Source: Gemmatimonas sp. | GTDB taxonomy: Bacteria; Gemmatimonadota; Gemmatimonadetes; Gemmatimonadales; Gemmatimonadaceae | Assembly (NCBI GenBank): GCA_031414535.1 | Contig: JANNVQ010000014.1 | Location: 256,001 to 320,000, forward strand | Direction of reading: 5' to 3' | DNA: 64,000 nucleotides | Shown: piece after piece, positions 1-64,000 of the stretch | Numbering within the stretch: position 1 is the first letter of the stretch | Layout: every line of letters starts with the position of its first letter | The notes under the pieces: generated by a model | Told to the model about the DNA's origin: nothing | What the model saw: only the letters and a program-made list of their open reading frames with translations | Database searches by the model: none | Translations under genes and position numbers: made by a program

Positions 1-795
1 CGCAAAGCGGTCGGCCGGCAACTTCTCCAATGCCGTGGCCAGCGCCGCCGCCACGTGCGGTGGCACGGTCTTCCGGAACTGCGTCACCATCGCCACCGGT
101 TCGGCGATGATCTTCATAATGATTTGCTGCGCGCTACCGCCGAGGTGCGGGGGCTGGCCGGCGAGCATCTCGTAGAGCACGCTCGCGATGCTGTACACAT
201 CGGAGCGCGCGGTAATCTCCTTCTCGGCTGTCGCCTGCTCGGGGCTCATGTAGTGCGGCGTGCCGAGCGAAAGCCCCGTCTCCGTCATGCGCCCGCCTGC
301 GGCCGCCGACACCGCGAGCGCGATGCCGAAGTCGGCCACCATCGGCCGCCCATCGTGCAGCAGAATATTCTCGGGCTTGATGTCGCGGTGAATCACGCCG
401 TGGCGATGCGCGTAGTCGAGCGCGTCGGCAACTTCGGTGGCGATCTGGATGGACTCTTCGATGCCAAACTGCGTTTCGCGGTTCAGCTTGTCACGGATCG
501 TCTCGCCCTGGATGTAGGGCATCACGTAGTAGAGGAATCCGCCGGCCTGACCCGAATCGAAGAGTGGCAGGATGTGCGGATGGCTCAGGGCCGCCGTCGT
601 CTTGATCTCTTGCACGAAGCGCTCGGCGCCGAGGACGGCGGCCAGTTCCGGCTTCAATACTTTGATGGCGACGTGGCGATCGTGCTTGAGGTCTTCGGCG
701 AGATAGACCGTGGCCATACCGCCGACGCCGAGTTGGCGCTCGATTCGATAACGATCGGCGAGGGCTGCAGCGAGCGCCTCAGGAGCGGGAATCAT
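1..795 (-). CDS. Eukaryotic-like Ser/Thr protein kinase (N-terminal part; runs off the window start)
   Basis: Manual translation of the minus strand from ATG at 795: RYRIERQLGVGGMATVYLA..VAIKV..HRDIKPEN..DFG..GTPHYMSPE. Absent from the ORF track because no stop codon lies in the window. Confidence 0.93.
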   Translation of the reverse strand, partial: MIPAPEALAAALADRYRIERQLGVGGMATVYLAEDLKHDRHVAIKVLKPELAAVLGAERFVQEIKTTAALSHPHILPLFDSGQAGGFLYYVMPYIQGETIRDKLNRETQFGIEESIQIATEVADALDYAHRHGVIHRDIKPENILLHDGRPMVADFGIALAVSAAAGGRMTETGLSLGTPHYMSPEQATAEKEITARSDVYSIASVLYEMLAGQPPHLGGSAQQIIMKIIAEPVAMVTQFRKTVPPHVAAALATALEKLPADRFA

Positions 796-843
796 CGGGG
801 AGAATGTCCGCCTTTCGCTTGATCGCCACAAGGGGCAGTGGCT

Positions 844-2166
844 CTACGACGGCGTCACCACCGTGCGCGCGAGCAGTACACGAAGCTTCTCGGCGAGCTC
901 ACGCTGTCGCACCCGCATCGGTTCCAGTCGGTCTGCCACGAATCGCCGCAGGGCATAGCGGCGAACAGCAGTCCACATGGCCTGACGGCGCTCGCCCACC
1001 GCAAGCGCAGCAAAGGCCCACAGCGGCTGTAGCAAGAGCGAGAGCAGCCCCGCTTTCCAATCGAACACCAGCGCCACGATTACTGATGTGAGAGCAATCC
1101 AGAGCGGGAAAGCCACAGCCCCCACCAGCACGCGATGCGTGACAATGGTGTCGTCACCCTCGAGCTTGGCCGTGTGCGCGGCTGCTCGCACGGTGATCAG
1201 CTTCGGGGGCCAGAAGAAGACTGCGCCCAAAAAGGAAATTGGCAGCAAGGGCAGCAGCGGCAACTTCCGCAGCGTCCAGCGCAATGCTTCGCCGGCCGAC
1301 ACCGTGACCTTCAGCGAGCCCGGTTCCAGACCCAGCTTCGCGAGCGCACGCCCGTGCGCCCGGATTTCAGCGGCGGTCTCCCGCCATTCCGTGGAACCGC
1401 CCTCGCGTAAAGCCTGCAGCGCTTCGATCGTGACGCGCAGCCGCTCAACCTCTGCCGCAGCCGTCTGTTCCGCGCCGAACTCCGCCCTCCACACCTGCTC
1501 GGCCATCCGCACGAGCGGCTCGTCTTCCCACTGCGCCAGATTCACCGACACGGCACGCATTGCCACTTGAATGCGCTCCGTGAGCTCGCGCACACCGCCG
1601 CGGTTGTTGATGTCTCCCACCAAGTCGTTCCAACGGAACGACTCTCCGATGATGACGTGCGCTTCGGAGCGGAACTCATCGCGATCGCGGAACACAAGAC
1701 CCATCGCCACGATTGGAAAATCCGTCCCCAACTGCTGCGCCGCACCCAGCGCGATACGCGCAGCACCGGTCTTCAAGGGCGCGAGCCGCGACATCGAATG
1801 CGAGATGCCTTCCGGGAAGATGCCCACCACGTCGCCCTCGGCGAGCACTTTGTGCACGTCACGGAAGGAGTCGAGGTTCTGCGAAATCTTGGTCGGGTCA
1901 TCCTGCTGCCGGTAGACCGGTACCGAGCCCACGCCCGTGATGAGCCAGCCAATGAGCGGATGCGTGAACAGTGGCGACTTAGCCATGAAGCGCACGTTTC
2001 GCCCCGCCATCGCCGCCACAAGCGCCGGATCAATCAGCGAGTTGTTGTGATTGGCCACCACCAGTACCGGCCCGCTCACAGGGAGCCGCGCGCCCGCCAC
2101 CGTCACTCGGTAGTACGAGCGGACGGCAAGTTCTGAGATGAGGGGCATTGCCCGATAGAGCCACAT
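844..2166 (-). CDS. Lysophospholipid/glycerol-3-phosphate acyltransferase family protein with C-terminal membrane region
   Basis: PlsC-type motifs NHNNSLID (HxxxxD), FMAK, FPEG; hydrophobic C-terminal helices. Confidence 0.85.
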   Translation of the reverse strand: MWLYRAMPLISELAVRSYYRVTVAGARLPVSGPVLVVANHNNSLIDPALVAAMAGRNVRFMAKSPLFTHPLIGWLITGVGSVPVYRQQDDPTKISQNLDSFRDVHKVLAEGDVVGIFPEGISHSMSRLAPLKTGAARIALGAAQQLGTDFPIVAMGLVFRDRDEFRSEAHVIIGESFRWNDLVGDINNRGGVRELTERIQVAMRAVSVNLAQWEDEPLVRMAEQVWRAEFGAEQTAAAEVERLRVTIEALQALREGGSTEWRETAAEIRAHGRALAKLGLEPGSLKVTVSAGEALRWTLRKLPLLPLLPISFLGAVFFWPPKLITVRAAAHTAKLEGDDTIVTHRVLVGAVAFPLWIALTSVIVALVFDWKAGLLSLLLQPLWAFAALAVGERRQAMWTAVRRYALRRFVADRLEPMRVRQRELAEKLRVLLARTVVTPS

Positions 2167-2237
2167 CGAGCGGGAATGTATGGCCTCGCGGGCGGCGGCG
2201 GCACCGCCGCAGCAGAGGGAGCACTAGATTCCGACCT

Positions 2238-2315
2238 ATGGACAGCGCCGCTCACTGGGAAAGGGTGTATCGCACGCAGGCCTTCACGTTCTTGATCAGA
2301 CGCAAGGAGTCTTAA
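2238..2315 (+). pseudogene. 25-aa ORF resembling fused N- and C-termini of a class I SAM methyltransferase (possible internal-deletion remnant)
   Basis: MDSAAHWERVYRT-QAFTFLIRRKES; its AAGGAG also serves as the RBS of the next gene. Confidence 0.35.
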
Positions 2316-2318
2316 CGC

Positions 2319-2561
2319 GTGCTCTCGCTCGTCTTTGCCTTGCTGCCCCGCGCACTCGTGAGTCCCTCAACAGCTCGCGCGCTGCTCATCGTGGGTTGGC
2401 GCTTTCGTCGCAACCACTGGTACGCACGCTTCCCCTTCCTGCCCATCCCCGCGCGCGACTACGTGCGCTGGCGCATGTACACGGCCTACGGCGACCACGA
2501 CGCCATACCTCCCGTTGACGACGTGATCCGCTACGCGCGCTGGGCCGCGCGCTACCCCTAA
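2319..2561 (+). CDS. Small hypothetical protein
   Basis: GTG start with AAGGAG RBS; fills the gap before queG in the same orientation. Confidence 0.65.
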   Translation: MLSLVFALLPRALVSPSTARALLIVGWRFRRNHWYARFPFLPIPARDYVRWRMYTAYGDHDAIPPVDDVIRYARWAARYP

Positions 2562-2579
2562 CGCGCTCGGCGCGGCAGC

Positions 2580-3518
2580 GTGTTGGCCTCCTTTGAATCA
2601 AAACTCAAAGCCCAAGCCCTCGGGCTTGGCTTTGACTTGTGTGGCATCACGACGCTCGGGCCCGCAGAAACGGCCGGCGCATTCGACGATTGGCTCGCGC
2701 AGGATTTTAACGGCGAGATGCACTACCTCCGCCGCGGTGCCGAGTTGCGCGCCGACACCACGCGTCCCGAACCGGGCATGCTCTCTGCGCTCGTCGTGGC
2801 ACTCGACTACGGGGGCAAGCAAGCCGATGGCCCCGTGGCGCGCTACGCCCGAGGCGAGGACTACCATCGCGTGATGTGGGATCGGCTTGAGGAGCTACTC
2901 GCTTGGGCGCGCACCGAGCGCGGTGCGGATCTGCGTGGGCGCGCCTACGTGGACACCGGCCCAATCCTCGAGCGTGATTTGGCACGCAAAGCCGGACTCG
3001 GCTGGTTCGGCAAGAACACCATGCTCATCAATCCGCAGCGCGGCTCGTTCTTCTTCCTCGGCGCCTTGTTTTTGGATTGCCTGCTCGAGCCCGATGCGCC
3101 CTTCGCCGAAGAGCACTGCGGCAGTTGCACCCGCTGCTTGGATGCCTGCCCCACTGGAGCCTTCGTAGCGCCCGGCGTGATGGACGCGCGGCGATGCATC
3201 TCGTATCTCACGATCGAATCGCGAAGTGAGATTCCCGCTGAGTTTCATAGGGCGATTGGCGAGCACGTGTATGGATGCGATATCTGCCAAGATGTGTGCC
3301 CTTGGAACGTGAAGTTCGCGCGGGAGGAGGGTGACGCGGCACTGGCCGCTCGCGCTCCAATCGCGGGTCGTGATGCGGCCGCACTCGCCGACTGGCTACT
3401 GGAGATTGACGAACCATCGTACAGAGACGCCTTTCGCGGATCTGCAATGAAGCGCGCCAAGCTCGAAGGCTTGAAGCGGAATGCGGCAATTGTGAAGGGT
3501 AATCTCGCGCGGGACTGA
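2580..3518 (+). CDS. queG: tRNA epoxyqueuosine(34) reductase QueG
   Basis: RYARGEDYH, VDTGPILER, GWFGKN, CGSCTRCLDACP and GCDICQDVCPWN Fe-S motifs. Confidence 0.95.
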   Translation: MLASFESKLKAQALGLGFDLCGITTLGPAETAGAFDDWLAQDFNGEMHYLRRGAELRADTTRPEPGMLSALVVALDYGGKQADGPVARYARGEDYHRVMWDRLEELLAWARTERGADLRGRAYVDTGPILERDLARKAGLGWFGKNTMLINPQRGSFFFLGALFLDCLLEPDAPFAEEHCGSCTRCLDACPTGAFVAPGVMDARRCISYLTIESRSEIPAEFHRAIGEHVYGCDICQDVCPWNVKFAREEGDAALAARAPIAGRDAAALADWLLEIDEPSYRDAFRGSAMKRAKLEGLKRNAAIVKGNLARD

Positions 3519-3541
3519 AGCTCCGGCCCCGCAGGCTTCAG

Positions 3542-4376
3542 TTAACTCGCATCCTCTCGCACCCAGCGCTTCAGCACACTCCAGTACCGCACCGGCATCA
3601 ACCGCGTGAGGATAGAAAGCGCCACAGCGTCCCATCCCACGAGCACACGCAACTTCCGTCTCTCGACGCCTCGCACGATGATCTCGCCCGCTTTCTCCGG
3701 CGGCATCCGAAGACGCTTGCGCGAGAACTCCAGCTTGCGCTTCCGCTCAACTTCGTCCACGGCATCGGGCATCCGCGCATCGTTCGCGATGTTCGTCGCC
3801 ACGCCACCAGGATGCACCACCGTGACGCCCACCGTGCTGCCTTCGAGCTCCCAGCGCAGCGCTTCGGAAAACCCGCGCACCGCAAACTTGCTCGCCGAGT
3901 AGGCCACGTTGCCCGCCGGCGCGACGATGCCGAATACGCTGGAGATGTTCACCAGCCGCGCATCATCGCTCTTGTGCAACAAGGGCAGAAACGCGCGCGT
4001 CATCCACACCACGCCCCAGAAGTTGATGCCCATGAGCCACGCCACATCGTCGTCGCTGACTTGCTCGTAGGTGCCCGCGAGGCCAACGCCCGCATTGTTG
4101 AAGAGCAGGTCTACCCCAGAATGCTTGGCCAGCACCAAGCTCGGAAACTCCAGCACCGCGGTACGGTTCGACACATCCAGTTGGTGCGCGCTCACGCGCA
4201 AACCTTCACGCCCCGGCGCGCGCTTGATGTCGCGCGCCGTCGTCTCCGCGCGCGCGTGGTCAATGTCCGCTAAGGCCAGATGACAACCCCGCGCCGCAAG
4301 CGCCAGCGCCGTTGCCCTTCCGATGCCCGAGCCCGCACCCGTAATGACCGCCGTGCGGCCAGCCAAACGCATTGAC

Positions 4377-4384
<8 letters not shown>
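3542..4384 (-). CDS. SDR family NAD(P)-dependent oxidoreductase
   Basis: TGAGSGIG, NNAG, YSASK motifs. Confidence 0.92.
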
Positions 4385-5855
<1,471 letters not shown>

Positions 5856-5937
5856 GCGTGGAGTGTAGTGCGCCCCGCACGGGGTCGCCAACCCAGACGA
5901 ACGGAACTGTCGGTGCAGCGCAGGGCTTTGTTTTGCT

Positions 5938-6633
5938 ATGACCGCACCTAAGAAGATGCTCATCGAGGTCTGGAGCGATATCGCCTGTCCCTTCTGCTAT
6001 ATCGGCAAGCGCCGCTTGAACGCCGCACTTGATGGGTTTGCCAACCGTGAGGACATCGAAGTGCTCTGGCGTAGCTTTCAGCTACAGCCGGGACTCGTCA
6101 CCAATCCTTCCATCAGCATCGCCGAGTATCTCGCGAGCAGCAAGCGCCTGCACCCCGATCAAGTCGCGCAGATGAATCAGCGCGTGCAGCAGATGGGTGC
6201 GGCCGACGGCATCGCCTTTGACTTCGCAAAGGTGGTGGTGGCCAACACCTTCAACGCGCATCGTCTGCTGCAGTTTGCTCAGGCCCAAAGCCTCGGCGAT
6301 GCAATGAAAGAGCGCCTCTTGCAGGCGAACTTTACGGAAGGCGCAAATGTGGATGATGCCGCGACGCTGCAGACGCTCGGCGAAGAAGCAGGGCTGAACG
6401 CAGAGGCTGTGCGCGAGCTCCTAGCCGACGACGGCTACGCCGATGAAGTGCGCCGCGATATGGCGGAGGCACGCGAGTTGCAAATCAGCGGAGTGCCCTT
6501 CTTTTTGTTGGATCGTGCCTACGCCATCTCAGGCGCGCAGGAAGGCGCCTTGTTTGCTCAAGCCATCGAGCGCGCACACAGTGAGTGGCGCGCGACAATG
6601 ACTGCGAGCGCTACGCCTCTCGCAGAGTCTTAA
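5938..6633 (+). CDS. DsbA/FrnE family oxidoreductase
   Basis: WSDIACPFCYIG and ISGVPFF..ISGAQ motifs. Confidence 0.9.
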   Translation: MTAPKKMLIEVWSDIACPFCYIGKRRLNAALDGFANREDIEVLWRSFQLQPGLVTNPSISIAEYLASSKRLHPDQVAQMNQRVQQMGAADGIAFDFAKVVVANTFNAHRLLQFAQAQSLGDAMKERLLQANFTEGANVDDAATLQTLGEEAGLNAEAVRELLADDGYADEVRRDMAEARELQISGVPFFLLDRAYAISGAQEGALFAQAIERAHSEWRATMTASATPLAES

Positions 6634-7180
6634 GCGCGGACTCCCAGCGGGCCAAGTGGCCCACGAGCGCTGTAGCGGCCTTGTCCTGAATCTCGCCCGG
6701 TACAAAGCGCTCGCCGTCCACGAGCTTGCCAGCCAATGGAATGGACACCGCTTGGGGCAAGGGCATCATGCTCAAAGCTGTGGTGTAGATGCGCAGCTGA
6801 TTCGCCGCACGCAGACCCGCCGAAACGCCGCCGTAGGAAAGCAAGCCAACCGGCTTGTACGCCCACTCCTTATGCAGGTACTGCAGCGCGTTCACGAGCG
6901 ATGCTGGTGGCCCAAAGTCATACTCCGGCGTCACAAACACAAACGCATCGGCGCGAGTAACGATGGCACTCCAGCGCTTGGTATGCTCGTGCTCGTACTT
7001 CTGCATGCTCGGGTGCGCCGGCTCGTCCATCATGGGGAGGTTCAGTTCCTTCAGGTCCACGCGCTCCACGGCAAAGCCACCCTGGGCCTCGGCGAGCGGA
7101 ATGAACCAATCGGCAATCTTCGCGCCAATGCGCGAGGGACGGACGGACGCGATGATGACTTGGAGTGTGGGCATGGTCAA
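6611..7180 (-). CDS. NADPH-dependent FMN reductase
   Basis: ASVRPSR, FVTPEYD, KPVGLLSYGG flavodoxin-like motifs. Confidence 0.9.
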   Translation of the reverse strand: MTMPTLQVIIASVRPSRIGAKIADWFIPLAEAQGGFAVERVDLKELNLPMMDEPAHPSMQKYEHEHTKRWSAIVTRADAFVFVTPEYDFGPPASLVNALQYLHKEWAYKPVGLLSYGGVSAGLRAANQLRIYTTALSMMPLPQAVSIPLAGKLVDGERFVPGEIQDKAATALVGHLARWESALKTLREA

Positions 7181-7228
7181 CTAAGCATGCCACGTGTCGT
7201 CAAGTTCCGAAGCGCGCGCGTCGCCAGG

Positions 7229-7840
7229 CTACTGGCCCCGCTGCGCCCACCAGTCCATGACAAATCGCTCCGCTACATACCCGCCAAACCCGATACTCAG
7301 TCGCGTGGCGACAAGTCCCCACACCTTGTTGCGATCCCGACCTTCAGGGCGCCAGAGCAGGGACGCGCCCGTGCCCGCCATGATACTCGTAATCATCGGC
7401 CAATTAGCCCGTCGCTGGCCTTCGCGGTTGAAGGCCGTGAACGTGGAGACGACTGAACAACTCAGCAGCCGACTCTTCGGGCAGAGCACAGCGTCGGGGC
7501 GGTAATCGATGAGCGATTCCACGCCACGAAACGTGAGTGTCTGTACCACATAGAATCCTGTCTGGTCAGCGACGCGTTTACCGAGTCCGCCAACGGTGCG
7601 CGGCCAGTCGTCGGGCGTCTTGATAATCTGTGCGCCGCTCGCGCCCGCGAGAATCATCGCTGCTGTGAGCGCGACCTTGGTGGCCGGTGCCGACTCAACT
7701 GCCGTCACCAACATTCTGTCGATGTCCTGCGCAGCGAGCGTAGCCGAGTCCGGATGCACAGGTGCCGTCGCCAGCAGGGCGACGGCACCGAGGGTCAGCT
7801 TGGGATTTCGAAGAGTCAACACGACGGAAATATCACACAC
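7229..7840 (-). CDS. Hypothetical protein (possibly exported or membrane)
   Basis: Continues the minus-strand run between the LLM oxidoreductase and FMN reductase; start uncertain. Confidence 0.55.
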
Positions 7841-8882
7841 CCGCAGGCACTGCGCTTCCCACGGCCTTTCGCACCGCTGGAGCTACCACCGTGCCATACA
7901 GTTCAATGGCGCGCAGCAACTCTCGGTGTGGCAGGGAGCCCACACTCATCTGCAAGGTGAAGCGCGTCATCCCAAAGAGCTCGTGCTCCCAGAGAATCTT
8001 GTCAATCACCGCCTGCGGATCGCCGATGAGCACAGCGCCCTTCGCTGAGCGCTCGGCGTCAAACTGATGCTTGGTTGGCGGAGGCCAGCCACGCTCACGA
8101 CCGATCTTTCCCATCTGTAGCATGTAGGGATGAAACGCAATTTCCGCCGCCTGCGCCGTCGTGTCGGCGATGAATCCGTGCGAGTTGATGCTCAATTGCA
8201 GCTTGGCCATATCGTGCCCCGCCTTCGCCCACGCTTCACGGTAGAGATCGGTGTAACCAACGAAGCGTTCCGGCGATCCGCCGATAATGGCGAGCGCCAT
8301 TGGTATGCCAAGTGTTGCCGCGCGCACAACAGACTGCGGCGTGCCACCCACCGCAATCCACACCGGGAGCTGGGCCTGCACGGGCCGCGGGAACACCGCT
8401 TGGTCGCGCAGCGGCGCGCGGAACTTGCCTTGCCATGTGACGCGCTCTTCGCGCGTCAACTTGAGTAGCAGCTCAAGCTTCTCGGTGAAGAGTGCGTCGT
8501 AGTCGTTCAGGTCATAGCCAAAAAGCGGAAAGCTCTCGATGAAGCTTCCCCGCCCAGCAATGATTTCGGCGCGACCATTGGAGATGAGGTCCAGCATCGC
8601 AAACTCTTGGAACACGCGCACAGGGTCGTCCGAGCTGAGCACGGTGACCGCGGACGAAATCTTGATGCGCTTGGTGCGAGCCGCCACGGCGGCGAGCAGC
8701 ACCGCTGGAGTCGAGGCGAGGTAATCCGCCCGGTGATGCTCGCCGATACCGAAGTTGTCGAGCCCTACCTCGTCGGCGAGCGCGGCTTCTTCCAAGAGAT
8801 TCGCAATCCGCTGTTCGCGCGGCAGGAGCGTGCCGTGTCGGTCCGGCGTGTGCTCCACGAAGGTGTAGAGTCCCAGTTCCAT
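7833..8882 (-). CDS. LLM class (luciferase-like) flavin-dependent oxidoreductase
   Basis: [36 protein letters not shown]. Confidence 0.92.
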
Positions 8883-8895
8883 GGTCTTCTCGAGG

Positions 8896-9267
8896 TTAGC
8901 GGCTGCTCTTGTAGATCATATCTACGAGCTCGTCGTACATCTCCTCAGCCTCAGCGTCAGAGCTCTTGATGGCGTGCGAGGCACAGTGCTTGAGATGGTT
9001 GCGCATCAACTCGCGGCTCACCGAGCGCAGCGCTTCCTGCACCGAAGAGATCTGCGTGAGGATATCTGCACAGTAGCGGTCCTCCTCGATCATCTTCTGC
9101 AGGCCGCGCACCTGGCCCTCCACACGGCGCAGGCGCTTGGTGTTGCTCTCCTTGATGCTCGGGTCTACGGCAACGGCCTTTCGGCCGCCATCTTCGTGCA
9201 CCGCACAGGAACAATTGGCCCCGTGCGCGGCGGCCTGCTGCGGAAGAGATTTCTTGGTCGTGGCCAT
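8896..9267 (-). CDS. csoR: CsoR family Cu-sensing transcriptional repressor
   Basis: [27 protein letters not shown] (C-H-C ligand set); last gene of the cop operon. Confidence 0.9.
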
Positions 9268-9281
9268 GTGCTTTACGGCTC

Positions 9282-11513
9282 CTAGGCGATGCGTGCCCGC
9301 CGGAGGCGGAGCGAGTTAGTCACCACGCTTACCGAGCTAAACGCCATCGCAGCGCTCGCCAGCACGGGTGTAAGAAGCAATCCGAAAGTTGGGAAAAGTA
9401 CTCCCGCCGCCACTGGAATGCCGATCACGTTGTAAATGAATGCCCAAAACAGATTCTGCTTTATGGTGATCATCGTGCGCCGCGAAAGCTCAATGGCCTG
9501 TGCCGCAGAGCCAAGATCGCCACGCATGAGCACCACATCTGCCGCTTCGGCCGCAATGTCCGTGCCGGTACCAATCGCCATTCCGACATCGGCCTGCGCC
9601 AGCGCGGGCGCGTCATTGATGCCATCACCAACCATTGCCACCACCTGGCCCGTCGCCTGCAAGCGCTTCACCTCGGCCACCTTCCCGTCCGGCAGCACGC
9701 CAGCCACAACAGTCTCGATGCCGGCTTCGCGCGCAATCGCCTTTGCCGTGCGTTCCGTGTCGCCAGTGAGCATGACCACGTTCAAACCCAGCGTCTTCAT
9801 GCGCTGAATCGCCACACGCGAGGTCTCCTTGATGGGATCAGCCACAGCCACGAGCCCAGCGAGCTTGCCGTCCATCGCCACGTACATCGGCGTACGGCCT
9901 GCATCGGAGAGTCGCGCTACATCATTGGCGAGCGCCGCGACATCAATGGCGTAGTCCGCCATCAGCGCCGCATTTCCTACGGACATCGCCGTGCCGTCCA
10001 CAATTCCAACGATCCCCTTCCCCGTCACGGACTCAAAGCCTTCCACCTGACCCTGCTTGAGGCCGCGCGATTTAGCTGACTGCACGATGGCCTCGGCGAG
10101 CGGATGCTCGGAGAGCGACTCGAGTGCGGCAGTCTTTGCGAGCACTGTCGCTTCGTCGTGGCCCGCGGTGAGCACGATGTCCGTCACCGTCGGACGGCCT
10201 TCCGTGACCGTGCCCGTTTTGTCGAGGATGATGGTCTGCACGTCACCCGCACGCTGCAGCGCTTCGCCGCCCTTGATGAGCACGCCAAGCTCGGCGCCCT
10301 TGCCTGTTGCCACCATCACAGCGGTAGGCACCGCGAGTCCCATCGCGCAGGGGCAGGCGATAATCAGGACCGTGACGGCTGCCGCAAATCCCTTCACGAA
10401 GGCCGCGTCGCTCGCAAGAATTGCCCAGGCAGCGAACGTTACGATAGCGATTGAAATCACCACGGGCACGAACACGCTCGAGATGCGATCAGCCAGCGCC
10501 TGAATCGGCGCACGTGAGCCCTGCGCATCGCGCATCAGCTTCACGATCTGCGCGAGCATTGAGGTCTCGCCCAGCGTGGTTGCCGTCAATCGGAAGCTGC
10601 CCGTGCGGTTGATTGTGCCGCCGATGACGCGGTCCCCAACCTTCTTCGCCACAGGCAGTGACTCACCCGTGAGCATGGACTCGTCTACGGCGCTCTCACC
10701 CTTTTGCACCACACCGTCTACTGGAATGCGCTCGCCCGGTCGGACAACGACGATGTCGTTGGCCTCCACAAGCTCCACCGGAATGTCCTGTTCCACCAAG
10801 TTGCGCAGCACACGCGCCGTCTTTGGCTGCAGTTGCACCAGCGCCCGCAGTGCCGCCGCGGTGTTGCGCTTGGCGCGCGCCTCAAAGGCGTTGCCCGTCA
10901 GAATGAACGCGATAATGAGAATCACCGCTTCGTAGTACACGTCCGCATTCACACCACGAGCAAGGAAGAAGGCCGGCGCGACTGTCGCGATGACCGAGTA
11001 CACGAAGGCCGCGCCTGTTCCTAGGGCGACGAGCGTGTTCATGTCTGCGGAGTGATGCGTGAACGCCTTCCAGGCACGCACGTAGAAATGCCGGCCAGCG
11101 GTCGCCATCAGCACGGCGGTCGCCACCAACAGCACCCACGTGATCCACATCATGCTGTGCATAAACGGCATCACCGCCATCGCTACCGCACCCACCACGC
11201 CGCTCACAATCGCCTTCCACTTGAGTTCTTGGAATTCCTCGGCCGTCGCTTTGTCGCGCGCTTCCTGTTCCTCGAAGGCGCTGCGTTCTGGCTTCGGAAG
11301 CTCTGCGCCGTAGCCCGTGGCCTCGATGGCCGCGACGAGCGCCTCAGGCTTCGTCGTCGCGGGATCGTAGGTCACGGTCGCCGTGCCCATCATCAGGTTC
11401 ACGGACGCATCGCTCACGCCGTCTTGCTTCTGCAGCGTTTTCTGCACGCGCGACTGGCAGGCCGCGCAGGTCATCCCCGTCACGGGGATTCGAGCCACCG
11501 TGTGATTAGTCAT
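9282..11513 (-). CDS. copA: Cu(I)-translocating P1B-type ATPase
   Basis: GMTCAAC metal-binding domain, TGES, CPCAMGL, DKTGT, SEHP, GDGIND, YN and MAFSS; start at ATG 11513. Confidence 0.95.
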
Positions 11514-11889
11514 TGACGATGATGCTCCCGCGCAGCATCGACATGCCGCAAGTGAAGGGGAAGCGCCCGGCTTCCTGCGGCACGATGTCCACCACCGTCC
11601 GCGCACCGCTAGGCAAGAAAGTGCGGACATTGAAGTCCGGAATCACGACTTCTTCCGAGCAGGACGAGCTGTCCTTGCGGTCGAACACGAGGCGCAACTT
11701 CTCCCCGCGCTTCGCCTGCACCACGGCTGGGCTGTAACCACCATCCACCGTGATCACGACCTCGGCGGGCGCGCCGCTGGCCGAGGCCGCTGCCGTGGCG
11801 GGGGCCTGCCCCGCCACGAAGAACCACCAGTTCACGGCTGCGATTGCCGTGAAGGCCGCCATCAGAACCATCAAATCGCTACCGGACAT
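11506..11889 (-). CDS. Membrane-anchored cupredoxin-domain protein (CupA-like)
   Basis: N-terminal TM helix, SSCSEE and FTCGMSML motifs; directly upstream of copA. Confidence 0.85.
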
Positions 11890-11898
11890 GGCGGCCCC

Positions 11899-12108
11899 CT
11901 ACTTGGTCGCTAGGACGTCGTACCCGGCGTCCCGCACTGCTTCGGCCACCGCGTCGCCAGAGATCTTCGTCTCGTCGAAGCTCACCGTCGCTTTGCCGAT
12001 GCGTAGGTCGTCGAGCTTAACGCCATCAAGGCTCGTCAGCGCCTTCTTGACCATCTGCAGGCAGTGCCCGCAGGTCATCCCACCAATCTCCATCGTCTGC
12101 GTCGTCAT
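11899..12108 (-). CDS. copZ: Copper chaperone, HMA domain
   Basis: GMTCGHC motif, 69 aa, GGAG RBS. Confidence 0.88.
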   Translation of the reverse strand: MTTQTMEIGGMTCGHCLQMVKKALTSLDGVKLDDLRIGKATVSFDETKISGDAVAEAVRDAGYDVLATK

Positions 12109-12153
12109 ACTCCCACTCCTTCGTTTGCGGCGCCTTCGCGCCGGGAGGGCTAC

Positions 12154-12201
12154 ATACCCTCCGTGGGTATAAGGTTAGTATACCCCCCACCCCTATGTCA
12201 A
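12154..12201 (-). promoter_or_regulatory. cop promoter with tandem CsoR-type operators
   Basis: ATACCC-N5-GGGTAT at 12154-12170; second C-tract site ATACCCCCCACCCCTAT at 12180-12196; minus-strand TTGACA (12201-12196) -18 bp- TAACCT (12177-12172). Confidence 0.8.
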
Positions 12202-13448
12202 GGCTCGGGTGTCCCGACCCAGCTCAACTGGCTCCGGCCCGCCCCACCGCTCGTCCGGCGCACCAAATGCGAGCCATCCGCACGCACCGTGTACACCTGC
12301 CAGTCGTGGCCATTGGCCGCGTCGTGCGACGACGAGAACGCCACGAAGCGGCCGTCCGGCGACCAGGCCGGCGAGCTCTGCCCACCACCAAGCGTGTACG
12401 GCAAGAAGCGCCGCACAACTCCAGTGCTCGCGTCGAGCGCCATGACCTCGGGCTGACCCTCCAACGGCGTGCGCGTGAACAGCAGTGCACGGCCATTCGG
12501 TGACCATGCCGGTGTGCCATCCCGATGCGCGCCGGGCTCCGTCTCATTGCGACGGTCGGTGCCGTTGGGGCGAACCGATGCCAACCAACTACGCTGCACG
12601 TTCCCCTCAATCCTCTCCTCTACGAAGGTGACACGGTGCACGCCGTCGACACCCGCAGTCTTCCACGTCGGCTGGTGCTGCGACGCCGCATCAGCGGTGA
12701 GGTTCACCTGCCGATCGCCGCTCACGCTCATCATCCAGATATCGGTGGGCAGCGTCCAACCTGGCCACCCGAACTCCGCCGACCAGCGGCGAAATACGAG
12801 ATGCGTGCCATCCGGACTCCACGCTGGCTCGTCCTCGTAGAATGCGTCGCCAGCCGTCAACATCCGGAGGCCAGTGCCGTCTTCATTCGCAATACAAATG
12901 GCCCAACCACGCGTCGTGTTGGGCTCGGGGCAACTGAACACCACCATTTGACTATTCGGTGAGACGCGCGGATGCCTCCCCTGCCCGGTCGCCAGCCACG
13001 GGCGAACCGAACCAGCATCACCCTCGAGGTCCGAACGGAACACACGAGGTCCGCCCAGCGAAACATCAGTAGATACAAGCAAAAGCGAACCACTCACTTC
13101 ACGCGTCACCGTCACCTGCACCGAGGCTGAGAGCGTGCCGCTCATCACCCGCACGTTCGTGATACCGGCGCGCAAGGCGCGCACCCAGCCGCTTTGCGTG
13201 GATGCCACAGCTCCATTCGCCACGGCCCATACGAAACTGCGACCCGGTACCGGCGCACCATCGGCGTCCTGGACCTCAGCCGTCACCAACAGCGAGTCGC
13301 CTTCAAGCATCGCGATGGTGCTTGCATTGACCACGAGACGCTCCACGCTGGGCTGCGGCTCCAACGGACCTGCTGAAGATTCGCTACAGCCCGCGAGCGC
13401 GATGATGGCGAAAAACGCCAACCGCATGCCAAAGCTCTGAGTTGACAT
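12198..13448 (-). CDS. Lipoprotein with Ig-like (Big_2) domain and TolB-like/PD40 beta-propeller
   Basis: Lipobox ALAGC, Ig-like segment, repeated PxWSPDG motifs; ATG 13448 overlaps the upstream TGA. Confidence 0.8.
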   Translation of the reverse strand: MSTQSFGMRLAFFAIIALAGCSESSAGPLEPQPSVERLVVNASTIAMLEGDSLLVTAEVQDADGAPVPGRSFVWAVANGAVASTQSGWVRALRAGITNVRVMSGTLSASVQVTVTREVSGSLLLVSTDVSLGGPRVFRSDLEGDAGSVRPWLATGQGRHPRVSPNSQMVVFSCPEPNTTRGWAICIANEDGTGLRMLTAGDAFYEDEPAWSPDGTHLVFRRWSAEFGWPGWTLPTDIWMMSVSGDRQVNLTADAASQHQPTWKTAGVDGVHRVTFVEERIEGNVQRSWLASVRPNGTDRRNETEPGAHRDGTPAWSPNGRALLFTRTPLEGQPEVMALDASTGVVRRFLPYTLGGGQSSPAWSPDGRFVAFSSSHDAANGHDWQVYTVRADGSHLVRRTSGGAGRSQLSWVGTPEP

Positions 13449-14365
13449 CACCGTGTGAGCTCCTTCACCAGCGTGCGCAGCGCTTCCTGCCAAGCCAACG
13501 GCTGCCCAGGCAGGTCCTCGCGGCGACGCGTGCGCAGCGCCTCTACGTCCGAGTCCTCCAACAGCGCCGTCGCGCCCACGCCGCTCACGATGATATTCGT
13601 GCGCTTGGCATAAATGCCTTCCGCGCCAATCCGGCGCGCGCGGCCGTCGCGCCCCATCAATGCACCTGTTAGCTGAATCACCTGCACTGGCTGCTCCAGC
13701 GACGTCACCCACGGCAACGCCTGCACGTGGTTGCTGCCCAAATCCACGGACTTGTTGCCCCGCAGTCCGGTCTGGCGGATGAGATACTCGCCGGTCTCGA
13801 TGGTGATCACTAGCCCCAGTTCGACTCCGCTGTTCTCCGTCTCTTCGGCGAACCAACTGGTCCACTCTGCCGACGGACGGCCGACTTCAAGCTTCATCTG
13901 ATTCAAATTCGGATTGCGGCCGAGCACGCTATCGCCGCGCTCCTCGCAGTCCTCGCCGGGGAGATTCCCGACGCGCAGACAGCCGAAGCGCACATCGGGA
14001 GCGATGCCGCGCATTGCGGGACGCGCGCCGGCCGGGCCACCCTCGAGCAGGCGCACCGGCGCCGTGCCATTAGCTGTCGTGATCGAATCGAGATACACAT
14101 TCATCTCGGCGAGCAGTACCGCCATCGGCGAGTTTGCGTCGCCGCTGGGATCGAACATCGCCTCGGTGCCGGCGCGCTTTTGGTACATGATGGGCGCAAT
14201 GCCCACCCGCTGGCCGGCGGGGAGATTCGGGGTTCGGCGCGCCGCGGCGTACCACGGCGAGCGCGAGAGCATGGCATCACCGACGCCGGCACCGTAGGTG
14301 GCGCCGGTCGTGGCGCAGGCGGTCGTGAGCAAGAAGAGCGAGAAAACAGCAAAGTGGCGTAGCAT
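13448..14365 (-). CDS. Hypothetical lipoprotein
   Basis: Signal peptide with LTTAC lipobox; GGAG RBS. Confidence 0.7.
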   Translation of the reverse strand: MLRHFAVFSLFLLTTACATTGATYGAGVGDAMLSRSPWYAAARRTPNLPAGQRVGIAPIMYQKRAGTEAMFDPSGDANSPMAVLLAEMNVYLDSITTANGTAPVRLLEGGPAGARPAMRGIAPDVRFGCLRVGNLPGEDCEERGDSVLGRNPNLNQMKLEVGRPSAEWTSWFAEETENSGVELGLVITIETGEYLIRQTGLRGNKSVDLGSNHVQALPWVTSLEQPVQVIQLTGALMGRDGRARRIGAEGIYAKRTNIIVSGVGATALLEDSDVEALRTRRREDLPGQPLAWQEALRTLVKELTR

Positions 14366-14425
14366 CTGAACTCCGTCTGGTTGATGTGACGGGAGAACGA
14401 TGCCAGAGCCCGCTTAGGAGCTCGC

Positions 14426-17332
14426 TTAAACGGCCTGCCCGGCGCGAATAGCCCCTGCCAAGTTGCGCATGTTCATCGAGGGCATCGCCCCGACTTGGTC
14501 GCGCAACGACTCAGTCAGCTTCTCGTAGACGCGCAACGCCTCGGTACGGCGGTCGTCTCGCGCGAGCGTGAGCATCAGCAGCCGCGCGGCCTCCTCGTGC
14601 GCGGGATCCATCGCGACTAAGCGCCTCAGCAAATCCGCCGCCTCGGCGTTCCGTCCCTCCACACTCAGCGCCTCGGCGAGCGCTACCAGCGCGTCTTCGT
14701 GCAAGCGCGCGAGCTGGTCGCGCATCTCCAGGTGCCAGTCGCCCGCGTCTTCTTCCTCGAGGAAGGGGCCATCGTAACGCGCGAGCGCTGCGCGCAGCAA
14801 TTCCACCGCGCGCGCGTCATCGGGATCCTTGCGCAGCAGCTTGAGGCCACGCTCGGCGTCGGCCGTGAAGCTCGCCACATCGAATGCCACAAGATCCGCC
14901 GCCGCGAGATAGCGCCCCTTCTCGTAGCGCACCCAGTTGCCATCGCCCAGCGTCTTCCGTAGGTGATGCAGCGTGACGTGGAAGTTGTTCTTCACCTGCG
15001 CGGCAGAGACTTCAGGCCAGAACGCCAAACCAATTTGGTCGCGCGTTCTGCCTTCTGGATGCGAGAGCAAGTACAGCAGTAACTCTCGCGGCTTCGCGTA
15101 CGGCCACTCCTCGGCACCGAGCTCCACGCCCGCGCGCAGGATACGCAGGCGCCCGAGCGCCCGCACGTCGAGCGGCGCCGCCGACTCCGCCCCGGCTTGC
15201 ACATCCGAGACCGGCGCTGACACCACATCGTGCATCTCCGGCACTGCAGCCGTCTCCAGCGCGTAACGCATTGCCTGCATGCAGGTCATCGGCCGGCCAA
15301 GTTCCACTGCCGCGGCGTATGCCGCCGGCGACATCCGCGCGCGGAGTCGTGCGGGAATCTCATTCACTACCGCACGCTCGCCGGAAAGTGACGAGGCACC
15401 CACGGCCTCGTACCACGCTTCGGTGATGCTAAAAAGCGTCGCCGCGCGCGCGAGATCTCCTTGCTCCTCCGCCACCGCCGCGAGGATGCGAAGGTTGCGA
15501 CCCGCCAACCAACGATTCTCGCGGTCCCACTCGTGCTGTAACGACTGCACAGCCAGCCACGCCGCGCGCGCGTTATTGCCTAGCCGTAACGAGACAAACG
15601 CCTGCGCATCCAACGCGTACGAAATTCCCGTGTGATACTCGCGCGCGCGGAACGCAGCGATGGCCTCGTCGAGCAGCTGCATCGAGCGTGACCACTCCCC
15701 GCGCCAGTTGAGCACCGGCACCATCCCGTGCGCCTTGGCGAGCGCCGCGTCCCAGGGATCTGGCTGCCGCTCGGCGAGCTGCAGCATGCGCTCCGCGAAG
15801 CCTTGCGCCGCGTCCACATCGGCGCGAATGCTGGCCGCCACTACACGCACCAAGAGCGTGAACGCCAGCCAACGCTCTTCGCCGGCCGCAATCCAGGCCT
15901 GCTCCGCCTCGGCCAACCGTTCTTCAGATCCGGGCTGCATCACGTGCAGTCCAAACACGCCGAGTCCATGCAACCCAGCAGCTCGGTGCGCGTCGCTGGG
16001 ACTCACGGACGAGTCCAGCGCGAGTTGGCTCTGCGTCAATCCCTCGCGCCACAGCTGGCGATGGTACCAGTACCACTGCAGGCTCCACACCATCGGCAGG
16101 CCAATGTCATCGCCACGACGCTCGGACGCGCTCCACGCCAGCGCCGCGAGAATGTTGCCATGCTCGAGGTCCAACTCCTGTAAGCGATTGGCCCGAGCGA
16201 GAATCACTTCATCACGACGCTGTCGGAGAAAGCGCTCGAAGTAGCGCGCGTGCCGCTCGCTCAACTCCGGCTCGGCATCACGTGCGGCACGGCGCTCGCC
16301 CGCGTACTCGCGGATGGTCTCCAACAGGCGATACCGCGGCAGGCCGCCATCGTCCTGCATTGCGACCAACGACTTCGCCGCGATGGACGCGAGCACATCG
16401 AGCACGCGCGACGGCGAGATCGGCGCAAATCCGCAGACGTCTTCAGCGGCCTCAAGCGTGAAGCCACCCACAAACGTCGATAGCCGCTCGAGCAGCCGCC
16501 GCTCATCCGCCTCCAGCAGCTCATAGCTCCAGTCCACAGCGGCGCGCAGCGTGCGCTGACGCGGCGGCGCATTGCGCGAACCTGCAGTGAGCAACGCAAA
16601 GCGATCTGTCAGACGCTCGGCAACTTGAGCCGGTGTGAGTACCGCCGTGCGAGCGGCCGCAAGTTCAATCGCCAACGGCAGCCCGTCGAGCCGACGTACG
16701 ATGCGCACAATGGCATCCACGTTGGCCGCGCTGAGCACGAAGTCCGGCTTCACGTCCGCCGCGCGCTCCACGAAGAGCCGGCCAGCACCGCTCGCCATCA
16801 CGTCGGCCACGGTGGCCGCAGCCTCTGACGGCAATGTGAGCGTCGGCACCAACCACGAGCGCTCACCAGTCACACCCAAAGCCTCGCGACTGGTGGTGAG
16901 CACGCGGAGCGAGGGCACCACGCTCAACAGTCGCTCCACAAGTGTCGCGCAGGACTCGACCAAGTGCTCGCAATTGTCGAGCACGAGCAGCACGCGTCGC
17001 TCCGTCAGCACGGCCTGCATCGCCTGAATCGCAGAACCACCACCCTCGGCGCGGACCCCGAGGGCCACGGCCACGTGCACAACCACGCTCGCAGGGTCAT
17101 CCACGCCCTGCAACTCAATCCATGCAACGTCGAGCGCAGGGTCACGCTCCGCTTCTGCACGCGCCGCTGCGATGGCGAGACGCGTCTTGCCACTGCCGCC
17201 AGCGCCCGTGAGCGTGAGCAGGCGCGACTCGGCCAGCAACGCGGAGACCGCGGCGAGATCCCGCTCACGTCCGATAAACTCGGTGAGCGGAGCAGGGATG
17301 GCGGCGCTGGGAGAGGCAGCTTGGTTGAGCAT
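14426..17332 (-). CDS. STAND (NB-ARC-like) ATPase transcriptional regulator with C-terminal SARP wHTH and BTAD domains
   Basis: FIGRERDL, GAGGSGKT, LLVLDNCEH, TTSRE, LDGLPLAIELAAAR, helical repeats, then RALGRLRI..LAFWPE..HLRK and BTAD-like DPAHEEA..LML; start at ATG 17332. Confidence 0.88.
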   Translation of the reverse strand: MLNQAASPSAAIPAPLTEFIGRERDLAAVSALLAESRLLTLTGAGGSGKTRLAIAAARAEAERDPALDVAWIELQGVDDPASVVVHVAVALGVRAEGGGSAIQAMQAVLTERRVLLVLDNCEHLVESCATLVERLLSVVPSLRVLTTSREALGVTGERSWLVPTLTLPSEAAATVADVMASGAGRLFVERAADVKPDFVLSAANVDAIVRIVRRLDGLPLAIELAAARTAVLTPAQVAERLTDRFALLTAGSRNAPPRQRTLRAAVDWSYELLEADERRLLERLSTFVGGFTLEAAEDVCGFAPISPSRVLDVLASIAAKSLVAMQDDGGLPRYRLLETIREYAGERRAARDAEPELSERHARYFERFLRQRRDEVILARANRLQELDLEHGNILAALAWSASERRGDDIGLPMVWSLQWYWYHRQLWREGLTQSQLALDSSVSPSDAHRAAGLHGLGVFGLHVMQPGSEERLAEAEQAWIAAGEERWLAFTLLVRVVAASIRADVDAAQGFAERMLQLAERQPDPWDAALAKAHGMVPVLNWRGEWSRSMQLLDEAIAAFRAREYHTGISYALDAQAFVSLRLGNNARAAWLAVQSLQHEWDRENRWLAGRNLRILAAVAEEQGDLARAATLFSITEAWYEAVGASSLSGERAVVNEIPARLRARMSPAAYAAAVELGRPMTCMQAMRYALETAAVPEMHDVVSAPVSDVQAGAESAAPLDVRALGRLRILRAGVELGAEEWPYAKPRELLLYLLSHPEGRTRDQIGLAFWPEVSAAQVKNNFHVTLHHLRKTLGDGNWVRYEKGRYLAAADLVAFDVASFTADAERGLKLLRKDPDDARAVELLRAALARYDGPFLEEEDAGDWHLEMRDQLARLHEDALVALAEALSVEGRNAEAADLLRRLVAMDPAHEEAARLLMLTLARDDRRTEALRVYEKLTESLRDQVGAMPSMNMRNLAGAIRAGQAV

Positions 17333-17367
17333 ACTGCGCGACAGAATCTCCCGCGGAGCGCGCGATG

Positions 17368-17760
17368 TCAACCGGTGGTGATACGCCCCGCCAACTCCAT
17401 CCAATCCACAGGCGGCTCGCTCACCCACACCAGGCGACGGACGTGGTCGGGATGCGCCGCGGCAAAGCGCCGAAGCTCCGTCTCCAACGCCATCGTCGCC
17501 ACGATGGTCACGTTGTACAGGCCCAGGCCATCCAAGAAGCCGCACAGCCAGCGCCCGAACGCTTCGGCATCCCCAAGCACCGGCAACGCAAGAATGGAGA
17601 TGCTGTCGGGAATCACCACCCGAAGCTGGTTCGCCAATGGCGCAAGCTGCGCAGCGTCACGAGGTGGCAGGAGCACCAGCACGGCGTCGCCTCGACCGCC
17701 GCGCTGGTAACTCGTTTCTACCTCGCCGACCATGACGGAGGCGCGATGGAGATCACTCAC
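17368..17760 (-). CDS. Short, degenerate alpha/beta-hydrolase-like protein
   Basis: GGRGDAVLVL..RVVIPD..FLDGLGL..FAAAHPDHVRRLVWV; no GxSxG; GTG overlaps the upstream stop (GTGA). Confidence 0.6.
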   Translation of the reverse strand: MSDLHRASVMVGEVETSYQRGGRGDAVLVLLPPRDAAQLAPLANQLRVVIPDSISILALPVLGDAEAFGRWLCGFLDGLGLYNVTIVATMALETELRRFAAAHPDHVRRLVWVSEPPVDWMELAGRITTG

Positions 17761-19253
17761 GGGTTGGGCACCCACGTGAACTCACCCTTGCCGAATCCAC
17801 CCGTAGAACGCAGACGCACATCCGTGCCATCAATGCGCGCCGTGTAAATCTGCGGCACCCAGCCGCCATCCACCTCCGCGTGCTGCGACGCGAACACCAC
17901 GTAGCGACCGTTCGGCGACACCACCGGATGGAACTGCCCGCCCGGCGGCAGCGACGCGGCGAGGAACGACCGCACTGCACCAGTCGCCACGTTCAGCGAG
18001 AGAATCTCGTTGTTCGAGCCGCCCCCGATTCTCGTGAACAGGAGCGTCGTCGCATCGGGCGTCCACTGCGGACGGATCTCCACATGATTGAGGCCCTGCG
18101 TGATATAGCGACGGTCGCTGCCATCGGCCCGCATCGTGGCAAGTCGCGACGTCTCGTAACCATTGATCACGCTGTCCTGCACGAAGGCGATGCGATACGC
18201 GCCATCTACCGGCACTGGCGACCACGTCGGCCAATGCTGCGAGCGCGCGTCAGATGTCAGGTTCACGGCGTTCGCACCATTCGCATCCATCACCCAGATG
18301 TCCGTCGGATTCCACGGACCCGGTGAGGCGAACTGGGTCCAACGGCGGAAGACAATCTTCTGCCCGTCTGGGCTCCAGCTCGGCTGGTCTTCGTAGTTCA
18401 TATCGCTGTCAGTGAGGCGCGCGTAGTTGCCACCGTCCAAATCCGAGACGCAGATGCCAGGCCCAGCCGCCACACAGGTCCACACGATGCGCTGGCCGTT
18501 GGGCGAGATGGATGGATGCCAGTTGCCGTTGTCGTCGAACACCGGACGCTTCGTGGCGTGGTTGCGCGGATCCACCCGATACATCCGCTGCGCACCGAAC
18601 GGACCATCTGCGGACACAAACACGAGTTCACCACCGAAGGTCGGACGCACCTGCACCAACGCCTGCACGAACAGATTACCGAGGCTCGCGCGAATGACGG
18701 CGCTACCTTCGGTCCTCGCCGTGACGGTACCCCCCGACACCGAGGCAATGTCGTCCGAGAGCGAGGCCCAAGCCACCGCAGCCGCGCTGATGTCTTCGCC
18801 AAGCGCATTGCGCAGCGTGACGGAGAGCTGCGCCTGGCCGCCTTCGTCGAGGCTGAGCTGCGTCGTGTTGAGGGTGAGGCTGGCAGGCGCCGGCGGACCG
18901 ACGGCAATCTCTAGCTGACGGGTGAGGCCGCCCGCTGTGACCTGCAGTCTGGCCCCTGCCTCGAGGTGCGCCGTGGCCAAGCCCTGCGCCGTGACGGACA
19001 CGACCGTGGGGTCGAGACTCACCCAAAGAACCGGGCGATCATTCAGCGCCTGCCCAGAAGCAGACTTGGGAATCGCCGCGAGTTGCAGCTGCTGGCCGCG
19101 CGCCATCACGGGAGCGGCGGGCTCAAGGTCGATGCTCGCCACCGGCGTGATGACCGGCGTGGGCTCGACGGGCGAGTCCTTGCAGCCCACCAGGCCCACG
19201 GCCTGCGCGATGAACATCAGTTGGATGAGACGTACATAGAAGCGGGATGGCAT
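17757..19253 (-). CDS. Lipoprotein with two Ig-like domains and TolB-like/PD40 beta-propeller
   Basis: Lipobox GLVGC, two Big_2-like segments, PSWSPDG repeats; paralogous to 12198-13448. Confidence 0.82.
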   Translation of the reverse strand: MPSRFYVRLIQLMFIAQAVGLVGCKDSPVEPTPVITPVASIDLEPAAPVMARGQQLQLAAIPKSASGQALNDRPVLWVSLDPTVVSVTAQGLATAHLEAGARLQVTAGGLTRQLEIAVGPPAPASLTLNTTQLSLDEGGQAQLSVTLRNALGEDISAAAVAWASLSDDIASVSGGTVTARTEGSAVIRASLGNLFVQALVQVRPTFGGELVFVSADGPFGAQRMYRVDPRNHATKRPVFDDNGNWHPSISPNGQRIVWTCVAAGPGICVSDLDGGNYARLTDSDMNYEDQPSWSPDGQKIVFRRWTQFASPGPWNPTDIWVMDANGANAVNLTSDARSQHWPTWSPVPVDGAYRIAFVQDSVINGYETSRLATMRADGSDRRYITQGLNHVEIRPQWTPDATTLLFTRIGGGSNNEILSLNVATGAVRSFLAASLPPGGQFHPVVSPNGRYVVFASQHAEVDGGWVPQIYTARIDGTDVRLRSTGGFGKGEFTWVPNP

Positions 19254-19368
19254 TGGCACACTCAGCGGTTTGGCGTTTGATCGAGGGATGGATCCCCCCG
19301 ACGCGCCAAAAGCTCTTCCGCTCCGATTAGGGAGCCGCTTAAGCGGTGTCCGCGCTAGCTTAAGGGCC

Positions 19369-20286
19369 GTGCACGACCCCTCTGCCAAGGACCGCCTCGC
19401 CGCCTGGCGCCGCTCGCGCCCGCGCACGCCGCCACTCGAGCGACGCACCCTGCGCGTGCGGGGACTCGACTTCGCCGTGCGTAGCTCACCGCCCGTCCCC
19501 GGCGAAGTCCCGCTCGTCGCCATCAACGGCGGTCTGATCTACGGCCACGAACTGCTCTGGCCCACCCTCGCGCCCTTCGCCGAATACCGGCAGGTCATCC
19601 TTTACGATCAGCGCGGCCGCGGCGGCACCACTACCCCGCCCGGTGCACGCGCCGCGCGCATCGAACACGATGCGCTCGACCTGCAAGCTTTGCGCGAAGC
19701 GCTCAACATTCCGCTCTGGGACATCGCTGCGCACTCTTGGGGCTGCGGTATCGGCCTTCTCGGTGCCGCCCACGATGTGGACGGCGTACGCCGCGTCGTC
19801 ACCTTCGGAAGCGTCGGCCCCACCTCACGCTGGCTGCCCGGATTGCACGCGCGCGCCCTCGCGATGCTGCTCTCGCGTGACCGCCGCCGCGAGTACGAGG
19901 CACTGGCCGTACTCGACCCCGACACACTCACGCGTGACGATCCGGAAACGTACGCACACTACAGTCGCGCCCTGTACCCAGCGTATTTCCACGACGACAC
20001 AGCCATCCTCGGACCCCCGCCGCTCTCCATTTCCGCCACCGGCGCCGCCATCGCCGCCCGTCTACGCCGCGAAGGCTACGATTGGCGCGATACGCTCGCG
20101 CGCATCAAGGCACCCGTCCTACTCATTCACGGCGAGCAGGACTGCGTCCCCGTCGAAGAGTCGGCGGCGCATGCGCAGGTCATCGCGCGCGCCCACGTCA
20201 TGCGCGTGCCCCACTGCGGACACATGCCATTCTTCGAGTGGCCGGGACTGGTATTCGAAGCGGCACTGCGATTCATCTCGGCATGA
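19369..20286 (+). CDS. Alpha/beta hydrolase (proline iminopeptidase-like)
   Basis: YDQRGRG, AHSWG nucleophile elbow, HGEQD, GHMPF. Confidence 0.85.
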   Translation: MHDPSAKDRLAAWRRSRPRTPPLERRTLRVRGLDFAVRSSPPVPGEVPLVAINGGLIYGHELLWPTLAPFAEYRQVILYDQRGRGGTTTPPGARAARIEHDALDLQALREALNIPLWDIAAHSWGCGIGLLGAAHDVDGVRRVVTFGSVGPTSRWLPGLHARALAMLLSRDRRREYEALAVLDPDTLTRDDPETYAHYSRALYPAYFHDDTAILGPPPLSISATGAAIAARLRREGYDWRDTLARIKAPVLLIHGEQDCVPVEESAAHAQVIARAHVMRVPHCGHMPFFEWPGLVFEAALRFISA

Positions 20287-21017
20287 AGCGTTCCATCAAT
20301 GCCTTGCTCATCACGGCGGGGCTCGCCCTCCTCGCCTGCACACCCAACGATCCGCCTGCCTCGCGCAGCAAGCACATCGTGGTCGAAGACGACCCATCTG
20401 GCCTTAACAGCGAGCTCGACAGCTCCGCAATCGCTGCACCGGAGCGTGATGCTATCGCTATCGCCACGGCGCTCGAGACACGTCTCGATGGCACATACCT
20501 CGCCGAGCTCCTCGAGATGCGCGATGGCTGGAACTATCGCTGGCCGGATCGCCGCCTCGAACCGATGCGCGTGTGGATTCAACCCTCGCAGCTAGAGGGC
20601 TACCAGCCAGACTTCGCACGCGCTGTTGAATCGAGCTTCAACGACTGGGCGCTCATCGGCCTGCCGTTTCTCTTCACCTTCGTGCGCGATTCCGCACGCG
20701 CGGAAGTGCACGTGACTTGGGTCAGTCGCTTTGAGGCACGCATGACCGGACGCACGCTCTGGCGTCACGATCAGCACGGCTGGATCACCGGCGGTTCGCT
20801 CGAGCTAGCACTCAAGTTGCCCGATGGTCGCCCTGTCGTGATGGACGGCGTCCGCGCCATCGCGCTGCACGAAGTTGGGCACTTGGTGGGCCTTGATCAT
20901 CCCTCCGACCAAACCAGCGTGATGGCCGCGCAAGTATTCGTCACGCAAATGAACGAGGCGGACCGACGCACGGCCCGCCTCATCTACGATCTTCCGCCCG
21001 GACGACTGCGCCCCTAG
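20283..21017 (+). CDS. Matrixin (M10-like) zinc metalloprotease, lipoprotein
   Basis: LALLAC lipobox; HEVGHLVGLDH zinc motif and SVM Met-turn. Confidence 0.85.
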   Translation: MKRSINALLITAGLALLACTPNDPPASRSKHIVVEDDPSGLNSELDSSAIAAPERDAIAIATALETRLDGTYLAELLEMRDGWNYRWPDRRLEPMRVWIQPSQLEGYQPDFARAVESSFNDWALIGLPFLFTFVRDSARAEVHVTWVSRFEARMTGRTLWRHDQHGWITGGSLELALKLPDGRPVVMDGVRAIALHEVGHLVGLDHPSDQTSVMAAQVFVTQMNEADRRTARLIYDLPPGRLRP

Positions 21018-21034
21018 TCCCCGCGCTTTTGCAC

Positions 21035-22258
21035 TTAGGGCCGCGGCGCCCGCTCGGCGTTCCGCCGGATGGTCACCGTGCGCGTATCACGCGCACGCCA
21101 CACACGCAGCGTGGACTGATTTGCGTCCGTAAGGCTGAGCAGCCGCGCCAGCACAAGCGGCGAGGTCGCATTGGTGCCATCTACCGAGAGCACCACGTCG
21201 CCGGACTTGAGTCCAGCCGCAGCAGCAGCGGAGCCGGCCGCCACTTCGTTCACCAACACGCCATCGGTACCTGCGCGCACGCCTAGCACCGAACGCCAGT
21301 CCTCATCGAGAGAGCGGAACTGCGCGCCGTTGAAGTACGCAATCTCGCTCGTGGCGCCGTTTGTCACTCCGTAGAGAAAGACCATTGGCGCAACGGCGGC
21401 CGGTGGAGTCGGCGGCGTGGGTGGTGTTGGTGCCGTCGCCGCTGAGCCGCGTACCATTGGCGCACGAGCCGTCGGTGGCGTGGGCGGTTTCGGTGGCGTG
21501 CCAGGCATGGGCGATGCTCCCTGCACACTCGGCATTGGCAGCATAGTCACGACGCGATTCCCGTTCTCGTCGGCCGAATCTCGCACCCACACGCGCGCCA
21601 CGCTGCCCATCCGTAGTGGCTGCATCACGCGCTCAAACTCCGGGCAGGCCGTGCGCATCCGCTGCGGGCGCGGCGCAACCGTCACCACGAACTCCATCGC
21701 TTTGCCATCGCGCTCCACCACCACCGGTAGGCGACGACCGGGTTCCAGCAAGTCGGCCAAGCGCGGCACTGCCGTGCGTGCATCGCGCCCGCCTACGCTG
21801 ACCAAGCGATCTTCCGCATGAATGCCAGCAGCTTCGGCCGGCGAACCCGGCTCAACGCTCGTAATCATCGTGCGCTCCACCACCGCCACGTTGCGATCGC
21901 GCACTTCCAGTTCGTTGGTGATGGTCACGCCAAGGTAGCCGTTACTCACGGCCGCCTGCTGTTCCATGCAGCGCGACTCAATCACGCTCATCACGCTGAA
22001 GGCTTCGCGCGACACCCGCGCCAGCTGTTGCTCAAGATTGCGCCGCGCCACCACATCGTCGGCGGGTGTGTTGGCCAGCTCACGCAGCAAGCGCGCCTCA
22101 CGCGAGCGCAACTCATTCACGAGACGAATAATCTCATCTTCATTGAACTGCGTGGCCCGAGTACGCACAGGGCCCGACGCCGACGTCTGTTGCATCGCGG
22201 CCAGCGGCAGCGCGGTCGTGAACGCAAAGAGCGCAACGAGACTCAGCTTCACCTTCAT
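21035..22258 (-). CDS. Exported protein with two PDZ domains and Pro-rich linker
   Basis: Signal peptide; GYLGV..VEPGSPAEAAGI and VAAGSAAAAAGLKSGDVV PDZ motifs; no protease triad seen. Confidence 0.8.
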   Translation of the reverse strand: MKVKLSLVALFAFTTALPLAAMQQTSASGPVRTRATQFNEDEIIRLVNELRSREARLLRELANTPADDVVARRNLEQQLARVSREAFSVMSVIESRCMEQQAAVSNGYLGVTITNELEVRDRNVAVVERTMITSVEPGSPAEAAGIHAEDRLVSVGGRDARTAVPRLADLLEPGRRLPVVVERDGKAMEFVVTVAPRPQRMRTACPEFERVMQPLRMGSVARVWVRDSADENGNRVVTMLPMPSVQGASPMPGTPPKPPTPPTARAPMVRGSAATAPTPPTPPTPPAAVAPMVFLYGVTNGATSEIAYFNGAQFRSLDEDWRSVLGVRAGTDGVLVNEVAAGSAAAAAGLKSGDVVLSVDGTNATSPLVLARLLSLTDANQSTLRVWRARDTRTVTIRRNAERAPRP

Positions 22259-22259
22259 A

Positions 22260-22988
22260 TCAGTACCGCTCCAAGCGACGCGTCGTCGGCATCGCCGCAC
22301 CAATCTCACGCAGCGTGGCCTCGCGTGCGCCGAGCGTGGTCAGATAGTACTGATTGAGCAGCGGATCCTGAGGCGCGCGGTAGAGCGCGGCACGCGTGGT
22401 CGCGGCGATTTCATCGAGCGCCGCGAGTCGGGCTTCGTACGAGTCCTGATTCATCCCCACAAAGCGAGAGAGCGTGTCGCGCGAGGCCAAGAACGCCGCC
22501 GCGGACTGATACTGCTGCTGCGCTACGTTGAGCGCGCGCACGGCTTCATCCGGCGAGCCGTACTGCGCAATTGGTGCAGCGGCCATTTCGAAGTTCGGAT
22601 TGGCTGCATCAGACGGTGCCGTGGCGCGGCCGAGCAATCCGCCGCCGACCACCAACGCGAGTCCAGCCGCGATGCGCATTGCCCACACGTTGAGCGACGA
22701 TTGACGCTCAGGCTTCATCAAGGGCCGCACATCAGCGCCACCAAAACTCGGCGACAGCGCGCGCTGCGAATCCACGATGATGCCTTCAGCTCGCAGCTGC
22801 GGCGCGAGCTGCGACCACGCGGTCAGAGGCTCAGACTGAGCCGGCGCCATCGCCGCCATCCGAGCCAAGCGACGGTACGCCGCAACCTCGGCGCGGCAAT
22901 CCCAGCAGCCGGCCAAGTGCGTGGCTTCTTCGGGAGTAGGCGTCTCATCCGCAAACGCGGCGAGACGGTCAATCGAGAGGTGTGACAT
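22260..22988 (-). CDS. Putative zinc-binding (ZAS) anti-sigma factor with TM helix
   Basis: N-terminal H..HLAGCWDC (HxxxCxxC); central TM segment; overlaps the ECF sigma gene. Confidence 0.78.
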   Translation of the reverse strand: MSHLSIDRLAAFADETPTPEEATHLAGCWDCRAEVAAYRRLARMAAMAPAQSEPLTAWSQLAPQLRAEGIIVDSQRALSPSFGGADVRPLMKPERQSSLNVWAMRIAAGLALVVGGGLLGRATAPSDAANPNFEMAAAPIAQYGSPDEAVRALNVAQQQYQSAAAFLASRDTLSRFVGMNQDSYEARLAALDEIAATTRAALYRAPQDPLLNQYYLTTLGAREATLREIGAAMPTTRRLERY

Positions 22989-23559
22989 AATCCGAGTCCT
23001 GCGCTTGCGAGGAAACATCGACCGAAACATCCACTAGGTGCGCGAGCAATCGCCGGAGCTTGGCCCGCGCTTTGAACAGTTGAGACTTCGACCCGCCCGA
23101 GGTGATGCCGAGTTCCTTGGCAATCTCCTCGTGCGTGTATCCCTCCACGTCGTGGAGCACAAATACCGTGCGCGCGCCGGGAGAGAGCTTCTGCACCGCT
23201 TCATCAATGGACTGCGCGAGGAATGTGCGATCCATATCCTCGTCCACCGACACCGTGTCGTCTTCCATCACCGTCTCGAGCTTGGCGAGCCGTCGCACCG
23301 AGCGCAGCGCGTTGAGCGTGCGATTCACTGCAATGCGATGCGCCCAAGTTGAGAACTGCGAATCGCCACGCCACGTGGGCAAGGCGCGGAAGATTTGAAT
23401 CCACACTTCCTGCGCGATGTCCGCCGCTTGATCAGGATCTCCCACCAATCGGCGGACCACGGCGTCGATGCGCGGCGCGTGCGCCACCCACAGGGCGCGC
23501 AACGCCGATTCATCGCCGTTGATGGCGCGTCGGATGGTGAGGGGGTCGGAAGAAGCCAT
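22969..23559 (-). CDS. ECF RNA polymerase sigma factor
   Basis: Region 2 DIAQEVWI..FSTWAHRIAVN; region 4 VFVLHDVEGYTHEEIA..SKSQLFKAR. Confidence 0.93.
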   Translation of the reverse strand: MASSDPLTIRRAINGDESALRALWVAHAPRIDAVVRRLVGDPDQAADIAQEVWIQIFRALPTWRGDSQFSTWAHRIAVNRTLNALRSVRRLAKLETVMEDDTVSVDEDMDRTFLAQSIDEAVQKLSPGARTVFVLHDVEGYTHEEIAKELGITSGGSKSQLFKARAKLRRLLAHLVDVSVDVSSQAQDSDYVTPLD

Positions 23560-23642
23560 GGGTCTACGCTAATTGAGTCACGGATTGGGGCGGGATGGTT
23601 GCTCTCTTTGAGTACGGGGGTATGCTGTAGGAGGTGACATAC

Positions 23643-23751
23643 TGGACGGATGACGGATGACGGATGCTACTGCACCCAGATTCGTGTCTTCTGAAGTTTG
23701 CTAACTCCAAGCCGCCGTTGCGTTTATCAGCCGTCATCCGTCTTCCGTCCA
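23643..23751. repeat. Palindromic element with (GACGGAW)n arms, copy 1
   Basis: TGGACGGATGACGGATGACGGATG ... CCGTCATCCGTCTTCCGTCCA. Confidence 0.85.
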
Positions 23752-23753
23752 CA

Positions 23754-25052
23754 ATGCTGCTTCCGCTCATCACCCTCGTATCAAGCCTGGCCCTGCCCGA
23801 AGCCGTCCCGCTTCGAGCGCCGAGCTCCGTACGCATGTCCGCCGAGCGCCTCGTCGAGGTGGACCGCATCGTCGAGGCGGGCATCAGAGCGGGAGCCTTC
23901 CCTGGCGCCGCCGTGGTGATTGGACGTCGCGGGGTCGCGGTGCACCAAAAGGGCTACGGCCGGCTCACATGGTCCAACACCAGCGCTCGTGTTGATCCCA
24001 CTACGAGCATCTACGATCTCGCCTCACTTACCAAAGCCGTTTGCCTCACCAGCGCGGCCATGGTGCTCTACGACCAAGGCAAGCTGCCGCTCGATGCGCG
24101 CGTGCAGACCATCCTCCCCGAGTTCACCGGGCGTTGGAAGGAGCGCGTGACCATCGCGCACCTGCTCACGCATCGCTCAGGCATGCCGCCGGGCCGCCGC
24201 ATTTGGCTCACGGCCAAAAATCCCGCCCAAGGCCGCGAGCAGGTGCTCACCACGCGCATGAACTCCATGCCCGGCGGAGTCACGGACTACTCCGACCTCG
24301 GTGCCATGGTACTCGGCTTCGCCATCGAGCGTGTGTCCGGAATGCCGCTCGACCAGTTCTGCGAAACGCGCATCTTCAGGCCACTGGGGATGACCAGCAC
24401 CGTCTACACGCCGGACCCCGCGCTGGTCCAGAGCATCGCACCCACAGAGATGTACCCACCGCGCGGCTACGGCCTACGCGGCGAGGTGCACGACGAAAGT
24501 GCATTTACGATTGGAAAGGTGAGCGGCAACGCCGGGCTCTTCGGCACCGCCACCGACCTCGCCATCTTTGCGCAGATGATGCTGAACCGCGGCGTCTATG
24601 GTGGGGTTCGGGTCTTTGCGGATTCGACGGTGCGGCGCTTCACCGCGCTGCAGACGGACACGCGCACCTATGGCTGGATGATCAACAACGGCGAACAGGG
24701 CAGCGGTGAGTTCCTGAGCACCAAGGCCTACGGTCACGCCGGCTACACGGGCACCTCGCTCTGGATTGACCCCGAGCGCGAGCTCTTCATCATCATTCTG
24801 GCAAATCGCGTCCATAATCCGCGGGCGCGTCGCCCGGGCATCATCATCGCGGACGTGCGGCACGACGTCGCGGACGCGGCAGCACTCGCCATCACCGATG
24901 AGCGGAGCCTCGCCGGGGTCAGTTGGCCGCGCGACTTCCGCGTGGATCAGCGCCCTGACTGGAACCCGCCCACGCGCTCGCTGGTTCGTCGTCCAACGAC
25001 TCTCCCGCGCGCAGCGGCCGCGTCGAGTCCCAACACCAATACGCAGCAGTGA
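23754..25052 (+). CDS. Serine hydrolase, beta-lactamase/AmpC-like family
   Basis: ASLTK (SxxK), LLTHRSG, YSD, GHAGYTG. Confidence 0.88.
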   Translation: MLLPLITLVSSLALPEAVPLRAPSSVRMSAERLVEVDRIVEAGIRAGAFPGAAVVIGRRGVAVHQKGYGRLTWSNTSARVDPTTSIYDLASLTKAVCLTSAAMVLYDQGKLPLDARVQTILPEFTGRWKERVTIAHLLTHRSGMPPGRRIWLTAKNPAQGREQVLTTRMNSMPGGVTDYSDLGAMVLGFAIERVSGMPLDQFCETRIFRPLGMTSTVYTPDPALVQSIAPTEMYPPRGYGLRGEVHDESAFTIGKVSGNAGLFGTATDLAIFAQMMLNRGVYGGVRVFADSTVRRFTALQTDTRTYGWMINNGEQGSGEFLSTKAYGHAGYTGTSLWIDPERELFIIILANRVHNPRARRPGIIIADVRHDVADAAALAITDERSLAGVSWPRDFRVDQRPDWNPPTRSLVRRPTTLPRAAAASSPNTNTQQ

Positions 25053-25411
25053 GCGATTCCGAAGCCGAAGTTCCAGCCCCCGCGAGTGACGACGCGGCCC
25101 CCGCAGCCAGCACCGGCATCACCGAAGACAAGGTGAAGCTCGCGCTCAGGCGCGTGAAGGATCCTGAGCTCAACCTCAACATCCTCGACCTCGGCCTCAT
25201 CTACGGCATCGCGGTGGAAGGGAATGACATCAAAATTGACATGTCACTCACCTCACCCGGTTGCCCCTCGGGCCCCGAGATCATGACCGACGCCGAGAAC
25301 CAGTTGAAGGCCCTCGACGGCGTCGGCACCGTGTCCATGAACCTCGTCTGGTCGCCGCCCTGGACTCCCGATCGCATCGAGCCTCGCGTCCGCGCGTATC
25401 TCGGGTTCTGA
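25049..25411 (+). CDS. Metal-sulfur cluster assembly factor (DUF59/SufT-like)
   Basis: VKDPELNLNILDLGLIY, LTSPGCP, VWSPPW. Confidence 0.9.
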   Translation: MSDSEAEVPAPASDDAAPAASTGITEDKVKLALRRVKDPELNLNILDLGLIYGIAVEGNDIKIDMSLTSPGCPSGPEIMTDAENQLKALDGVGTVSMNLVWSPPWTPDRIEPRVRAYLGF

Positions 25412-25424
25412 CACCTAACGGCGG

Positions 25425-25552
25425 TCACCACGGAGACACAGAGGCTCGGAGACTGCAACAGCATGACAAAGGGGGCTCGTACCGAATCATCGGTGCGAGC
25501 CCCCCATTTTCATCCTCTGTGCACCCTCTGTGTCTCCGTGCCTCCGTGGTGA
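25425..25552. repeat. Palindromic element with 8-bp (CACRGAGR)n arms and internal hairpin, copy 1
   Basis: TCACCACGGAGACACAGAGGCTCGGAG ... CTCTGTGTCTCCGTGCCTCCGTGGTGA between convergent genes; inner GGGGGCTCGTACCGA/TCGGTGCGAGCCCCC stem may act as a terminator. Confidence 0.8.
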
Positions 25553-25564
25553 AGCAGTTCGCCC

Positions 25565-26770
25565 TTACAGTTCGAGGTACGGCGAATCCTTCTTCTTAAA
25601 CGGCGCCAGCGCCTTCACAAAACCATCGCCGAGCTCGGCAACCTGCCAGCGCCTGAACTCTGGAATCTGCAAAATCTCCGCCGGCTCGCCCGGCAGCATC
25701 CGCGCCACCGCTTCCATACGCTCGCGTGAGCAGAGCACGCCGGGATCCAGTTCCAGCCGCGTCGCCGCCGCATCGCGCACCGCCTTCAGCCCACCAACCT
25801 TGTGATCGAAGTCCGGATCCCGATCCCAACGCGCAGACTTTGGGAACTTCGGCAGATCCGCCTCAGCCACCGCCAGCCCACGATCAATTGCCGCGACCAT
25901 GTCGCTCGACGCGCGCTCGAGGATGCCACGCGGCATGCCCTTGATGTTGCCGAGTGATTCCTTGCTTGCCGGATGTCCCTTCGCGGCTTCGAGCAGCACT
26001 TCGTTGCTCACCACCCGGAAGGTCGCGCGGTCAAGCTTGAGCGCCGCGGAATCGCGCCACAGCACGAGTTCCTTGAACACCGCCAACTCACGCCGCGTGA
26101 GATCGCGCGCGCCCTTCACTTTCAGGAATCCATTGCCGCTGTCATCCGAGGCCCAGCGCACACTTTCGAGACGCTCGAACTCTTCCTTCGCCCAAGCCAA
26201 CCGCTCCTTCTTTACCAACTGCTCGTGCAGAAGATCGCGCAGGCCAAGCAGGTGGATGGTGTCCTGCGCCGCGTAGTCGAGCATGTCGGCTGTGAGCGGG
26301 CGCATGGACCAATCCGCGCGCTGATGCTTTTTATCCAGCTTGATTTCGAAGTAGGCCTCGAGCAAGGCCGCGAGCCCAAACGCCTTCAAGCCCAACAACT
26401 GCGCCGCCACGCGAGTGTCAAACACGTTGCGCACATTCCACCCATAGTCCTGGTGCAACAACCGCAGGTCGTAATCGGCATCGTGGAACACAATCTCGAC
26501 CTTCGGGTCTTCAATCAGCGCGCCAAGTAGTGCGGGCGGCTTGATGGCCAGCGGATCAATCACCGCGTGCGCGCTGTCCGTGCTTAGTTGCAGCAGGTAG
26601 ATGCGGTCAATGAAACGATGGAAGCTCGCCCCTTCGGTATCGAGCGCCAGCCGGCGCGCGCCTTTGGCCGCCGCCAGCCAGTCAGTGACGGCGGCATCGG
26701 TGTCCAGATAGACGGCAGAAGGCTTCTTGTCGGCTCGAGGCAAAGGTAGTACGGGTTCGGGTTTCTCCAA
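25565..26770 (-). CDS. rnd: Ribonuclease D
   Basis: LALDTE, FHDADYD, FDTRVAA, ADWSMRPL..YAAQD (DEDDy) followed by an HRDC domain. Confidence 0.9.
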   Translation of the reverse strand: MEKPEPVLPLPRADKKPSAVYLDTDAAVTDWLAAAKGARRLALDTEGASFHRFIDRIYLLQLSTDSAHAVIDPLAIKPPALLGALIEDPKVEIVFHDADYDLRLLHQDYGWNVRNVFDTRVAAQLLGLKAFGLAALLEAYFEIKLDKKHQRADWSMRPLTADMLDYAAQDTIHLLGLRDLLHEQLVKKERLAWAKEEFERLESVRWASDDSGNGFLKVKGARDLTRRELAVFKELVLWRDSAALKLDRATFRVVSNEVLLEAAKGHPASKESLGNIKGMPRGILERASSDMVAAIDRGLAVAEADLPKFPKSARWDRDPDFDHKVGGLKAVRDAAATRLELDPGVLCSRERMEAVARMLPGEPAEILQIPEFRRWQVAELGDGFVKALAPFKKKDSPYLEL

Positions 26771-26853
26771 TCTAGCCGCTCGGCACTCGGCGGGCCGCCC
26801 TTGCCCTGCGACGGTGGCGGGAGTTGTGTTCTCCTTGGTCCCTCATACCTGCA

Positions 26854-27981
26854 ATGAAACTGACCTCTTCGTTCTCTAGCTTCGACAAGCACGACCCGCT
26901 GACCGCGGGTTCGATCTACCGGGTGGCCCTCGCCATCCTGGGAACCCTGCTGCTGGCACAGTTGCTGTGGTCCGCGCGGGTTTTAGTGCTCACCGCCTTC
27001 TTAGGCATCCTTTTTGGCCTTTCGGCGGCCCGGGCCACTGATCGAGTCGTCGCCCGCATCAAGATCAACCGCAACATCGCAGCGGCACTGGTTGTGATCG
27101 GTACCGTCGCCCTTTTGGTGGGCATTTTCGCTTGGACCGGTCCGACGCTGCTCGAGCAGTCGCAAACCCTGCGCACCAAGCTCCCGGAGGCCGTCGGCAA
27201 GCTCGAGGACTGGTTGCTACTCAAGCAGCCTCAGCTGCTCGAAGCCGTCGCCCCACCCACGGAGGACGGCGGAAGCCGACTGCTGGCGGCCATCACCAAA
27301 AACGCACCTGCGGTCACAGGCTTTGCCCTCGGTGTCGTGCAGTCCACACTCGTGGCGGCCGCTGGCCTAGTGATGGTGATTTTCCTCGCCCTCTACATAG
27401 CAATCGATCCCGGCGTCTACCGCCGCGGGATGTTGCTGCTGGTGCCGACGCCGCATCGCGAGCGCTTTGGCGGTCTCCTCTCTGCGCTCAGCACCACGTT
27501 GCGCACCTGGTTCGCCACGCAGCTCATTGCGATGGTGGTCATCGGCGTCGTAACCACGATTCTGCTCTTCGTCCTCGATATTCGCGCCGCGCTGCCGCTC
27601 GGCGTCATCGCTGGCATATTCGAGTTCGTGCCCAACATCGGGCCGCTGCTCAGCGCCATTCCCGCTGTGTTGATGGGCTTCGTCGATTCGCCACAGAAGG
27701 CCCTCGTGGTGGTCGGTTTGTATTGGGGCATCCAGTTCCTCGAGAACAACCTCCTCATCCCATACTTGATGAAGGAGCAACTTGACCTGCCGCCGGCTCT
27801 GACCCTGCTGGCCCAAGTGACGATGGCCTTCGTGTTCGGCTTCCTCGGCTTGTTCGTCGCGATTCCGCTGCTTGCAACGGTTGTCGTGGCCATACGCACA
27901 TTCTGGGTGGAAGAACAGCCGGCCGCCCAGATCACTGCGTCGTCCACAGCCACGGGCGGCCCGCCGCCGACCAGCGCGTGA
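26854..27981 (+). CDS. AI-2E family transporter
   Basis: Multiple TM helices; FVPNIGP, QFLENNLLIP, GFLGLFVAIP. Confidence 0.9.
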   Translation: MKLTSSFSSFDKHDPLTAGSIYRVALAILGTLLLAQLLWSARVLVLTAFLGILFGLSAARATDRVVARIKINRNIAAALVVIGTVALLVGIFAWTGPTLLEQSQTLRTKLPEAVGKLEDWLLLKQPQLLEAVAPPTEDGGSRLLAAITKNAPAVTGFALGVVQSTLVAAAGLVMVIFLALYIAIDPGVYRRGMLLLVPTPHRERFGGLLSALSTTLRTWFATQLIAMVVIGVVTTILLFVLDIRAALPLGVIAGIFEFVPNIGPLLSAIPAVLMGFVDSPQKALVVVGLYWGIQFLENNLLIPYLMKEQLDLPPALTLLAQVTMAFVFGFLGLFVAIPLLATVVVAIRTFWVEEQPAAQITASSTATGGPPPTSA

Positions 27982-28769
27982 TTGCCGAATCTGCGCGCGG
28001 CCAGTTCGGCTACGATGAAGCCGGTGCGGGTATCCCTGTGGTCCTGCTGCACGGCTTTCCGCACGATCGGCAATTGTGGGAGGCTCAGCTTGCCTCACCT
28101 CCAACAAATGCACGTCTCCTTGCGATTGATCTTCCGGCGTTTGGCGAGAGTGAGAGCGCGGCCGTGCCATCACTCAACGCCTGGGCCGATTGGGTCATCG
28201 CGGCGCTCGATGCACTCAAGATTGAACGCGCCGTGTTCTGCGGACTCTCCATGGGCGGCTATCTCTGCTTCGCAATTTGGCGCCGTCATCCTTCGCGCGT
28301 GATGGGCTTCGTGCTCGCCGACACAAAGGCTGGTGCCGACACGCTCGAGGCCCAAGACAAGCGCGTGGCCATGCAAGCCAAGGTCGTCACCGACGGCGTG
28401 GGCCCAATCGCCGAGGCGATGATGCCTGGGATGATCGGCAAGACCACGCGGGACTCCCGACCGCGTGCGGTCGAGTTTGTGGACGCCATGCTGCGCCGCG
28501 CGAGTGTGGGCGCGGTGCACGATGCCCTCGACGCGCTGCGCACGCGGCCCGATTCCACGCCAACGCTCGCCACCATCACTGTGCCCACACTCATCATCTG
28601 CGGCGACGAAGATGCGCTGACGCCGGTGAAGGAGTCCGAGGCCATGCACGCCGCCATCCCCGAGGCACAGTTGGCCATCATTCCCGGCGCGGGTCACGTG
28701 AGCAACGTCGAGCATCCGGCGGCCTTCAATGCCGTGCTTTTTGGCTTCATTCAGGCCAGATTTGGGTGA
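27978..28769 (+). CDS. Alpha/beta hydrolase (enol-lactonase-like)
   Basis: LLHGFP, GLSMGG, GDED, GHVSN. Confidence 0.88.
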   Translation: MIAESARGQFGYDEAGAGIPVVLLHGFPHDRQLWEAQLASPPTNARLLAIDLPAFGESESAAVPSLNAWADWVIAALDALKIERAVFCGLSMGGYLCFAIWRRHPSRVMGFVLADTKAGADTLEAQDKRVAMQAKVVTDGVGPIAEAMMPGMIGKTTRDSRPRAVEFVDAMLRRASVGAVHDALDALRTRPDSTPTLATITVPTLIICGDEDALTPVKESEAMHAAIPEAQLAIIPGAGHVSNVEHPAAFNAVLFGFIQARFG

Positions 28770-28802
28770 GTCAGTAGCACACTCATCACACCGGACTTTG
28801 AT

Positions 28803-29447
28803 GTGACCAAGGCCGCACCCAAAGCAACACCGGCAGCAACTCCCAATCACGACAACGTCAGCGCCGCCGAGCAGACGTCAGCCGCCAAGATTGGCGGCAT
28901 CCTGTTTCGCAATCGCGGCTGGCTGCCGGTGCCGTTTCTTGTGGTGCCTGTGGTGGCGATGCAAACGCTCACCACGCGCAACCTCATCATCGGCGTCATC
29001 GTAATGGTGATTGGCGAATGGTGGCGCATGTGGGGCGTCGCCACCGCCGGCACCGTGACCCGCCGCCGCTCGCGCAACGTGCAGAAATTGGTGGCCCACG
29101 GCCCCTTCGCATGGAGCCGCAACCCACTCTACAACGGCAACTTCTTGCTGTGGATGGGCATCATCACCATCAGCGGCGTGTTCTGGTTCATCCCCGTGGC
29201 CGCCGTAATCTTCGCCATCGAGTACTACTACATCGTGCGCTACGAAGAGGGCGTTCTCGAGAGCACCTTCGGCCAAGTGTACTTGGACTACAAGCAGAAG
29301 ACGTCGCGCTGGTTCCCGAGCGCACCAAAGAAGGAAGACGCGGAGGGAGAGTTCTTCTGGGCCGAGGCGTGGAAGTCGGAGATATCCACGTTTATGCAGT
29401 TTGCAGCGATTATCGCGATCTTCTGGGCCAAGGATCGGTGGATGTAA
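28803..29447 (+). CDS. Isoprenylcysteine carboxyl methyltransferase family membrane methyltransferase
   Basis: LVAHGPFAWSRNPLY, RYEE..L..FG..Y..Y. Confidence 0.85.
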   Translation: MTKAAPKATPAATPNHDNVSAAEQTSAAKIGGILFRNRGWLPVPFLVVPVVAMQTLTTRNLIIGVIVMVIGEWWRMWGVATAGTVTRRRSRNVQKLVAHGPFAWSRNPLYNGNFLLWMGIITISGVFWFIPVAAVIFAIEYYYIVRYEEGVLESTFGQVYLDYKQKTSRWFPSAPKKEDAEGEFFWAEAWKSEISTFMQFAAIIAIFWAKDRWM

Positions 29448-29451
29448 GTAA

Positions 29452-29578
29452 TGGACGGATGACGGATGCGTTTTTGACGGATGACGGATGACGGATGCTA
29501 AGAGCGGGCCCGCACCAATTCTCGGTGCGGGCCCGCTGTTGTAGTAGCATCCGTCTTCCGTCTTCCGTCTTCCGTCCA
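29452..29578. repeat. Palindromic (GACGGAW)n element, copy 2, with inner GC hairpin (possible bidirectional terminator)
   Basis: Heptamer arms flank AGCGGGCCCGCACC/GGTGCGGGCCCGCT; lies between convergent genes. Confidence 0.85.
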
Positions 29579-29579
29579 G

Positions 29580-29843
29580 TTACCTAGTCGGGCGCCCCGG
29601 CTTCGGCTCCTTCGTAAACGCCTCTCGATTGATCTGTACGTAAGCCTTTTGCGCAGCCGGCACGTCCTCTTCCGGGAAGATCGCCGTCACCGGGCACTCC
29701 GGCTCACACGCGCCGCAGTCAATGCACTCGTCCGGATGGATGTACAGCATGTCCGGACCTTCGTAGATGCAGTCCACCGGGCAAACGTCCACGCAGGACT
29801 TGTCCTTGGTGTTGATGCAGGCTTCGGTGATCACGTACGGCAT
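29580..29843 (-). CDS. Ferredoxin (FdxA-type, 7Fe/8Fe)
   Basis: [22 protein letters not shown]. Confidence 0.92.
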
Positions 29844-29910
29844 TGTGGCGACGTCCTCGGTGGGGTGGCGGCTGGTGCTAACGTGCGGAAGATAACAACT
29901 TCAAGGCAAC

Positions 29911-30396
29911 GTGCACATCTCCCTGAATGGCCGCCCGGTTGATGCTGTTCCCGCCGGCCACGCCACCCTGCTCGACCTCCTCCGCGACGAACTCGCCCTC
30001 ACTGGCACAAAGCGGGTCTGCGACCGCGGCGCCTGTGGGGCCTGCACCGTCTTGGTGGACGGCAAACCCGTCTACTCCTGCCTCACCCTCGCCCACGGCT
30101 GCGACGGGCACGAAGTCCGCACCATCGAGGGGCTCGGCGCTCCGGGCGCCCCGCACCCGCTGCAACAGGCCTTCGCCCTCGAGGACGCCGCCCAGTGCGG
30201 CTTCTGCACGCCTGGGCAACTGATGGCCGCATCGGCGCTTCTCGCCGAGAAGCCCGATCCATCGGACGCCGAAATCATCGCGGCCATGAGTGGCAATCTC
30301 TGCCGCTGCGGCACCTATCCAAAAATTGTGCGCGCCATTCGCCGCGCCGCCTCGATGATTCGCGAGACAAAGTCCGAGACAACCTCTAATGTCTGA
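29911..30396 (+). CDS. Xanthine dehydrogenase family (2Fe-2S) subunit
   Basis: GTKRVCDRGACGAC, QCGFCTPG, GNLCRC. Confidence 0.93.
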   Translation: MHISLNGRPVDAVPAGHATLLDLLRDELALTGTKRVCDRGACGACTVLVDGKPVYSCLTLAHGCDGHEVRTIEGLGAPGAPHPLQQAFALEDAAQCGFCTPGQLMAASALLAEKPDPSDAEIIAAMSGNLCRCGTYPKIVRAIRRAASMIRETKSETTSNV

Positions 30397-32707
30397 GTCC
30401 AAGTCGCGCTTTATCTCGACGACGGTAGAGGTCGAAGGCCGCACCGAGCAGCGTGTGGTGGAAATGCCCGCATTCGAGCTCGAGCCCTGGGGCGAAGACG
30501 CCCAGCTCACGCACGTCGGCGCCCGCGCCACGCGCGTGGATGCCGGCACCAAGGCCACGGGCAATCCGGGCTACACCACCGATCTCCGACGCCAGCATCA
30601 GGCCTACGCGGCCATCGTGCGCGCGCAGATTCCGCGCGGCAAGCTGGTGCGCATTGATGTCAGCGCCGCACGCGCACTCCCTGGCGTGCTCGATGTATTG
30701 CTGCACGAAGATGCACCCGCCAAGACGCGACTCTTCTTGCCGGAGATCACCTACCACGGCCAGCCACTCGCCGCCGTCTGCGCGGTTTCTCAAGAGATCG
30801 CCGAGCGCGCTGTAAAGCTCATCACGGTTGAAGTCGAGAAGTCACGCCACAGCGTCACCGTCGCTCAAGCCACCGCGCCGGATGCGCTACCTGTACGACC
30901 CGGCCTGCCCAACAATCTCCTCTTCAAAGAGCCGCGCGTGAACTCGCGTGGTGACATCGTCGCGGGCTTCGCCGCCGCCGATGTCATCATCGAGCGCGAA
31001 GTGCACACGCCCTGCGTGCTCCACACGGCACTCGAGCCACACTCCGCCGTCTGCGAATGGGATGGTGACAAACTCACCGTCTGGGAAAGCACGCAGGGCA
31101 TCTTCCGCGTGCGCGATAACGTCGCCAAGGCACTGGGCATTCCGCTCACCAACGTGCGCGTCATCTGCGAGGCCATGGGCGGCGGCTTCGGCGCCAAGAA
31201 CTACGCCGCTGCGCACACCTACATCGCCGCACTCTTCGCGAAGCGAAATGGAAGGCCCGTGATGTGCGCCGTTGATCGAACCGGTGAGCAAGTAGACACC
31301 GGCAATCGGCCCTCTAGCGTGCAGCGCATCAAGATGGGCGCCAAGAACGACGGCACCATCACCGCCATCGAGCTGGTCGCAGAGGTTCCACTCGGCATCG
31401 GTGGATGGGAAGGCGGCCCAGGTGAGATCTATCACGAGCTCTACGCCTGCCCCAATGTGCGCACGCACGAGACTTTCGCATTCGTGAACACCGCGGCCAT
31501 GGCAGCGTTTCGCGCGCCTGGGCACGCTGAAGGTGCCGTTGGACTCGAAGCCGGAATCAACGCGCTCGCAGCGGCACTCGACATGGACGCGCTCGAGCTC
31601 CGCCGCCGCAACATCGCGACCTTCGACCAAAAGAAGAATCGCCCCTACACCGGCAATCGCCTCGACGAGTGCTACGACGAGGGCGCGCGCCGATTTGGAT
31701 GGAACGAATGGATGCGCGAACGCGGCGTCGGCCGCGGAAATGCCGCGCGTCGAGTGAAGGGCAAGCCACATCTACGTCGCGGTGTTGGCCTGAGTGCGCA
31801 GATCTGGTCCACCGGCGGTGGCCCACCGAGCTACGCCACCGTGCGCCTCAACAACGATGGCAGCGCCGACGTGCTCGCCGGCTCACAAGACTTGGGCACC
31901 GGCACACGCACCATTCTCGCACAGGTCGCCGCCGAAGCACTCGGCCACGATCTCTCGCAGGTGCGCGCTATCATCGGTGACACAGGCGCCACGCCATACG
32001 CTGGCAACTCTTGGGGCTCGATGACCGTCGCCTCGCTCACGCCTGCGGTGCGCATGGCAGCGGTTGATGCTCGCAACGCCTTGCTCGACGCCGCATCGGG
32101 ATTACTAAACGCGCCCAAGGATACACTCGAGACGCGCAACGGGCGCGTGCACGTCGCTGGCAGCGAACGCTCGATGGCATTCGGCGAAATCACCGCCAAG
32201 CTCGGCAACGTGATGATCCAAGGCCAAGGCTCACGCGGTCCAAATCCGCAGGACGCCGGCATCGTTACCACTGGCGCGCAGTTTGCCGAAGTAGAGGTGG
32301 ATGTCACCACCGGCGTCGTGCGCGTGTTGCGCATTGTTGCAGTGCACGACGCGGGCCGCATCGTAAATCCCACGCTCGCGGAGTCGCAGCTCGAGGGCGG
32401 CATCATTCAGGGCTTGGGCTTCGCGCTGTTTGAGGAGCGCATGCTTGATACGCGCATGGGCTTGCCGCTCAACGTTGGCTTGCACGACTACAAGATTCCA
32501 ACGATGGCCGACATCCCACACATCGACGGCATCTTCCTAGATGGCGCTGACACCAAGGCCAATCACGTGGGTGCGCGCGGCATCGCCGAACCCGCCATTG
32601 TGCCAACGGCGCCAGCAATTGCCGGCGCCGTCGCGGATGCTTTGGGCGTAGATGTACTCGAGCTGCCGATGACGCCGTGGCGAGTGCTGGCGGCGCTAAG
32701 GCGCTAA
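30389..32707 (+). CDS. Xanthine dehydrogenase family molybdopterin-binding subunit
   Basis: MGGGFGAK, AFRAPG, DLGTG, SQLEGG, RGIAE. Confidence 0.92.
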   Translation: MSESKSRFISTTVEVEGRTEQRVVEMPAFELEPWGEDAQLTHVGARATRVDAGTKATGNPGYTTDLRRQHQAYAAIVRAQIPRGKLVRIDVSAARALPGVLDVLLHEDAPAKTRLFLPEITYHGQPLAAVCAVSQEIAERAVKLITVEVEKSRHSVTVAQATAPDALPVRPGLPNNLLFKEPRVNSRGDIVAGFAAADVIIEREVHTPCVLHTALEPHSAVCEWDGDKLTVWESTQGIFRVRDNVAKALGIPLTNVRVICEAMGGGFGAKNYAAAHTYIAALFAKRNGRPVMCAVDRTGEQVDTGNRPSSVQRIKMGAKNDGTITAIELVAEVPLGIGGWEGGPGEIYHELYACPNVRTHETFAFVNTAAMAAFRAPGHAEGAVGLEAGINALAAALDMDALELRRRNIATFDQKKNRPYTGNRLDECYDEGARRFGWNEWMRERGVGRGNAARRVKGKPHLRRGVGLSAQIWSTGGGPPSYATVRLNNDGSADVLAGSQDLGTGTRTILAQVAAEALGHDLSQVRAIIGDTGATPYAGNSWGSMTVASLTPAVRMAAVDARNALLDAASGLLNAPKDTLETRNGRVHVAGSERSMAFGEITAKLGNVMIQGQGSRGPNPQDAGIVTTGAQFAEVEVDVTTGVVRVLRIVAVHDAGRIVNPTLAESQLEGGIIQGLGFALFEERMLDTRMGLPLNVGLHDYKIPTMADIPHIDGIFLDGADTKANHVGARGIAEPAIVPTAPAIAGAVADALGVDVLELPMTPWRVLAALRR

Positions 32708-32710
32708 GAG

Positions 32711-32740
32711 GACGTGAGACGTGAGACTTGGGACGTGAGA
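32711..32740. repeat. Short tandem heptamer repeat (GACGTGA)n
   Basis: GACGTGA GACGTGA GACTTGG GACGTGA GA between convergent genes. Confidence 0.6.
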
Positions 32741-32745
32741 GGGCG

Positions 32746-33057
32746 TTAGACGCGCCAAGGCGGAACGTCGCCCTTCTTCTTCTTGAGCGCCGGATTCAAT
32801 CGGTATAGCGTCGCCGTGCGGCCGATCACCTGAATGACTTCGGCCTTCACGCGCTTCGCCAAGTCATTGGCTGCGGTCTTCGGCTTCACGTCTGCGTTTG
32901 AATTGAGCGCAATCTTCACGAGTTCGCGTGTGCGCAACGCGTCATCGAGCGCAGTGAGTAGAGAACCCGAGATTCCCTCCTGCCCAATGTGCACCGTCGG
33001 CTTCAGGCGATTGCATTCCGAGCGCAGCTCGCCGCGCTCTTTGCCTGTCATTGTCAT
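32746..33057 (-). CDS. yhbY: YhbY/CRM-domain RNA-binding protein
   Basis: LKPTVHIGQEG, RELVKI, VIQVIGRTATLYR. Confidence 0.88.
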   Translation of the reverse strand: MTMTGKERGELRSECNRLKPTVHIGQEGISGSLLTALDDALRTRELVKIALNSNADVKPKTAANDLAKRVKAEVIQVIGRTATLYRLNPALKKKKGDVPPWRV

Positions 33058-33629
33058 CGCTTATCGCCTCGTCTCTTGAGATAGGGCACCGGATTCACCG
33101 GATCGCCCGCCCACCACATCCGCGCATTTGCGTAGCGCAGCAGTTGGTAATGTAGATGGGGCGCGTTCCGGTCGGCGTTCCCCGTGCTGCCCACCGTGCC
33201 GAGTTGCTCGCCCTTTCGCACCCGATCGCCCTCGCGAAGCCCCCGTGCGTAAGCGTCCAGATGCGCGTAGTAATGCACGAAGCGTTGCTCCTGATCCACC
33301 ACGTATACCGTGCGGCCACCCAGCGCATTGGTGGAGATTCGACGCACCACGCCGTCGTCTGCCGCAACCACCGGCGTCCCTCTGCGCGCCATGATATCCA
33401 GCGCATGGTGCGGCCGACCACCACTGCGCCGCGCATTGTAGGTATCGGTCAGTTGATTTGGCCGCACCCCATCCACCGGTACCATCAGGTCACGGTCATC
33501 CAGATACGCGCGGTCCGCCCTCACCCGCGGCGACCCCGACGGCGGCGCCCCGCCAAAACAGCCCACCACCAGCGGCGTCGCGATCAGAAGAGTGACTACG
33601 GTCCGCAGACCTCGAAGAAGCGAAGGCAT
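33054..33629 (-). CDS. M23 family metallopeptidase (lipoprotein)
   Basis: HHALD, YYAHL, GSTGNA..PHLH. Confidence 0.9.
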   Translation of the reverse strand: MPSLLRGLRTVVTLLIATPLVVGCFGGAPPSGSPRVRADRAYLDDRDLMVPVDGVRPNQLTDTYNARRSGGRPHHALDIMARRGTPVVAADDGVVRRISTNALGGRTVYVVDQEQRFVHYYAHLDAYARGLREGDRVRKGEQLGTVGSTGNADRNAPHLHYQLLRYANARMWWAGDPVNPVPYLKRRGDKR

Positions 33630-33672
33630 TCAAAGAGAAAACGAATCGCAGGCCCTCAAGTCACCTATACGT

Positions 33673-33703
33673 GCAGTTCGCATCCGTCATCCGTCATCCG
33701 TCC
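33673..33703. repeat. Half element (CATCCGT)n; identical 31-bp direct repeat of 35720-35750
   Basis: GCAGTTCGCATCCGTCATCCGTCATCCGTCC. Confidence 0.85.
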
Positions 33704-34612
33704 TCAACCCAGCGCCCACGCCCCCGCCCACACATACACCCTGTCCCTCCCCCGCCCCGTGATCTCCTCCGCCAACCCCAGCTCCACGAGCCGCTCAAGC
33801 GCGTCGCCCGCCGCTGGACGCGAGCACTCCAGCCGCTGCGCGAGATCCGGCATACTCGTCGCCAGTGAATCTCGCAGCACCTGAAGCGCGCGCCGCCCCG
33901 TCACCGCCGCACGGCCAATAGATGACAGATGCTCGTCTTCCACAGCGCGTGCGTCGAGCAGAAGCCTCACCTGCAGCCGCAGCCGACGCGCCGCTGGTGC
34001 CAGCGCCGAGAGCGCCGCGTGCGTGTACGGCTCTACGTTACCCGCCCGCCAGGCCTCAACCGCCTCCGCTCGCCCGGCAGTCCATTCGGCAAACGGCAAC
34101 AGCCGCACACGATCCGTGGTCCCCGCGGCCGTGAGCAGCAATGCGGCGAGCAACTCGGCCTCTGCGGATGCGAGCACGTGACTCCCCGCCTCAATCACGC
34201 CCGCCACGCACACTGCGCGCAGTAGCACAGAGCGTGGTTGTCCACCTGGCTTGAGTGCGTCCACGAGCTGCGCCCGCGCCGCAGGCTCAAGCTGCAGATG
34301 TTCAGGTACACCGAGCGGCACACCGCTGCGCGCTCGCCGCTCTCCATCGTCCAGCCGGCGCTGCCATGCCGCGAGATCTTCGCTTAGCGAGGCGGCGTGG
34401 GTGATTTCCACGCTGGACGCTACCAGCGCCGCGCTCGCGACTCGCATAGCTTGCGCATCGGGCGTCGCGAGCCGCGCCACAGTCCAGTTCTGCAGGAGCA
34501 GCGGAACCGAACCCGGCGCCATCGCGACCATAGCATCTAGGCGGCCCAGCTCCTCGGCGCTCTCTTCAATGAGACGCGAGGTGATAGGACTAGCCTGATA
34601 ATCAAAAGTCAT
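33704..34612 (-). CDS. Fic-like protein with C-terminal wHTH, lacking the catalytic motif
   Basis: N-terminal LIEESAEELGRLD and C-terminal LERLVELGLAEEITGRGRDRVY resemble Fic/DUF4172-HTH proteins; no HPFxDGNGR. Confidence 0.6.
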   Translation of the reverse strand: MTFDYQASPITSRLIEESAEELGRLDAMVAMAPGSVPLLLQNWTVARLATPDAQAMRVASAALVASSVEITHAASLSEDLAAWQRRLDDGERRARSGVPLGVPEHLQLEPAARAQLVDALKPGGQPRSVLLRAVCVAGVIEAGSHVLASAEAELLAALLLTAAGTTDRVRLLPFAEWTAGRAEAVEAWRAGNVEPYTHAALSALAPAARRLRLQVRLLLDARAVEDEHLSSIGRAAVTGRRALQVLRDSLATSMPDLAQRLECSRPAAGDALERLVELGLAEEITGRGRDRVYVWAGAWALG

Positions 34613-34709
34613 TTTAACAAGCTAAGTATTTTTAGCTATCTGCGCCAACGATTCCCGCTCCAAACGCTGAAAGCAGAATCCAGTACCTCCGCCAACACTG
34701 AGTAATTTT

Positions 34710-35720
34710 ATGCGGTTAAGTCTTTCTAAGACTCTTTTTTTTGGCGCTCTCGCGATTGGCGCCCCGGTTTCTGCGGTCAGCTCGCAGTCCCCACTGCCGG
34801 CTCCTGCGACTCCGGCATCGGCCCAGCCCACCACCGCCCAGCCAGCCCCCGGCCAGTACGCCCCCCACCGCGTCTTCGACACGCGCCGCCGCCGCTTCAT
34901 TGACCTCGAGACCCTCATCTCCCGCATCGCCAAGGACCCCGACGTCGCCTTCCTCGGTGAGTTCCACAACGACGCCGGCACGCACGTCCTCCAAGCCGCA
35001 GTCCTCGAAGGCGTCCAGCGCCGTCGCGAAGGCAAGGTCGTTCTCGCCCTCGAAATGTTTGAGCGCGACGTGCAGCCGCAGGTAGACGACTACCTCGCTG
35101 GCAGCATCGACGAGACCGCTTTCCTCGCGCAGTCGCGGCCCTGGCCCAACTACCGCACCGACTACCGGCCCATGGTAGAGTTCGCCAAGGCCCAGTCCTG
35201 GCCCGTCATCGCTGGCAACGTTCCCCGCCGCCTCGCGCAGATCGTCTCGCGCCGCGGGCTCCTCGCACTCGATTCCATTCCCGAGAGCGACAAGCCCTTC
35301 ATCGCTCGCGAAAACCTCTGCCCACGCAATGCATACTGGGAGCGCTTCCGCGAAACCATGGGCGACATGTCGGGCCACGGCATGCAGATGAGCCCTGACC
35401 AGCTCGAGTCCATGGTGTGGCGTACGTATGAGGCCCAGTGCGTGAAGGACGAAGCAATGGCCGAGTCCATCGTCGCGGCGCGCACGGCACACAACACGCT
35501 CGTCATCCACGCCAACGGCGCCTTCCACTCCGACTACCGACTCGGCACTGCCGAGCGCGTGAAGCGCCGCGACCCAAGGGCAAGGCAGATTGTAGTGAGC
35601 TTCGCCCCCATCGCCGATCTCGACGCCGCCAACGGCAGAGAGCGCCGCAAAATCGGCGATTACGTAGTGTTCACACTGGCACCCGCTCCACCCGCAGTCG
35701 CCAGCCCCAGCGCGAAGTAG
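34710..35720 (+). CDS. ChaN family (heme/iron-regulated) exported protein
   Basis: VAFLGEFH, LALEMF, YRPMVEFAK, AQCVKDEAMAESI, NGAFH. Confidence 0.85.
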   Translation: MRLSLSKTLFFGALAIGAPVSAVSSQSPLPAPATPASAQPTTAQPAPGQYAPHRVFDTRRRRFIDLETLISRIAKDPDVAFLGEFHNDAGTHVLQAAVLEGVQRRREGKVVLALEMFERDVQPQVDDYLAGSIDETAFLAQSRPWPNYRTDYRPMVEFAKAQSWPVIAGNVPRRLAQIVSRRGLLALDSIPESDKPFIARENLCPRNAYWERFRETMGDMSGHGMQMSPDQLESMVWRTYEAQCVKDEAMAESIVAARTAHNTLVIHANGAFHSDYRLGTAERVKRRDPRARQIVVSFAPIADLDAANGRERRKIGDYVVFTLAPAPPAVASPSAK

Positions 35721-35750
35721 CAGTTCGCATCCGTCATCCGTCATCCGTCC
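35720..35750. repeat. Half element (CATCCGT)n; identical to 33673-33703
   Basis: GCAGTTCGCATCCGTCATCCGTCATCCGTCC. Confidence 0.85.
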
Positions 35751-35755
35751 AGCCC

Positions 35756-36715
35756 GTGCCCTTCGCCTATCACACCGCCGCTGACCTCAGCGCCGCCCTC
35801 AGCCGTCTCGCAAATCCGCACACGCTCCCAGTTGGCGGCGGTACCGACCTCGTGCCCTGCAGCGAAGAAAACATCCTCGCGCCCACAGAAGTCGTTGACA
35901 TCCGCCGCATCGCGGAACTGCGCGGCATCACGGCAACAAATGACGGCGGACTCCGCATCGGCGCGGCAGTGACCACCACCGAACTCGCCGAGCACGCTGA
36001 AATCCGCACCAGGTTTGCAGTCCTCGCCGAAGCCTGCGAAAGCGTTGGCACACCCGCGCTCCGCAACAGCGGGACGCTCGGCGGCAATCTCGTGCAGCGG
36101 AATCACTGCTGGTATTTCCGTCGCGGCGTGGGATGCTTCAAGCGCGGCGGCTCGCAGTGTGCCGCAGTTGATGGCGAGCATCAGTATCACGGCATCCTCG
36201 CCGATGGCACCTGCCGCGCCGTGCATCCCTCCGACCCCGCGGTCGCGCTACTCGCGCTCGACGCGCAGGTGATCATCGCCAAGCAGGGCGCCGCCGAGCG
36301 CCGCGTTGGCATCGCCGAGTTGTTTGAGGGCGCCTCCAACGACCCGCACAAGGAAGCGCAGATCAACGAAGGCGAACTAATCGTCGCCGTCGAAATCCCT
36401 GCCGCCGCCGCAGCCGGTGCGCAGCACTGGGAAAAGGTGATTCAGCGCGGTGCCTGGGATTTCGCGCTCGTCTCCTGCGCCGCCGTAAAGCGAACAGACG
36501 GCAGCGTGCGCATGGCCATGGGTGGACTCTCGCTCGGCCCCTGGCGCGTACCGGTCAGCATCGAGGAAGATGTTGCCAGCGGCAGCATTGATGAGGACTC
36601 GATGGACGCGCTAGCCGAGCGAGCGTTCTATGACATGAATCCACTGGCCAACAACGCGTACAAGGTCGAGATCGGACAGGGCGTGTTGAAGCGCGCGATG
36701 GCGGCGTTGATTTAG
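35756..36715 (+). CDS. Xanthine dehydrogenase family FAD-binding subunit (PaoB/YagS-like, with Cys insert)
   Basis: GGGTDL, LRIGAA, LRNSGTLGGN, HCWYFR..CFKRGG..C, HPSD; start at GTG 35756. Confidence 0.9.
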   Translation: MPFAYHTAADLSAALSRLANPHTLPVGGGTDLVPCSEENILAPTEVVDIRRIAELRGITATNDGGLRIGAAVTTTELAEHAEIRTRFAVLAEACESVGTPALRNSGTLGGNLVQRNHCWYFRRGVGCFKRGGSQCAAVDGEHQYHGILADGTCRAVHPSDPAVALLALDAQVIIAKQGAAERRVGIAELFEGASNDPHKEAQINEGELIVAVEIPAAAAAGAQHWEKVIQRGAWDFALVSCAAVKRTDGSVRMAMGGLSLGPWRVPVSIEEDVASGSIDEDSMDALAERAFYDMNPLANNAYKVEIGQGVLKRAMAALI

Positions 36716-36719
36716 AGAC

Positions 36720-36773
36720 TGGACGGAAGACGGATGACGGATGCTTAAAGCTTCCGTCATCTGTCTTCCGTCC
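36720..36773. repeat. Palindromic (GACGGAW)n element with minimal spacer
   Basis: GGACGGAAGACGGATGACGGATGC TTAAA GCTTCCGTCATCTGTCTTCCGTCC. Confidence 0.85.
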
Positions 36774-36887
36774 CCGCTTCAAACCCGTCGATACGCCGCA
36801 ACTGTCTAACGGATCGAGCGCTGGCCGACGCACGAAACAATGTGCCGCTGCCAACTCGTAGAGTGGCCAACTCTCACCCGTCCGTTC

Positions 36888-38057
36888 ATGCCCCGACTCG
36901 TCCGTTCCGCCGCCGCCGCGATGCTCGCCGCCCTCAGCTTCGCGCCCAGTCTCTCCGCGCAGAGTGGCGCCCCCGTGCGCCGCGTCATCTCTATCGGCAA
37001 CCACCCGCGCGTTGATGGCATCCGCATCAACTTCCGTGACCGCGAGCTCGATCTCGTGCGCGGCGCGAACATCACCGTCTGGTCGCCGCGCAACGGCTCC
37101 ATCGGAGGCGAGGTGAAGGGCCTCGCCCTCGGTCTGCCCATCACGGCGGCCGGCGACATCACGGGCATCGGGGCGGGCATCTTTGGCGTCGCCGCCGAGC
37201 ATGACTTCAACGGTCTCGGACTCACCGGCGTCGGACTCGGCGCCGGTGGTTCGCTGCGCGGCATTATGCTCGGCGGCATTGGTGTCGGTGCCGGCGGCGA
37301 CCTGCGCGGCATAGCCGTCGGCGGTGTCGGTACTGGCGTCGGCAGCGATGCGCGCGGCCTCATGGTCGGCGGCATCGGTGCCGCGGCTGGCGGATCCATA
37401 CGCGGAATAGCCGTCGGTGGAATCGGCGCCGGTGCCGGTGGCAACGTCCGCGGCATGATGGTGGGAGGCATCGGCGCAGGTGCAGGCGGCGACGCGCGTG
37501 GCATATTCGCGGGTGGCGTTGGAGCGGGAGTCGGCGGCAATCTTCGCGGACTCGCCTTCGGCGGCGTTGGCGTCGGTGTGGGCGGTAGCGCGCGCGGAAT
37601 TCTCGTCGGTGGTGTCGGAGCCGCTGCCGGTGGAAGCTTGCGCGGGATCGCAATCGGCGGACTCGGCGTCGGCGCAGGCGGCGACGTCACGGGTTTCACT
37701 GTCGGTGGCCTGGGCGTCGGCTCCGGTGGCACGCTGCGTGGAATCGCGGTCGGAGGACTCGGCGTCGGCGCCCCGCGAATTCACGGAATCACAGTCGCTT
37801 CGGTGGTGGGCACCGAGCGCAGCACGGGCCTGATGATTGCCCCGGCGCTGTTCCGCACGACGATCGGCGGCCAAATGACCGGCGCCGCAATCTCCAGCGT
37901 GAACTACATCCCCGGCTCGCAGCGCGGCCTGACGATTGGACTCGTGAACTACACCGAGCGCCTACACGGCGTCCAAGTGGGCGCCATCAATATTGTGGCG
38001 GACAGACCGTGGCCGTTGAAGGCGCTGCCAATCTTGAACGTGGGCGTGAATAGGTAA
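36888..38057 (+). CDS. Exported Gly-rich protein with tandem 15-aa repeats
   Basis: Signal peptide (LSFAPSLSA-Q); about a dozen repeats like GGIGVGAGGDLRGIA; C-terminal GLTIGLVNY..GVQVGAINI. Confidence 0.85.
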   Translation: MPRLVRSAAAAMLAALSFAPSLSAQSGAPVRRVISIGNHPRVDGIRINFRDRELDLVRGANITVWSPRNGSIGGEVKGLALGLPITAAGDITGIGAGIFGVAAEHDFNGLGLTGVGLGAGGSLRGIMLGGIGVGAGGDLRGIAVGGVGTGVGSDARGLMVGGIGAAAGGSIRGIAVGGIGAGAGGNVRGMMVGGIGAGAGGDARGIFAGGVGAGVGGNLRGLAFGGVGVGVGGSARGILVGGVGAAAGGSLRGIAIGGLGVGAGGDVTGFTVGGLGVGSGGTLRGIAVGGLGVGAPRIHGITVASVVGTERSTGLMIAPALFRTTIGGQMTGAAISSVNYIPGSQRGLTIGLVNYTERLHGVQVGAINIVADRPWPLKALPILNVGVNR

Positions 38058-38059
38058 CG

Positions 38060-38158
38060 GGACGGATGACGGATGACGGATGACGTAAGCTGAACGGCGG
38101 CGTGGACTTAAAGTCCACGCCGCCGTTTCAGTTAGCATCCGTCATCCGTCTTCCGTCC
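38060..38158. repeat. Palindromic (GACGGAW)n element with inner AACGGCGGCGTGGAC/GTCCACGCCGCCGTT hairpin
   Basis: Read directly; near-identical to 39215-39306. Confidence 0.88.
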
Positions 38159-38215
38159 AACATCCAGCACGCCCAATTCGTACATTCAGATAAACCCGGC
38201 TAAACGGAGCCCCAA

Positions 38216-39211
38216 GTGCGCCCCTCCCTCCTCGCGCTCGCCTTAACTCTGCTCGCGGCGGCGCCGCTTCGCGCCCAACTCATCCCCTCCCAAGAATGGC
38301 CCATCGAGTGGGGCGGGCGTCCTCGCGATCCATACGTCGCGCCAGATGGCAACGTCTACTTCGCAGGCCAGGCCGGTAATTACGTCGGCCGCCTCGATCC
38401 GCGCAGCGGCCGGACGCGTCGCTACGAACTGCCGCCCAACACCAATCCACACACCGTGGTCGTGGGGCCCGATGCGATGGTCTGGATTGCTGGCAATCGC
38501 AACGCCACCATCGGCCGCCTGAATCCCGCCACCGGCGACATCCGCTGGTACCCGATGACGGATTCCACGGTGCGCGATCCGCACACGATGATCTTTGATC
38601 GTGATGGCAATCTCTGGTTCACTGCGCAGAACTCGAATGCCGTGGGCCATATGAACGTGCAGACCGGTGCGATTCGCTACGTGAAGACCGCCGAGAACTC
38701 GCGGCCGTATGGAATTGAGCTCAACTCCCGTGGCGAGGTGTGGTTCAATTTGTTCGGCACCAACAAGCTTGGCCGCATCAATCCGCGCACGTACGCACTC
38801 ACCACCTACGATCTCCCGCACGATCGCGCGCGTGGCCGTCGCATCGCCATCACGCCCGACGATGTGGTCTGGTACACGGACTACACCCGCGGCATGCTCG
38901 GCCGCCTCGACCCCACCAACGGCCGCGTCACCGAGATGCCGCTGCCTGGCGGCCCCGCGTCACTCCCCTACGGAATGGCCCGCGATGCACAGGGCCGAGT
39001 GTGGGTGACCGAGTCCGGCCCTAAGGGCGCGATTCTGCAGGGCTATGACCCCAGCACCGGCCGCTTTTTCGGCCGCACGCTGATTGGCAAGGAAGAGAAC
39101 AACACCATCCGCCACATGTACTTCGATCCGAAGACGGGACTGCTTTGGTTCGGAACGGACGCCGGCACTATCGGACGGGCCGAAGTCTCGCGCGCGCGAA
39201 CAGCGATGTGA
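38216..39211 (+). CDS. Exported Vgb (virginiamycin B lyase)-like beta-propeller protein
   Basis: Signal peptide; repeated P..I..GPDG.VW..N..GRLDP.TG blades. Confidence 0.8.
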   Translation: MRPSLLALALTLLAAAPLRAQLIPSQEWPIEWGGRPRDPYVAPDGNVYFAGQAGNYVGRLDPRSGRTRRYELPPNTNPHTVVVGPDAMVWIAGNRNATIGRLNPATGDIRWYPMTDSTVRDPHTMIFDRDGNLWFTAQNSNAVGHMNVQTGAIRYVKTAENSRPYGIELNSRGEVWFNLFGTNKLGRINPRTYALTTYDLPHDRARGRRIAITPDDVVWYTDYTRGMLGRLDPTNGRVTEMPLPGGPASLPYGMARDAQGRVWVTESGPKGAILQGYDPSTGRFFGRTLIGKEENNTIRHMYFDPKTGLLWFGTDAGTIGRAEVSRARTAM

Positions 39212-39214
39212 ACG

Positions 39215-39306
39215 GGACGGAAGACGGATGACGGATGCTAACTGCAACGGCGGCGCGGACCTCAAGTCCACGCCGCCGTTCCGCTTCCGTCATCCGTCAT
39301 CCGTCC
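39215..39306. repeat. Palindromic (GACGGAW)n element with the same inner hairpin as 38060-38158
   Basis: AACGGCGGCGCGGACCTCAAGTCCACGCCGCCGTT between heptamer arms. Confidence 0.88.
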
Positions 39307-39311
39307 AGTAT

Positions 39312-39866
39312 TCAAACCCACCGCCACCCAAAGACTCCACCGACAACTAGTGAATAGGCTAACGCATCCACCAGCTGCAACCCATAGCTCGACCACGGCT
39401 TACCAAACCAGATGGAATCCGGTACGCTCGCCATCGCGTGAGCCATGAACGCCACCGTCCCCGTCACCCGAAACACCGTCAGATACTCGGCGCCCGCCGC
39501 GAGCGTGTGCGAGGCTATATACGCGATGAACACCGAGACAACGACGTTATAGAGCACGCTCAGGGCCATCATCTTGCCCATGCTCGGCATGCCAGTCGGC
39601 AGCACGGTGATGAACGCGATGGGGCCTTTGGCCATTTTTTCGTTGAGCCCGGGAGACTTTGCGCCCTCAGCGCCAGCGTGGGGGACTGAGTAGAGGCCCG
39701 CTCCGGAGATGCCCGCACGCAGCGCATCGGCCACCGCGTCTTCGTTGGGAAGCTTGTGCCACTGACGATTGTGAAACGGTAACGCCGCCCAGCTGATGGC
39801 GGAGATTACCCAACAAGCCAGCGCGGAAATCAGGATTGGGACCCACAGATCTACGACGAACTGCAT
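39312..39866 (-). CDS. Hypothetical membrane protein (about 4 TM)
   Basis: Hydrophobic helices; clean ORF with host-like codon use. Confidence 0.7.
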   Translation of the reverse strand: MQFVVDLWVPILISALACWVISAISWAALPFHNRQWHKLPNEDAVADALRAGISGAGLYSVPHAGAEGAKSPGLNEKMAKGPIAFITVLPTGMPSMGKMMALSVLYNVVVSVFIAYIASHTLAAGAEYLTVFRVTGTVAFMAHAMASVPDSIWFGKPWSSYGLQLVDALAYSLVVGGVFGWRWV

Positions 39867-39958
39867 GTTGCCCCCGGGAGGAAGGACGCGGCCCCTGAAT
39901 GGGACCTCGTGACACTACAGTCTGGCCCGAAGGCCTTCCGCGCAATATCCTGCTTGCC

Positions 39959-41134
39959 ATGCAGTTCACCATCAAGAACGAAACCGAGGCCCTGAGTCGC
40001 GCCATCCGTGTCTCTCAGGCGGTCAATCGCGTACGCCAACTTCCCACGGTGTTTCTCGCGAGCCCGCTGCTCGCGATCTTCATCGCATTGGCGTACTGGG
40101 AGCGGGCCGATCACGACTGGCTGATCATATTCGTGGCGATGATGGTTGTGCTCTGGACTCCGGCCGCGCTCAGTTGGCGGAGGCTCCGCACCCTGCCCAG
40201 GCCTACCGACGTCTCGCCGAGCAACGAGACGCGGGCGCTCGCGCTTTCGGTGATTGCGGGCTTCCTCTGGGCCATCGCCGCTTGGTGGCTGTATCCCACC
40301 GGCGGCGCGGAAGAGAAGGCGATGCTGGTGATGATGATGTCCGGGCTCTGCGCCGGCTCGGTGGCCTTTTTTTCCTCCAGTCCCACGGCCAGCATCGCGT
40401 TCTTTCTGCCATTTATGAGCGCGCTGATGGTGCAGGTCTTGCGTTACGACACGGCCGCGCAGCCCGTACTCCCGGCCGCCGTAGGCGTGTTCATCCTTTG
40501 TGCCCTGCTCTTCACGCGCACCAGTTGGCATCAGTTCGTGGAGAACGTGCGGGTCTATGTGGAACGTGATGAGGCGCTGAAGGCAGCTGGCGCCAACAAG
40601 AAGGAGCTCGAGACTACACTCGCGCAGATGCAGGACTTGGCGATGGTGGACCCGCTCACGGGTCTCAAGAACCGCCGCGCGTTTTTTGATGAGTGTGAGG
40701 CCGCCATCGCCGCCAGCCGACGCCGCGAGCAGCCCATTGCCGTCGCCGTGCTCGACCTCGACCACTTCAAGTTGGTGAACGACACCTATGGCCACGCTGT
40801 GGGAGACGTCGTCTTGAGCGAAGCCGCCCGACGCATTGAGGTCGGCACCCGCGAGGAGCACATCGTCGGCCGATTCGGTGGCGAGGAGTTCGTGATCCTT
40901 CTCCCCTTCACCACACCGCAACAAGCCCTGATTGCGCTTGAGCGCGTGCGAAAGGCCGTGGGAAGCACCCCGGTCGAAGTCCCCGGCGGCCAACCCATCG
41001 CACTCACCATCAGCGGCGGCATCGCCCCGCTGGAGCCAGATATGCGGATTGTGGTGGCGATTGATCATGCGGACAAGGCGATGTATCGGGCAAAGGCCCT
41101 CGGCCGAGATAGAGTCGAGGTGTTCGGGGTCTAG
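39959..41134 (+). CDS. Membrane-bound diguanylate cyclase (GGDEF)
   Basis: N-terminal TM helices; DPLTGLKNRR, DLDHFKLVND.YGH.VGD, RFGGEEF. Confidence 0.92.
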   Translation: MQFTIKNETEALSRAIRVSQAVNRVRQLPTVFLASPLLAIFIALAYWERADHDWLIIFVAMMVVLWTPAALSWRRLRTLPRPTDVSPSNETRALALSVIAGFLWAIAAWWLYPTGGAEEKAMLVMMMSGLCAGSVAFFSSSPTASIAFFLPFMSALMVQVLRYDTAAQPVLPAAVGVFILCALLFTRTSWHQFVENVRVYVERDEALKAAGANKKELETTLAQMQDLAMVDPLTGLKNRRAFFDECEAAIAASRRREQPIAVAVLDLDHFKLVNDTYGHAVGDVVLSEAARRIEVGTREEHIVGRFGGEEFVILLPFTTPQQALIALERVRKAVGSTPVEVPGGQPIALTISGGIAPLEPDMRIVVAIDHADKAMYRAKALGRDRVEVFGV

Positions 41135-41148
41135 GGCGCGCGACTGTC

Positions 41149-41291
41149 TGGACGGAAGACGGATGACGGATGCTGGGGCGCCTTGGTGTTGGGAACGGAC
41201 GGCGCCCCTCAAAGCTTTGTAGAACATAGACTTACGGAATACCGAGCCGTCCCGATGAATGTCGTTAGCATCCGTCATCCGTCTTCCGTCC
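41149..41291. repeat. Palindromic (GACGGAW)n element with long unique spacer
   Basis: TGGACGGAAGACGGATGACGGATGCT ... TAGCATCCGTCATCCGTCTTCCGTCC. Confidence 0.85.
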
Positions 41292-41297
41292 GGTAGA

Positions 41298-41322
41298 ATA
41301 GCCGACTAACTTTATTGGCTAT
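41298..41322. promoter_or_regulatory. IscR/Rrf2-type operator upstream of sufB
   Basis: ATAGCCGACTAACTTTATTGGCTAT resembles the IscR type-1 consensus ATASYYGACTRwwwYAGTCRRSTAT; 27 bp before the sufB ATG. Confidence 0.7.
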
Positions 41323-41349
41323 CAAGTCCCACCCACGCACAGCGCCCAA

Positions 41350-42783
41350 ATGAGCTCCTCGATCGAAGCCCTAGTCAACAAAGAGTACGCCTACGGGTTC
41401 GTGACTGACGTCGAGTCAGACACGATTCCGGTCGGACTCACTGAAGACACTGTTCGCCAGATTTCGGCCAAGAAGGACGAGCCGCAGTGGCTGCTCGATT
41501 GGCGCCTGAAGGCCTTCCGTCGTTGGCAGACGATGACCGAGCCGCATTGGCCCAACGTCACCTACGAGCCCATCGACTACCAAGCGCAGACCTACTACTC
41601 GGCGCCCAAGTCGGTGAAGCCCAAGCAGTCGCTGGATGAAGTTGATCCCGAACTGCTCGAGACCTACAAGAAGCTCGGCATTTCACTCACCGAGCAGAAG
41701 CGCCTCCAGGGCGTGGCCGTGGACGCGATCTTCGATTCCGTGTCTGTTGGCACCACAATGAAGCACGAGCTCGAGAAGGTCGGCGTCATCTTCTGCAGCT
41801 TCGGCGAGGCGGTGCACAATCACCCCGAGCTCGTACAGAAGTACCTCGGCTCAGTGGTGCCCTACTCGGACAATTTCTTCGCCGCTTTGAACTCGGCCGT
41901 GTTCTCCGACGGCTCGTTTGTCTACATCCCCAAGGGCGTGAAGTCCCCGCTCGAGCTCTCCACGTACTTCCGCATCAACGCCGCCAACACCGGCCAGTTT
42001 GAGCGCACGCTCATCATCGCCGACGAAGGCGCCTCGGTGAGCTACCTCGAAGGCTGCACGGCGCCCAAGCGCGACGAGCACCAGCTCCACGCCGCAGTGG
42101 TTGAGATCATCGCGCTCGACCGTGCCACGGTGAAGTACTCCACCGTGCAGAACTGGTACGCCGGCGACAAGGAAGGAAAGGGCGGCATCTACAACTTCGT
42201 CACCAAGCGTGGCAAAGCGATGACCGACGCCAAGATCTCGTGGACGCAGGTCGAAACCGGCTCGGCGATCACCTGGAAGTATCCCAGCGTGATCCTCCAG
42301 GGCGACAACTCCGTCGGCGAGTTCTACTCCGTGGCCGTCGTGAACGGCAAGCAGCAGGCCGACACCGGCACGAAGATGATCCACATCGGCCGCAACACCA
42401 AGAGCACCATCATCTCCAAGGGCATCAGCGCTGGCCAGGGCCAGAACTCATACCGTGGCCAAGTGAAGGTCCTCCCCAAGGCCGAGGGCGCGCGCAATTA
42501 CACGCAGTGCGACTCCATGCTCATCGGCAACGCCTGCGGCGCGCACACCTTCCCGTACATCGAGATCGCCAACAACTCCGCGACCCTCGAACACGAAGCC
42601 AGCACCAGCAAGATCGGCGAAGACCAAATCTTCTATTGCAAGGCCCGCGGCCTAAACGCCGAGCACGCCATCAGCCTGATCGTGGCCGGCTTCTGCAAGG
42701 AAGTGTTCAAGGAGCTCCCCATGGAGTTCGCCTTGGAAGCCCAGCAGCTCCTCGGAATTTCCCTCGAAGGGTCGGTCGGCTAA
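41350..42783 (+). CDS. sufB: Fe-S cluster assembly protein SufB
   Basis: [53 protein letters not shown]. Confidence 0.97.
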
Positions 42784-42793
42784 CGGCAACTGC

Positions 42794-42872
42794 TTCACCA
42801 CGGAGACACAGAGGCGCGGAGAAGTTCACCCGCCTTCCAGCAGTCTCCGTGCCTCCGTGTCTCCGTGGTGAA
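42794..42872. repeat. Palindromic (CACRGAGR)n element, copy 2, between sufB and sufC
   Basis: TTCACCACGGAGACACAGAGGCGCGGAG ... CTCCGTGCCTCCGTGTCTCCGTGGTGAA. Confidence 0.82.
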
Positions 42873-42918
42873 TAGCAGTTCACCAAACTTGTTGAATACA
42901 CCGAACCATAGAATCGAT

Positions 42919-43671
42919 ATGCTGAAGATTACCGATCTACACGCCGCCGCCGGCGACAAGGAAATCCTCAAGGGCATCACCCTCGAGATCAAGCCCGGCG
43001 AAGTTCACGCGATTATGGGCCCGAACGGCTCTGGTAAGTCCACCCTCGCGCAAGTGATTGCCGGCCACCCGGGCTACGAAGTCACCAGCGGCTCCATCGA
43101 ATACCTCGGCCAGGACCTCCTCGAGCTCGACGCCGAAGAGCGCGCGCAGCAGGGCGTGTTCCTCGCCTTCCAGTATCCCGTGGAGATTCCCGGCGTGACC
43201 AACGCCTACTTCCTCCGCGCCGCCTACAACGAGATCCGTAAGGCCCACGGTCAGGAAGAAGCCGATCCCATCGAGTTCCTCGACATCATGGAAGAGAAGC
43301 TCAAACTCGTCGAGATGGATGCCTCGATGATGCAGCGCTCCGTGAACGCCGGCTTCTCCGGTGGCGAGAAGAAGCGCAACGAGATTCTCCAGATGGCCGT
43401 GCTCGCGCCTAAGCTCGCCGTGCTCGACGAGACCGATTCCGGTTTGGACATCGATGCCCTGCGCATCGTCGCCGAGGGCGTGAACAAGCTCAAGCGTCCT
43501 GACAACGCCACCATCGTCGTGACGCACTATCAGCGCCTGCTCAACTACATCGTGCCCGACCACGTGCACGTGCTCGCTGGCGGCCGCATCATCAAGTCCG
43601 GTGGCAAGGAGCTCGCGCACGAGCTCGAGGCCAAGGGTTACGACTGGCTGCTCGAGCCCGCAGGAGTCTGA
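42919..43671 (+). CDS. sufC: Fe-S cluster assembly ATPase SufC
   Basis: GPNGSGKST, FQYPVEIPGV, FSGGEKKR, LDETDSGLDIDAL. Confidence 0.97.
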   Translation: MLKITDLHAAAGDKEILKGITLEIKPGEVHAIMGPNGSGKSTLAQVIAGHPGYEVTSGSIEYLGQDLLELDAEERAQQGVFLAFQYPVEIPGVTNAYFLRAAYNEIRKAHGQEEADPIEFLDIMEEKLKLVEMDASMMQRSVNAGFSGGEKKRNEILQMAVLAPKLAVLDETDSGLDIDALRIVAEGVNKLKRPDNATIVVTHYQRLLNYIVPDHVHVLAGGRIIKSGGKELAHELEAKGYDWLLEPAGV

Positions 43672-43673
43672 GC

Positions 43674-44993
43674 GTGACCTCCCCGCTAGCTCCTTACGTC
43701 GAACAGTTTGACGCCTTCTCCGCCAACGGTGGCGGCGAAGGCCCGTCCTGGTTGCCCGCGCTGCGCAAGAAGGCCATGGAGCGCTTCACCTCCCTCGGCT
43801 TCCCCACCACGCGCGACGAAGACTGGCACTTCACCTCCGTCACGCCGATCGCCGAGAAGACCTTCAAGGCCATCAAGCCCTCGGCTACCGCGCTCACACT
43901 CTCTGACCTCGAGAACTATCTCGTAGACAGCGAGTGGAATCGCCTCGTGTTCGTGAACGGCAAGATTGAGCCCCAGCTCTCGCAGTTCAGCGGCCTGCCG
44001 GCTGACGTGCAGCTCTCGCCGCTCTCCGACGTCCTCAAGGAAGATCCGGAGTGGGTAGAAAAGCACCTCGGCTCCCTCGCTTCGTTCGACAAGGCCGCCT
44101 TCACTGCCATGAACACCGCGTTCATGCAGGATGGCGTGGTGCTCCGCGTGCCCAAGGGCGAAGTCGTGGATGTGCCCATTCACGTGCTCTACGTGAATGA
44201 CGCCAACGCCGCCGGCGCCGCACTGCATCCGCGCTTGCTCGTGGTCGCCGAGGCGCTCTCGCAGGTGATGTTGGTTGAGAGCTTTGTCGGCATCGGCAAT
44301 GTGTCGTACCTGACCAATGCGGTGGCCGAGGTGGTGGTGGGTAACGGCGCGCGCGTGGACCATTACAAGGTGCAGAAGGAGAGCGAGTCGGCTTTCCACG
44401 TTGGCACCACGCAGGTGACGCAGGGCCGTGACTGCATCTATCACAGCTTCTCGTATGCCGCGGGCGCCGAACTCTCGCGCACCAATGTCTATACCAAGCT
44501 GGCCGATACTGGCAGCGAGGCCCGTTTGAATGGCCTCTACGTGCTCGATGGCACGCAGCACGGTGATCATCAGACCTTTGTTGAGCATCTCGCCGAATCT
44601 TGCGCGAGCCGCGAGCTGTACTGCGGCGTGCTCGATGGCAACTCGCACGGCGTGTTCAACGGCAAGGTCTATGTGGACCCCATCGCCCAGAAGACCGACG
44701 GCAAGCAGACCAACAAGGCGCTGTTGCTCTCTCCGCAGGCGCGCGTGGACACCAAGCCGCAGCTCGAGATCTTTGCGGACGACGTGAAGTGCACGCACGG
44801 CGCGACGATCGGGCGTATGGATGAGATGGCTCTGTTCTACTTGAAGAGCCGTGGCATCGGTGCGGACAACGCCCGCTCGTTGCTGACGTATGCGTTTGCC
44901 GCCGAGGCGCTGGAAACGATTGAGATTGATGCACTGCGGTTGGGCTTGGAGCGCGACGTGTTTGAGCGCTTCACGCACTCGCAACTGCTCTAG
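43674..44993 (+). CDS. sufD: Fe-S cluster assembly protein SufD
   Basis: FPTTRDEDW, FNGKVYV..AQKTD, KPQLEIFADDVKCTHGAT. Confidence 0.95.
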   Translation: MTSPLAPYVEQFDAFSANGGGEGPSWLPALRKKAMERFTSLGFPTTRDEDWHFTSVTPIAEKTFKAIKPSATALTLSDLENYLVDSEWNRLVFVNGKIEPQLSQFSGLPADVQLSPLSDVLKEDPEWVEKHLGSLASFDKAAFTAMNTAFMQDGVVLRVPKGEVVDVPIHVLYVNDANAAGAALHPRLLVVAEALSQVMLVESFVGIGNVSYLTNAVAEVVVGNGARVDHYKVQKESESAFHVGTTQVTQGRDCIYHSFSYAAGAELSRTNVYTKLADTGSEARLNGLYVLDGTQHGDHQTFVEHLAESCASRELYCGVLDGNSHGVFNGKVYVDPIAQKTDGKQTNKALLLSPQARVDTKPQLEIFADDVKCTHGATIGRMDEMALFYLKSRGIGADNARSLLTYAFAAEALETIEIDALRLGLERDVFERFTHSQLL

Positions 44994-45004
44994 AGGACTT
45001 AAGC

Positions 45005-45487
45005 GTGGCTGACGCCGCATTGGACGCGCTGTACCAGGAAGTGATCCTCGATCACAACCGTCGGCCGCGCAACTTTCATCCGATGGAGCACGCCTCGTGC
45101 TCGGCGGACGGGAAGAATCCCAATTGCGGCGATCAGCTCACCATCTGGCTCAAGGTGGATGACGAGGTCGTCACTGACGTTTCGTTCCAGGGTCAGGGCT
45201 GCGCCATCTCCAAGGCCTCGGCGTCTATGATGACGGATGCCATCAAGGGCAAGACGCGTGCTGATGTGGTGACGCTGTATGAGAAGGTGCACAAGCTCGT
45301 GACTGGCGAGGATCTCTCGTTGGCGAAGGACAAGGAGATGGGCTCGCTGCGGGCGCTGGGCGGTGTTTCGAAGTTTCCGATGCGTGTGAAGTGTGCGTCT
45401 TTGAGCTGGCACGCCATGAAGGCCGCGCTCGACGGCACTGCGGTGGTGAGCACCGAAGGCCCTGAGGATGCGGGGAGCGCTTCGTGA
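45005..45487 (+). CDS. sufU: SUF system sulfur-transfer protein SufU
   Basis: LYQEVILDH, NPNCGD, GCAISKASAS, RVKCA. Confidence 0.92.
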   Translation: MADAALDALYQEVILDHNRRPRNFHPMEHASCSADGKNPNCGDQLTIWLKVDDEVVTDVSFQGQGCAISKASASMMTDAIKGKTRADVVTLYEKVHKLVTGEDLSLAKDKEMGSLRALGGVSKFPMRVKCASLSWHAMKAALDGTAVVSTEGPEDAGSAS

Positions 45488-45879
45488 GCGAGTCCGAGAC
45501 TGGTTCAGCTAATTCCGCGGCGCCTGAGGGCGCCGTTTTGCTCGCTGGTCTTCTCGCCACCGATGTTGAGCCGCAGCAGCTGTATCGCGCGACGATGCCC
45601 AATGGGACTGCGCTCTGTGTTGGGCGACACGAGGACTCTTTCTTTGCCGTTAAGGATTACTGTCCTCATCGGGAGTATCCGCTGAGCGAGGGCACGCTGT
45701 ATCCGAATGGTGAGATTGAGTGCAGCTGGCACGGGGCGCGTTTCGGTTGTTTGACCGGGAAGGTTTCGCGCGGGCCCGCCGAGTCTGATTTGTTGAGCTT
45801 TGAAGTGCTTGAGGTTTCTGGATCGCTGTATGTACGCCGCGCTTCTGGTGCGGCGACTGTGACTGGAGGTGGGACGTGA
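45484..45879 (+). CDS. Rieske-type (2Fe-2S) ferredoxin
   Basis: CPH..LSEG..ECSWHGARF. Confidence 0.85.
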   Translation: MSESETGSANSAAPEGAVLLAGLLATDVEPQQLYRATMPNGTALCVGRHEDSFFAVKDYCPHREYPLSEGTLYPNGEIECSWHGARFGCLTGKVSRGPAESDLLSFEVLEVSGSLYVRRASGAATVTGGGT

Positions 45880-47114
45880 GAGCTTCGACACCTGTGACGC
45901 TGGCGCGCCGCGCGGATTTTCCGCTGCTGGCGGCTCAGCCTGAGCTTGTATACCTCGACTCGGCGGCGACTTCTCAGAAGCCGGCTGTCGTTCTTGATGC
46001 GATTCGCAAATACTACGAGACGGTGAATGCCAACCCGCATCGTGGGGCGTATGCGTTGTCTGCGGCGGCGACTGAGGCGTATCACAATGCTCGCTTGCGC
46101 ATTGCTCGGTTTATTGGCGTGGCGGATGCTGACACGGTGATCTTCGTGCGAGGGGCGACGGAGGGGTTTAACCTCGTCTGCTCATCGTGGGGCCGCGCGA
46201 ATGTTCGCGCGGGTGACAATATCGTCGTGACGCGGATGGAGCATCACGCCAACTTTGTGCCTTGGCAGCAGTTGTGTCGTGCTGTGGGCGCGGAGTTTCG
46301 CATTGTCGAGCTCGATGCTGCGTCTAACGTTGACCTAGCGATGATGCGCAGGCTGGTGGATGCGCGCACGAAGGTTGTTGGGTTTGGGCAGGTGTCGAAT
46401 GCGCTCGGGACTATCAATCCGGTTGCGGAGATGGTTGCGATTGCGCGTGCGCAGGCGCCTGGTGCGCTTGTGGTGTGCGATGGTGCCCAGGCGGTGCCGC
46501 ATCTGTCCGTATCTATAGATGCGCTCGGCGTGGACGCGTATGTGTTCAGCGGGCACAAGCTTGGCGGGCCGATGGGGTCAGGCGTTGTGGTGGTGCGCCG
46601 GCCGGTTCTGGAGAAGATGCCGCCGTATCATTTTGGCGGGGATATGATCGAGTGGGTGAATGATCAGGATTCCACTTGGAATGTGCTGCCGCATCGGTTT
46701 GAGGCTGGGACGCCTAACGTTGAAGCCGCTGTGGGCTTGGCGGCTGCGTGTGACTATCTGGAGTCACTTGGGATGAATGCGGTGCGTCAGCACGAGTTGT
46801 TGCTGACTTCGGCGGCTATGCGGATGCTTGGGGAGATCGAGGGAGTTACCCTGCACGGGACTCCGGCCGCTGAAGGTAGATCAGGCGTGGTTTCGTTCTC
46901 TGTTGCGGACGTCCATCCGCACGACGTTGCCACAACGCTCGATGCTGCTGGGGTCTGCGTGCGCGCTGGGCATCACTGTGCGCAGCCGTTGATGCGCGCG
47001 ATGGGTGTTGCAGCGACGACGCGCGCTAGCTTCTGGGTGTACTCGACACTTGAGGATGTGACGAAGCTCGCATCTGCAGTTCGGGCGACGAGCGAGCGAT
47101 TCGCCGGAGCCTGA
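45876..47114 (+). CDS. sufS: Cysteine desulfurase SufS
   Basis: YLDSAATSQKP, EHHAN, DGAQ, SGHK (PLP Lys), RAGHHCA. Confidence 0.95.
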   Translation: MRASTPVTLARRADFPLLAAQPELVYLDSAATSQKPAVVLDAIRKYYETVNANPHRGAYALSAAATEAYHNARLRIARFIGVADADTVIFVRGATEGFNLVCSSWGRANVRAGDNIVVTRMEHHANFVPWQQLCRAVGAEFRIVELDAASNVDLAMMRRLVDARTKVVGFGQVSNALGTINPVAEMVAIARAQAPGALVVCDGAQAVPHLSVSIDALGVDAYVFSGHKLGGPMGSGVVVVRRPVLEKMPPYHFGGDMIEWVNDQDSTWNVLPHRFEAGTPNVEAAVGLAAACDYLESLGMNAVRQHELLLTSAAMRMLGEIEGVTLHGTPAAEGRSGVVSFSVADVHPHDVATTLDAAGVCVRAGHHCAQPLMRAMGVAATTRASFWVYSTLEDVTKLASAVRATSERFAGA

Positions 47115-47116
47115 CC

Positions 47117-47159
47117 CGGGAAACGACGGGATCCGAGCCCGCGACCCCCTGAACCCCAT
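47117..47159 (-). other. Degenerate 3' half of tRNA-Pro (att remnant)
   Basis: Minus strand reads ATGGGGT-TCAGG-GGGTC-GCGGG-CTCGGAT-CCCGT-CGTTTCCCG: anticodon loop (GGG) through T arm to acceptor; no D arm. Confidence 0.7.
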
Positions 47160-47384
47160 TAACGGGTCAGCTCGTGGCACCCTGGCACAGTGTTGAGTTT
47201 CGCCCGCCCTCGAGATGCAATGCAAATCATTGCACCGACACCAGTTAGCTGGCGTTTTAAGCTGCTCCAACATCGGTGAAGCACAGTTCTCGGAATTCTT
47301 GGGAGACATCGGAAACAAGCGCATTTCCAGTCGGCTGGCACATTCCAGGCACAGTGCGAACGCGATCCGCGCCGGCATCATCGA

Positions 47385-48812
47385 TCAGCGCAGCTTCTTG
47401 GAGCGGCTGCAAACGACTAAACGCTTGGCGCCGCGAGTCATTGCGACGTAAAGGTGTTCCGGCCCCAGAGGATCCGCGTCAAGCACAATCGAGATGTCAG
47501 CTTCAAGCCCCTTCAGCAGCAAGGTGCTACCGACCGCTCGACCCGGGAGGGCACGCAAACCGAAGCGGGACTCCTCGCGGATCCGTCTCGCAACTTCCCC
47601 ATAGGATCGTAGTGGTGACTCAGCGCATGTGCGGGCCATCTGCAGGCAAGAGTTCAGCAAGACCGGGCGGAATACGTGCGAGCCAGACTGCGACTGGAGC
47701 GCCGCGAGAAGGAGCGCAATCCGTCCAGGCGCTGCGTCTGCAAGCAGGCTCAGGGCGGCGCTCTCCACCTCCGAGGTCGGCTTACGTGAGCGACCGTTGA
47801 CGATAGACTCAATGCGAGCGGCCAGGTCCGCCGGCCGTACCGCAGTCATTACGCTCGCCGCGAGCGAGGCTGTGAGCTCCAGTATCTCTGTCCCACTTTC
47901 CACCTCATCGAGGGACTCGGCGAACTCGATAAACTCACGAAGCTCGACCGTCTCGACTGCGACTGCCCCTCTGGTCTGGCGTGCAAAATCGTGCTGCAAT
48001 GCCTTGTTCTTGCTATCGACGAGGATAAGTGCGGTACCGCCGCCACCAGGCAAGCGCCGGTTCGCAGCACTCAACTGCACAGGAGTATCGTGTGAGGGAT
48101 CACCCGTGAGGCCAACCCATTGGACCGCATCGGGCGCAGCCGAAAGCTCGATGCCTTCTCCCGCACTCAGTGGGGATCGAATTCCCAAGAGCCACTCGCC
48201 AAGCTCTTGCGCACCGCTGTTCTTCCATCGCCACGGGACGTCCAGCTGAGCTACCATCGGAAAGTCTCTGAGCACAACATCTCGCCAGCTGGGAAGACGG
48301 TTGCCTCCAAATCCGAAAATCGCCTGAAGCGGATCGCCCAGCACAACCGTGGGTAGCGCTTCAGACAGTCCACGTACCAGTTGGTGCTGGAGCTGGTTGC
48401 AGTCCTGGTATTCATCGACCCAGGCCCTGACATAAGTCTTGCGAAGCAGCTCTTCGATCCCACCTTCAATAATCAGCCTCACCGCAGCGCGTCTTATATC
48501 AGGATAGTCATCCCTTGGACTCCGAAGCTCCAGGGCAGCCCGGCGCACACCGGACCTCTCCGGGAACATCGACACCATCCGAAGCGCCCAGCCATCAAGA
48601 GTGAACACCCTGAACGCCTTGGGGTCGACTTTGGACAGCGATAGGCGCCGGCGGAGAACTGCCACACCGGCGTTAGTGTGCGTGAGGATCAACACTGGTC
48701 GCCTATTGCGGATAGCGGCCATCGCATCGACGATCAACTGAGTCTTTCCACAGCCAGCCGGGGCCTCAACCGAGCCGCGGAGTGCCTCAATCAAGACGTC
48801 AGACTGCGGCAT
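47385..48812 (-). CDS. gajB: UvrD-like helicase, Gabija GajB-like
   Basis: APAGCGKT, LTHTNA, DEYQD, GDPLQAIF, KGLE, LYVAMTRG; compact 475 aa; overlaps the OLD nuclease gene. Confidence 0.8.
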   Translation of the reverse strand: MPQSDVLIEALRGSVEAPAGCGKTQLIVDAMAAIRNRRPVLILTHTNAGVAVLRRRLSLSKVDPKAFRVFTLDGWALRMVSMFPERSGVRRAALELRSPRDDYPDIRRAAVRLIIEGGIEELLRKTYVRAWVDEYQDCNQLQHQLVRGLSEALPTVVLGDPLQAIFGFGGNRLPSWRDVVLRDFPMVAQLDVPWRWKNSGAQELGEWLLGIRSPLSAGEGIELSAAPDAVQWVGLTGDPSHDTPVQLSAANRRLPGGGGTALILVDSKNKALQHDFARQTRGAVAVETVELREFIEFAESLDEVESGTEILELTASLAASVMTAVRPADLAARIESIVNGRSRKPTSEVESAALSLLADAAPGRIALLLAALQSQSGSHVFRPVLLNSCLQMARTCAESPLRSYGEVARRIREESRFGLRALPGRAVGSTLLLKGLEADISIVLDADPLGPEHLYVAMTRGAKRLVVCSRSKKLR

Positions 48813-50511
48813 CCCGCGCCCACGCCCGAAGCGCTTCGATGACTAAAGCGATGTTCAAGGCGGACCCGGTCAGTGCTGGACCTAGAATCTCACGGGCCGG
48901 AGTCTCCATTTGACTAATCGATTTGAACCAGCCGCTGCCAGCCTTCGCAGCTAGCCCGAGAACCTTGCGAGCGTCATCAGTGATTGATGCGCGGCAATCG
49001 GTGAGGCCAAGAACCCCGTTACTCTTGGACTTGATGTGCGAGTCGATAGCGGCCTCAGATTGTAACTCAACCGCGCACTCCAGCAACTGTCTGACTGCCT
49101 CCTCTGGGAGCGCAGAGAATAGCGCCTGCTCCGTCGAATGGCCTTCGCTCCACTTGAATAAATGTCCTCCTGCTTCCACGAAGGCATCCTCGCCCGGGGG
49201 CGCAAGCGCGACGTCTGAGTCGCGAAGGATTGCCACCTTGAATCCAAGAGCCTGCAGCGCTTGAGCCCGACCTCCCACTCGCGAATGGCCATTGCTGTCG
49301 ATGAAGACAACGCCCACCGAAGCGAGAGTGGGCCTCGCCTGGCTGTCCTCGAACTGATCAAGACCGCGGAGCAGGCCAACCTCTGTGGAGCCCTCACATA
49401 CCACAACGGCACGCGCCAATAGGGCCTCTGGGAAGGTGCGCACTGTTCCCTGAATCTCATCTGCAGTCCCGACAGGCACACAAAGGTGCGCCTCCTCCGT
49501 TGGCCTCCTTAGAATCCACAATGCGTCGCCTGAGAGTTCTCTAATCACGACGGGTGAATGCGTGGTGAGGAACACCTGAGCCGAGGGCTGTGCCGACTTC
49601 GCTCCGAGTGTGTCCAGCAGTCGCGCCACGCGATACGGCTCCAGCCCATGCTCGACCTCATCGGCAATGATCATGCACGTGCCGCCCCCCAAGGTCTGCT
49701 GCATGCCGGCCGTCAGGAGCCGAACAGAGCCCGTGCCGAGACATTGCAGCGGAATGCCTTTGCTGGTGTGAAGCGCAATCGTGCCCCTTCCGAGCGATAT
49801 GGAGTCAGCATCGAGCATCGCTTTCAGGCCGTCCCCGATTTTTAGGCCGAGAAGCACCCCCTTGGCGGCTATCGCATCGAGGGTGTCCTGTAGATCGGGC
49901 GCCGTCTTCTCACCGAATGCCTTCCGCGCTTCACGGGCTGCGGTAGCGAGCGCATTGGACGCATTCGGAACATCAGACGTCAGCCGGCTAAGCACGGAAC
50001 CCTGCCGCCAAGCGAACTGCGAGCTGCTGCTGACTCCGATTCGGATCGGTCCGAGCTTGGTTCGAATGCCCCAGGGAATTCCCCTTTGCAGTCCCAACTC
50101 TCGGGAACGATCGGAATAGAGCGTCCACGTTGGGTCTAGCGATTCGTCGACAACCAGCTGCAGCGTCACCACGGTCTCCAATCCGACCCCAGCCTCGTCT
50201 GCAACCTCCCCCGACTCAGCATCAAATCCTCTGAGGTATTGGCCGTAGGTGTCAATGTCGAGTAGCTCGTCCGGAAGTTCGCCAATAGTTGCAGCGATCC
50301 GGATCGGCTTGCTGTGGTCTAGCTCGAAGAAATCGGCGTCGGAGAAAGCGATCGCTCGCCGCGCTCCGAGGCACAGGTCTATCGCGTCAAGCACCGTGGA
50401 CTTCCCCACGTCGCCGGGGCCTAGCAGGCAGTTGAGGCCAGGCTTCGGGTTCCAGTCGAGGGATCTCATGCCGCGAAAGTTCTCGATCTCCAGCCGTCTG
50501 ATGCGTGTCAT
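48799..50511 (-). CDS. gajA: OLD-family ABC ATPase-TOPRIM nuclease, Gabija GajA-like
   Basis: IENFRG, GPGDVGKST, LGTG, DEVEHGLEP, TTHSP, TOPRIM VVCEGSTE and RDSD. Confidence 0.82.
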   Translation of the reverse strand: MTRIRRLEIENFRGMRSLDWNPKPGLNCLLGPGDVGKSTVLDAIDLCLGARRAIAFSDADFFELDHSKPIRIAATIGELPDELLDIDTYGQYLRGFDAESGEVADEAGVGLETVVTLQLVVDESLDPTWTLYSDRSRELGLQRGIPWGIRTKLGPIRIGVSSSSQFAWRQGSVLSRLTSDVPNASNALATAAREARKAFGEKTAPDLQDTLDAIAAKGVLLGLKIGDGLKAMLDADSISLGRGTIALHTSKGIPLQCLGTGSVRLLTAGMQQTLGGGTCMIIADEVEHGLEPYRVARLLDTLGAKSAQPSAQVFLTTHSPVVIRELSGDALWILRRPTEEAHLCVPVGTADEIQGTVRTFPEALLARAVVVCEGSTEVGLLRGLDQFEDSQARPTLASVGVVFIDSNGHSRVGGRAQALQALGFKVAILRDSDVALAPPGEDAFVEAGGHLFKWSEGHSTEQALFSALPEEAVRQLLECAVELQSEAAIDSHIKSKSNGVLGLTDCRASITDDARKVLGLAAKAGSGWFKSISQMETPAREILGPALTGSALNIALVIEALRAWARDAAV

Positions 50512-50652
50512 GTTCTCTCACGGAGGCGTTACTCTTGTCACGGCTCACGATCGAGCCTCGAATGCGATCGAGAGACGTTCCGACTTGGACCAGGCATCGT
50601 CAAGGTGCTCGCCTGGATGACTCCGGCCTAGGCCAGAGGGCGCAGCGCGACG

Positions 50653-51432
50653 CTAGAATCGAAAGTGCCGTCGTATTGGCGGGAGGAATCGTAGCGAAGC
50701 GGCTTGATTCATCGGCCTCTTTGGCCCGACGAGCAGGGGAGGCTCCTCGTAGTGCCCAACGAAGGCCCTGAAGTTGTCGATGAGCGATTCAAATCCGTTT
50801 CGCCCGGTCTCCGCGAACGTGCGCACAAACTGGGGCCTTGAGACGGGCTGCACATAGGCCCTGTCCGCGCTGCTATGGGGAAAGACCCACCACAGGTGCC
50901 CACCATCCCCGAAATCGAAGAACACGTGAGCGCTGCTACCGAGCCAGTCTCGGAAGAGGGCACCCGCGGGCCTGAGTATCTGTCGTTTGTTGAAGTTGGG
51001 GATGTAAGAGGTGCCGCGGGCCCATTCCTTCGCAAACCTCGCAAGATCACGTTTCCGCCGCGCTCCATCCACGACCCAGACTAGTCCCTCATAGAACTGC
51101 TCCCGTGCACGACGCTCGTCGGGGTCTATGTGGGAATGCTGGAACTCCAGAACCCATCCATCCGCCGTCTTCACGTCTGCAATGTGCAACTCGCCGCTCA
51201 GGGCTCGGTGGACGACCTCCTGCCAGTCCGGCGGGAAGTGATTCTTCCACGCCCGGTGCCACTCGGTCTCGTTCTCCGACCAGGGGTCGCAGGTTCGAGT
51301 GCCGGCGTGGGCCCAGTGCCACGTCTTGATCTCCCCGCACTTGGCGATGACAGGCTTGCCGCAGCCTGGACACTCGGCTACGAGTTTGGGCAGCGCCTCG
51401 AGCCGCTGCCCCCCATGCAATGCAAATCTCAT
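50653..51432 (-). CDS. CoiA-like protein (Zn ribbon + PD-(D/E)XK-type nuclease)
   Basis: CPGC..KCG..HWAH..CDPW..ETEWHRAWK, HIADV..VLEFQHS. Confidence 0.8.
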   Translation of the reverse strand: MRFALHGGQRLEALPKLVAECPGCGKPVIAKCGEIKTWHWAHAGTRTCDPWSENETEWHRAWKNHFPPDWQEVVHRALSGELHIADVKTADGWVLEFQHSHIDPDERRAREQFYEGLVWVVDGARRKRDLARFAKEWARGTSYIPNFNKRQILRPAGALFRDWLGSSAHVFFDFGDGGHLWWVFPHSSADRAYVQPVSRPQFVRTFAETGRNGFESLIDNFRAFVGHYEEPPLLVGPKRPMNQAASLRFLPPIRRHFRF

Positions 51433-51535
51433 CTGACCGCGGCCTCCCCACGGATGACGTACGACTTCAGCGGTTGTTCTGCATTCCGATTCTAGCGCCG
51501 GGAACCGACAGCGAGGGCCGCCTTCTGTGAACCGA

Positions 51536-51570
51536 GCCGCCAGATCCGAGCGGATCTGGCGGCCCTTTTT
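51536..51570 (+). terminator. Strong hairpin with T-tract, oriented for + strand transcription
   Basis: GCCGCCAGATCCG-AG-CGGATCTGGCGGC-CCTTTTT. Confidence 0.55.
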
Positions 51571-52034
51571 GCGTTTCCCTCTTCTGGAATTGGCTCATTC
51601 TGGGCGAAGTAGGCTTCCGACCGCACCGCTCGGCTATTCGAGCTGGCGGCCTCACGGAGCGTAGAGGCCAGTCGATTCGGCCAATCCCACCGCAATCCCA
51701 CTCGGAATCTTCTTCCAATGCCCCACGCATTAACTCGCCGCGAGGTGAGGGACTCGCGCCGGAGAGTGGGTATGCGAATTCCGGAATCGTGCCGTTTGCG
51801 GGACCAGCTACGTATCCCAGGGCTCTCCATCTCGACTCGAGTTCAGAAGCCCCCGTATCCGCTCACGAAGACGAGCTCCTGTCCTCAGACACTGGCAAGG
51901 CCCCTTACCCACCGCATCCCTCCGCAACAACGGAGTGCCCCGGCGACGAATAGCCGCCAAAGAAGGAGGCTTAATGCGAGCGGGGCGTGCTACGCACTCC
52001 CCGCCCCATCACTGCTCAAACGTCGGCAACCCCG

Positions 52035-54971
52035 TTAGCCACCCGACGTTGTGACATCGTCCGAAAGTCCGACGTCTCGGAGACCGCTCCGTAGCTCATC
52101 AGCCGTGTGCTGGTCCGTAGCAGGCTCGAATGGCATCCGGAACTCAACGCGCACCGTGAGTCCCGGCTTCGACGCGATGCGGGTGAGCACCTTCATGTAG
52201 AACGTGGTCCACTTCTGTATCGGGACTTGACCGGTCCAGCCGAGGGCTCGAGATGTGAGTTGCAGTTCGCTGTGGCGCTTGACGTTGGGAGACTCGTTCA
52301 CTGCCACCGACACTTCCGCTTGCGCGGTGATGTCACCCGCAGCCACACGCACGGCGAACCTCCCGGTCTCCGCTCCAACCACCAGCTGTCCGTCGGGCGA
52401 GATTTCGCCCGTGGTTGTCGACCATGAGAGTGCAGGCTTCGACAGCTCGTGTCCGTACTGATCGAACGCGCCGATGGTAAACTTGGCCTGCTCACCGGGC
52501 TGCAGCACTACGCTGTCGGGGCGCAACGAAAGCAGTGCCAATCGCGGTGGCTCAAGGAGGCGCTGCGCATCAGCAGACTTCAGGATGAAACAGTCTTCTG
52601 CGATTTCGACCTCGTGTTCCGACAGGTCCTCGTTGAATCGAACGAGCACGAGTCGGCCTGACGCATCGCGATGCGCATAGCCGAGCAGTCCCTGCGACAC
52701 GCCAGCCGCTATGCTTCGTTTGACGACCTCGCCGCGAATGAGGCGCGGCAGCAACGGCGACGAGAAGAATGCATCCCTGAGCGCTTTGGTGGACCATTCC
52801 GTGAACGCGGGTGGCCAGTACTTCAGCAACCGGTTTGCACCAACGGCGTCCGTCACTTCGTCGTCCTTAATCATTCGATTGAGGATCAGCTCCGAGTGAC
52901 TTCCCGCCATACTCGACGTGATCTGACCGAGATCTATCTCGCGGATGATGTTGTCTTTGCCGAGTAGATACAGATAGCGGTAGGAGCGCCACACGGCCTC
53001 GCGCAGGTCCTTCTTGGCCCGCTTGAGACTCTCGGTTAGTTGTCGACGCTGAATCTCATCCAACCGACCCTTGCTCTCATCGTCGTCGTCAACGGCTTCC
53101 CATGCGAGCAGACTGCGCGTCGCCTCGACCGCCGTGTTGCCCGGCGCCGGCGCCACAAAGATCAGGGCACTCTTGAACGAGCGCGCTGAAGCTCCGGATT
53201 CACGGACAATCGTCTCCATGAGCTGGCGAGTCATTGGTTCCCCGGCTGGCGTCTCAGGGCCCATGATAACCAGTGTCAGCTCCGGCCGGTCGGGAACGTC
53301 ATTACTCTTCGCCGGCGAGAAGCGGCGTTCGAACGTCTGCTGCCCTTCCTTAAATAGCGCCTCCGTTTCATCTCGCAATCTTTTCGCAATCACGTCGGCC
53401 TTCACCTCGGCTCGGCGCGTGACAAGGATCTGGTTCAGGTTGGGACTGAGGCTGAACCGATAGCGGTTCTTGTCGCCACTCAGGTAGAAAGACGACGCGA
53501 TGAGCTGTTCGAGCACATGGTCGACATCGGCCAGGTTGGTATCGGGCTCACCGACCGCCGTCTTGATCTCCGCGACGCTGGCTTCCGCCCGTGACTGGGA
53601 TTGACCACCATTGCTTTCGAAGAAAATCGCTGTCGCAGTCTTCAGATGAAGACGAGACTTCCTGATCGACTCCGTGGCTTCCTTGTCGAGTCGCGCCGCG
53701 TGCGAGTCGTTTCGGCCAGTGATGTCCGAGATGACGGGTACTTCGAGGCGATCAGAGCCGAGCTGCTCGAACACCGCTGCTCGAAACGTCGGATCGTCGA
53801 GCGGAGCGGACCCCAAGGTTATTAGCGGCTCCTTCGCTGCCTGTCGATGCTCCTCCTGATATGCTCGCGCGACCCAAAGGGCGAGCAATCGCAGCACTCC
53901 CCGGGTTCGTTGAAAGCGCGGCAATCCTTGCCACTTTCGTTCGAACACCGACAGCACGGACGGGTGGAACGGGTACGCTGACAGAAACAGGTCGTAAGCG
54001 GACGCGGCGTCGATGCCTGCTAGCTCGCCATTGTGCGCCACGGCCCAGCCGGCGTACTCCGAGATGGTCTTCTTGGCGTCCACAGAACTCCCGTGCCACT
54101 CAAACAAACGACGGCGGATGATCTCGGCGAACTCGGTCTCGGCGCTCATCATGATCGCTTTTCCGACGCGGTCGAGCAGTTTCTTCAGGGATTCGTGGTC
54201 ACGCTGATCCTCAGCGTTCATCTCTAGTTCCGATGCGGGGATCGAAACGCAGAGCACCATGTTGTCGCGTGCTCGGGCTTCCTCGGAGAGATTCTGGAGA
54301 AAGTTGTAGAGCTGGTCTCCGAGCTTGAGTTTCCGCGCACGGCTCACGTAGTTTAGCAACTCATCCATCAGGATCAGCACAGGCCCGGCGGGGAGCATCT
54401 TTCGAATCACGTCTCCCGCAGGCGCGATCCCATCCGCGTCATGCTTTGCGACGGTCTCGAACGCCTTTTCGCCGCCGAGCTGCCAGGCGATCTCCCCCCA
54501 AGGAGTGCGACGCTGCGGCTCGCCCTTGCCGCCGCGACCGTCGATCACGTCGAACTCCGTTCCTACGAATACCGCAACCGCCGCCGTGGGAACCTGTGTC
54601 ACACCAGCCCGAGAGAGGATGCCATCTACGCCCTTCCACTCGGCTGCCGCCTTGCCGCCGTTAGCGAGGTGATACAGCGCTGTGAGAGAGTGTGTCTTTC
54701 CACCGCCAAACTGCGTGGCCATGTTGAAGACGGCCGACGTCTCGACCTTTATACCGGAAAGCCGGCGCACGACCTGGCTCGATAAGTCGAGCAGGCTCTT
54801 CGTCAGGTAGGTACGGTCGAAAAAGCGCCCCGGTTCCAGATAGTCGGGATGGGCCCGGTGATCGCGGATGTGGTCGAGATGTACCGCGAACTCGCTGGCA
54901 TCGAGCGGGCGGTTGTCGCGCAAATCTTCGCGCGGAGTCACCACCTGGTACCACGGTTTCAGTTTGGCCAT
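52035..54971 (-). CDS. DUF499 family AAA+ ATPase with C-terminal Ig-like domain
   Basis: KPWYQVVTPREDL..SEFAVHL, QFGGGKTHSL (Walker A), ILMDEL (Walker B), EIIRRRLF, YPFHP, FQRTRGVLRLL. Confidence 0.88.
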   Translation of the reverse strand: MAKLKPWYQVVTPREDLRDNRPLDASEFAVHLDHIRDHRAHPDYLEPGRFFDRTYLTKSLLDLSSQVVRRLSGIKVETSAVFNMATQFGGGKTHSLTALYHLANGGKAAAEWKGVDGILSRAGVTQVPTAAVAVFVGTEFDVIDGRGGKGEPQRRTPWGEIAWQLGGEKAFETVAKHDADGIAPAGDVIRKMLPAGPVLILMDELLNYVSRARKLKLGDQLYNFLQNLSEEARARDNMVLCVSIPASELEMNAEDQRDHESLKKLLDRVGKAIMMSAETEFAEIIRRRLFEWHGSSVDAKKTISEYAGWAVAHNGELAGIDAASAYDLFLSAYPFHPSVLSVFERKWQGLPRFQRTRGVLRLLALWVARAYQEEHRQAAKEPLITLGSAPLDDPTFRAAVFEQLGSDRLEVPVISDITGRNDSHAARLDKEATESIRKSRLHLKTATAIFFESNGGQSQSRAEASVAEIKTAVGEPDTNLADVDHVLEQLIASSFYLSGDKNRYRFSLSPNLNQILVTRRAEVKADVIAKRLRDETEALFKEGQQTFERRFSPAKSNDVPDRPELTLVIMGPETPAGEPMTRQLMETIVRESGASARSFKSALIFVAPAPGNTAVEATRSLLAWEAVDDDDESKGRLDEIQRRQLTESLKRAKKDLREAVWRSYRYLYLLGKDNIIREIDLGQITSSMAGSHSELILNRMIKDDEVTDAVGANRLLKYWPPAFTEWSTKALRDAFFSSPLLPRLIRGEVVKRSIAAGVSQGLLGYAHRDASGRLVLVRFNEDLSEHEVEIAEDCFILKSADAQRLLEPPRLALLSLRPDSVVLQPGEQAKFTIGAFDQYGHELSKPALSWSTTTGEISPDGQLVVGAETGRFAVRVAAGDITAQAEVSVAVNESPNVKRHSELQLTSRALGWTGQVPIQKWTTFYMKVLTRIASKPGLTVRVEFRMPFEPATDQHTADELRSGLRDVGLSDDVTTSGG

Positions 54972-54995
54972 TTGTTATCCGTTCGAAGTCGTAGC

Positions 54996-57926
54996 TCAGA
55001 GATTGAAACTCTTACGGCGGGCGAGCAAACCGTCCACCCATCGCTTCTCATCAGTTCCCGGTGGATACAAGGCCGAAAGCGACTGCGCGACTCGCCAGAA
55101 TCGAGTATCGGTGCCGGCCCCGTCCTCCGTAAGGAATCGCTTGAGTGCCTCTCCGCGACCCGCCGAGAACAGCAGCATGCACTGATGGACCTTATCCAAG
55201 GTCGTACCAGAAGAAGCATTGTGGCCCACTTCAGAACTGGTAGACGGTGCAGCCTTCGACATCTCAGCCTCGGAGAACAGCGTCCCCTGTGGTCCATTCG
55301 TCGACCGGCCTACCACACGGCGCTGCACTTCCGTCGAATCGGTGAACAGCCAACGGGCGCGCTCGGCGACCGACAAGAGCCGGGCGGTCTCGCCCTTGAC
55401 CTCGACAAGTGTCCCGAGCTCCTCCAAGTGAGCCCCGAGTCCTTGAGCAATCTTTCTCGCGGCGTCGAATTCCAGAACGTAGCCGCGAACCGGACTCGAC
55501 TTTGCGTCGCTTCCGTCGTCCTCATCCGCTGCGTCGTTCTCTGACTCCTCGGTGGCCGTACTCGGCCGACCGGCTCCCACCGTCCAAAGCCACATGGCCG
55601 TCAAGCGCGCGTCCGGTTCGAGACCTGCAGAGTCGGCACCATCGAAGATGGTGGAGAGTGCCTCGTTCGCGACCGCTCCCCATACGTGTTCCAAGTATTC
55701 GGAAAGCGCCACAACGTCGCCATTGGACTTCTCAACGCGGCTGTATCGGCTGAAGACCTCCAGTGCCGGCCCGATACATGCGAAGATTGCATCTGCACCC
55801 ACAATGCCTTCCTTGGCGAGCCGCGGCATCCATTCGTGAATGCGTCCGGGTAACGCTGAAATCACGTCGCGCCAGTCACCGACCGAGTCAGTTTCCACTT
55901 GCCCGTCTGGGCGCTCTCGTGGGCGGCAAACAAGGAAGATGGACGACTGGAGTGACGCCGAAGCCTGAGCGCGCGTTCTATTCTGCATCTCTGTGTCGAC
56001 CGGCCACGACGCAGTCACGACCCATCCGCCTTCGATCACGGCGCGGAGCATTGCCTCCCACGCTGTGGTACTGCTGTCGGCAAACACGATACAAGCGATC
56101 CCGCTTGGCTTTGTGATCTCGCGCGCTTTCGCCAGCGCTTGTGTCATTCCCTGCGAGAAGAACTCTTCATCTTTTGGTTCACCCGAAGGACCTGTCGCTG
56201 AGTTGGTGACAATCAACTCGCGTTGCTTTGCGACGAGTTCATCTCGAAAGTACGCGGCGTCGCGTCCGCGAAGCCCACGCTTTAGCCAGACGTAGAACAC
56301 ATCCGACAGGTCAGCGTACGGAATCGCCGCAAAATACGGAGGATCCGTGCAAAAGACGTCGACTGAATCGGCAGGCAACGGGACAGTTTCGGCGCTCGCA
56401 CATTCGACGCGACCGGCGTGGTCGAGTATGAGATTCGACTGCAAGACCTTCGCAACCCACTGCACAGCCGCCGGCCAACTCGCCATGACGTCATGGGTCG
56501 GATTGGATTCAGCAAAGTCCCACAGTATCTGAAGGGCTTGCTTGGAAAAGAGCCCTTCGATCTTACTTCCAGTGTTGTTCCAGCGCGAAAGCGACGTGTT
56601 CTGCATTACAAGTCGGTCAAGCGCCAAGTGCAGAAGAGTCTCGACCGCGTCGTCCAATGCCTTGTCGGCTGCGCTCTTCTGGTCCAGAGATGAGTGAATT
56701 GCGTCCTGGAAGGCGACGATTGCCACCGCCTGACGAGCCGTGTAGAGGTCCAAGAAGCGGCGCATGCCAAACCGCGTCACGCCACTGATGCCCCTTGTAT
56801 TCGCATAGGGACGAGTCGGATTGATAGGCTCCGTGGGAAACACACCCGGTCGGCGCTTCTGCATATCCGCGTAGGCAGCGGTAGCGGCAGCGACAGCGGC
56901 CACATCATTCCTGTTTGGAGCGCGAAACGAACGGGCTCCGTTGTGCTCGACCAAGACCGCATATAGGCGCGCCGTGTTCGCTCCTCCGAACACGGCCGTC
57001 ATCTGCTCCTTTACACGCTTCGCCGACGTCGTGTAGCCGCAGCGCACGCAGGTAGCCTTTCCACCACTCACGGTGGCTGTAGTTCGCTTTTCAATGCCGC
57101 TGACTAGCTCGGTGAGGACCTTGCGCCCAGAGGCGGATACCAGCACGTGCGCGACGGGCGACTTTCGCGAGAGCTGGGTAGCGCGCAGCAACGGCAGTTC
57201 CACACCGCATCCTGGGCCCTCGCACTGGATAGTACGCGCCCAGAGGTAGGCGATGGGAACCGCCTTGTTGGCGTCACGTGGATAGAGCGGCGCGAGCGTC
57301 CGTTGCGCCTCCTCAAGCACCGCGTTCGCACGTTCGCGAAGGCGATCGATCAAACGTTGACCGAAAGCGGGCAGGTACTCCAGAATCACCTTGTTAAGGA
57401 GAACAGGCACCGGGTTAAGGTCGGACGCAAACGCGTCCGCGCCTATCCGCACTGCTTCCAGAGGTATTGCTCCGCCACCAGCAAAAGGATCAACGACGAG
57501 CGGACGAGTCCCCCTCTCGCCCCCGAGTGCTTCGTGGGCCGCGTTCACAAGAGCACGGGCAGTCTCCAAGAAAATTCGTTCGTCAGCGTGATCCCAGTTT
57601 GCGAACTCAGCGATAAAGTCGAGCAGCCCGAGTCGCAGCGCCATCGGATTCCGCCAGTCGCGTTCCTCTCCGCCTCGCTCATCGCGGAACTTCTTGAGCC
57701 ATGTTCCGCAAGAATTGACAAAGGACGCTGGACATTCCGGGTCTGCAGGGTCCGGCAAGAGGGCGCCAAGCAACGCGGCTCGCGCGGACGCAAGCGGACG
57801 CCGGGCCCACCAGATGTGGAGCGTCGAGATATGTCCGTGACGTAGAGTCTTCTCTCGGCGCGATTGATTCGACACCTCTGCAATCGGCAGGTCAACTTCG
57901 ATGAGGCGCTTAGGGTAGTTGTGCAT
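54996..57926 (-). CDS. DUF1156-containing adenine-specific DNA methyltransferase
   Basis: KRLIEVDLPI, LHIWWARRPL, DPFAGGG (motif I), TDPPY (motif IV), Zn-ribbon Cys pairs; start at ATG 57926. Confidence 0.9.
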   Translation of the reverse strand: MHNYPKRLIEVDLPIAEVSNQSRREKTLRHGHISTLHIWWARRPLASARAALLGALLPDPADPECPASFVNSCGTWLKKFRDERGGEERDWRNPMALRLGLLDFIAEFANWDHADERIFLETARALVNAAHEALGGERGTRPLVVDPFAGGGAIPLEAVRIGADAFASDLNPVPVLLNKVILEYLPAFGQRLIDRLRERANAVLEEAQRTLAPLYPRDANKAVPIAYLWARTIQCEGPGCGVELPLLRATQLSRKSPVAHVLVSASGRKVLTELVSGIEKRTTATVSGGKATCVRCGYTTSAKRVKEQMTAVFGGANTARLYAVLVEHNGARSFRAPNRNDVAAVAAATAAYADMQKRRPGVFPTEPINPTRPYANTRGISGVTRFGMRRFLDLYTARQAVAIVAFQDAIHSSLDQKSAADKALDDAVETLLHLALDRLVMQNTSLSRWNNTGSKIEGLFSKQALQILWDFAESNPTHDVMASWPAAVQWVAKVLQSNLILDHAGRVECASAETVPLPADSVDVFCTDPPYFAAIPYADLSDVFYVWLKRGLRGRDAAYFRDELVAKQRELIVTNSATGPSGEPKDEEFFSQGMTQALAKAREITKPSGIACIVFADSSTTAWEAMLRAVIEGGWVVTASWPVDTEMQNRTRAQASASLQSSIFLVCRPRERPDGQVETDSVGDWRDVISALPGRIHEWMPRLAKEGIVGADAIFACIGPALEVFSRYSRVEKSNGDVVALSEYLEHVWGAVANEALSTIFDGADSAGLEPDARLTAMWLWTVGAGRPSTATEESENDAADEDDGSDAKSSPVRGYVLEFDAARKIAQGLGAHLEELGTLVEVKGETARLLSVAERARWLFTDSTEVQRRVVGRSTNGPQGTLFSEAEMSKAAPSTSSEVGHNASSGTTLDKVHQCMLLFSAGRGEALKRFLTEDGAGTDTRFWRVAQSLSALYPPGTDEKRWVDGLLARRKSFNL

Positions 57927-57936
57927 TCGCTCTCGA

Positions 57937-60900
57937 CTAAGCCGGGACTGCGGCTGCGGTGAGTTGCGACATCGCGAGCCGATAGTGTTCGACGACGACA
58001 ACCGCCTGCCAGCCAAGGGTCGCGGGGTTGTTGATCAGACGAAGGTCAGGCTTCGAACTGCAGTTGAACACGACATAGAGCCAATAGTCGCCGCCGAGCC
58101 GCTCAGCCGTCCGGTGTTCGTTCGAGGTTAGCGCGACATCGCCGACAGCGGAGCGTCCCTTCACCTCGATGAAACGCACTTCAGTGAAAGTCTTGACGTC
58201 TTCCGGGTGCGGCTTTCGCGAAATCAGATCGAAGCCACGATTCTCGCTCTCGACGCTCTCGACCACCCAACCGCGAGCGCGTTCGTACGCCATCGCCGTG
58301 TCGACCGCGATCCGTTCGACCTCCTCATCGCGAACCATGGGCGCGTACTGTGGCTCCGCCCGCTCCGGGTGAGGCAACACCCACGCGCGCCCAAGATGCG
58401 TAAGATCGCTCACAGTACAGTGCCGCTCCATGTCCAAGTCCTTGCGGCGCGCATCGAGGCGGTTGTTGAGCGTATCCAGGTGCGTCTCAGCCTGAGCGAT
58501 AATGCCATCAAGGCCCGGGGTGGTGCGACCGTCCTCCTGACGACTCAGAAACTCCGCGAGCTGGAGTTGCTGTCGGTCGATGAGCGCCTGAAGACTGATT
58601 TCGACGTGTTGCGCGATTCGGTCAACCTCCTGAGAGCGCTGGGTAGCGGTCTCCGCAAGCCAAGGCGCGAGGCTCTGCGAGTACAAGTGCTCTTCGGAGA
58701 CTTGGCGTGCCGGCAGCGGCAGGTCCGGCGCAAGCGTCCCCTTAGGCGCTGGGTTTACGTCGTGAAAGACTGTCGGCTGCCTGATCGTTACCGTGCCGTT
58801 CGGAGCTGTCTCAACCACGAACAGTCTCCGGTGCAAGGTGTTGCCGCGCCCGTCCTTGATGGAAGCCGCAAAGACGTCCCACAGCGCCGACTCCTTTCGG
58901 TGCAAATCAAAGAACACCGTACCGCGGTTGAGATCGTCTGCCGTGCGCTCGGCAATTTCCGTACGAACTGCCTCGAAGAGCGGATGGCCCGGAGTGACCC
59001 ATTCGAGCGTTGGGTCTGCTTCCAGCAACTGCTTATCGAAGACGACCTTGCCGAACTCTCTTCCCAGTCGCCCGTATCGCGGCTCTTGCCGATCACCGAT
59101 GGCGACGAGCAGGCGCGGAATCTTGCCGATACGGTAGATGTGCGTACTCGGCCCTGTGGGATTTGGCGAAAGCCCTGCTTCGGCAGCTGATGCGGTGAAG
59201 AAATCTTCGATCACCTCGGGGACGAGGCGACGTTCCTTCGCTTCAACCGCGCGATTGATAAGCGACGAGAGATTCAGATTACGCCGTGCAAGACCTTCAA
59301 GGGCGCTTTCGGTAATTGCTCTGAAACGCTCGGGGTCGACGTCGTGCACAATCCGATCCTGCACCTGATTCACGTCGAGTTGACGGAGGTACATCTCGCG
59401 GAACAGTCGCTCGATAGTTGATGCCGGAAGCACTTCTCCAACGACGTCAAAGACCTGGTCGGTTCCGAGCTCGTTCCGGATCTCTTTGAGACGATCAAGC
59501 AACTTCTGCAGCACGCGTCCTTCGCGCGTGTTCTGCGCAACGAAATTGAAGACGAGGCAATCGTGCTCCTGTCCGTAACGATGGATGCGTCCGACTCGCT
59601 GTTCGAGGCGCATCGGATTCCAAGGGATGTCGTAGTTCACCATGAACCAACAGAACTGCAGATTGATTCCTTCCCCCGCCGCTTCCGTGGCGACGAGCAC
59701 CTGACAGCTTTCTCGGAACTCCCGCTCCGCGTAGATACGGGAACCGGGCGTGTCGCGGTCTCCGATCTTCATTCCGCCGTGGATCTGTGTGACGGATAGT
59801 CCCATGTCGCGGAGACGCCCTACAAGGAAGTCGAGCGAATCTTTGTGCTCCGTGAAAATGAGCACTTTCATGGTTGGGTCTGAGAACACCCCCTCTTCGG
59901 ACAGGAGCGTCTTGAGTCGCGTGAGCTTGCTTTCAACCTCGCGTTTCTCGAGGGCGCACGCTTGGATGATGAGCTTTTCGAGATTGGCGATCTCTTCGCG
60001 GAGCGACGTAGGGTCTACTGACGCAACCACGTCCTCGAGTTTCGCGAGAATCTCCTGCTTTTCTTCGTCTTCGAGTTCGTCAAAGTCATCAGGCACTTGC
60101 CGATCGATTTGCGCTTTGCGGTACGCTTCCGGATCCTCAAGTATCAGACTCCGCTTGTCTTTCATGCGCTCAAGCGTTCGACGCACCGCGTAGACTGTCG
60201 ACGCCATGCGGCGCTGCAGCATCGCCATGGTGAATCCGACGGCTCGGCCGCGTGTTGCATCCTCGCTCGATGCACGAATGCTCTGGTCCTCGACGTAGTG
60301 CGTCAACGAGTCGTAGAAATCGAGCTCGTCCCCGTCGAGGTCGAACGCGGCGGTACGCACCTCGCGTTTTGTGAATAGCTTGCGCACTTCCCCCGTCTCC
60401 GGATCGGGGAAAGTGACTAGCGCTTCCTTGGTACGCCTCAGGTAGAACGGTGCAACGTTCTTACGCATGGCCTCCTTCAGACTCGCCACGTCGCCGTAGA
60501 CGTCCTTGTCAAGCAACGCGAGGAAGAGACAGAAGTTCTCCGGGTCTCCTTTATGAGGCGTTGCTGTCATGAGGAGATAGTGATCGGTCATCGTCGACAG
60601 CGACTCGCCCAGACGGTATGCAAGCGTCTTCCGGTCGTCGGCGTACGCCGCCATCTTGTGCGCCTCATCGACGATCACCAGGTCCCACCGGGATCTGAGC
60701 AAGCTTTCGCGCGCATCTTCTATCCGCGACACCCAGGATACCGACGTGATCGCCTGATCTACGTCTTGCCACGGATTCTGGCCGTAATTGGCGCGAAGCA
60801 CATCGCTCCTGATGACGCTAAAATCCTCCCGAAACTTGTCCTTCATTTCGCGCTGCCACTGGAACGTCAGGTTGGCCGGTGTGACGATCAGTACCCGCTT

Positions 60901-61344
60901 CACCAAGCCACGCGCCTTGAGTTCCTTGAGCAGCAAACCGGCCATCACCGTCTTGCCGGCGCCTGGATCGTCGGCCAGAAGGAAGCGGATTCGCGGGAGT
61001 GGTAGGAAGTAGTCGTACACTGCCTCCAGTTGGTGAGGCAGCGGATCTACCCTTGCGATGGAAAGCGAGAAATAGGGGTCGTATTCGTAGGCGAGGCCAA
61101 GTCGAACGGCCTCGACTCCGAGGCGAAACTTCCGCGCATCACCGTCGAACGGATCGCGGTCGGCCGAGACCGTGAGTTGCGCCAGCTGAGCCATTGTGAG
61201 GATCGGATCGCGCGTCAGACCCGTTTCCAGTCCGCGTCCAATCACTTTCACGGCCTGCCCCATCGGCTGAACCGCAAGCACTTCGATCGGCTCAGGAAGC
61301 GTGGGTCCGCGGACGATCATCCCGGGCCGGAGGGGTTCTCTCAT
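57937..61344 (-). CDS. SNF2-family helicase with C-terminal DUF3883 (PD-(D/E)XK-like) domain
   Basis: LPHQ, LADDPGAGKT, DEAH, TATPH, EGINLQ, EQRVGRIHR; C-terminal GFDLISR..FIEVKGR; start at ATG 61344. Confidence 0.92.
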   Translation of the reverse strand: MREPLRPGMIVRGPTLPEPIEVLAVQPMGQAVKVIGRGLETGLTRDPILTMAQLAQLTVSADRDPFDGDARKFRLGVEAVRLGLAYEYDPYFSLSIARVDPLPHQLEAVYDYFLPLPRIRFLLADDPGAGKTVMAGLLLKELKARGLVKRVLIVTPANLTFQWQREMKDKFREDFSVIRSDVLRANYGQNPWQDVDQAITSVSWVSRIEDARESLLRSRWDLVIVDEAHKMAAYADDRKTLAYRLGESLSTMTDHYLLMTATPHKGDPENFCLFLALLDKDVYGDVASLKEAMRKNVAPFYLRRTKEALVTFPDPETGEVRKLFTKREVRTAAFDLDGDELDFYDSLTHYVEDQSIRASSEDATRGRAVGFTMAMLQRRMASTVYAVRRTLERMKDKRSLILEDPEAYRKAQIDRQVPDDFDELEDEEKQEILAKLEDVVASVDPTSLREEIANLEKLIIQACALEKREVESKLTRLKTLLSEEGVFSDPTMKVLIFTEHKDSLDFLVGRLRDMGLSVTQIHGGMKIGDRDTPGSRIYAEREFRESCQVLVATEAAGEGINLQFCWFMVNYDIPWNPMRLEQRVGRIHRYGQEHDCLVFNFVAQNTREGRVLQKLLDRLKEIRNELGTDQVFDVVGEVLPASTIERLFREMYLRQLDVNQVQDRIVHDVDPERFRAITESALEGLARRNLNLSSLINRAVEAKERRLVPEVIEDFFTASAAEAGLSPNPTGPSTHIYRIGKIPRLLVAIGDRQEPRYGRLGREFGKVVFDKQLLEADPTLEWVTPGHPLFEAVRTEIAERTADDLNRGTVFFDLHRKESALWDVFAASIKDGRGNTLHRRLFVVETAPNGTVTIRQPTVFHDVNPAPKGTLAPDLPLPARQVSEEHLYSQSLAPWLAETATQRSQEVDRIAQHVEISLQALIDRQQLQLAEFLSRQEDGRTTPGLDGIIAQAETHLDTLNNRLDARRKDLDMERHCTVSDLTHLGRAWVLPHPERAEPQYAPMVRDEEVERIAVDTAMAYERARGWVVESVESENRGFDLISRKPHPEDVKTFTEVRFIEVKGRSAVGDVALTSNEHRTAERLGGDYWLYVVFNCSSKPDLRLINNPATLGWQAVVVVEHYRLAMSQLTAAAVPA

Positions 61345-61773
61345 TCGCTGCGGGTTTCCTGATGTGGCCCGGCGCGGCGGAAGAATGCCGGGCACGGGCG
61401 CATGGATTGAGCAAAGCGTCGTGTTATCGGAAGGAAAACTACCCGCCGGGTCTGGGGCTGACGAGTAGTCGTCTGCGGTGATCGCGGCGATGCACGATCC
61501 GCACTGCCCTCCCGCCGCTCATCGCAGCCGCTTGACCGCAGCATCGAACGTGGAACTGATGTGGTATCGGACACGAAGGTACGTTCGCCCTCCGACAATC
61601 GAGCCGGTAAGTCGTCCAATCTTCATTCCGAGCCAGCTGCTGAGCCGGATTCGCGATCAAGCTGGCATCGGCTCGTCTCTCTGGCACACTACTGGCACAC
61701 AAGACAACAATGCGACGCGGTCGCAAGCCACGCGACTGCATTGCAAATTGTTTAACAACAATCACTTACAGCA

Positions 61774-61812
61774 TCAGGACGGCGGGATTCGAACCCGCGA
61801 CCCTCTGAGCCC
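61774..61812 (-). other. 3' half of tRNA-Pro (att remnant)
   Basis: Minus strand reads GGGC-TCAGA-GGGTC-GCGGG-TTCGAAT-CCCGC-CGTCCTG-A: perfect T arm, G72/A73 typical of Pro; no 5' half, no CCA. Confidence 0.8.
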
Positions 61813-62126
61813 TATGAAGGTTCCCGAGAATCCGCGAGAAATCCGACGCATCCACAAACTCAATTCGCGCAAGCACTTACGTTGGGCATGACAGCTGTGC
61901 GTGTAGCTGCGCCACCGGCCGCAACCTGGAGTTCGCACACGAATGGCACTCTAAATCACAGATTGTACATATATCGCAAACGGCGTGGCACCCGATGGGA
62001 CGAGGGCTAACCCACGTGCAGCAGGTTAATCTTAGCGTCCCCGCGAGAAATCCTCGACAATCAGCGACCCCGCAGAGCCTTCGATCCGCTCAAAGCAAGC
62101 ACCGTCTTATTGATTGGACCCGAAGT

Positions 62127-63545
62127 TCAATGAAAACGCTCTCCAGCGGGGAGATCGTCCACTTCGATGGTCGACAGCTGCTCATCAGACGGCGAGGCTA
62201 GCGCGGCAAGCCGGTTGGACTGACGCGTCAGGCTTCGCTCAAAGAAGTTCCGCACAAGGCGGCCATTACCGAAATCAGCGCCACGAGTTTCGTGCAGCGC
62301 CGTGAGTAGACTGGTCGCCAGCTCACGTGCGGGAGGTGAGATGTTAATCCGAGCAGAGTCGACCATTCGGGCAAGAATCTCAGTCAGCTCACCTGGCCCG
62401 TAGTCTTCAAAATGCATGAACTTGTTGAAACGCGACTTCAGGCCCGGATTCGACTGCAGAAATTCTGCCATTCGATCCTGATAACCCGCAACGATTACCA
62501 CCAAATCGTCTCGATGGTCCTCCATGAGCTTCAAGAGGGTCTCGATGGCTTCGCGTCCAAAATCGGTGCCCCCTCCGCCGGCACTAAGGCTGTAAGCTTC
62601 GTCAATAAACAGAACGCCTCCACGAGCGCTCTCAACAACCTCGCGCACCTTTAATGCGGTTTGCCCAACATAACCGCCAACAAGCCCACTACGATCAGTC
62701 TCGACGAGGTGTCCGCGCCGCAGGAGTCCGAGAGCACGGTATATCTCGGCCAGCAAACGTGCCACTGTGGTCTTTCCCGTCCCGGGATTTCCGGAGAACA
62801 CTAGGTGCAAGGACACGGGCAACGAGGGAAGTCCACGCTCTTTACGCAAACTGTTGACCCTAATGTGGTTTACGAGCCCCTCGACGTCCTCTTTGATTCT
62901 TGCGAGGCCCACCAGCGCGTTAAGACGCGACATCAGCTCCCCAAGGGTCTGCTGAGGCGGAGCAGCGCCCGCCATCGCCTGCGCTGGCGCCAGTTCATCC
63001 CTGGCTTCGGAGCCACTAGCCGCATAAGCTTCGTCGTCCTCGGAATCGTCGACTGGGAAGGCGGGGACTGACTTCTCAATCAGGTGAAGGCGCATCACGT
63101 GAACGAAGTGCGTGATAGCATCGACCTCGTCAAGGTTCGAGTCGTCAACAGCTGCGAACTTCAATCCAATCTGTTCGAGCACCGTTACGACGCGTGCCGC
63201 CACCGCCGAACCGTTCGCAGCATCGAAGTCGGCTATGTCTTCGACAAGCGATGGCACTCGTGCGAGAAAATCGGGATCTCCCTCGCGCGCGGCGAGAACT
63301 CCTGCGACCACTTCGTGGTATGAGTTGTTCCTTCCGGCAATCTCATTTATCAGCTTGGCTTCAGCGACGGTGATCTCACCATCTGAGGCAAGAACATGGA
63401 AGAGATAATCCGTCATCAAACCGATCGCTGCGTCCTGCGCGTTCGGTGCAGTTCCAAAGCCCTTCCGGTCCACTAGCTCACTCACCTCGACTAGCACAGC
63501 ACCTGCTTGCTTGAACGTGTCGGCCAGTTCGCGGATATCAGACAT
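62127..63545 (-). CDS. AAA+ ATPase of the SpoVK/CbbX type with TerB-like N-terminal domain
   Basis: LVGLARIK, FSGNPGTGKTTVAR, LVGGYVGQT, LFIDEAYSL, NPGLKSRF, FGNGR; N-terminal VLASDGEITVAE; start at ATG 63545 (an upstream start at 63626 is possible). Confidence 0.85.
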   Translation of the reverse strand: MSDIRELADTFKQAGAVLVEVSELVDRKGFGTAPNAQDAAIGLMTDYLFHVLASDGEITVAEAKLINEIAGRNNSYHEVVAGVLAAREGDPDFLARVPSLVEDIADFDAANGSAVAARVVTVLEQIGLKFAAVDDSNLDEVDAITHFVHVMRLHLIEKSVPAFPVDDSEDDEAYAASGSEARDELAPAQAMAGAAPPQQTLGELMSRLNALVGLARIKEDVEGLVNHIRVNSLRKERGLPSLPVSLHLVFSGNPGTGKTTVARLLAEIYRALGLLRRGHLVETDRSGLVGGYVGQTALKVREVVESARGGVLFIDEAYSLSAGGGGTDFGREAIETLLKLMEDHRDDLVVIVAGYQDRMAEFLQSNPGLKSRFNKFMHFEDYGPGELTEILARMVDSARINISPPARELATSLLTALHETRGADFGNGRLVRNFFERSLTRQSNRLAALASPSDEQLSTIEVDDLPAGERFH

Positions 63546-64000
63546 GTGCGTCTCGCTAAGGTTTTTCTTGACCGGCGACCAGTTCACGCCGGCGGGGAGA
63601 ATCAGAGGACGGCGATAAGTATGCACTCCCTCAAACTTCTCACGCTATCACGGTGCCTGCTTACTAACAGTCGGCCTAGGTCACTCTCCCTCCAAACGAC
63701 GAATCTTCCTGAATCTCGGCCTCGGTCATTTCACAGTCGTAGCCTCAGGCCGCCATTCGAAGAAAGCGAAACCCGATTTCGCAGACGGACCTTCGCAACA
63801 GCGCGTTCCCTTTCTGCTGGAACCGCTTCTTTGATCACACTTGAATGAAGTCGACGCCCGGCCCAGTACCTTTGGCAAAAGGGTCAGCTTCTCTTTGGCA
63901 GAAGGCTTGCCCGCGCTGCGCGGCGGATTGTCGACATGCGACGCACAGAGGCTCGCCAAGCCGCTGGGCCTCCGGTTCCTCAGCCGTCCTCAGCGGCTCC

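Follow-up and report, generated by a model that had tools for sequence, protein, structure and literature searches.

An integrase-less Gabija and Hma island between two tRNA-Pro(GGG) halves beside sufS in a Gemmatimonas genome

CIMEs and site-specific accretion have been reviewed (PMC5704250) and surveyed (PMC7563491), and in the sections of those papers drawn on here CIMEs are decayed elements in tandem which retain attL, attR and cargo, have lost the genes for integration and transfer, classically measure 1.2–13 kb, and stack at the 3′ end of a target gene. Islander-type islands and arrays, in the cited part of PMC4383910, have tandem junctions and, at their ends, 3′ tRNA fragments from a crossover centred on the anticodon. 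Tycheposons, as the cited sections of bioRxiv 10.1101/2020.12.28.424599 describe them, target tRNAs, combine int, xis and replication genes with cargo, stack, and leave partial tRNAs behind. For ICEBs1, a tRNA-targeting element, the relevant passages of PMC3715440 report that secondary, non-tRNA sites are used when attB is missing, that excision is then poor, and that the host is harmed by replication of the element.

In the window (the whole 64,000 nt stretch of DNA analysed), a 14.7-kb block (47117–61821) consists of Gabija, a CoiA-N gene and HmaABC between two tRNA-Pro(GGG) 3′ halves (Table 1). It resembles the CIMEs of the cited sections in size, in retaining both att-type ends and its cargo, in lacking integration and transfer genes, and in lying in tandem as a decayed element, but it has neither a target gene at the locus nor a functional neighbour that could move it in cis. 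An ICE or IME ancestor is putative; the parental type, represented by the relative G024, has no visible relaxase in its assembled part. Islander-type islands share the tRNA fragments and the tandem junction, but the fragments at sufS mismatch the host's own tRNA-Pro, and the island fails two of the filters given in that source because it has no full tRNA and no integrase. The likeness to tycheposons is one of layout; those islands belong to another phylum and, in the account cited, stay on the tRNA. ICEBs1 offers a parallel for an element that normally targets a tRNA, occupies a non-tRNA site and is predicted to excise poorly, although its attB was deleted in the laboratory, whereas the sufS island is natural and decayed and would have arrived by the route proposed below. 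The type of decay is itself already known, and the unusual twist is the missing tRNA.

Table 1. Predicted features of the island and its borders (positions in the window)
Feature	Position	Strand	Basis
sufS, last suf operon gene, left flank of variable hotspot	45876..47114	+	TIGR01979 above cut-off
Left tRNA-Pro(GGG) 3′ half, attR-type core and tRNA tail	47117..47160	-	35/38 to family-type tRNA-Pro
P arm of attR, tandem arm-type sites 47336-47353	47161..47355	-	Homologous to G024 attR and G035 arms
gajB, Gabija UvrD-like helicase, intact ORF	47385..48812	-	PADLOC GajB E 5.5e-161; Walker A and DEYQD motifs
gajA, Gabija ATPase-TOPRIM nuclease, intact ORF	48799..50511	-	PADLOC GajA E 5.6e-207; AAA_21 and OLD-like TOPRIM
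CoiA-N-domain protein	50653..51432	-	PF25164 E 4.2e-9
Spacer of ~600 bp, terminator-like hairpin	51433..52034	.	Deleted int/xis module placed here by inference only
hmaC, DUF499 AAA+ ATPase	52035..54971	-	PADLOC HmaC E 9e-121
hmaB, DUF1156 methyltransferase, DPPY motif	54996..57926	-	PADLOC HmaB E 1.7e-113
hmaA, SNF2 helicase with NOV_C nuclease	57937..61341	-	PADLOC HmaA E 1.2e-186; Pfam NOV_C
P′ arm of attL, hairpin, tandem arm-type sites 61682-61699	61574..61773	-	Match to G024 attL
Right tRNA-Pro(GGG) 3′ half, junction of island and next element	61774..61821	-	42/48 to family-type tRNA-Pro; bridged by independent contig
Probable P arm of second, stump element; tandem site 61933-61950	61822..61950	-	Third tandem arm site
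AAA ATPase (SpoVK/CbbX-like), first accessory gene right of island	62127..63626	-	Below curated cut-offs

The earlier note had described homologous repeats at 47117–47159 and 61774–61812, both in reverse complement to the 3′ half of a tRNA-Pro. These were found as described: a direct-repeat search of 46800–64000 gave as its top pair 47123–47162 and 61779–61818 (40 nt, 33/40 identical, 83%), and when the 40-mer was slid across the same interval its partner scored 33 matches and the runner-up place 22. Both fragments align with the family-typical tRNA-Pro(GGG) of relatives on the minus strand, lie in the same orientation and reach the 3′ end; their alignment scores are 32 and 36 against this tRNA, versus 20 and 21 against the tRNA-Pro(GGG) of the host. 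The left copy begins 2 bp past the sufS stop (47114), as reported. Its supposedly more advanced decay is seen at the 3′ end but not in the anticodon arm, where the right half is the worse of the two. The 7-bp overlap sequences of the two island ends differ at 2 of 7 positions. The G+C content of the island (60.3%) is not discriminating, the suf operon having 61.2% and the genome 63.8%. Misassembly at both att junctions was rejected, as they are bridged by independent contigs with 0 differences; this bridging covers the junctions, and no single piece spans the island. An inversion scar was one possible reading of an 11–12 bp inverted repeat on either side of the left half (47107–47118/47164–47174), but it was dismissed, since in G024 and in a second relative, G035, the inner arm adjoins the core without interruption.

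By sequence comparison, the two halves are att ends of a tRNA-Pro(GGG) island family of the Gemmatimonadota. The left P arm matches the attR arm of G024 with a score of 65 (shuffle maximum 34) and the arm of G035 with 45 (shuffle maximum 33), while the P′ arm with its tRNA half is 77.6% identical to G024 attL over about 250 bp. An HMM of 50 non-self arms hits the island P′ arm with an E value of 5.3e-10, the only strong match in the genome; the same arm holds what we take to be an IHF-like site. The tandem arm-type sites have a spacing identical to that in G024 (-196 on the attR side, +72 on the attL side), and sites with no more than 2 mismatches occur three times in the window, all at att flanks, where 0.5 would be expected per 64 kb. 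These matches support the idea, already put forward for this DNA, of att scars left by a tyrosine-integrase island family whose target in tRNA-Pro is the anticodon loop. The third tandem site likewise supports the idea that at least two elements are stacked, the second abutting the island on the right, although the interval to which that site belongs (61822–61950) shows no alignment-level homology to other P arms. Of 54 relatives searched with the P′ arm, G024 alone gave a match; across GTDB the signature occurs in 27 stretches, 25 of them titled Gemmatimonadota or one of its lower ranks, and it was not found in IMG/VR. The arm signature is usable as a marker of the island family across the phylum. 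The P-arm HMM had only 3 sequences behind it and was too weak, and a genus-wide BLAST with the P arm overlooked the known positives G024 and G035 and so gives no count.

The usual arrangement of the family (G024, G213, G179, G249) is a stack on an intact tRNA-Pro with its integrase. In G024 the island at tRNA-Pro, split over two contigs, encloses int (PF00589, phrog_1), xis (phrog_66) and ArdC. G035 carries a deletion derivative, in which an integrase fragment (64–69% to the G024 integrase) is fused to a gajB fragment. In this remnant the P arm and overlap abut the stop of a gene in convergent orientation, and the genes that flank it are neighbours, without a tRNA, in the genome studied here (G000). 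An orphan array is seen in G371, where four tRNA halves lie about 540 kb from the only intact tRNA-Pro(GGG).

All six cargo ORFs are open. Gabija and Hma are predicted anti-phage systems with full gene sets in the standard order, gajA (ATPase-TOPRIM) preceding gajB (UvrD-like), and the helicase-nuclease HmaA being followed by HmaB, a methyltransferase, and HmaC, an ATPase. The HmaA nuclease residues D1038, E1059, K1061 and E1075 are present, as checked against the cited part of PMC11232893; according to the same part, about two thirds of hma loci carry inserts, whereas hmaA, hmaB and hmaC have none here. A cargo devoted to defence, as described before, thus applies to five of the six ORFs and not to the CoiA-N gene, which has no match in PADLOC, PHROG or NCBIfam. 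None of the six ORFs that fill the island matches an integrase, relaxase or T4SS family, and a six-frame PF00589 search of the whole contig (C14) gave no match, in keeping with the reported lack of an integrase. The spacer at 51.4–52.0 kb shows no similarity to G024 core genes and no trace of int.

The earlier note had placed an intact minus-strand tRNA-Pro and a tyrosine integrase beyond 64 kb, and expected relatives to have sufS adjoining tRNA-Pro. Neither gene was found in the 38 kb that remain of the contig past the end of the window (ARAGORN, Rfam and PF00589), and the neighbour of sufS in relatives is ggt or variable genes, never a tRNA. Of the ARAGORN output on C14, a default call of tRNA-Ser (43810–43893) was rejected, as it lies inside sufD without Rfam support, and the 175 calls of a relaxed run (-ps85) were discarded as noise. 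A search of 36 genomes from the same genus found sufS in 31. Among 14 relatives examined, 12 have ggt after it, 5 of them immediately and 7 at a distance of 1.9–14.1 kb. Core-type genes start again at ggt, at about 85 kb in the numbering of the stretch. The interval between the two genes is a hotspot that holds unrelated genes in different relatives, including an attC array in G008; the island genes, as had been supposed, are not core genes. The host tRNA-Pro(GGG) occupies its conserved locus on a separate contig, C40, and shows 7 differences from the att core in the anticodon arm region. C40 and C14 may belong to a single chromosome, but the two loci are distinct. About 90 bp behind this intact variant gene lies a 59-nt tRNA-Pro tail of the standard type, and the lineage therefore once had the standard site.

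On a slight balance of probability, the island is a CIME-like relic of the Gemmatimonadota tRNA-Pro(GGG) island family, located off-target beside sufS in the sufS–ggt hotspot and now probably fixed. The parent would have had the layout seen in G024 (attL, cargo, an int-xis-replication-ArdC module, cargo, attR). The host may offer only a poor primary attB, and the family integrase may have turned to the sufS stop as a secondary site, where elements would then have stacked by integrating into one another's att. The int/xis/replication module would later have been deleted and the defence genes retained; harm to the host from replication, of the kind cited above for ICEBs1, would favour such a loss. 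For excision, an incoming element would have to supply the cognate integrase, and the reaction may be poor given that the 7-bp overlaps now differ. The island is probably fixed, since the assembly yielded no cognate integrase (58 contigs, so that an integrase could be unassembled), and it is likely to be an immobile leftover, as it has neither an integrase nor an adjoining tRNA gene. It represents a clear case of defence systems becoming fixed in the chromosome once their carrier decays. Scars of tRNA halves need not indicate a nearby tRNA, and tools that demand a tRNA and an integrase overlook such islands.

Several observations were counted against the off-target route. A single secondary-site integration would leave no tRNA half facing sufS, and the model requires either an earlier, deleted element or a crossover in the acceptor stem, both putative. 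No outer attL of the stack was found as far as ggt; the sufS stop and the anticodon stem have only 5 bp in common; and sufS ends alike in at least 5 relatives without an island. To these were added the empty spacer described above, the occurrence of orphan arrays in hosts with a standard tRNA (G371), and one junction in G371 with an upstream core of the variant type, so that the variant stem may not block integration.

A less probable origin is import as a block, in which the distal end of a tRNA-Pro stack from a standard-tRNA donor entered the hotspot by homologous or illegitimate recombination, anchored on the right in accessory DNA that both partners share and joined by microhomology at the sufS stop, with no integrase acting there. 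The left end has exactly the appearance of a donor stack's distal attR, the hotspot varies among relatives (the attC array of G008; one attC here, at 64641–64775), and integrase-less att-bounded units of 0.9–31 kb are common in tRNA-Pro stacks (G371–G373, L164, L178). However, the join must have hit both the tRNA 3′ end and a point no more than 2 bp from the stop, a donor terminator would normally come after attR but is absent, and the G035 site reads as a true secondary attB for the family.

It is improbable that the island moved within the genome from the C40 locus, for example as an excised circle captured via attC (by IntI or RecA) with a later deletion up to sufS. The standard-type tail on C40, an IntI-like gene on C31 and 88 attC-like repeats in the genome would suit such a move, but C14 has just one of the 88, located 2.8 kb beyond the right end of the island, neither end of the island is itself an attC, and the genes downstream on C40 match the attR-side genes of G024, so that no gross rearrangement is seen there. 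Integron-cassette identity was rejected, as this sole attC (strict attC scan and nhmmer) lies outside the island; an attC-like reading of 62010–62120 was not confirmed.

We give similarly little credence to a working non-autonomous element moved in trans, belonging to a cassette-like system in which the tRNA-Pro units lack an integrase. The two arms and the three tandem sites are well preserved, the cargo is open, and a G024-type integrase was seen within 10 kb of only 3 of the 27 GTDB P′-signature loci (three integrase queries). Mobilisation in trans, which the earlier note had allowed for, nevertheless found no agent in the assembly: the G024 integrase, xis, replication protein and ArdC have no homologue there (tblastn for int and xis), and the five PF00589 matches are all on contigs other than C14. 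The differing overlaps also speak against it, as does the lack of an excision or circle joint in contigs from four runs of one study, although contigs drop rare forms. A stack on an intact minus-strand tRNA-Pro with its integrase just past 64 kb, while the usual family arrangement, is very improbable, given the blank ARAGORN, Rfam and PF00589 searches of the rest of C14 and the core-type genes from ggt; it would hold only if C14 were misjoined between 64 and 85 kb.

A tentative extension of the off-target reading, to which a low probability is assigned, is that some Gemmatimonadota swapped the anticodon stem of tRNA-Pro(GGG), which on this proposal would be where islands of the phylum dock most often. 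Poor recognition by the integrase would then divert islands to look-alike stops of convergent genes, where the integrase is lost and fixed defence loci remain. If the variant stem does block the family integrase, this would be a natural attB escape, with the host redirecting where defence islands settle. Among the papers listed by literature searches, subscription journals and supplements aside, none dealt with attB escape by a change of the anticodon stem or with Gemmatimonadota tRNA-Pro islands. Within the genus (g1), the variant tRNA-Pro(GGG) occurs in 9 of 55 genomes, on at least 2 separate branches of the sufS tree, and G035, with its sister remnant at a different non-tRNA site, has the same variant as the host. 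Decayed standard-type halves away from a tRNA were found in 3 of these 9 genomes, versus one doubtful match among 34 others with a standard-type match.

The two repeats described in the earlier note are present, and no other direct repeat in the region is as strong (33 of 40 bases agree; the next best place reaches 22). On the minus strand, both correspond to 3' halves of a tRNA-Pro(GGG). The left half matches 35/38 and the right half 42/48 positions of the form common in the bacterial family, and the fit to the host's own gene is poorer. The latter, on contig C40, has 12 differences from the common form, of which 7 fall within positions 29–43 (anticodon arm). With up to 3 mismatches allowed, a 30-mer of the common form was matched in 153 of the 201 genomes of the family; reversed, as a control, it matched none.

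Coordinates of features in the window, elsewhere in the host genome (G000) and in relatives
Feature	Location	Remark
Window	C14:256001–320000	
sufS stop	47114	
Island	47117–61821	
Left tRNA-Pro half	47117–47159	
Inverted repeat around left half	47107–47118, 47164–47174	11–12 bp; arms in sufS stop region and P arm
P arm (attR side)	47161–47355	homologous to arm of G024 attR
Right end (attL side)	61574–61821	
Arm HMM match	61680–61770	E 5.3e-10
Right tRNA-Pro half	61774–61812	
Third tandem site	61933–61950	
Left bridging contig	46034–47623	second sample, same study; 0 differences
Right bridging contig	60835–64000	possible source sample; 0 differences
tRNA-Ser (ARAGORN), rejected	43810–43893	within sufD; probably false, without Rfam support
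attC, 135 bp	L001:2641–2775 (window-equivalent 64641–64775)	sole one on C14
Toxin-antitoxin/regulator run	L001:6900–18750 (window-equivalent 68.9–80.7 kb)	mobile mystery A/B, MqsA-like, two HipA, PafBC-like WYL pair, NYN, AAA-DUF4143
Host tRNA-Pro(GGG) locus	C40:10345–10552 (L003)	
IntI-like gene	C31:45385–46620	
G035 remnant	L113:6130–8140 (G035:C13)	two small genes between tRNA half and integrase-gajB fusion; non-tRNA site
G371 second cluster	G371:C1:3298199–3320830 (L238–L239)	includes 923-bp single-gene unit

Sequence comparison identifies both ends of the island as att ends belonging to a family of tRNA-Pro islands. In the relative G024, the stretch after an intact tRNA-Pro(GGG) shares 77.6% identity (about 250 bp) with the right end of the host island, and the other match, at attR, lies on a separate contig. 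Compared with G024 without their tRNA part, the two arms score 194 and 65 (shuffle maxima 36 and 34). Both genomes carry tandem arm-type sites at +72 and -196, and the window contains exactly three with up to 2 mismatches, all at att flanks (0.5 expected). We take these to be putative integrase-binding sites, and label a P' arm site as putative IHF, by likeness to lambda-type att sites. A search pattern from the P' (attL-side) arm recovered 27 stretches in GTDB (25 with titles naming Gemmatimonadota or one of its lower ranks) and 30 metagenome stretches, but none in viral contigs. For an HMM of 50 non-self arms, the right end of the island was the only strong match in the host genome. In five stretches (L169, L170, L173, L214, L230) only the last ~20 bases of tRNA-Pro recur after a GC-rich hairpin, 50–430 bp behind a full half, which may reflect either another site of crossover or a small repetitive element. 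As to the stacking of islands proposed earlier, the third tandem site marks a second element on the right, but the far end of that element was not found, and its arm (right of 61821) gave no alignment with other P arms.

Between the halves, the defence cargo runs gajB, gajA, a CoiA-N gene, a spacer of ~600 bp, hmaC, hmaB and hmaA, on the minus strand throughout and with all reading frames open. The island lacks an integrase, as had been claimed (0 among the ORFs between the halves). Read from sequence, HmaA carries the D, E-x-K and E residues of the NOV_C nuclease core, which PMC11232893 names as conserved. Another island with the same P' arm (L214) has an HmaA homologue (33%) adjoining attL, as in the host. 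The host assembly has 58 contigs (98% complete); other contigs bridge each junction, no single one spanning the entire island. No excision or circle joint was present among the assembled contigs examined, which drop rare forms.

The surroundings did not agree with what had been predicted, namely an intact tRNA-Pro and a tyrosine integrase beyond 64 kb, and sufS adjoining tRNA-Pro in relatives. Neither ARAGORN nor Rfam detected a tRNA in the 38 kb up to the end of C14, PF00589 had 0 matches on this contig (five in the assembly, on C7, C30, C57, C31 and C40), and a tRNA-like half was seen in 0 of 22 relatives' sufS loci with usable downstream DNA (24 taken). ARAGORN found no tRNA in 9 longer sufS-downstream stretches; sufS and ggt are 1.9–14.1 kb apart in 7 of these, and ggt directly follows sufS in 5 relatives among the 22 usable loci. 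To the right of the island are accessory genes (AAA ATPase, OLD-like ATPase, VWA, toxin-antitoxin pairs, WYL pair), then ggt at ~85 kb and further core-type genes. G006 has a VWA gene immediately 3' of sufS, 55% identical to the host VWA gene at 66.6 kb. Given the lack of tRNAs on C14 downstream and at the relatives' loci, and the varied accessory genes, the sufS-ggt site is therefore a tRNA-free variable hotspot. The earlier note was thus correct in its observation, and in its interpretation as regards att ends and missing integrase, but not a nearby tRNA and integrase.

In the G024 island, which is split over two contigs, type I RM and Mrr lie at attL, a Cap15 gene lies at attR, and between them come tyrosine integrase, excisionase, a 600-aa ORF and ArdC. 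Its core genes have no homologue in the host genome beyond weak Xer matches. In G035, a 2 kb sister remnant consists of a tRNA-Pro half, an integrase fragment (64–69% to that of G024) fused to a gajB fragment, P arm and overlap. The latter two directly abut the stop codon of a convergent peptidase, and the flanking genes are adjacent in the host, without a tRNA between. Because its outer ends, when joined, match the anticodon arm at 15/16 positions, the site reads as a secondary attB, although the sequence after the tRNA half differs from the family P' arm, which counts against this.

For the host island, the balance tips slightly towards a family element having integrated off-target at the sufS stop, where elements would have stacked, with subsequent loss of the int/xis/replication module. 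At secondary sites ICEBs1 excises poorly and harms its host through its replication (PMC3715440), which would favour such a loss. Off-target integration is weakest at the tRNA half facing sufS, for which it needs a deleted earlier element or an acceptor-stem crossover. Import as a block by recombination into the hotspot accounts directly for this half but requires the join to coincide with the tRNA end as well as the stop codon, and is a possible though less probable origin. Movement from the C40 locus and present mobilisation in trans both find little support and are improbable. The process is of a known kind; the variant feature is that the stack is separated from its tRNA and that the host's own tRNA has ceased to match.

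The exact variant anticodon arm occurs in 9 of 55 genomes of the host's genus (omitting a tenth match with 2 mismatches, in a standard-type genome), and 34 others match the standard type perfectly. The two alleles differ in their anticodon stems, each fully compensated, and the variant is not one branch on the sufS tree. On this tree, which covers one gene and 25 rows (5 without a label, and G008 taken as standard from halves only), it requires 3 changes, of which supported branches force at least 2. Decayed standard-type halves occur in the host (3), G010 (1) and G035 (1), all variant hosts, and G036 has a single 3-mismatch match to one; these counts are small and non-independent, and orphan halves also occur without the variant (G371). 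On C40, a 59-nt standard-type tail lies ~90 bp behind the intact variant gene, which has its own terminator, and the layout in G235 (L040) is the same; at both, the variant gene seems to have displaced its standard counterpart.

The stacks of G371, G372, G373, L164 and L178 often contain att-bounded units of 0.9 to 31 kb that lack an integrase. A G024-type integrase lies within 10 kb at only 3 of 27 GTDB loci with the P' pattern (from three integrase queries and with flanks that were often short). The closed chromosome of G371 has a second cluster of four tRNA-Pro halves ~540 kb from its sole intact tRNA-Pro(GGG), and G372 has one half within a tRNA-Val stack, so this host is not alone in having orphaned halves. 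Compared with published accounts, the island fits the CIME definition (attL and attR kept, integration and transfer genes lost; PMC5704250), may descend from an ICE or IME, and agrees with CIME sizes in PMC7563491. Islander (PMC4383910) filters for a tRNA and for an integrase, and the island fails on both counts; tycheposons (bioRxiv 10.1101/2020.12.28.424599) are an analogy only. ICEfinder found 0 CIMEs in PMC10201445, which suggests that they are under-detected. Among the papers listed by literature searches, none dealt with a Gemmatimonadota tRNA-Pro island family or with anticodon-stem escape.

In G008, an attC cassette array directly follows the sufS stop (L031, C8), oriented like sufS, with no integrase in the 20 kb examined. 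The attC on C14 is one member of a family of 88 attC-like repeats in the host genome (also on C9, C3, C6, C36, C51 and others), which thus contains a large chromosomal integron divided among small contigs.

Follow-up and report, generated by a model that had tools for sequence, protein, structure and literature searches.

The anti-phage system Hma was named by Payne et al. 2021 (PMC8565338), and a Halomonas copy was tested by Liu et al. 2024 (PMC11232893), whose HmaA, with the same domains as the protein described below, had nickase-dependent activity against T4. In the main text of Rakesh and Krishnan 2026 (PMC12839542), Type-1 BREX-related (BR) systems have three genes by definition and form the commonest subtype, occurring in 2,446 taxa. 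For the Type-2 BR system MANTIS, ATPase-dependent loading, hemimethylation and methylase-directed specificity have been described (bioRxiv 10.64898/2026.09.23.753747), its cleavage step having so far no in vitro reconstitution (same source).

Organisation and assignment of the hma operon

The window analysed is a stretch of 64,000 nucleotides from a Gemmatimonas sp. contig. It contains three intact minus-strand ORFs in the order hmaA-hmaB-hmaC, with intergenic gaps of 10 and 24 bp (Table 1). An earlier note on this DNA had reported these genes, gaps and a set of catalytic motifs, and all of them were recovered by ORF and motif searches. The top PADLOC models were HmaA (E 1e-186), HmaB (E 2e-113) and HmaC (E 9e-121), scoring 621, 378 and 403 bits versus 109, 140 and 78 for the PLD_Helicase, DUF1156_MTase and DUF499 models, and matches to NCBIfam models for the four-gene type stayed far under the cut-offs (171 of 1100, 184 of 1000 and 124 of 1200 bits). 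Pfam identified SNF2-rel_dom, Helicase_C and NOV_C in the helicase, DUF1156 in the methyltransferase (E 1.4e-21) and DUF499 in the ATPase (E 1.9e-26). Judged by sequence, the locus represents Hma in intact form, alias Type-1 BR (DUF499-centred). The novelty that the note had attached to this architecture is therefore gone, as the named three-gene system matches it exactly (PADLOC; PMC8565338; PMC12839542); an exact match to a described three-gene system was also the note's own test of novelty, and PADLOC supplied one. Nor is the operon a form made minimal by loss, since doing without DUF3780, PglZ and PLD is the Type-1 definition, and a stripped-down variant of the DUF3780-bearing Type-2 was ruled out on the same ground.

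The note had seen no DUF3780, PglZ or PLD gene. Inside the operon this stood: Pfam and profile searches found none, Pfam reporting no PLD/HKD domain in HmaA, and the two gaps are too small for a DUF3780 gene. Across the genome, PglZ (PF08665) gave no match (0/1; control detected in 2/14), and DUF3780 gave none either, but its control matched nowhere, so that this search alone cannot show absence.

Catalytic residues of the hma genes are kept in 23-25 of 25 relatives. Phase variation of hmaB was ruled out, since 52035-61500 contains neither a homopolymer of at least 7 bases nor a short tandem repeat. An Rfam search of 47000-64000 gave no real match to a structured RNA.

The operon lies within a defence and toxin-antitoxin island of ~38 kb, adjoining Gabija. 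Neither Gabija nor a CoiA-like gene was retained as a fixed partner, with no BLASTP match at 1e-10 in 79 related hma loci, many of them short-flanked. Between the island ends, only matches of chance size and no att-like repeat were found, and a Pfam scan covering 21 ORFs of the island revealed no integrase, C14:338000-341000 being outside the scan. A conserved gene of ~197 aa stands ahead of hmaC in 24 of 64 related loci and was not found in this genome.

Table 1. Features of the hma operon and the adjoining Gabija system (positions in the window)
Feature	Position	Strand	Details
Gabija, separate system in the same island	47385..50511	-	gajA 48799-50511, PADLOC E 5.6e-207; gajB 47385-48812, E 5.5e-161
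hmaC, DUF499 ORC/Cdc6-type AAA+ ATPase	52035..54971	-	978 aa; PADLOC PDLC00662 E 9e-121 versus 1.2e-22 for the other DUF499 model
Single Big_2-type bacterial Ig-like domain in HmaC	52296..52553	-	residues ~807-892
hmaB, DUF1156 N6-adenine methyltransferase	54996..57926	-	976 aa; PADLOC PDLC00661 E 1.7e-113
HmaB variable central region, inferred target-recognition domain	56427..57179	-	~residues 250-500; mean pairwise identity 0.35
hmaA, SNF2/SWI2 helicase-like ATPase with C-terminal PD-(D/E)XK (NOV_C/DUF3883) nuclease	57937..61344	-	1135 aa from ATG; PADLOC PDLC00659 E 1.1e-186, residues 22-1110; Pfam
NOV_C nuclease domain of HmaA	58036..58320	-	PF13020 E 1.5e-20; D1056, E1077, K1079, E1093 (GTG-ORF numbering)

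Conserved and variable parts of the three proteins

The longest ORF of hmaA begins at a GTG at 61395, but the N-termini of relatives agree with the ATG, which was taken as the start. In GTG numbering, HmaA has the motifs GAGKT at 145, DEAH at 243, QRVGR at 599, GFDL at 1054 and EVK at 1077. The four predicted nuclease residues are kept in 24 of 25 relatives, and their spacing is within one residue of D1084/E1104/K1106/E1121 of Halomonas (PMC11232893). The phospholipD_antiphage NCBIfam model covers just the helicase part of the protein, at 171 of its 1100 bits. A conserved domain of ~66 aa at the N-terminus gave no Tudor match with Pfam or PDB profiles.

HmaB has FAGGG at 148 and DPPY at 528, the latter in 25 of 25 relatives, and its central region is flanked by motifs I and IV, an arrangement shared with MtsC. 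Across 325 non-independent pairs among 26 hma loci, mean identity was 0.77 for the helicase, 0.67 for the HmaC ATPase, 0.66 for the catalytic part of HmaB and 0.35 for its central region; over the same non-independent pairs, helicase and ATPase identities were correlated (Spearman 0.51), whereas the value for central region and helicase was 0.06. Among relatives whose helicases are 97-98% identical, the HmaB recognition domains are only 33-42% alike; in loci L038 and L077, for example, identity is 0.98 for the helicase, 0.99 for the ATPase and 0.33 for the central region, whole HmaB being 50% identical. Two HmaB proteins accompany one HmaA and one HmaC in 5 of the 48 loci with full HmaB, and their central regions are 31-37% alike. 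These comparisons indicate that the putative recognition region of HmaB varies independently of HmaA and HmaC. Its divergence, together with the doubled HmaB, is the pattern expected if HmaB were an exchangeable specificity subunit. MANTIS offers a parallel: its MtsD shows 99% conservation, and exchanging the TRD changes methylation and restriction together (10.64898/2026.09.23.753747).

HmaC carries GGGKT at 89 and LMDE at 201, its Walker A/B motifs and arginines are conserved among relatives, and the spacing of K92-T93-H94 equals that of K80/H82 in MtsA. It has no N-terminal HEPN, the PADLOC model match beginning at residue 3. Neither HmaC nor HmaB gave a sequence match to a solved structure.

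The Ig-like domain of HmaC was modelled by AlphaFold from a 30-row alignment with a pLDDT of ~96, which is the result used here; from the single sequence, the tail reached 38. The domain matched LigA in Foldseek (E 3e-6), was superimposed on a Big_2 domain by VIA-align (Z 11.5, rmsd 2.2, 82 aligned), had profile matches to Lig proteins and gave weak Big_2 leads in the ESM Atlas (0.75-0.76). It is found in HmaC of 29 of 58 close relatives, with at least three gains or losses on a quick tree of these, and relatives without it have a Pro/Gly-rich linker in its place. The conserved terminal domain that follows is more variable (identity 0.49) than the ATPase; two helices were modelled in it, and fold searches for an RRM/ferredoxin-like fold were dominated by the Ig domain. 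The Ig domain is likely to be an optional binding module or spacer ahead of the terminal domain. That it replaces the ~197-aa accessory gene was ruled out, as this gene is equally frequent in loci with and without the domain (10 of 29 each). The main text of PMC12839542 mentions, for BR ATPases as a whole, an occasional beta-sandwich insert, and no description of an Ig domain in a Type-1 ATPase was found there. This domain is the one twist in an otherwise ordinary Hma operon.

Proposed mechanism and alternative explanations

By analogy with MANTIS, the intact operon probably encodes an ATP-driven restriction-modification system, in which HmaC would load HmaB, HmaB would mark self and HmaA would attack unmarked DNA. 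The AAA+ ATPase would place the methyltransferase on a short asymmetric site, where HmaB would methylate one adenine of host DNA (hemimethylation of self); at unmethylated sites, HmaB would steer the helicase-nuclease HmaA to nick or cut the invading DNA. Family identity, gene order and intact motifs were observed directly at this locus, and we infer that the MANTIS-type steps would carry over to Type-1 and to this copy. A methylation-based, restriction-like and BREX-related defence, as the earlier note proposed, coincides with the published hypothesis and appears to be the best reading. Its remark that the mechanism is poorly characterised applies to the full three-gene Type-1 system, untested in the searchable literature, but not to HmaA, which has been tested (PMC11232893), nor to Type-2, whose mechanism has been worked out in MANTIS.

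Several published results count against the restriction-modification model. MANTIS requires the co-activator MtsB (DUF3780), absent at this locus (10.64898/2026.09.23.753747). In PMC11232893, a Walker A mutation of HmaA increased defence instead of abolishing it, and ~15-19% of hmaA genes had no hmaB or hmaC nearby. In the same study hmaA alone protected E. coli against T4, and passage of T4 through an HmaB-overexpressing host left its infectivity unchanged. Together with the behaviour of the HmaA nuclease tail in that study, which nicked pUC19 in supercoiled form and did not nick linear lambda DNA, these last two results favour the reading that HmaA is sensor and effector by itself, nicking phage DNA that is supercoiled or replicating, whatever its methylation, and leading to dormancy, with HmaB and HmaC as regulators or a separate layer. 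We consider this rather unlikely, since it leaves unexplained both the exchange of HmaB recognition regions beside nearly identical HmaA and the loci with two HmaB. Moreover, the test was heterologous, with one of four phages blocked, and the T4 constructs described did not include HmaC; the MANTIS methylase depends on its DUF499 ATPase for any activity (10.64898/2026.09.23.753747), and such a dependence could account for the negative HmaB passage result.

Site-directed restriction by HmaABC might also be combined with a backup trigger, the Ig and terminal domains of HmaC sensing a phage protein or nucleic acid. The modular tail of HmaC, with its repeated gain or loss of the Ig domain and its variable terminal domain, is in keeping with this, and a sensing role for such domains is proposed in the main text of PMC12839542; but the linker of Ig-less relatives fits a spacer equally well, and we regard the combination as doubtful. 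It would likewise be surprising if the Ig domain were a phage-protein sensor or adaptor giving protein-triggered activation of HmaA on top of methylation-based restriction, with a methylase working without any DUF3780-like co-activator. That the locus is intact yet silent or non-functional in its host, for example for want of an accessory gene, is very improbable. Its recent acquisition (hmaC was detected in 0 of 36 same-genus genomes) and the missing ~197-aa gene speak for such silence, but the three frames are open with intact catalytic residues, no slippery run interrupts them, and the same uninterrupted three-gene form occurs in 6 of 25 relatives.

Comparison with known systems

As a discovery the locus is minor, Hma being named, present in thousands of taxa and partly tested. 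It shares with Hma the three genes, their order and similar sizes (3552, 2811 and 2877 bp in Halomonas; PMC11232893), as well as the SNF2, Helicase_C and NOV_C architecture, the best PADLOC models and the nuclease spacing, the Halomonas proteins not being directly compared in sequence. It differs in the single Big_2-type Ig domain of HmaC and in having no cargo genes, whereas insertions are found in ~66% of hma loci (PMC8565338/PMC11232893) and in 19 of the 25 relatives here.

With Type-1 BR it has in common the tripartite core, the lack of DUF3780 and PglZ, and a DUF1156 methyltransferase with an inserted recognition domain. According to the main text of PMC12839542, 79% of Type-1 helicases have an active C-terminal PD-(D/E)XK nuclease, which is predicted here too, and 1,370 of 2,446 taxa carry HEPN, this locus being the HEPN-less form; the beta-sandwich inserts described there are tandem FnIII-like domains of Type-2, unlike the single Big_2-like domain in a Type-1 ATPase found here.

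The HmaA helicase is homologous to BrxHII (E 1e-88) and DrmD (E 4e-133) in PADLOC, and so to those of BREX Type-3 and DISARM class I, but here a nuclease fusion is present and no PglZ was found in the genome. PADLOC found no other Brx/Drm genes among the scanned neighbours. Membership of BREX or DISARM was ruled out by the negative PglZ search and by the DrmD NCBIfam model, which at 368 of 610 bits was under its cut-off.

MANTIS (Gao_RL, Type-2 BR) shares the DUF499 AAA+ ATPase, the FAGGG...DPPY methyltransferase with a central recognition domain and the SF2 helicase-nuclease effector; it has four genes, with MtsB needed, and an N-terminal PLD nuclease, and this locus has neither MtsB nor PLD. 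By analogy, MANTIS is the best mechanistic model for the locus. The contrast at stake is that MANTIS methylation needs a fourth protein while Type-1 has none, the sole Type-1 study having seen no methylation effect. This cargo-free operon offers a clean case for asking if the MANTIS model applies in the absence of MtsB, and for the role of the Ig domain.

Gene content and classification of the operon

An earlier note had described three tightly coupled minus-strand genes, and this description holds: the ORFs of hmaA, hmaB and hmaC are intact, with spacings of 10 and 24 bp, and all the catalytic motifs it named were located in them. Its assignment of SNF2-DUF3883, DUF1156 and DUF499 domains agrees with Pfam, which found SNF2-rel_dom, Helicase_C and NOV_C in HmaA, DUF1156 in HmaB and DUF499 in HmaC; NOV_C is the former DUF3883, and the available text of PMC11232893 also equates the two labels. 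Each gene is present in one copy in the source genome.

The top PADLOC models were HmaA (E 1.1e-186), HmaB (E 1.7e-113) and HmaC (E 9e-121), and the NCBIfam models of the four-gene anti-phage type scored 171/1100, 184/1000 and 124/1200 bits. Hma was described as an operon of three genes (1,638 instances; PMC8565338, available text) and equated with the BREX-related (BR) systems that centre on DUF499, of which Type-1 comprises three core genes only, is found in 2,446 taxa and has the helicase fused to the nuclease in 79% of cases (PMC12839542, available text). Type-2 is distinguished by DUF3780 and a PLD nuclease, Type-3 by PglZ (PMC12839542), so the absences that the earlier note had pointed out are the definition of the commonest subtype. 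In profile searches, the source genome gave no match to PglZ (control positive in 2/14) or to DUF3780 (control positive nowhere). The claim of novelty is thus withdrawn, since the named three-gene system fits and its models are the best PADLOC matches; the operon is an intact, newly found copy of an already known system, Hma.

Features of the hma region (window coordinates unless prefixed; G000, source genome; C14, its contig JANNVQ010000014.1, of which the window is 256001-320000; L080, a stretch of C14; L012 and L016, related loci)
Feature	Position	Strand	Remarks
hmaA, helicase-nuclease	57937-61344 from ATG; longest frame from GTG 61395	-	
hmaB, methyltransferase, 976 aa	54996-57926	-	
hmaC, ATPase, 978 aa	52035-54971	-	
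Gabija GajA/GajB, intact	47385-50511	-	downstream of Hma
CoiA-like zinc-ribbon gene, 259 aa	50653-51432	-	between Hma and Gabija; nuclease-like look
SpoVK/CbbX-type AAA ATPase	62127-63626	-	
tRNA T-arm remnant, 23 nt	61781-61803	-	just upstream of hmaA
Perfect 12-bp GC-rich hairpin with T-run	51536-51563	+	between hmaC and the CoiA-like gene
tRNA-Ser (ARAGORN), probably false	43810-43893	-	inside a sufD-like frame of the opposite strand
74-bp piece	G000:C14:336756-336829		85% identical to the gene at the island's right border
First WYL-like gene of a PafB/PafC-type pair	L080:12797-13871 (C14 about 330.8-331.9 kb)		seemingly split over two frames
Gene of about 197 aa (examples)	L012:9398-9985; L016:9400-9981		usually directly upstream of hmaC

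Genomic island

HmaC was found in none of 36 same-genus genomes and, as a partial match, in one of 24 other genomes of the order, many of the genomes being incomplete. In three of five near-complete congeners, sufS is directly followed by the gene that lies at about 341,090 of the contig in the 3.7-Mb source genome, presumably a gamma-glutamyltransferase; in the remaining two, the neighbour of sufS is different or unmatched. From this direct adjacency, gene order indicates that about 38 kb has been inserted between the two genes. The island carries Gabija, the CoiA-like gene (no PADLOC match), Hma, the SpoVK/CbbX-like AAA ATPase (whose N-terminal domain of about 200 aa has no family match), an OLD-like ATPase, a VapC-like PIN toxin, Fic, two HipA-like kinases, a WYL regulator, an NYN protein and a DUF4143 ATPase. 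The closest relatives of HmaC come from many phyla, which fits horizontal spread.

The T-arm remnant matches, at 22 of 23 positions, genes for tRNA-Met and tRNA-His that lie elsewhere in the source genome and is possibly an old attachment-site scar, and the 74-bp piece may have been left by an earlier insertion. In the PafB/PafC-type pair, the first WYL-like gene is seemingly split, by what seems a frameshift or an assembly error. The ARAGORN tRNA-Ser is probably false.

Comparison of related hma loci

A search with HmaC through 185,579 species genomes yielded 136 confirmed stretches, from which 79 loci were kept, a set that samples close relatives and not the whole Hma family. All three genes were full-length, by size limits that we set, in 25 of them; together with the window these gave 325 non-independent pairs, with mean identities of 0.77 for the helicase core, 0.67 for both the nuclease and the HmaC ATPase, 0.66 for the HmaB catalytic parts, 0.49 for the HmaC terminal domain and 0.35 for the HmaB central region. 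Over these non-independent pairs, helicase and HmaC ATPase identities covary (Spearman 0.51), whereas the HmaB central region does not track the helicase (0.06). Loci L038 and L077 share 98% identity in the helicase, 99% in the ATPase and 33% in the HmaB central region; for L002 and L003 the values are 97%, 96% and 42%. Two HmaB occur in 5 of the 48 loci with a full HmaB (L015, L032, L033, L036 and L065), the paired copies being 31-37% alike in the central region, and a pattern search found both HmaB motifs in both copies of four pairs. Since the central region varies independently of HmaA and HmaC, and some loci carry two HmaB, we infer that HmaB would be an exchangeable specificity subunit acting with an HmaA and HmaC that stay constant, as in the Type-2 system MANTIS.

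Between the two-HmaB loci, the hmaC-adjacent copy is conserved (central region 72-97% alike) and the other copy variable (29-50%). The operon is uninterrupted, as in the window, in 6 of the 25 full loci and contains inserts in 19. One further gene, conserved and about 197 aa long, occurs in 26 of the 79 loci, and in 24 of the 64 having both hmaB and hmaC; it was not found in the source genome. Its product has a D...ELEN motif that looks like one of a restriction endonuclease, resembles Mrr and NmeDI-type clusters only weakly in structure, matches no Pfam or PADLOC family, and may be an auxiliary nuclease or a helper similar to MtsB.

HmaC contains an Ig-like domain at residues about 807-892 (AlphaFold pLDDT about 96, 30-row alignment), with Leptospira LigA as top Foldseek match (E 3e-6) and a Big_2 domain as top VIA-align match (Z 11.5, rmsd 2.2, 82 aligned). 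Pfam assigned Big_1 to 10 and Big_2 to 6 of 30 aligned members; the window's own copy matches neither. A profile made from BLAST-positive copies detected the domain in 29 of the 58 HmaC relatives that are complete, and the Ig-less rows shown have a Pro/Gly-rich linker in its place. On a quick tree of the HmaC ATPase core its distribution requires five changes, at least three of them on well-supported branches. The main text of PMC12839542 assigns tandem FnIII-like domains to Type-2 and mentions an FnIII-like repeat as an occasional part of BR ATPases; our literature search found no paper on DUF499 with Big_2, a combination that the supplement of that paper may list. The domain is most likely a spacer or an optional binding module.

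Likely mechanism

Our literature searches found no mechanistic study of a complete Type-1 operon. According to the available text of PMC11232893, Halomonas hmaA alone in E. coli blocked T4 but not T5, T7 or EEP, its NOV_C domain nicked supercoiled DNA, and D1084, E1104, K1106 and E1121 were required in that domain. In the window HmaA, D1056, E1077, K1079 and E1093 (counted from the GTG) are conserved in 24 of 25 relatives, with the spacing of the Halomonas residues to within one residue. That HmaA nicks on its own, as a stand-alone enzyme, is the main rival explanation, and we consider it rather unlikely. T4 passaged on an HmaB-overexpressing host kept its infectivity and a Walker A mutant of Halomonas HmaA defended more strongly (PMC11232893), which argues against a simple restriction-modification reading.

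For MANTIS, the available text of 10.64898/2026.09.23.753747 reports that cleavage was not reconstituted in vitro, that MtsB (DUF3780) is required, that the methylase is loaded by the DUF499 ATPase and hemimethylates a 6-bp asymmetric site, that the methylase recognition domain gives specificity to both methylation and restriction, and that inverted site pairs are restricted most strongly. By analogy, the Hma of the window would most likely act by MANTIS-like, methylase-directed restriction.
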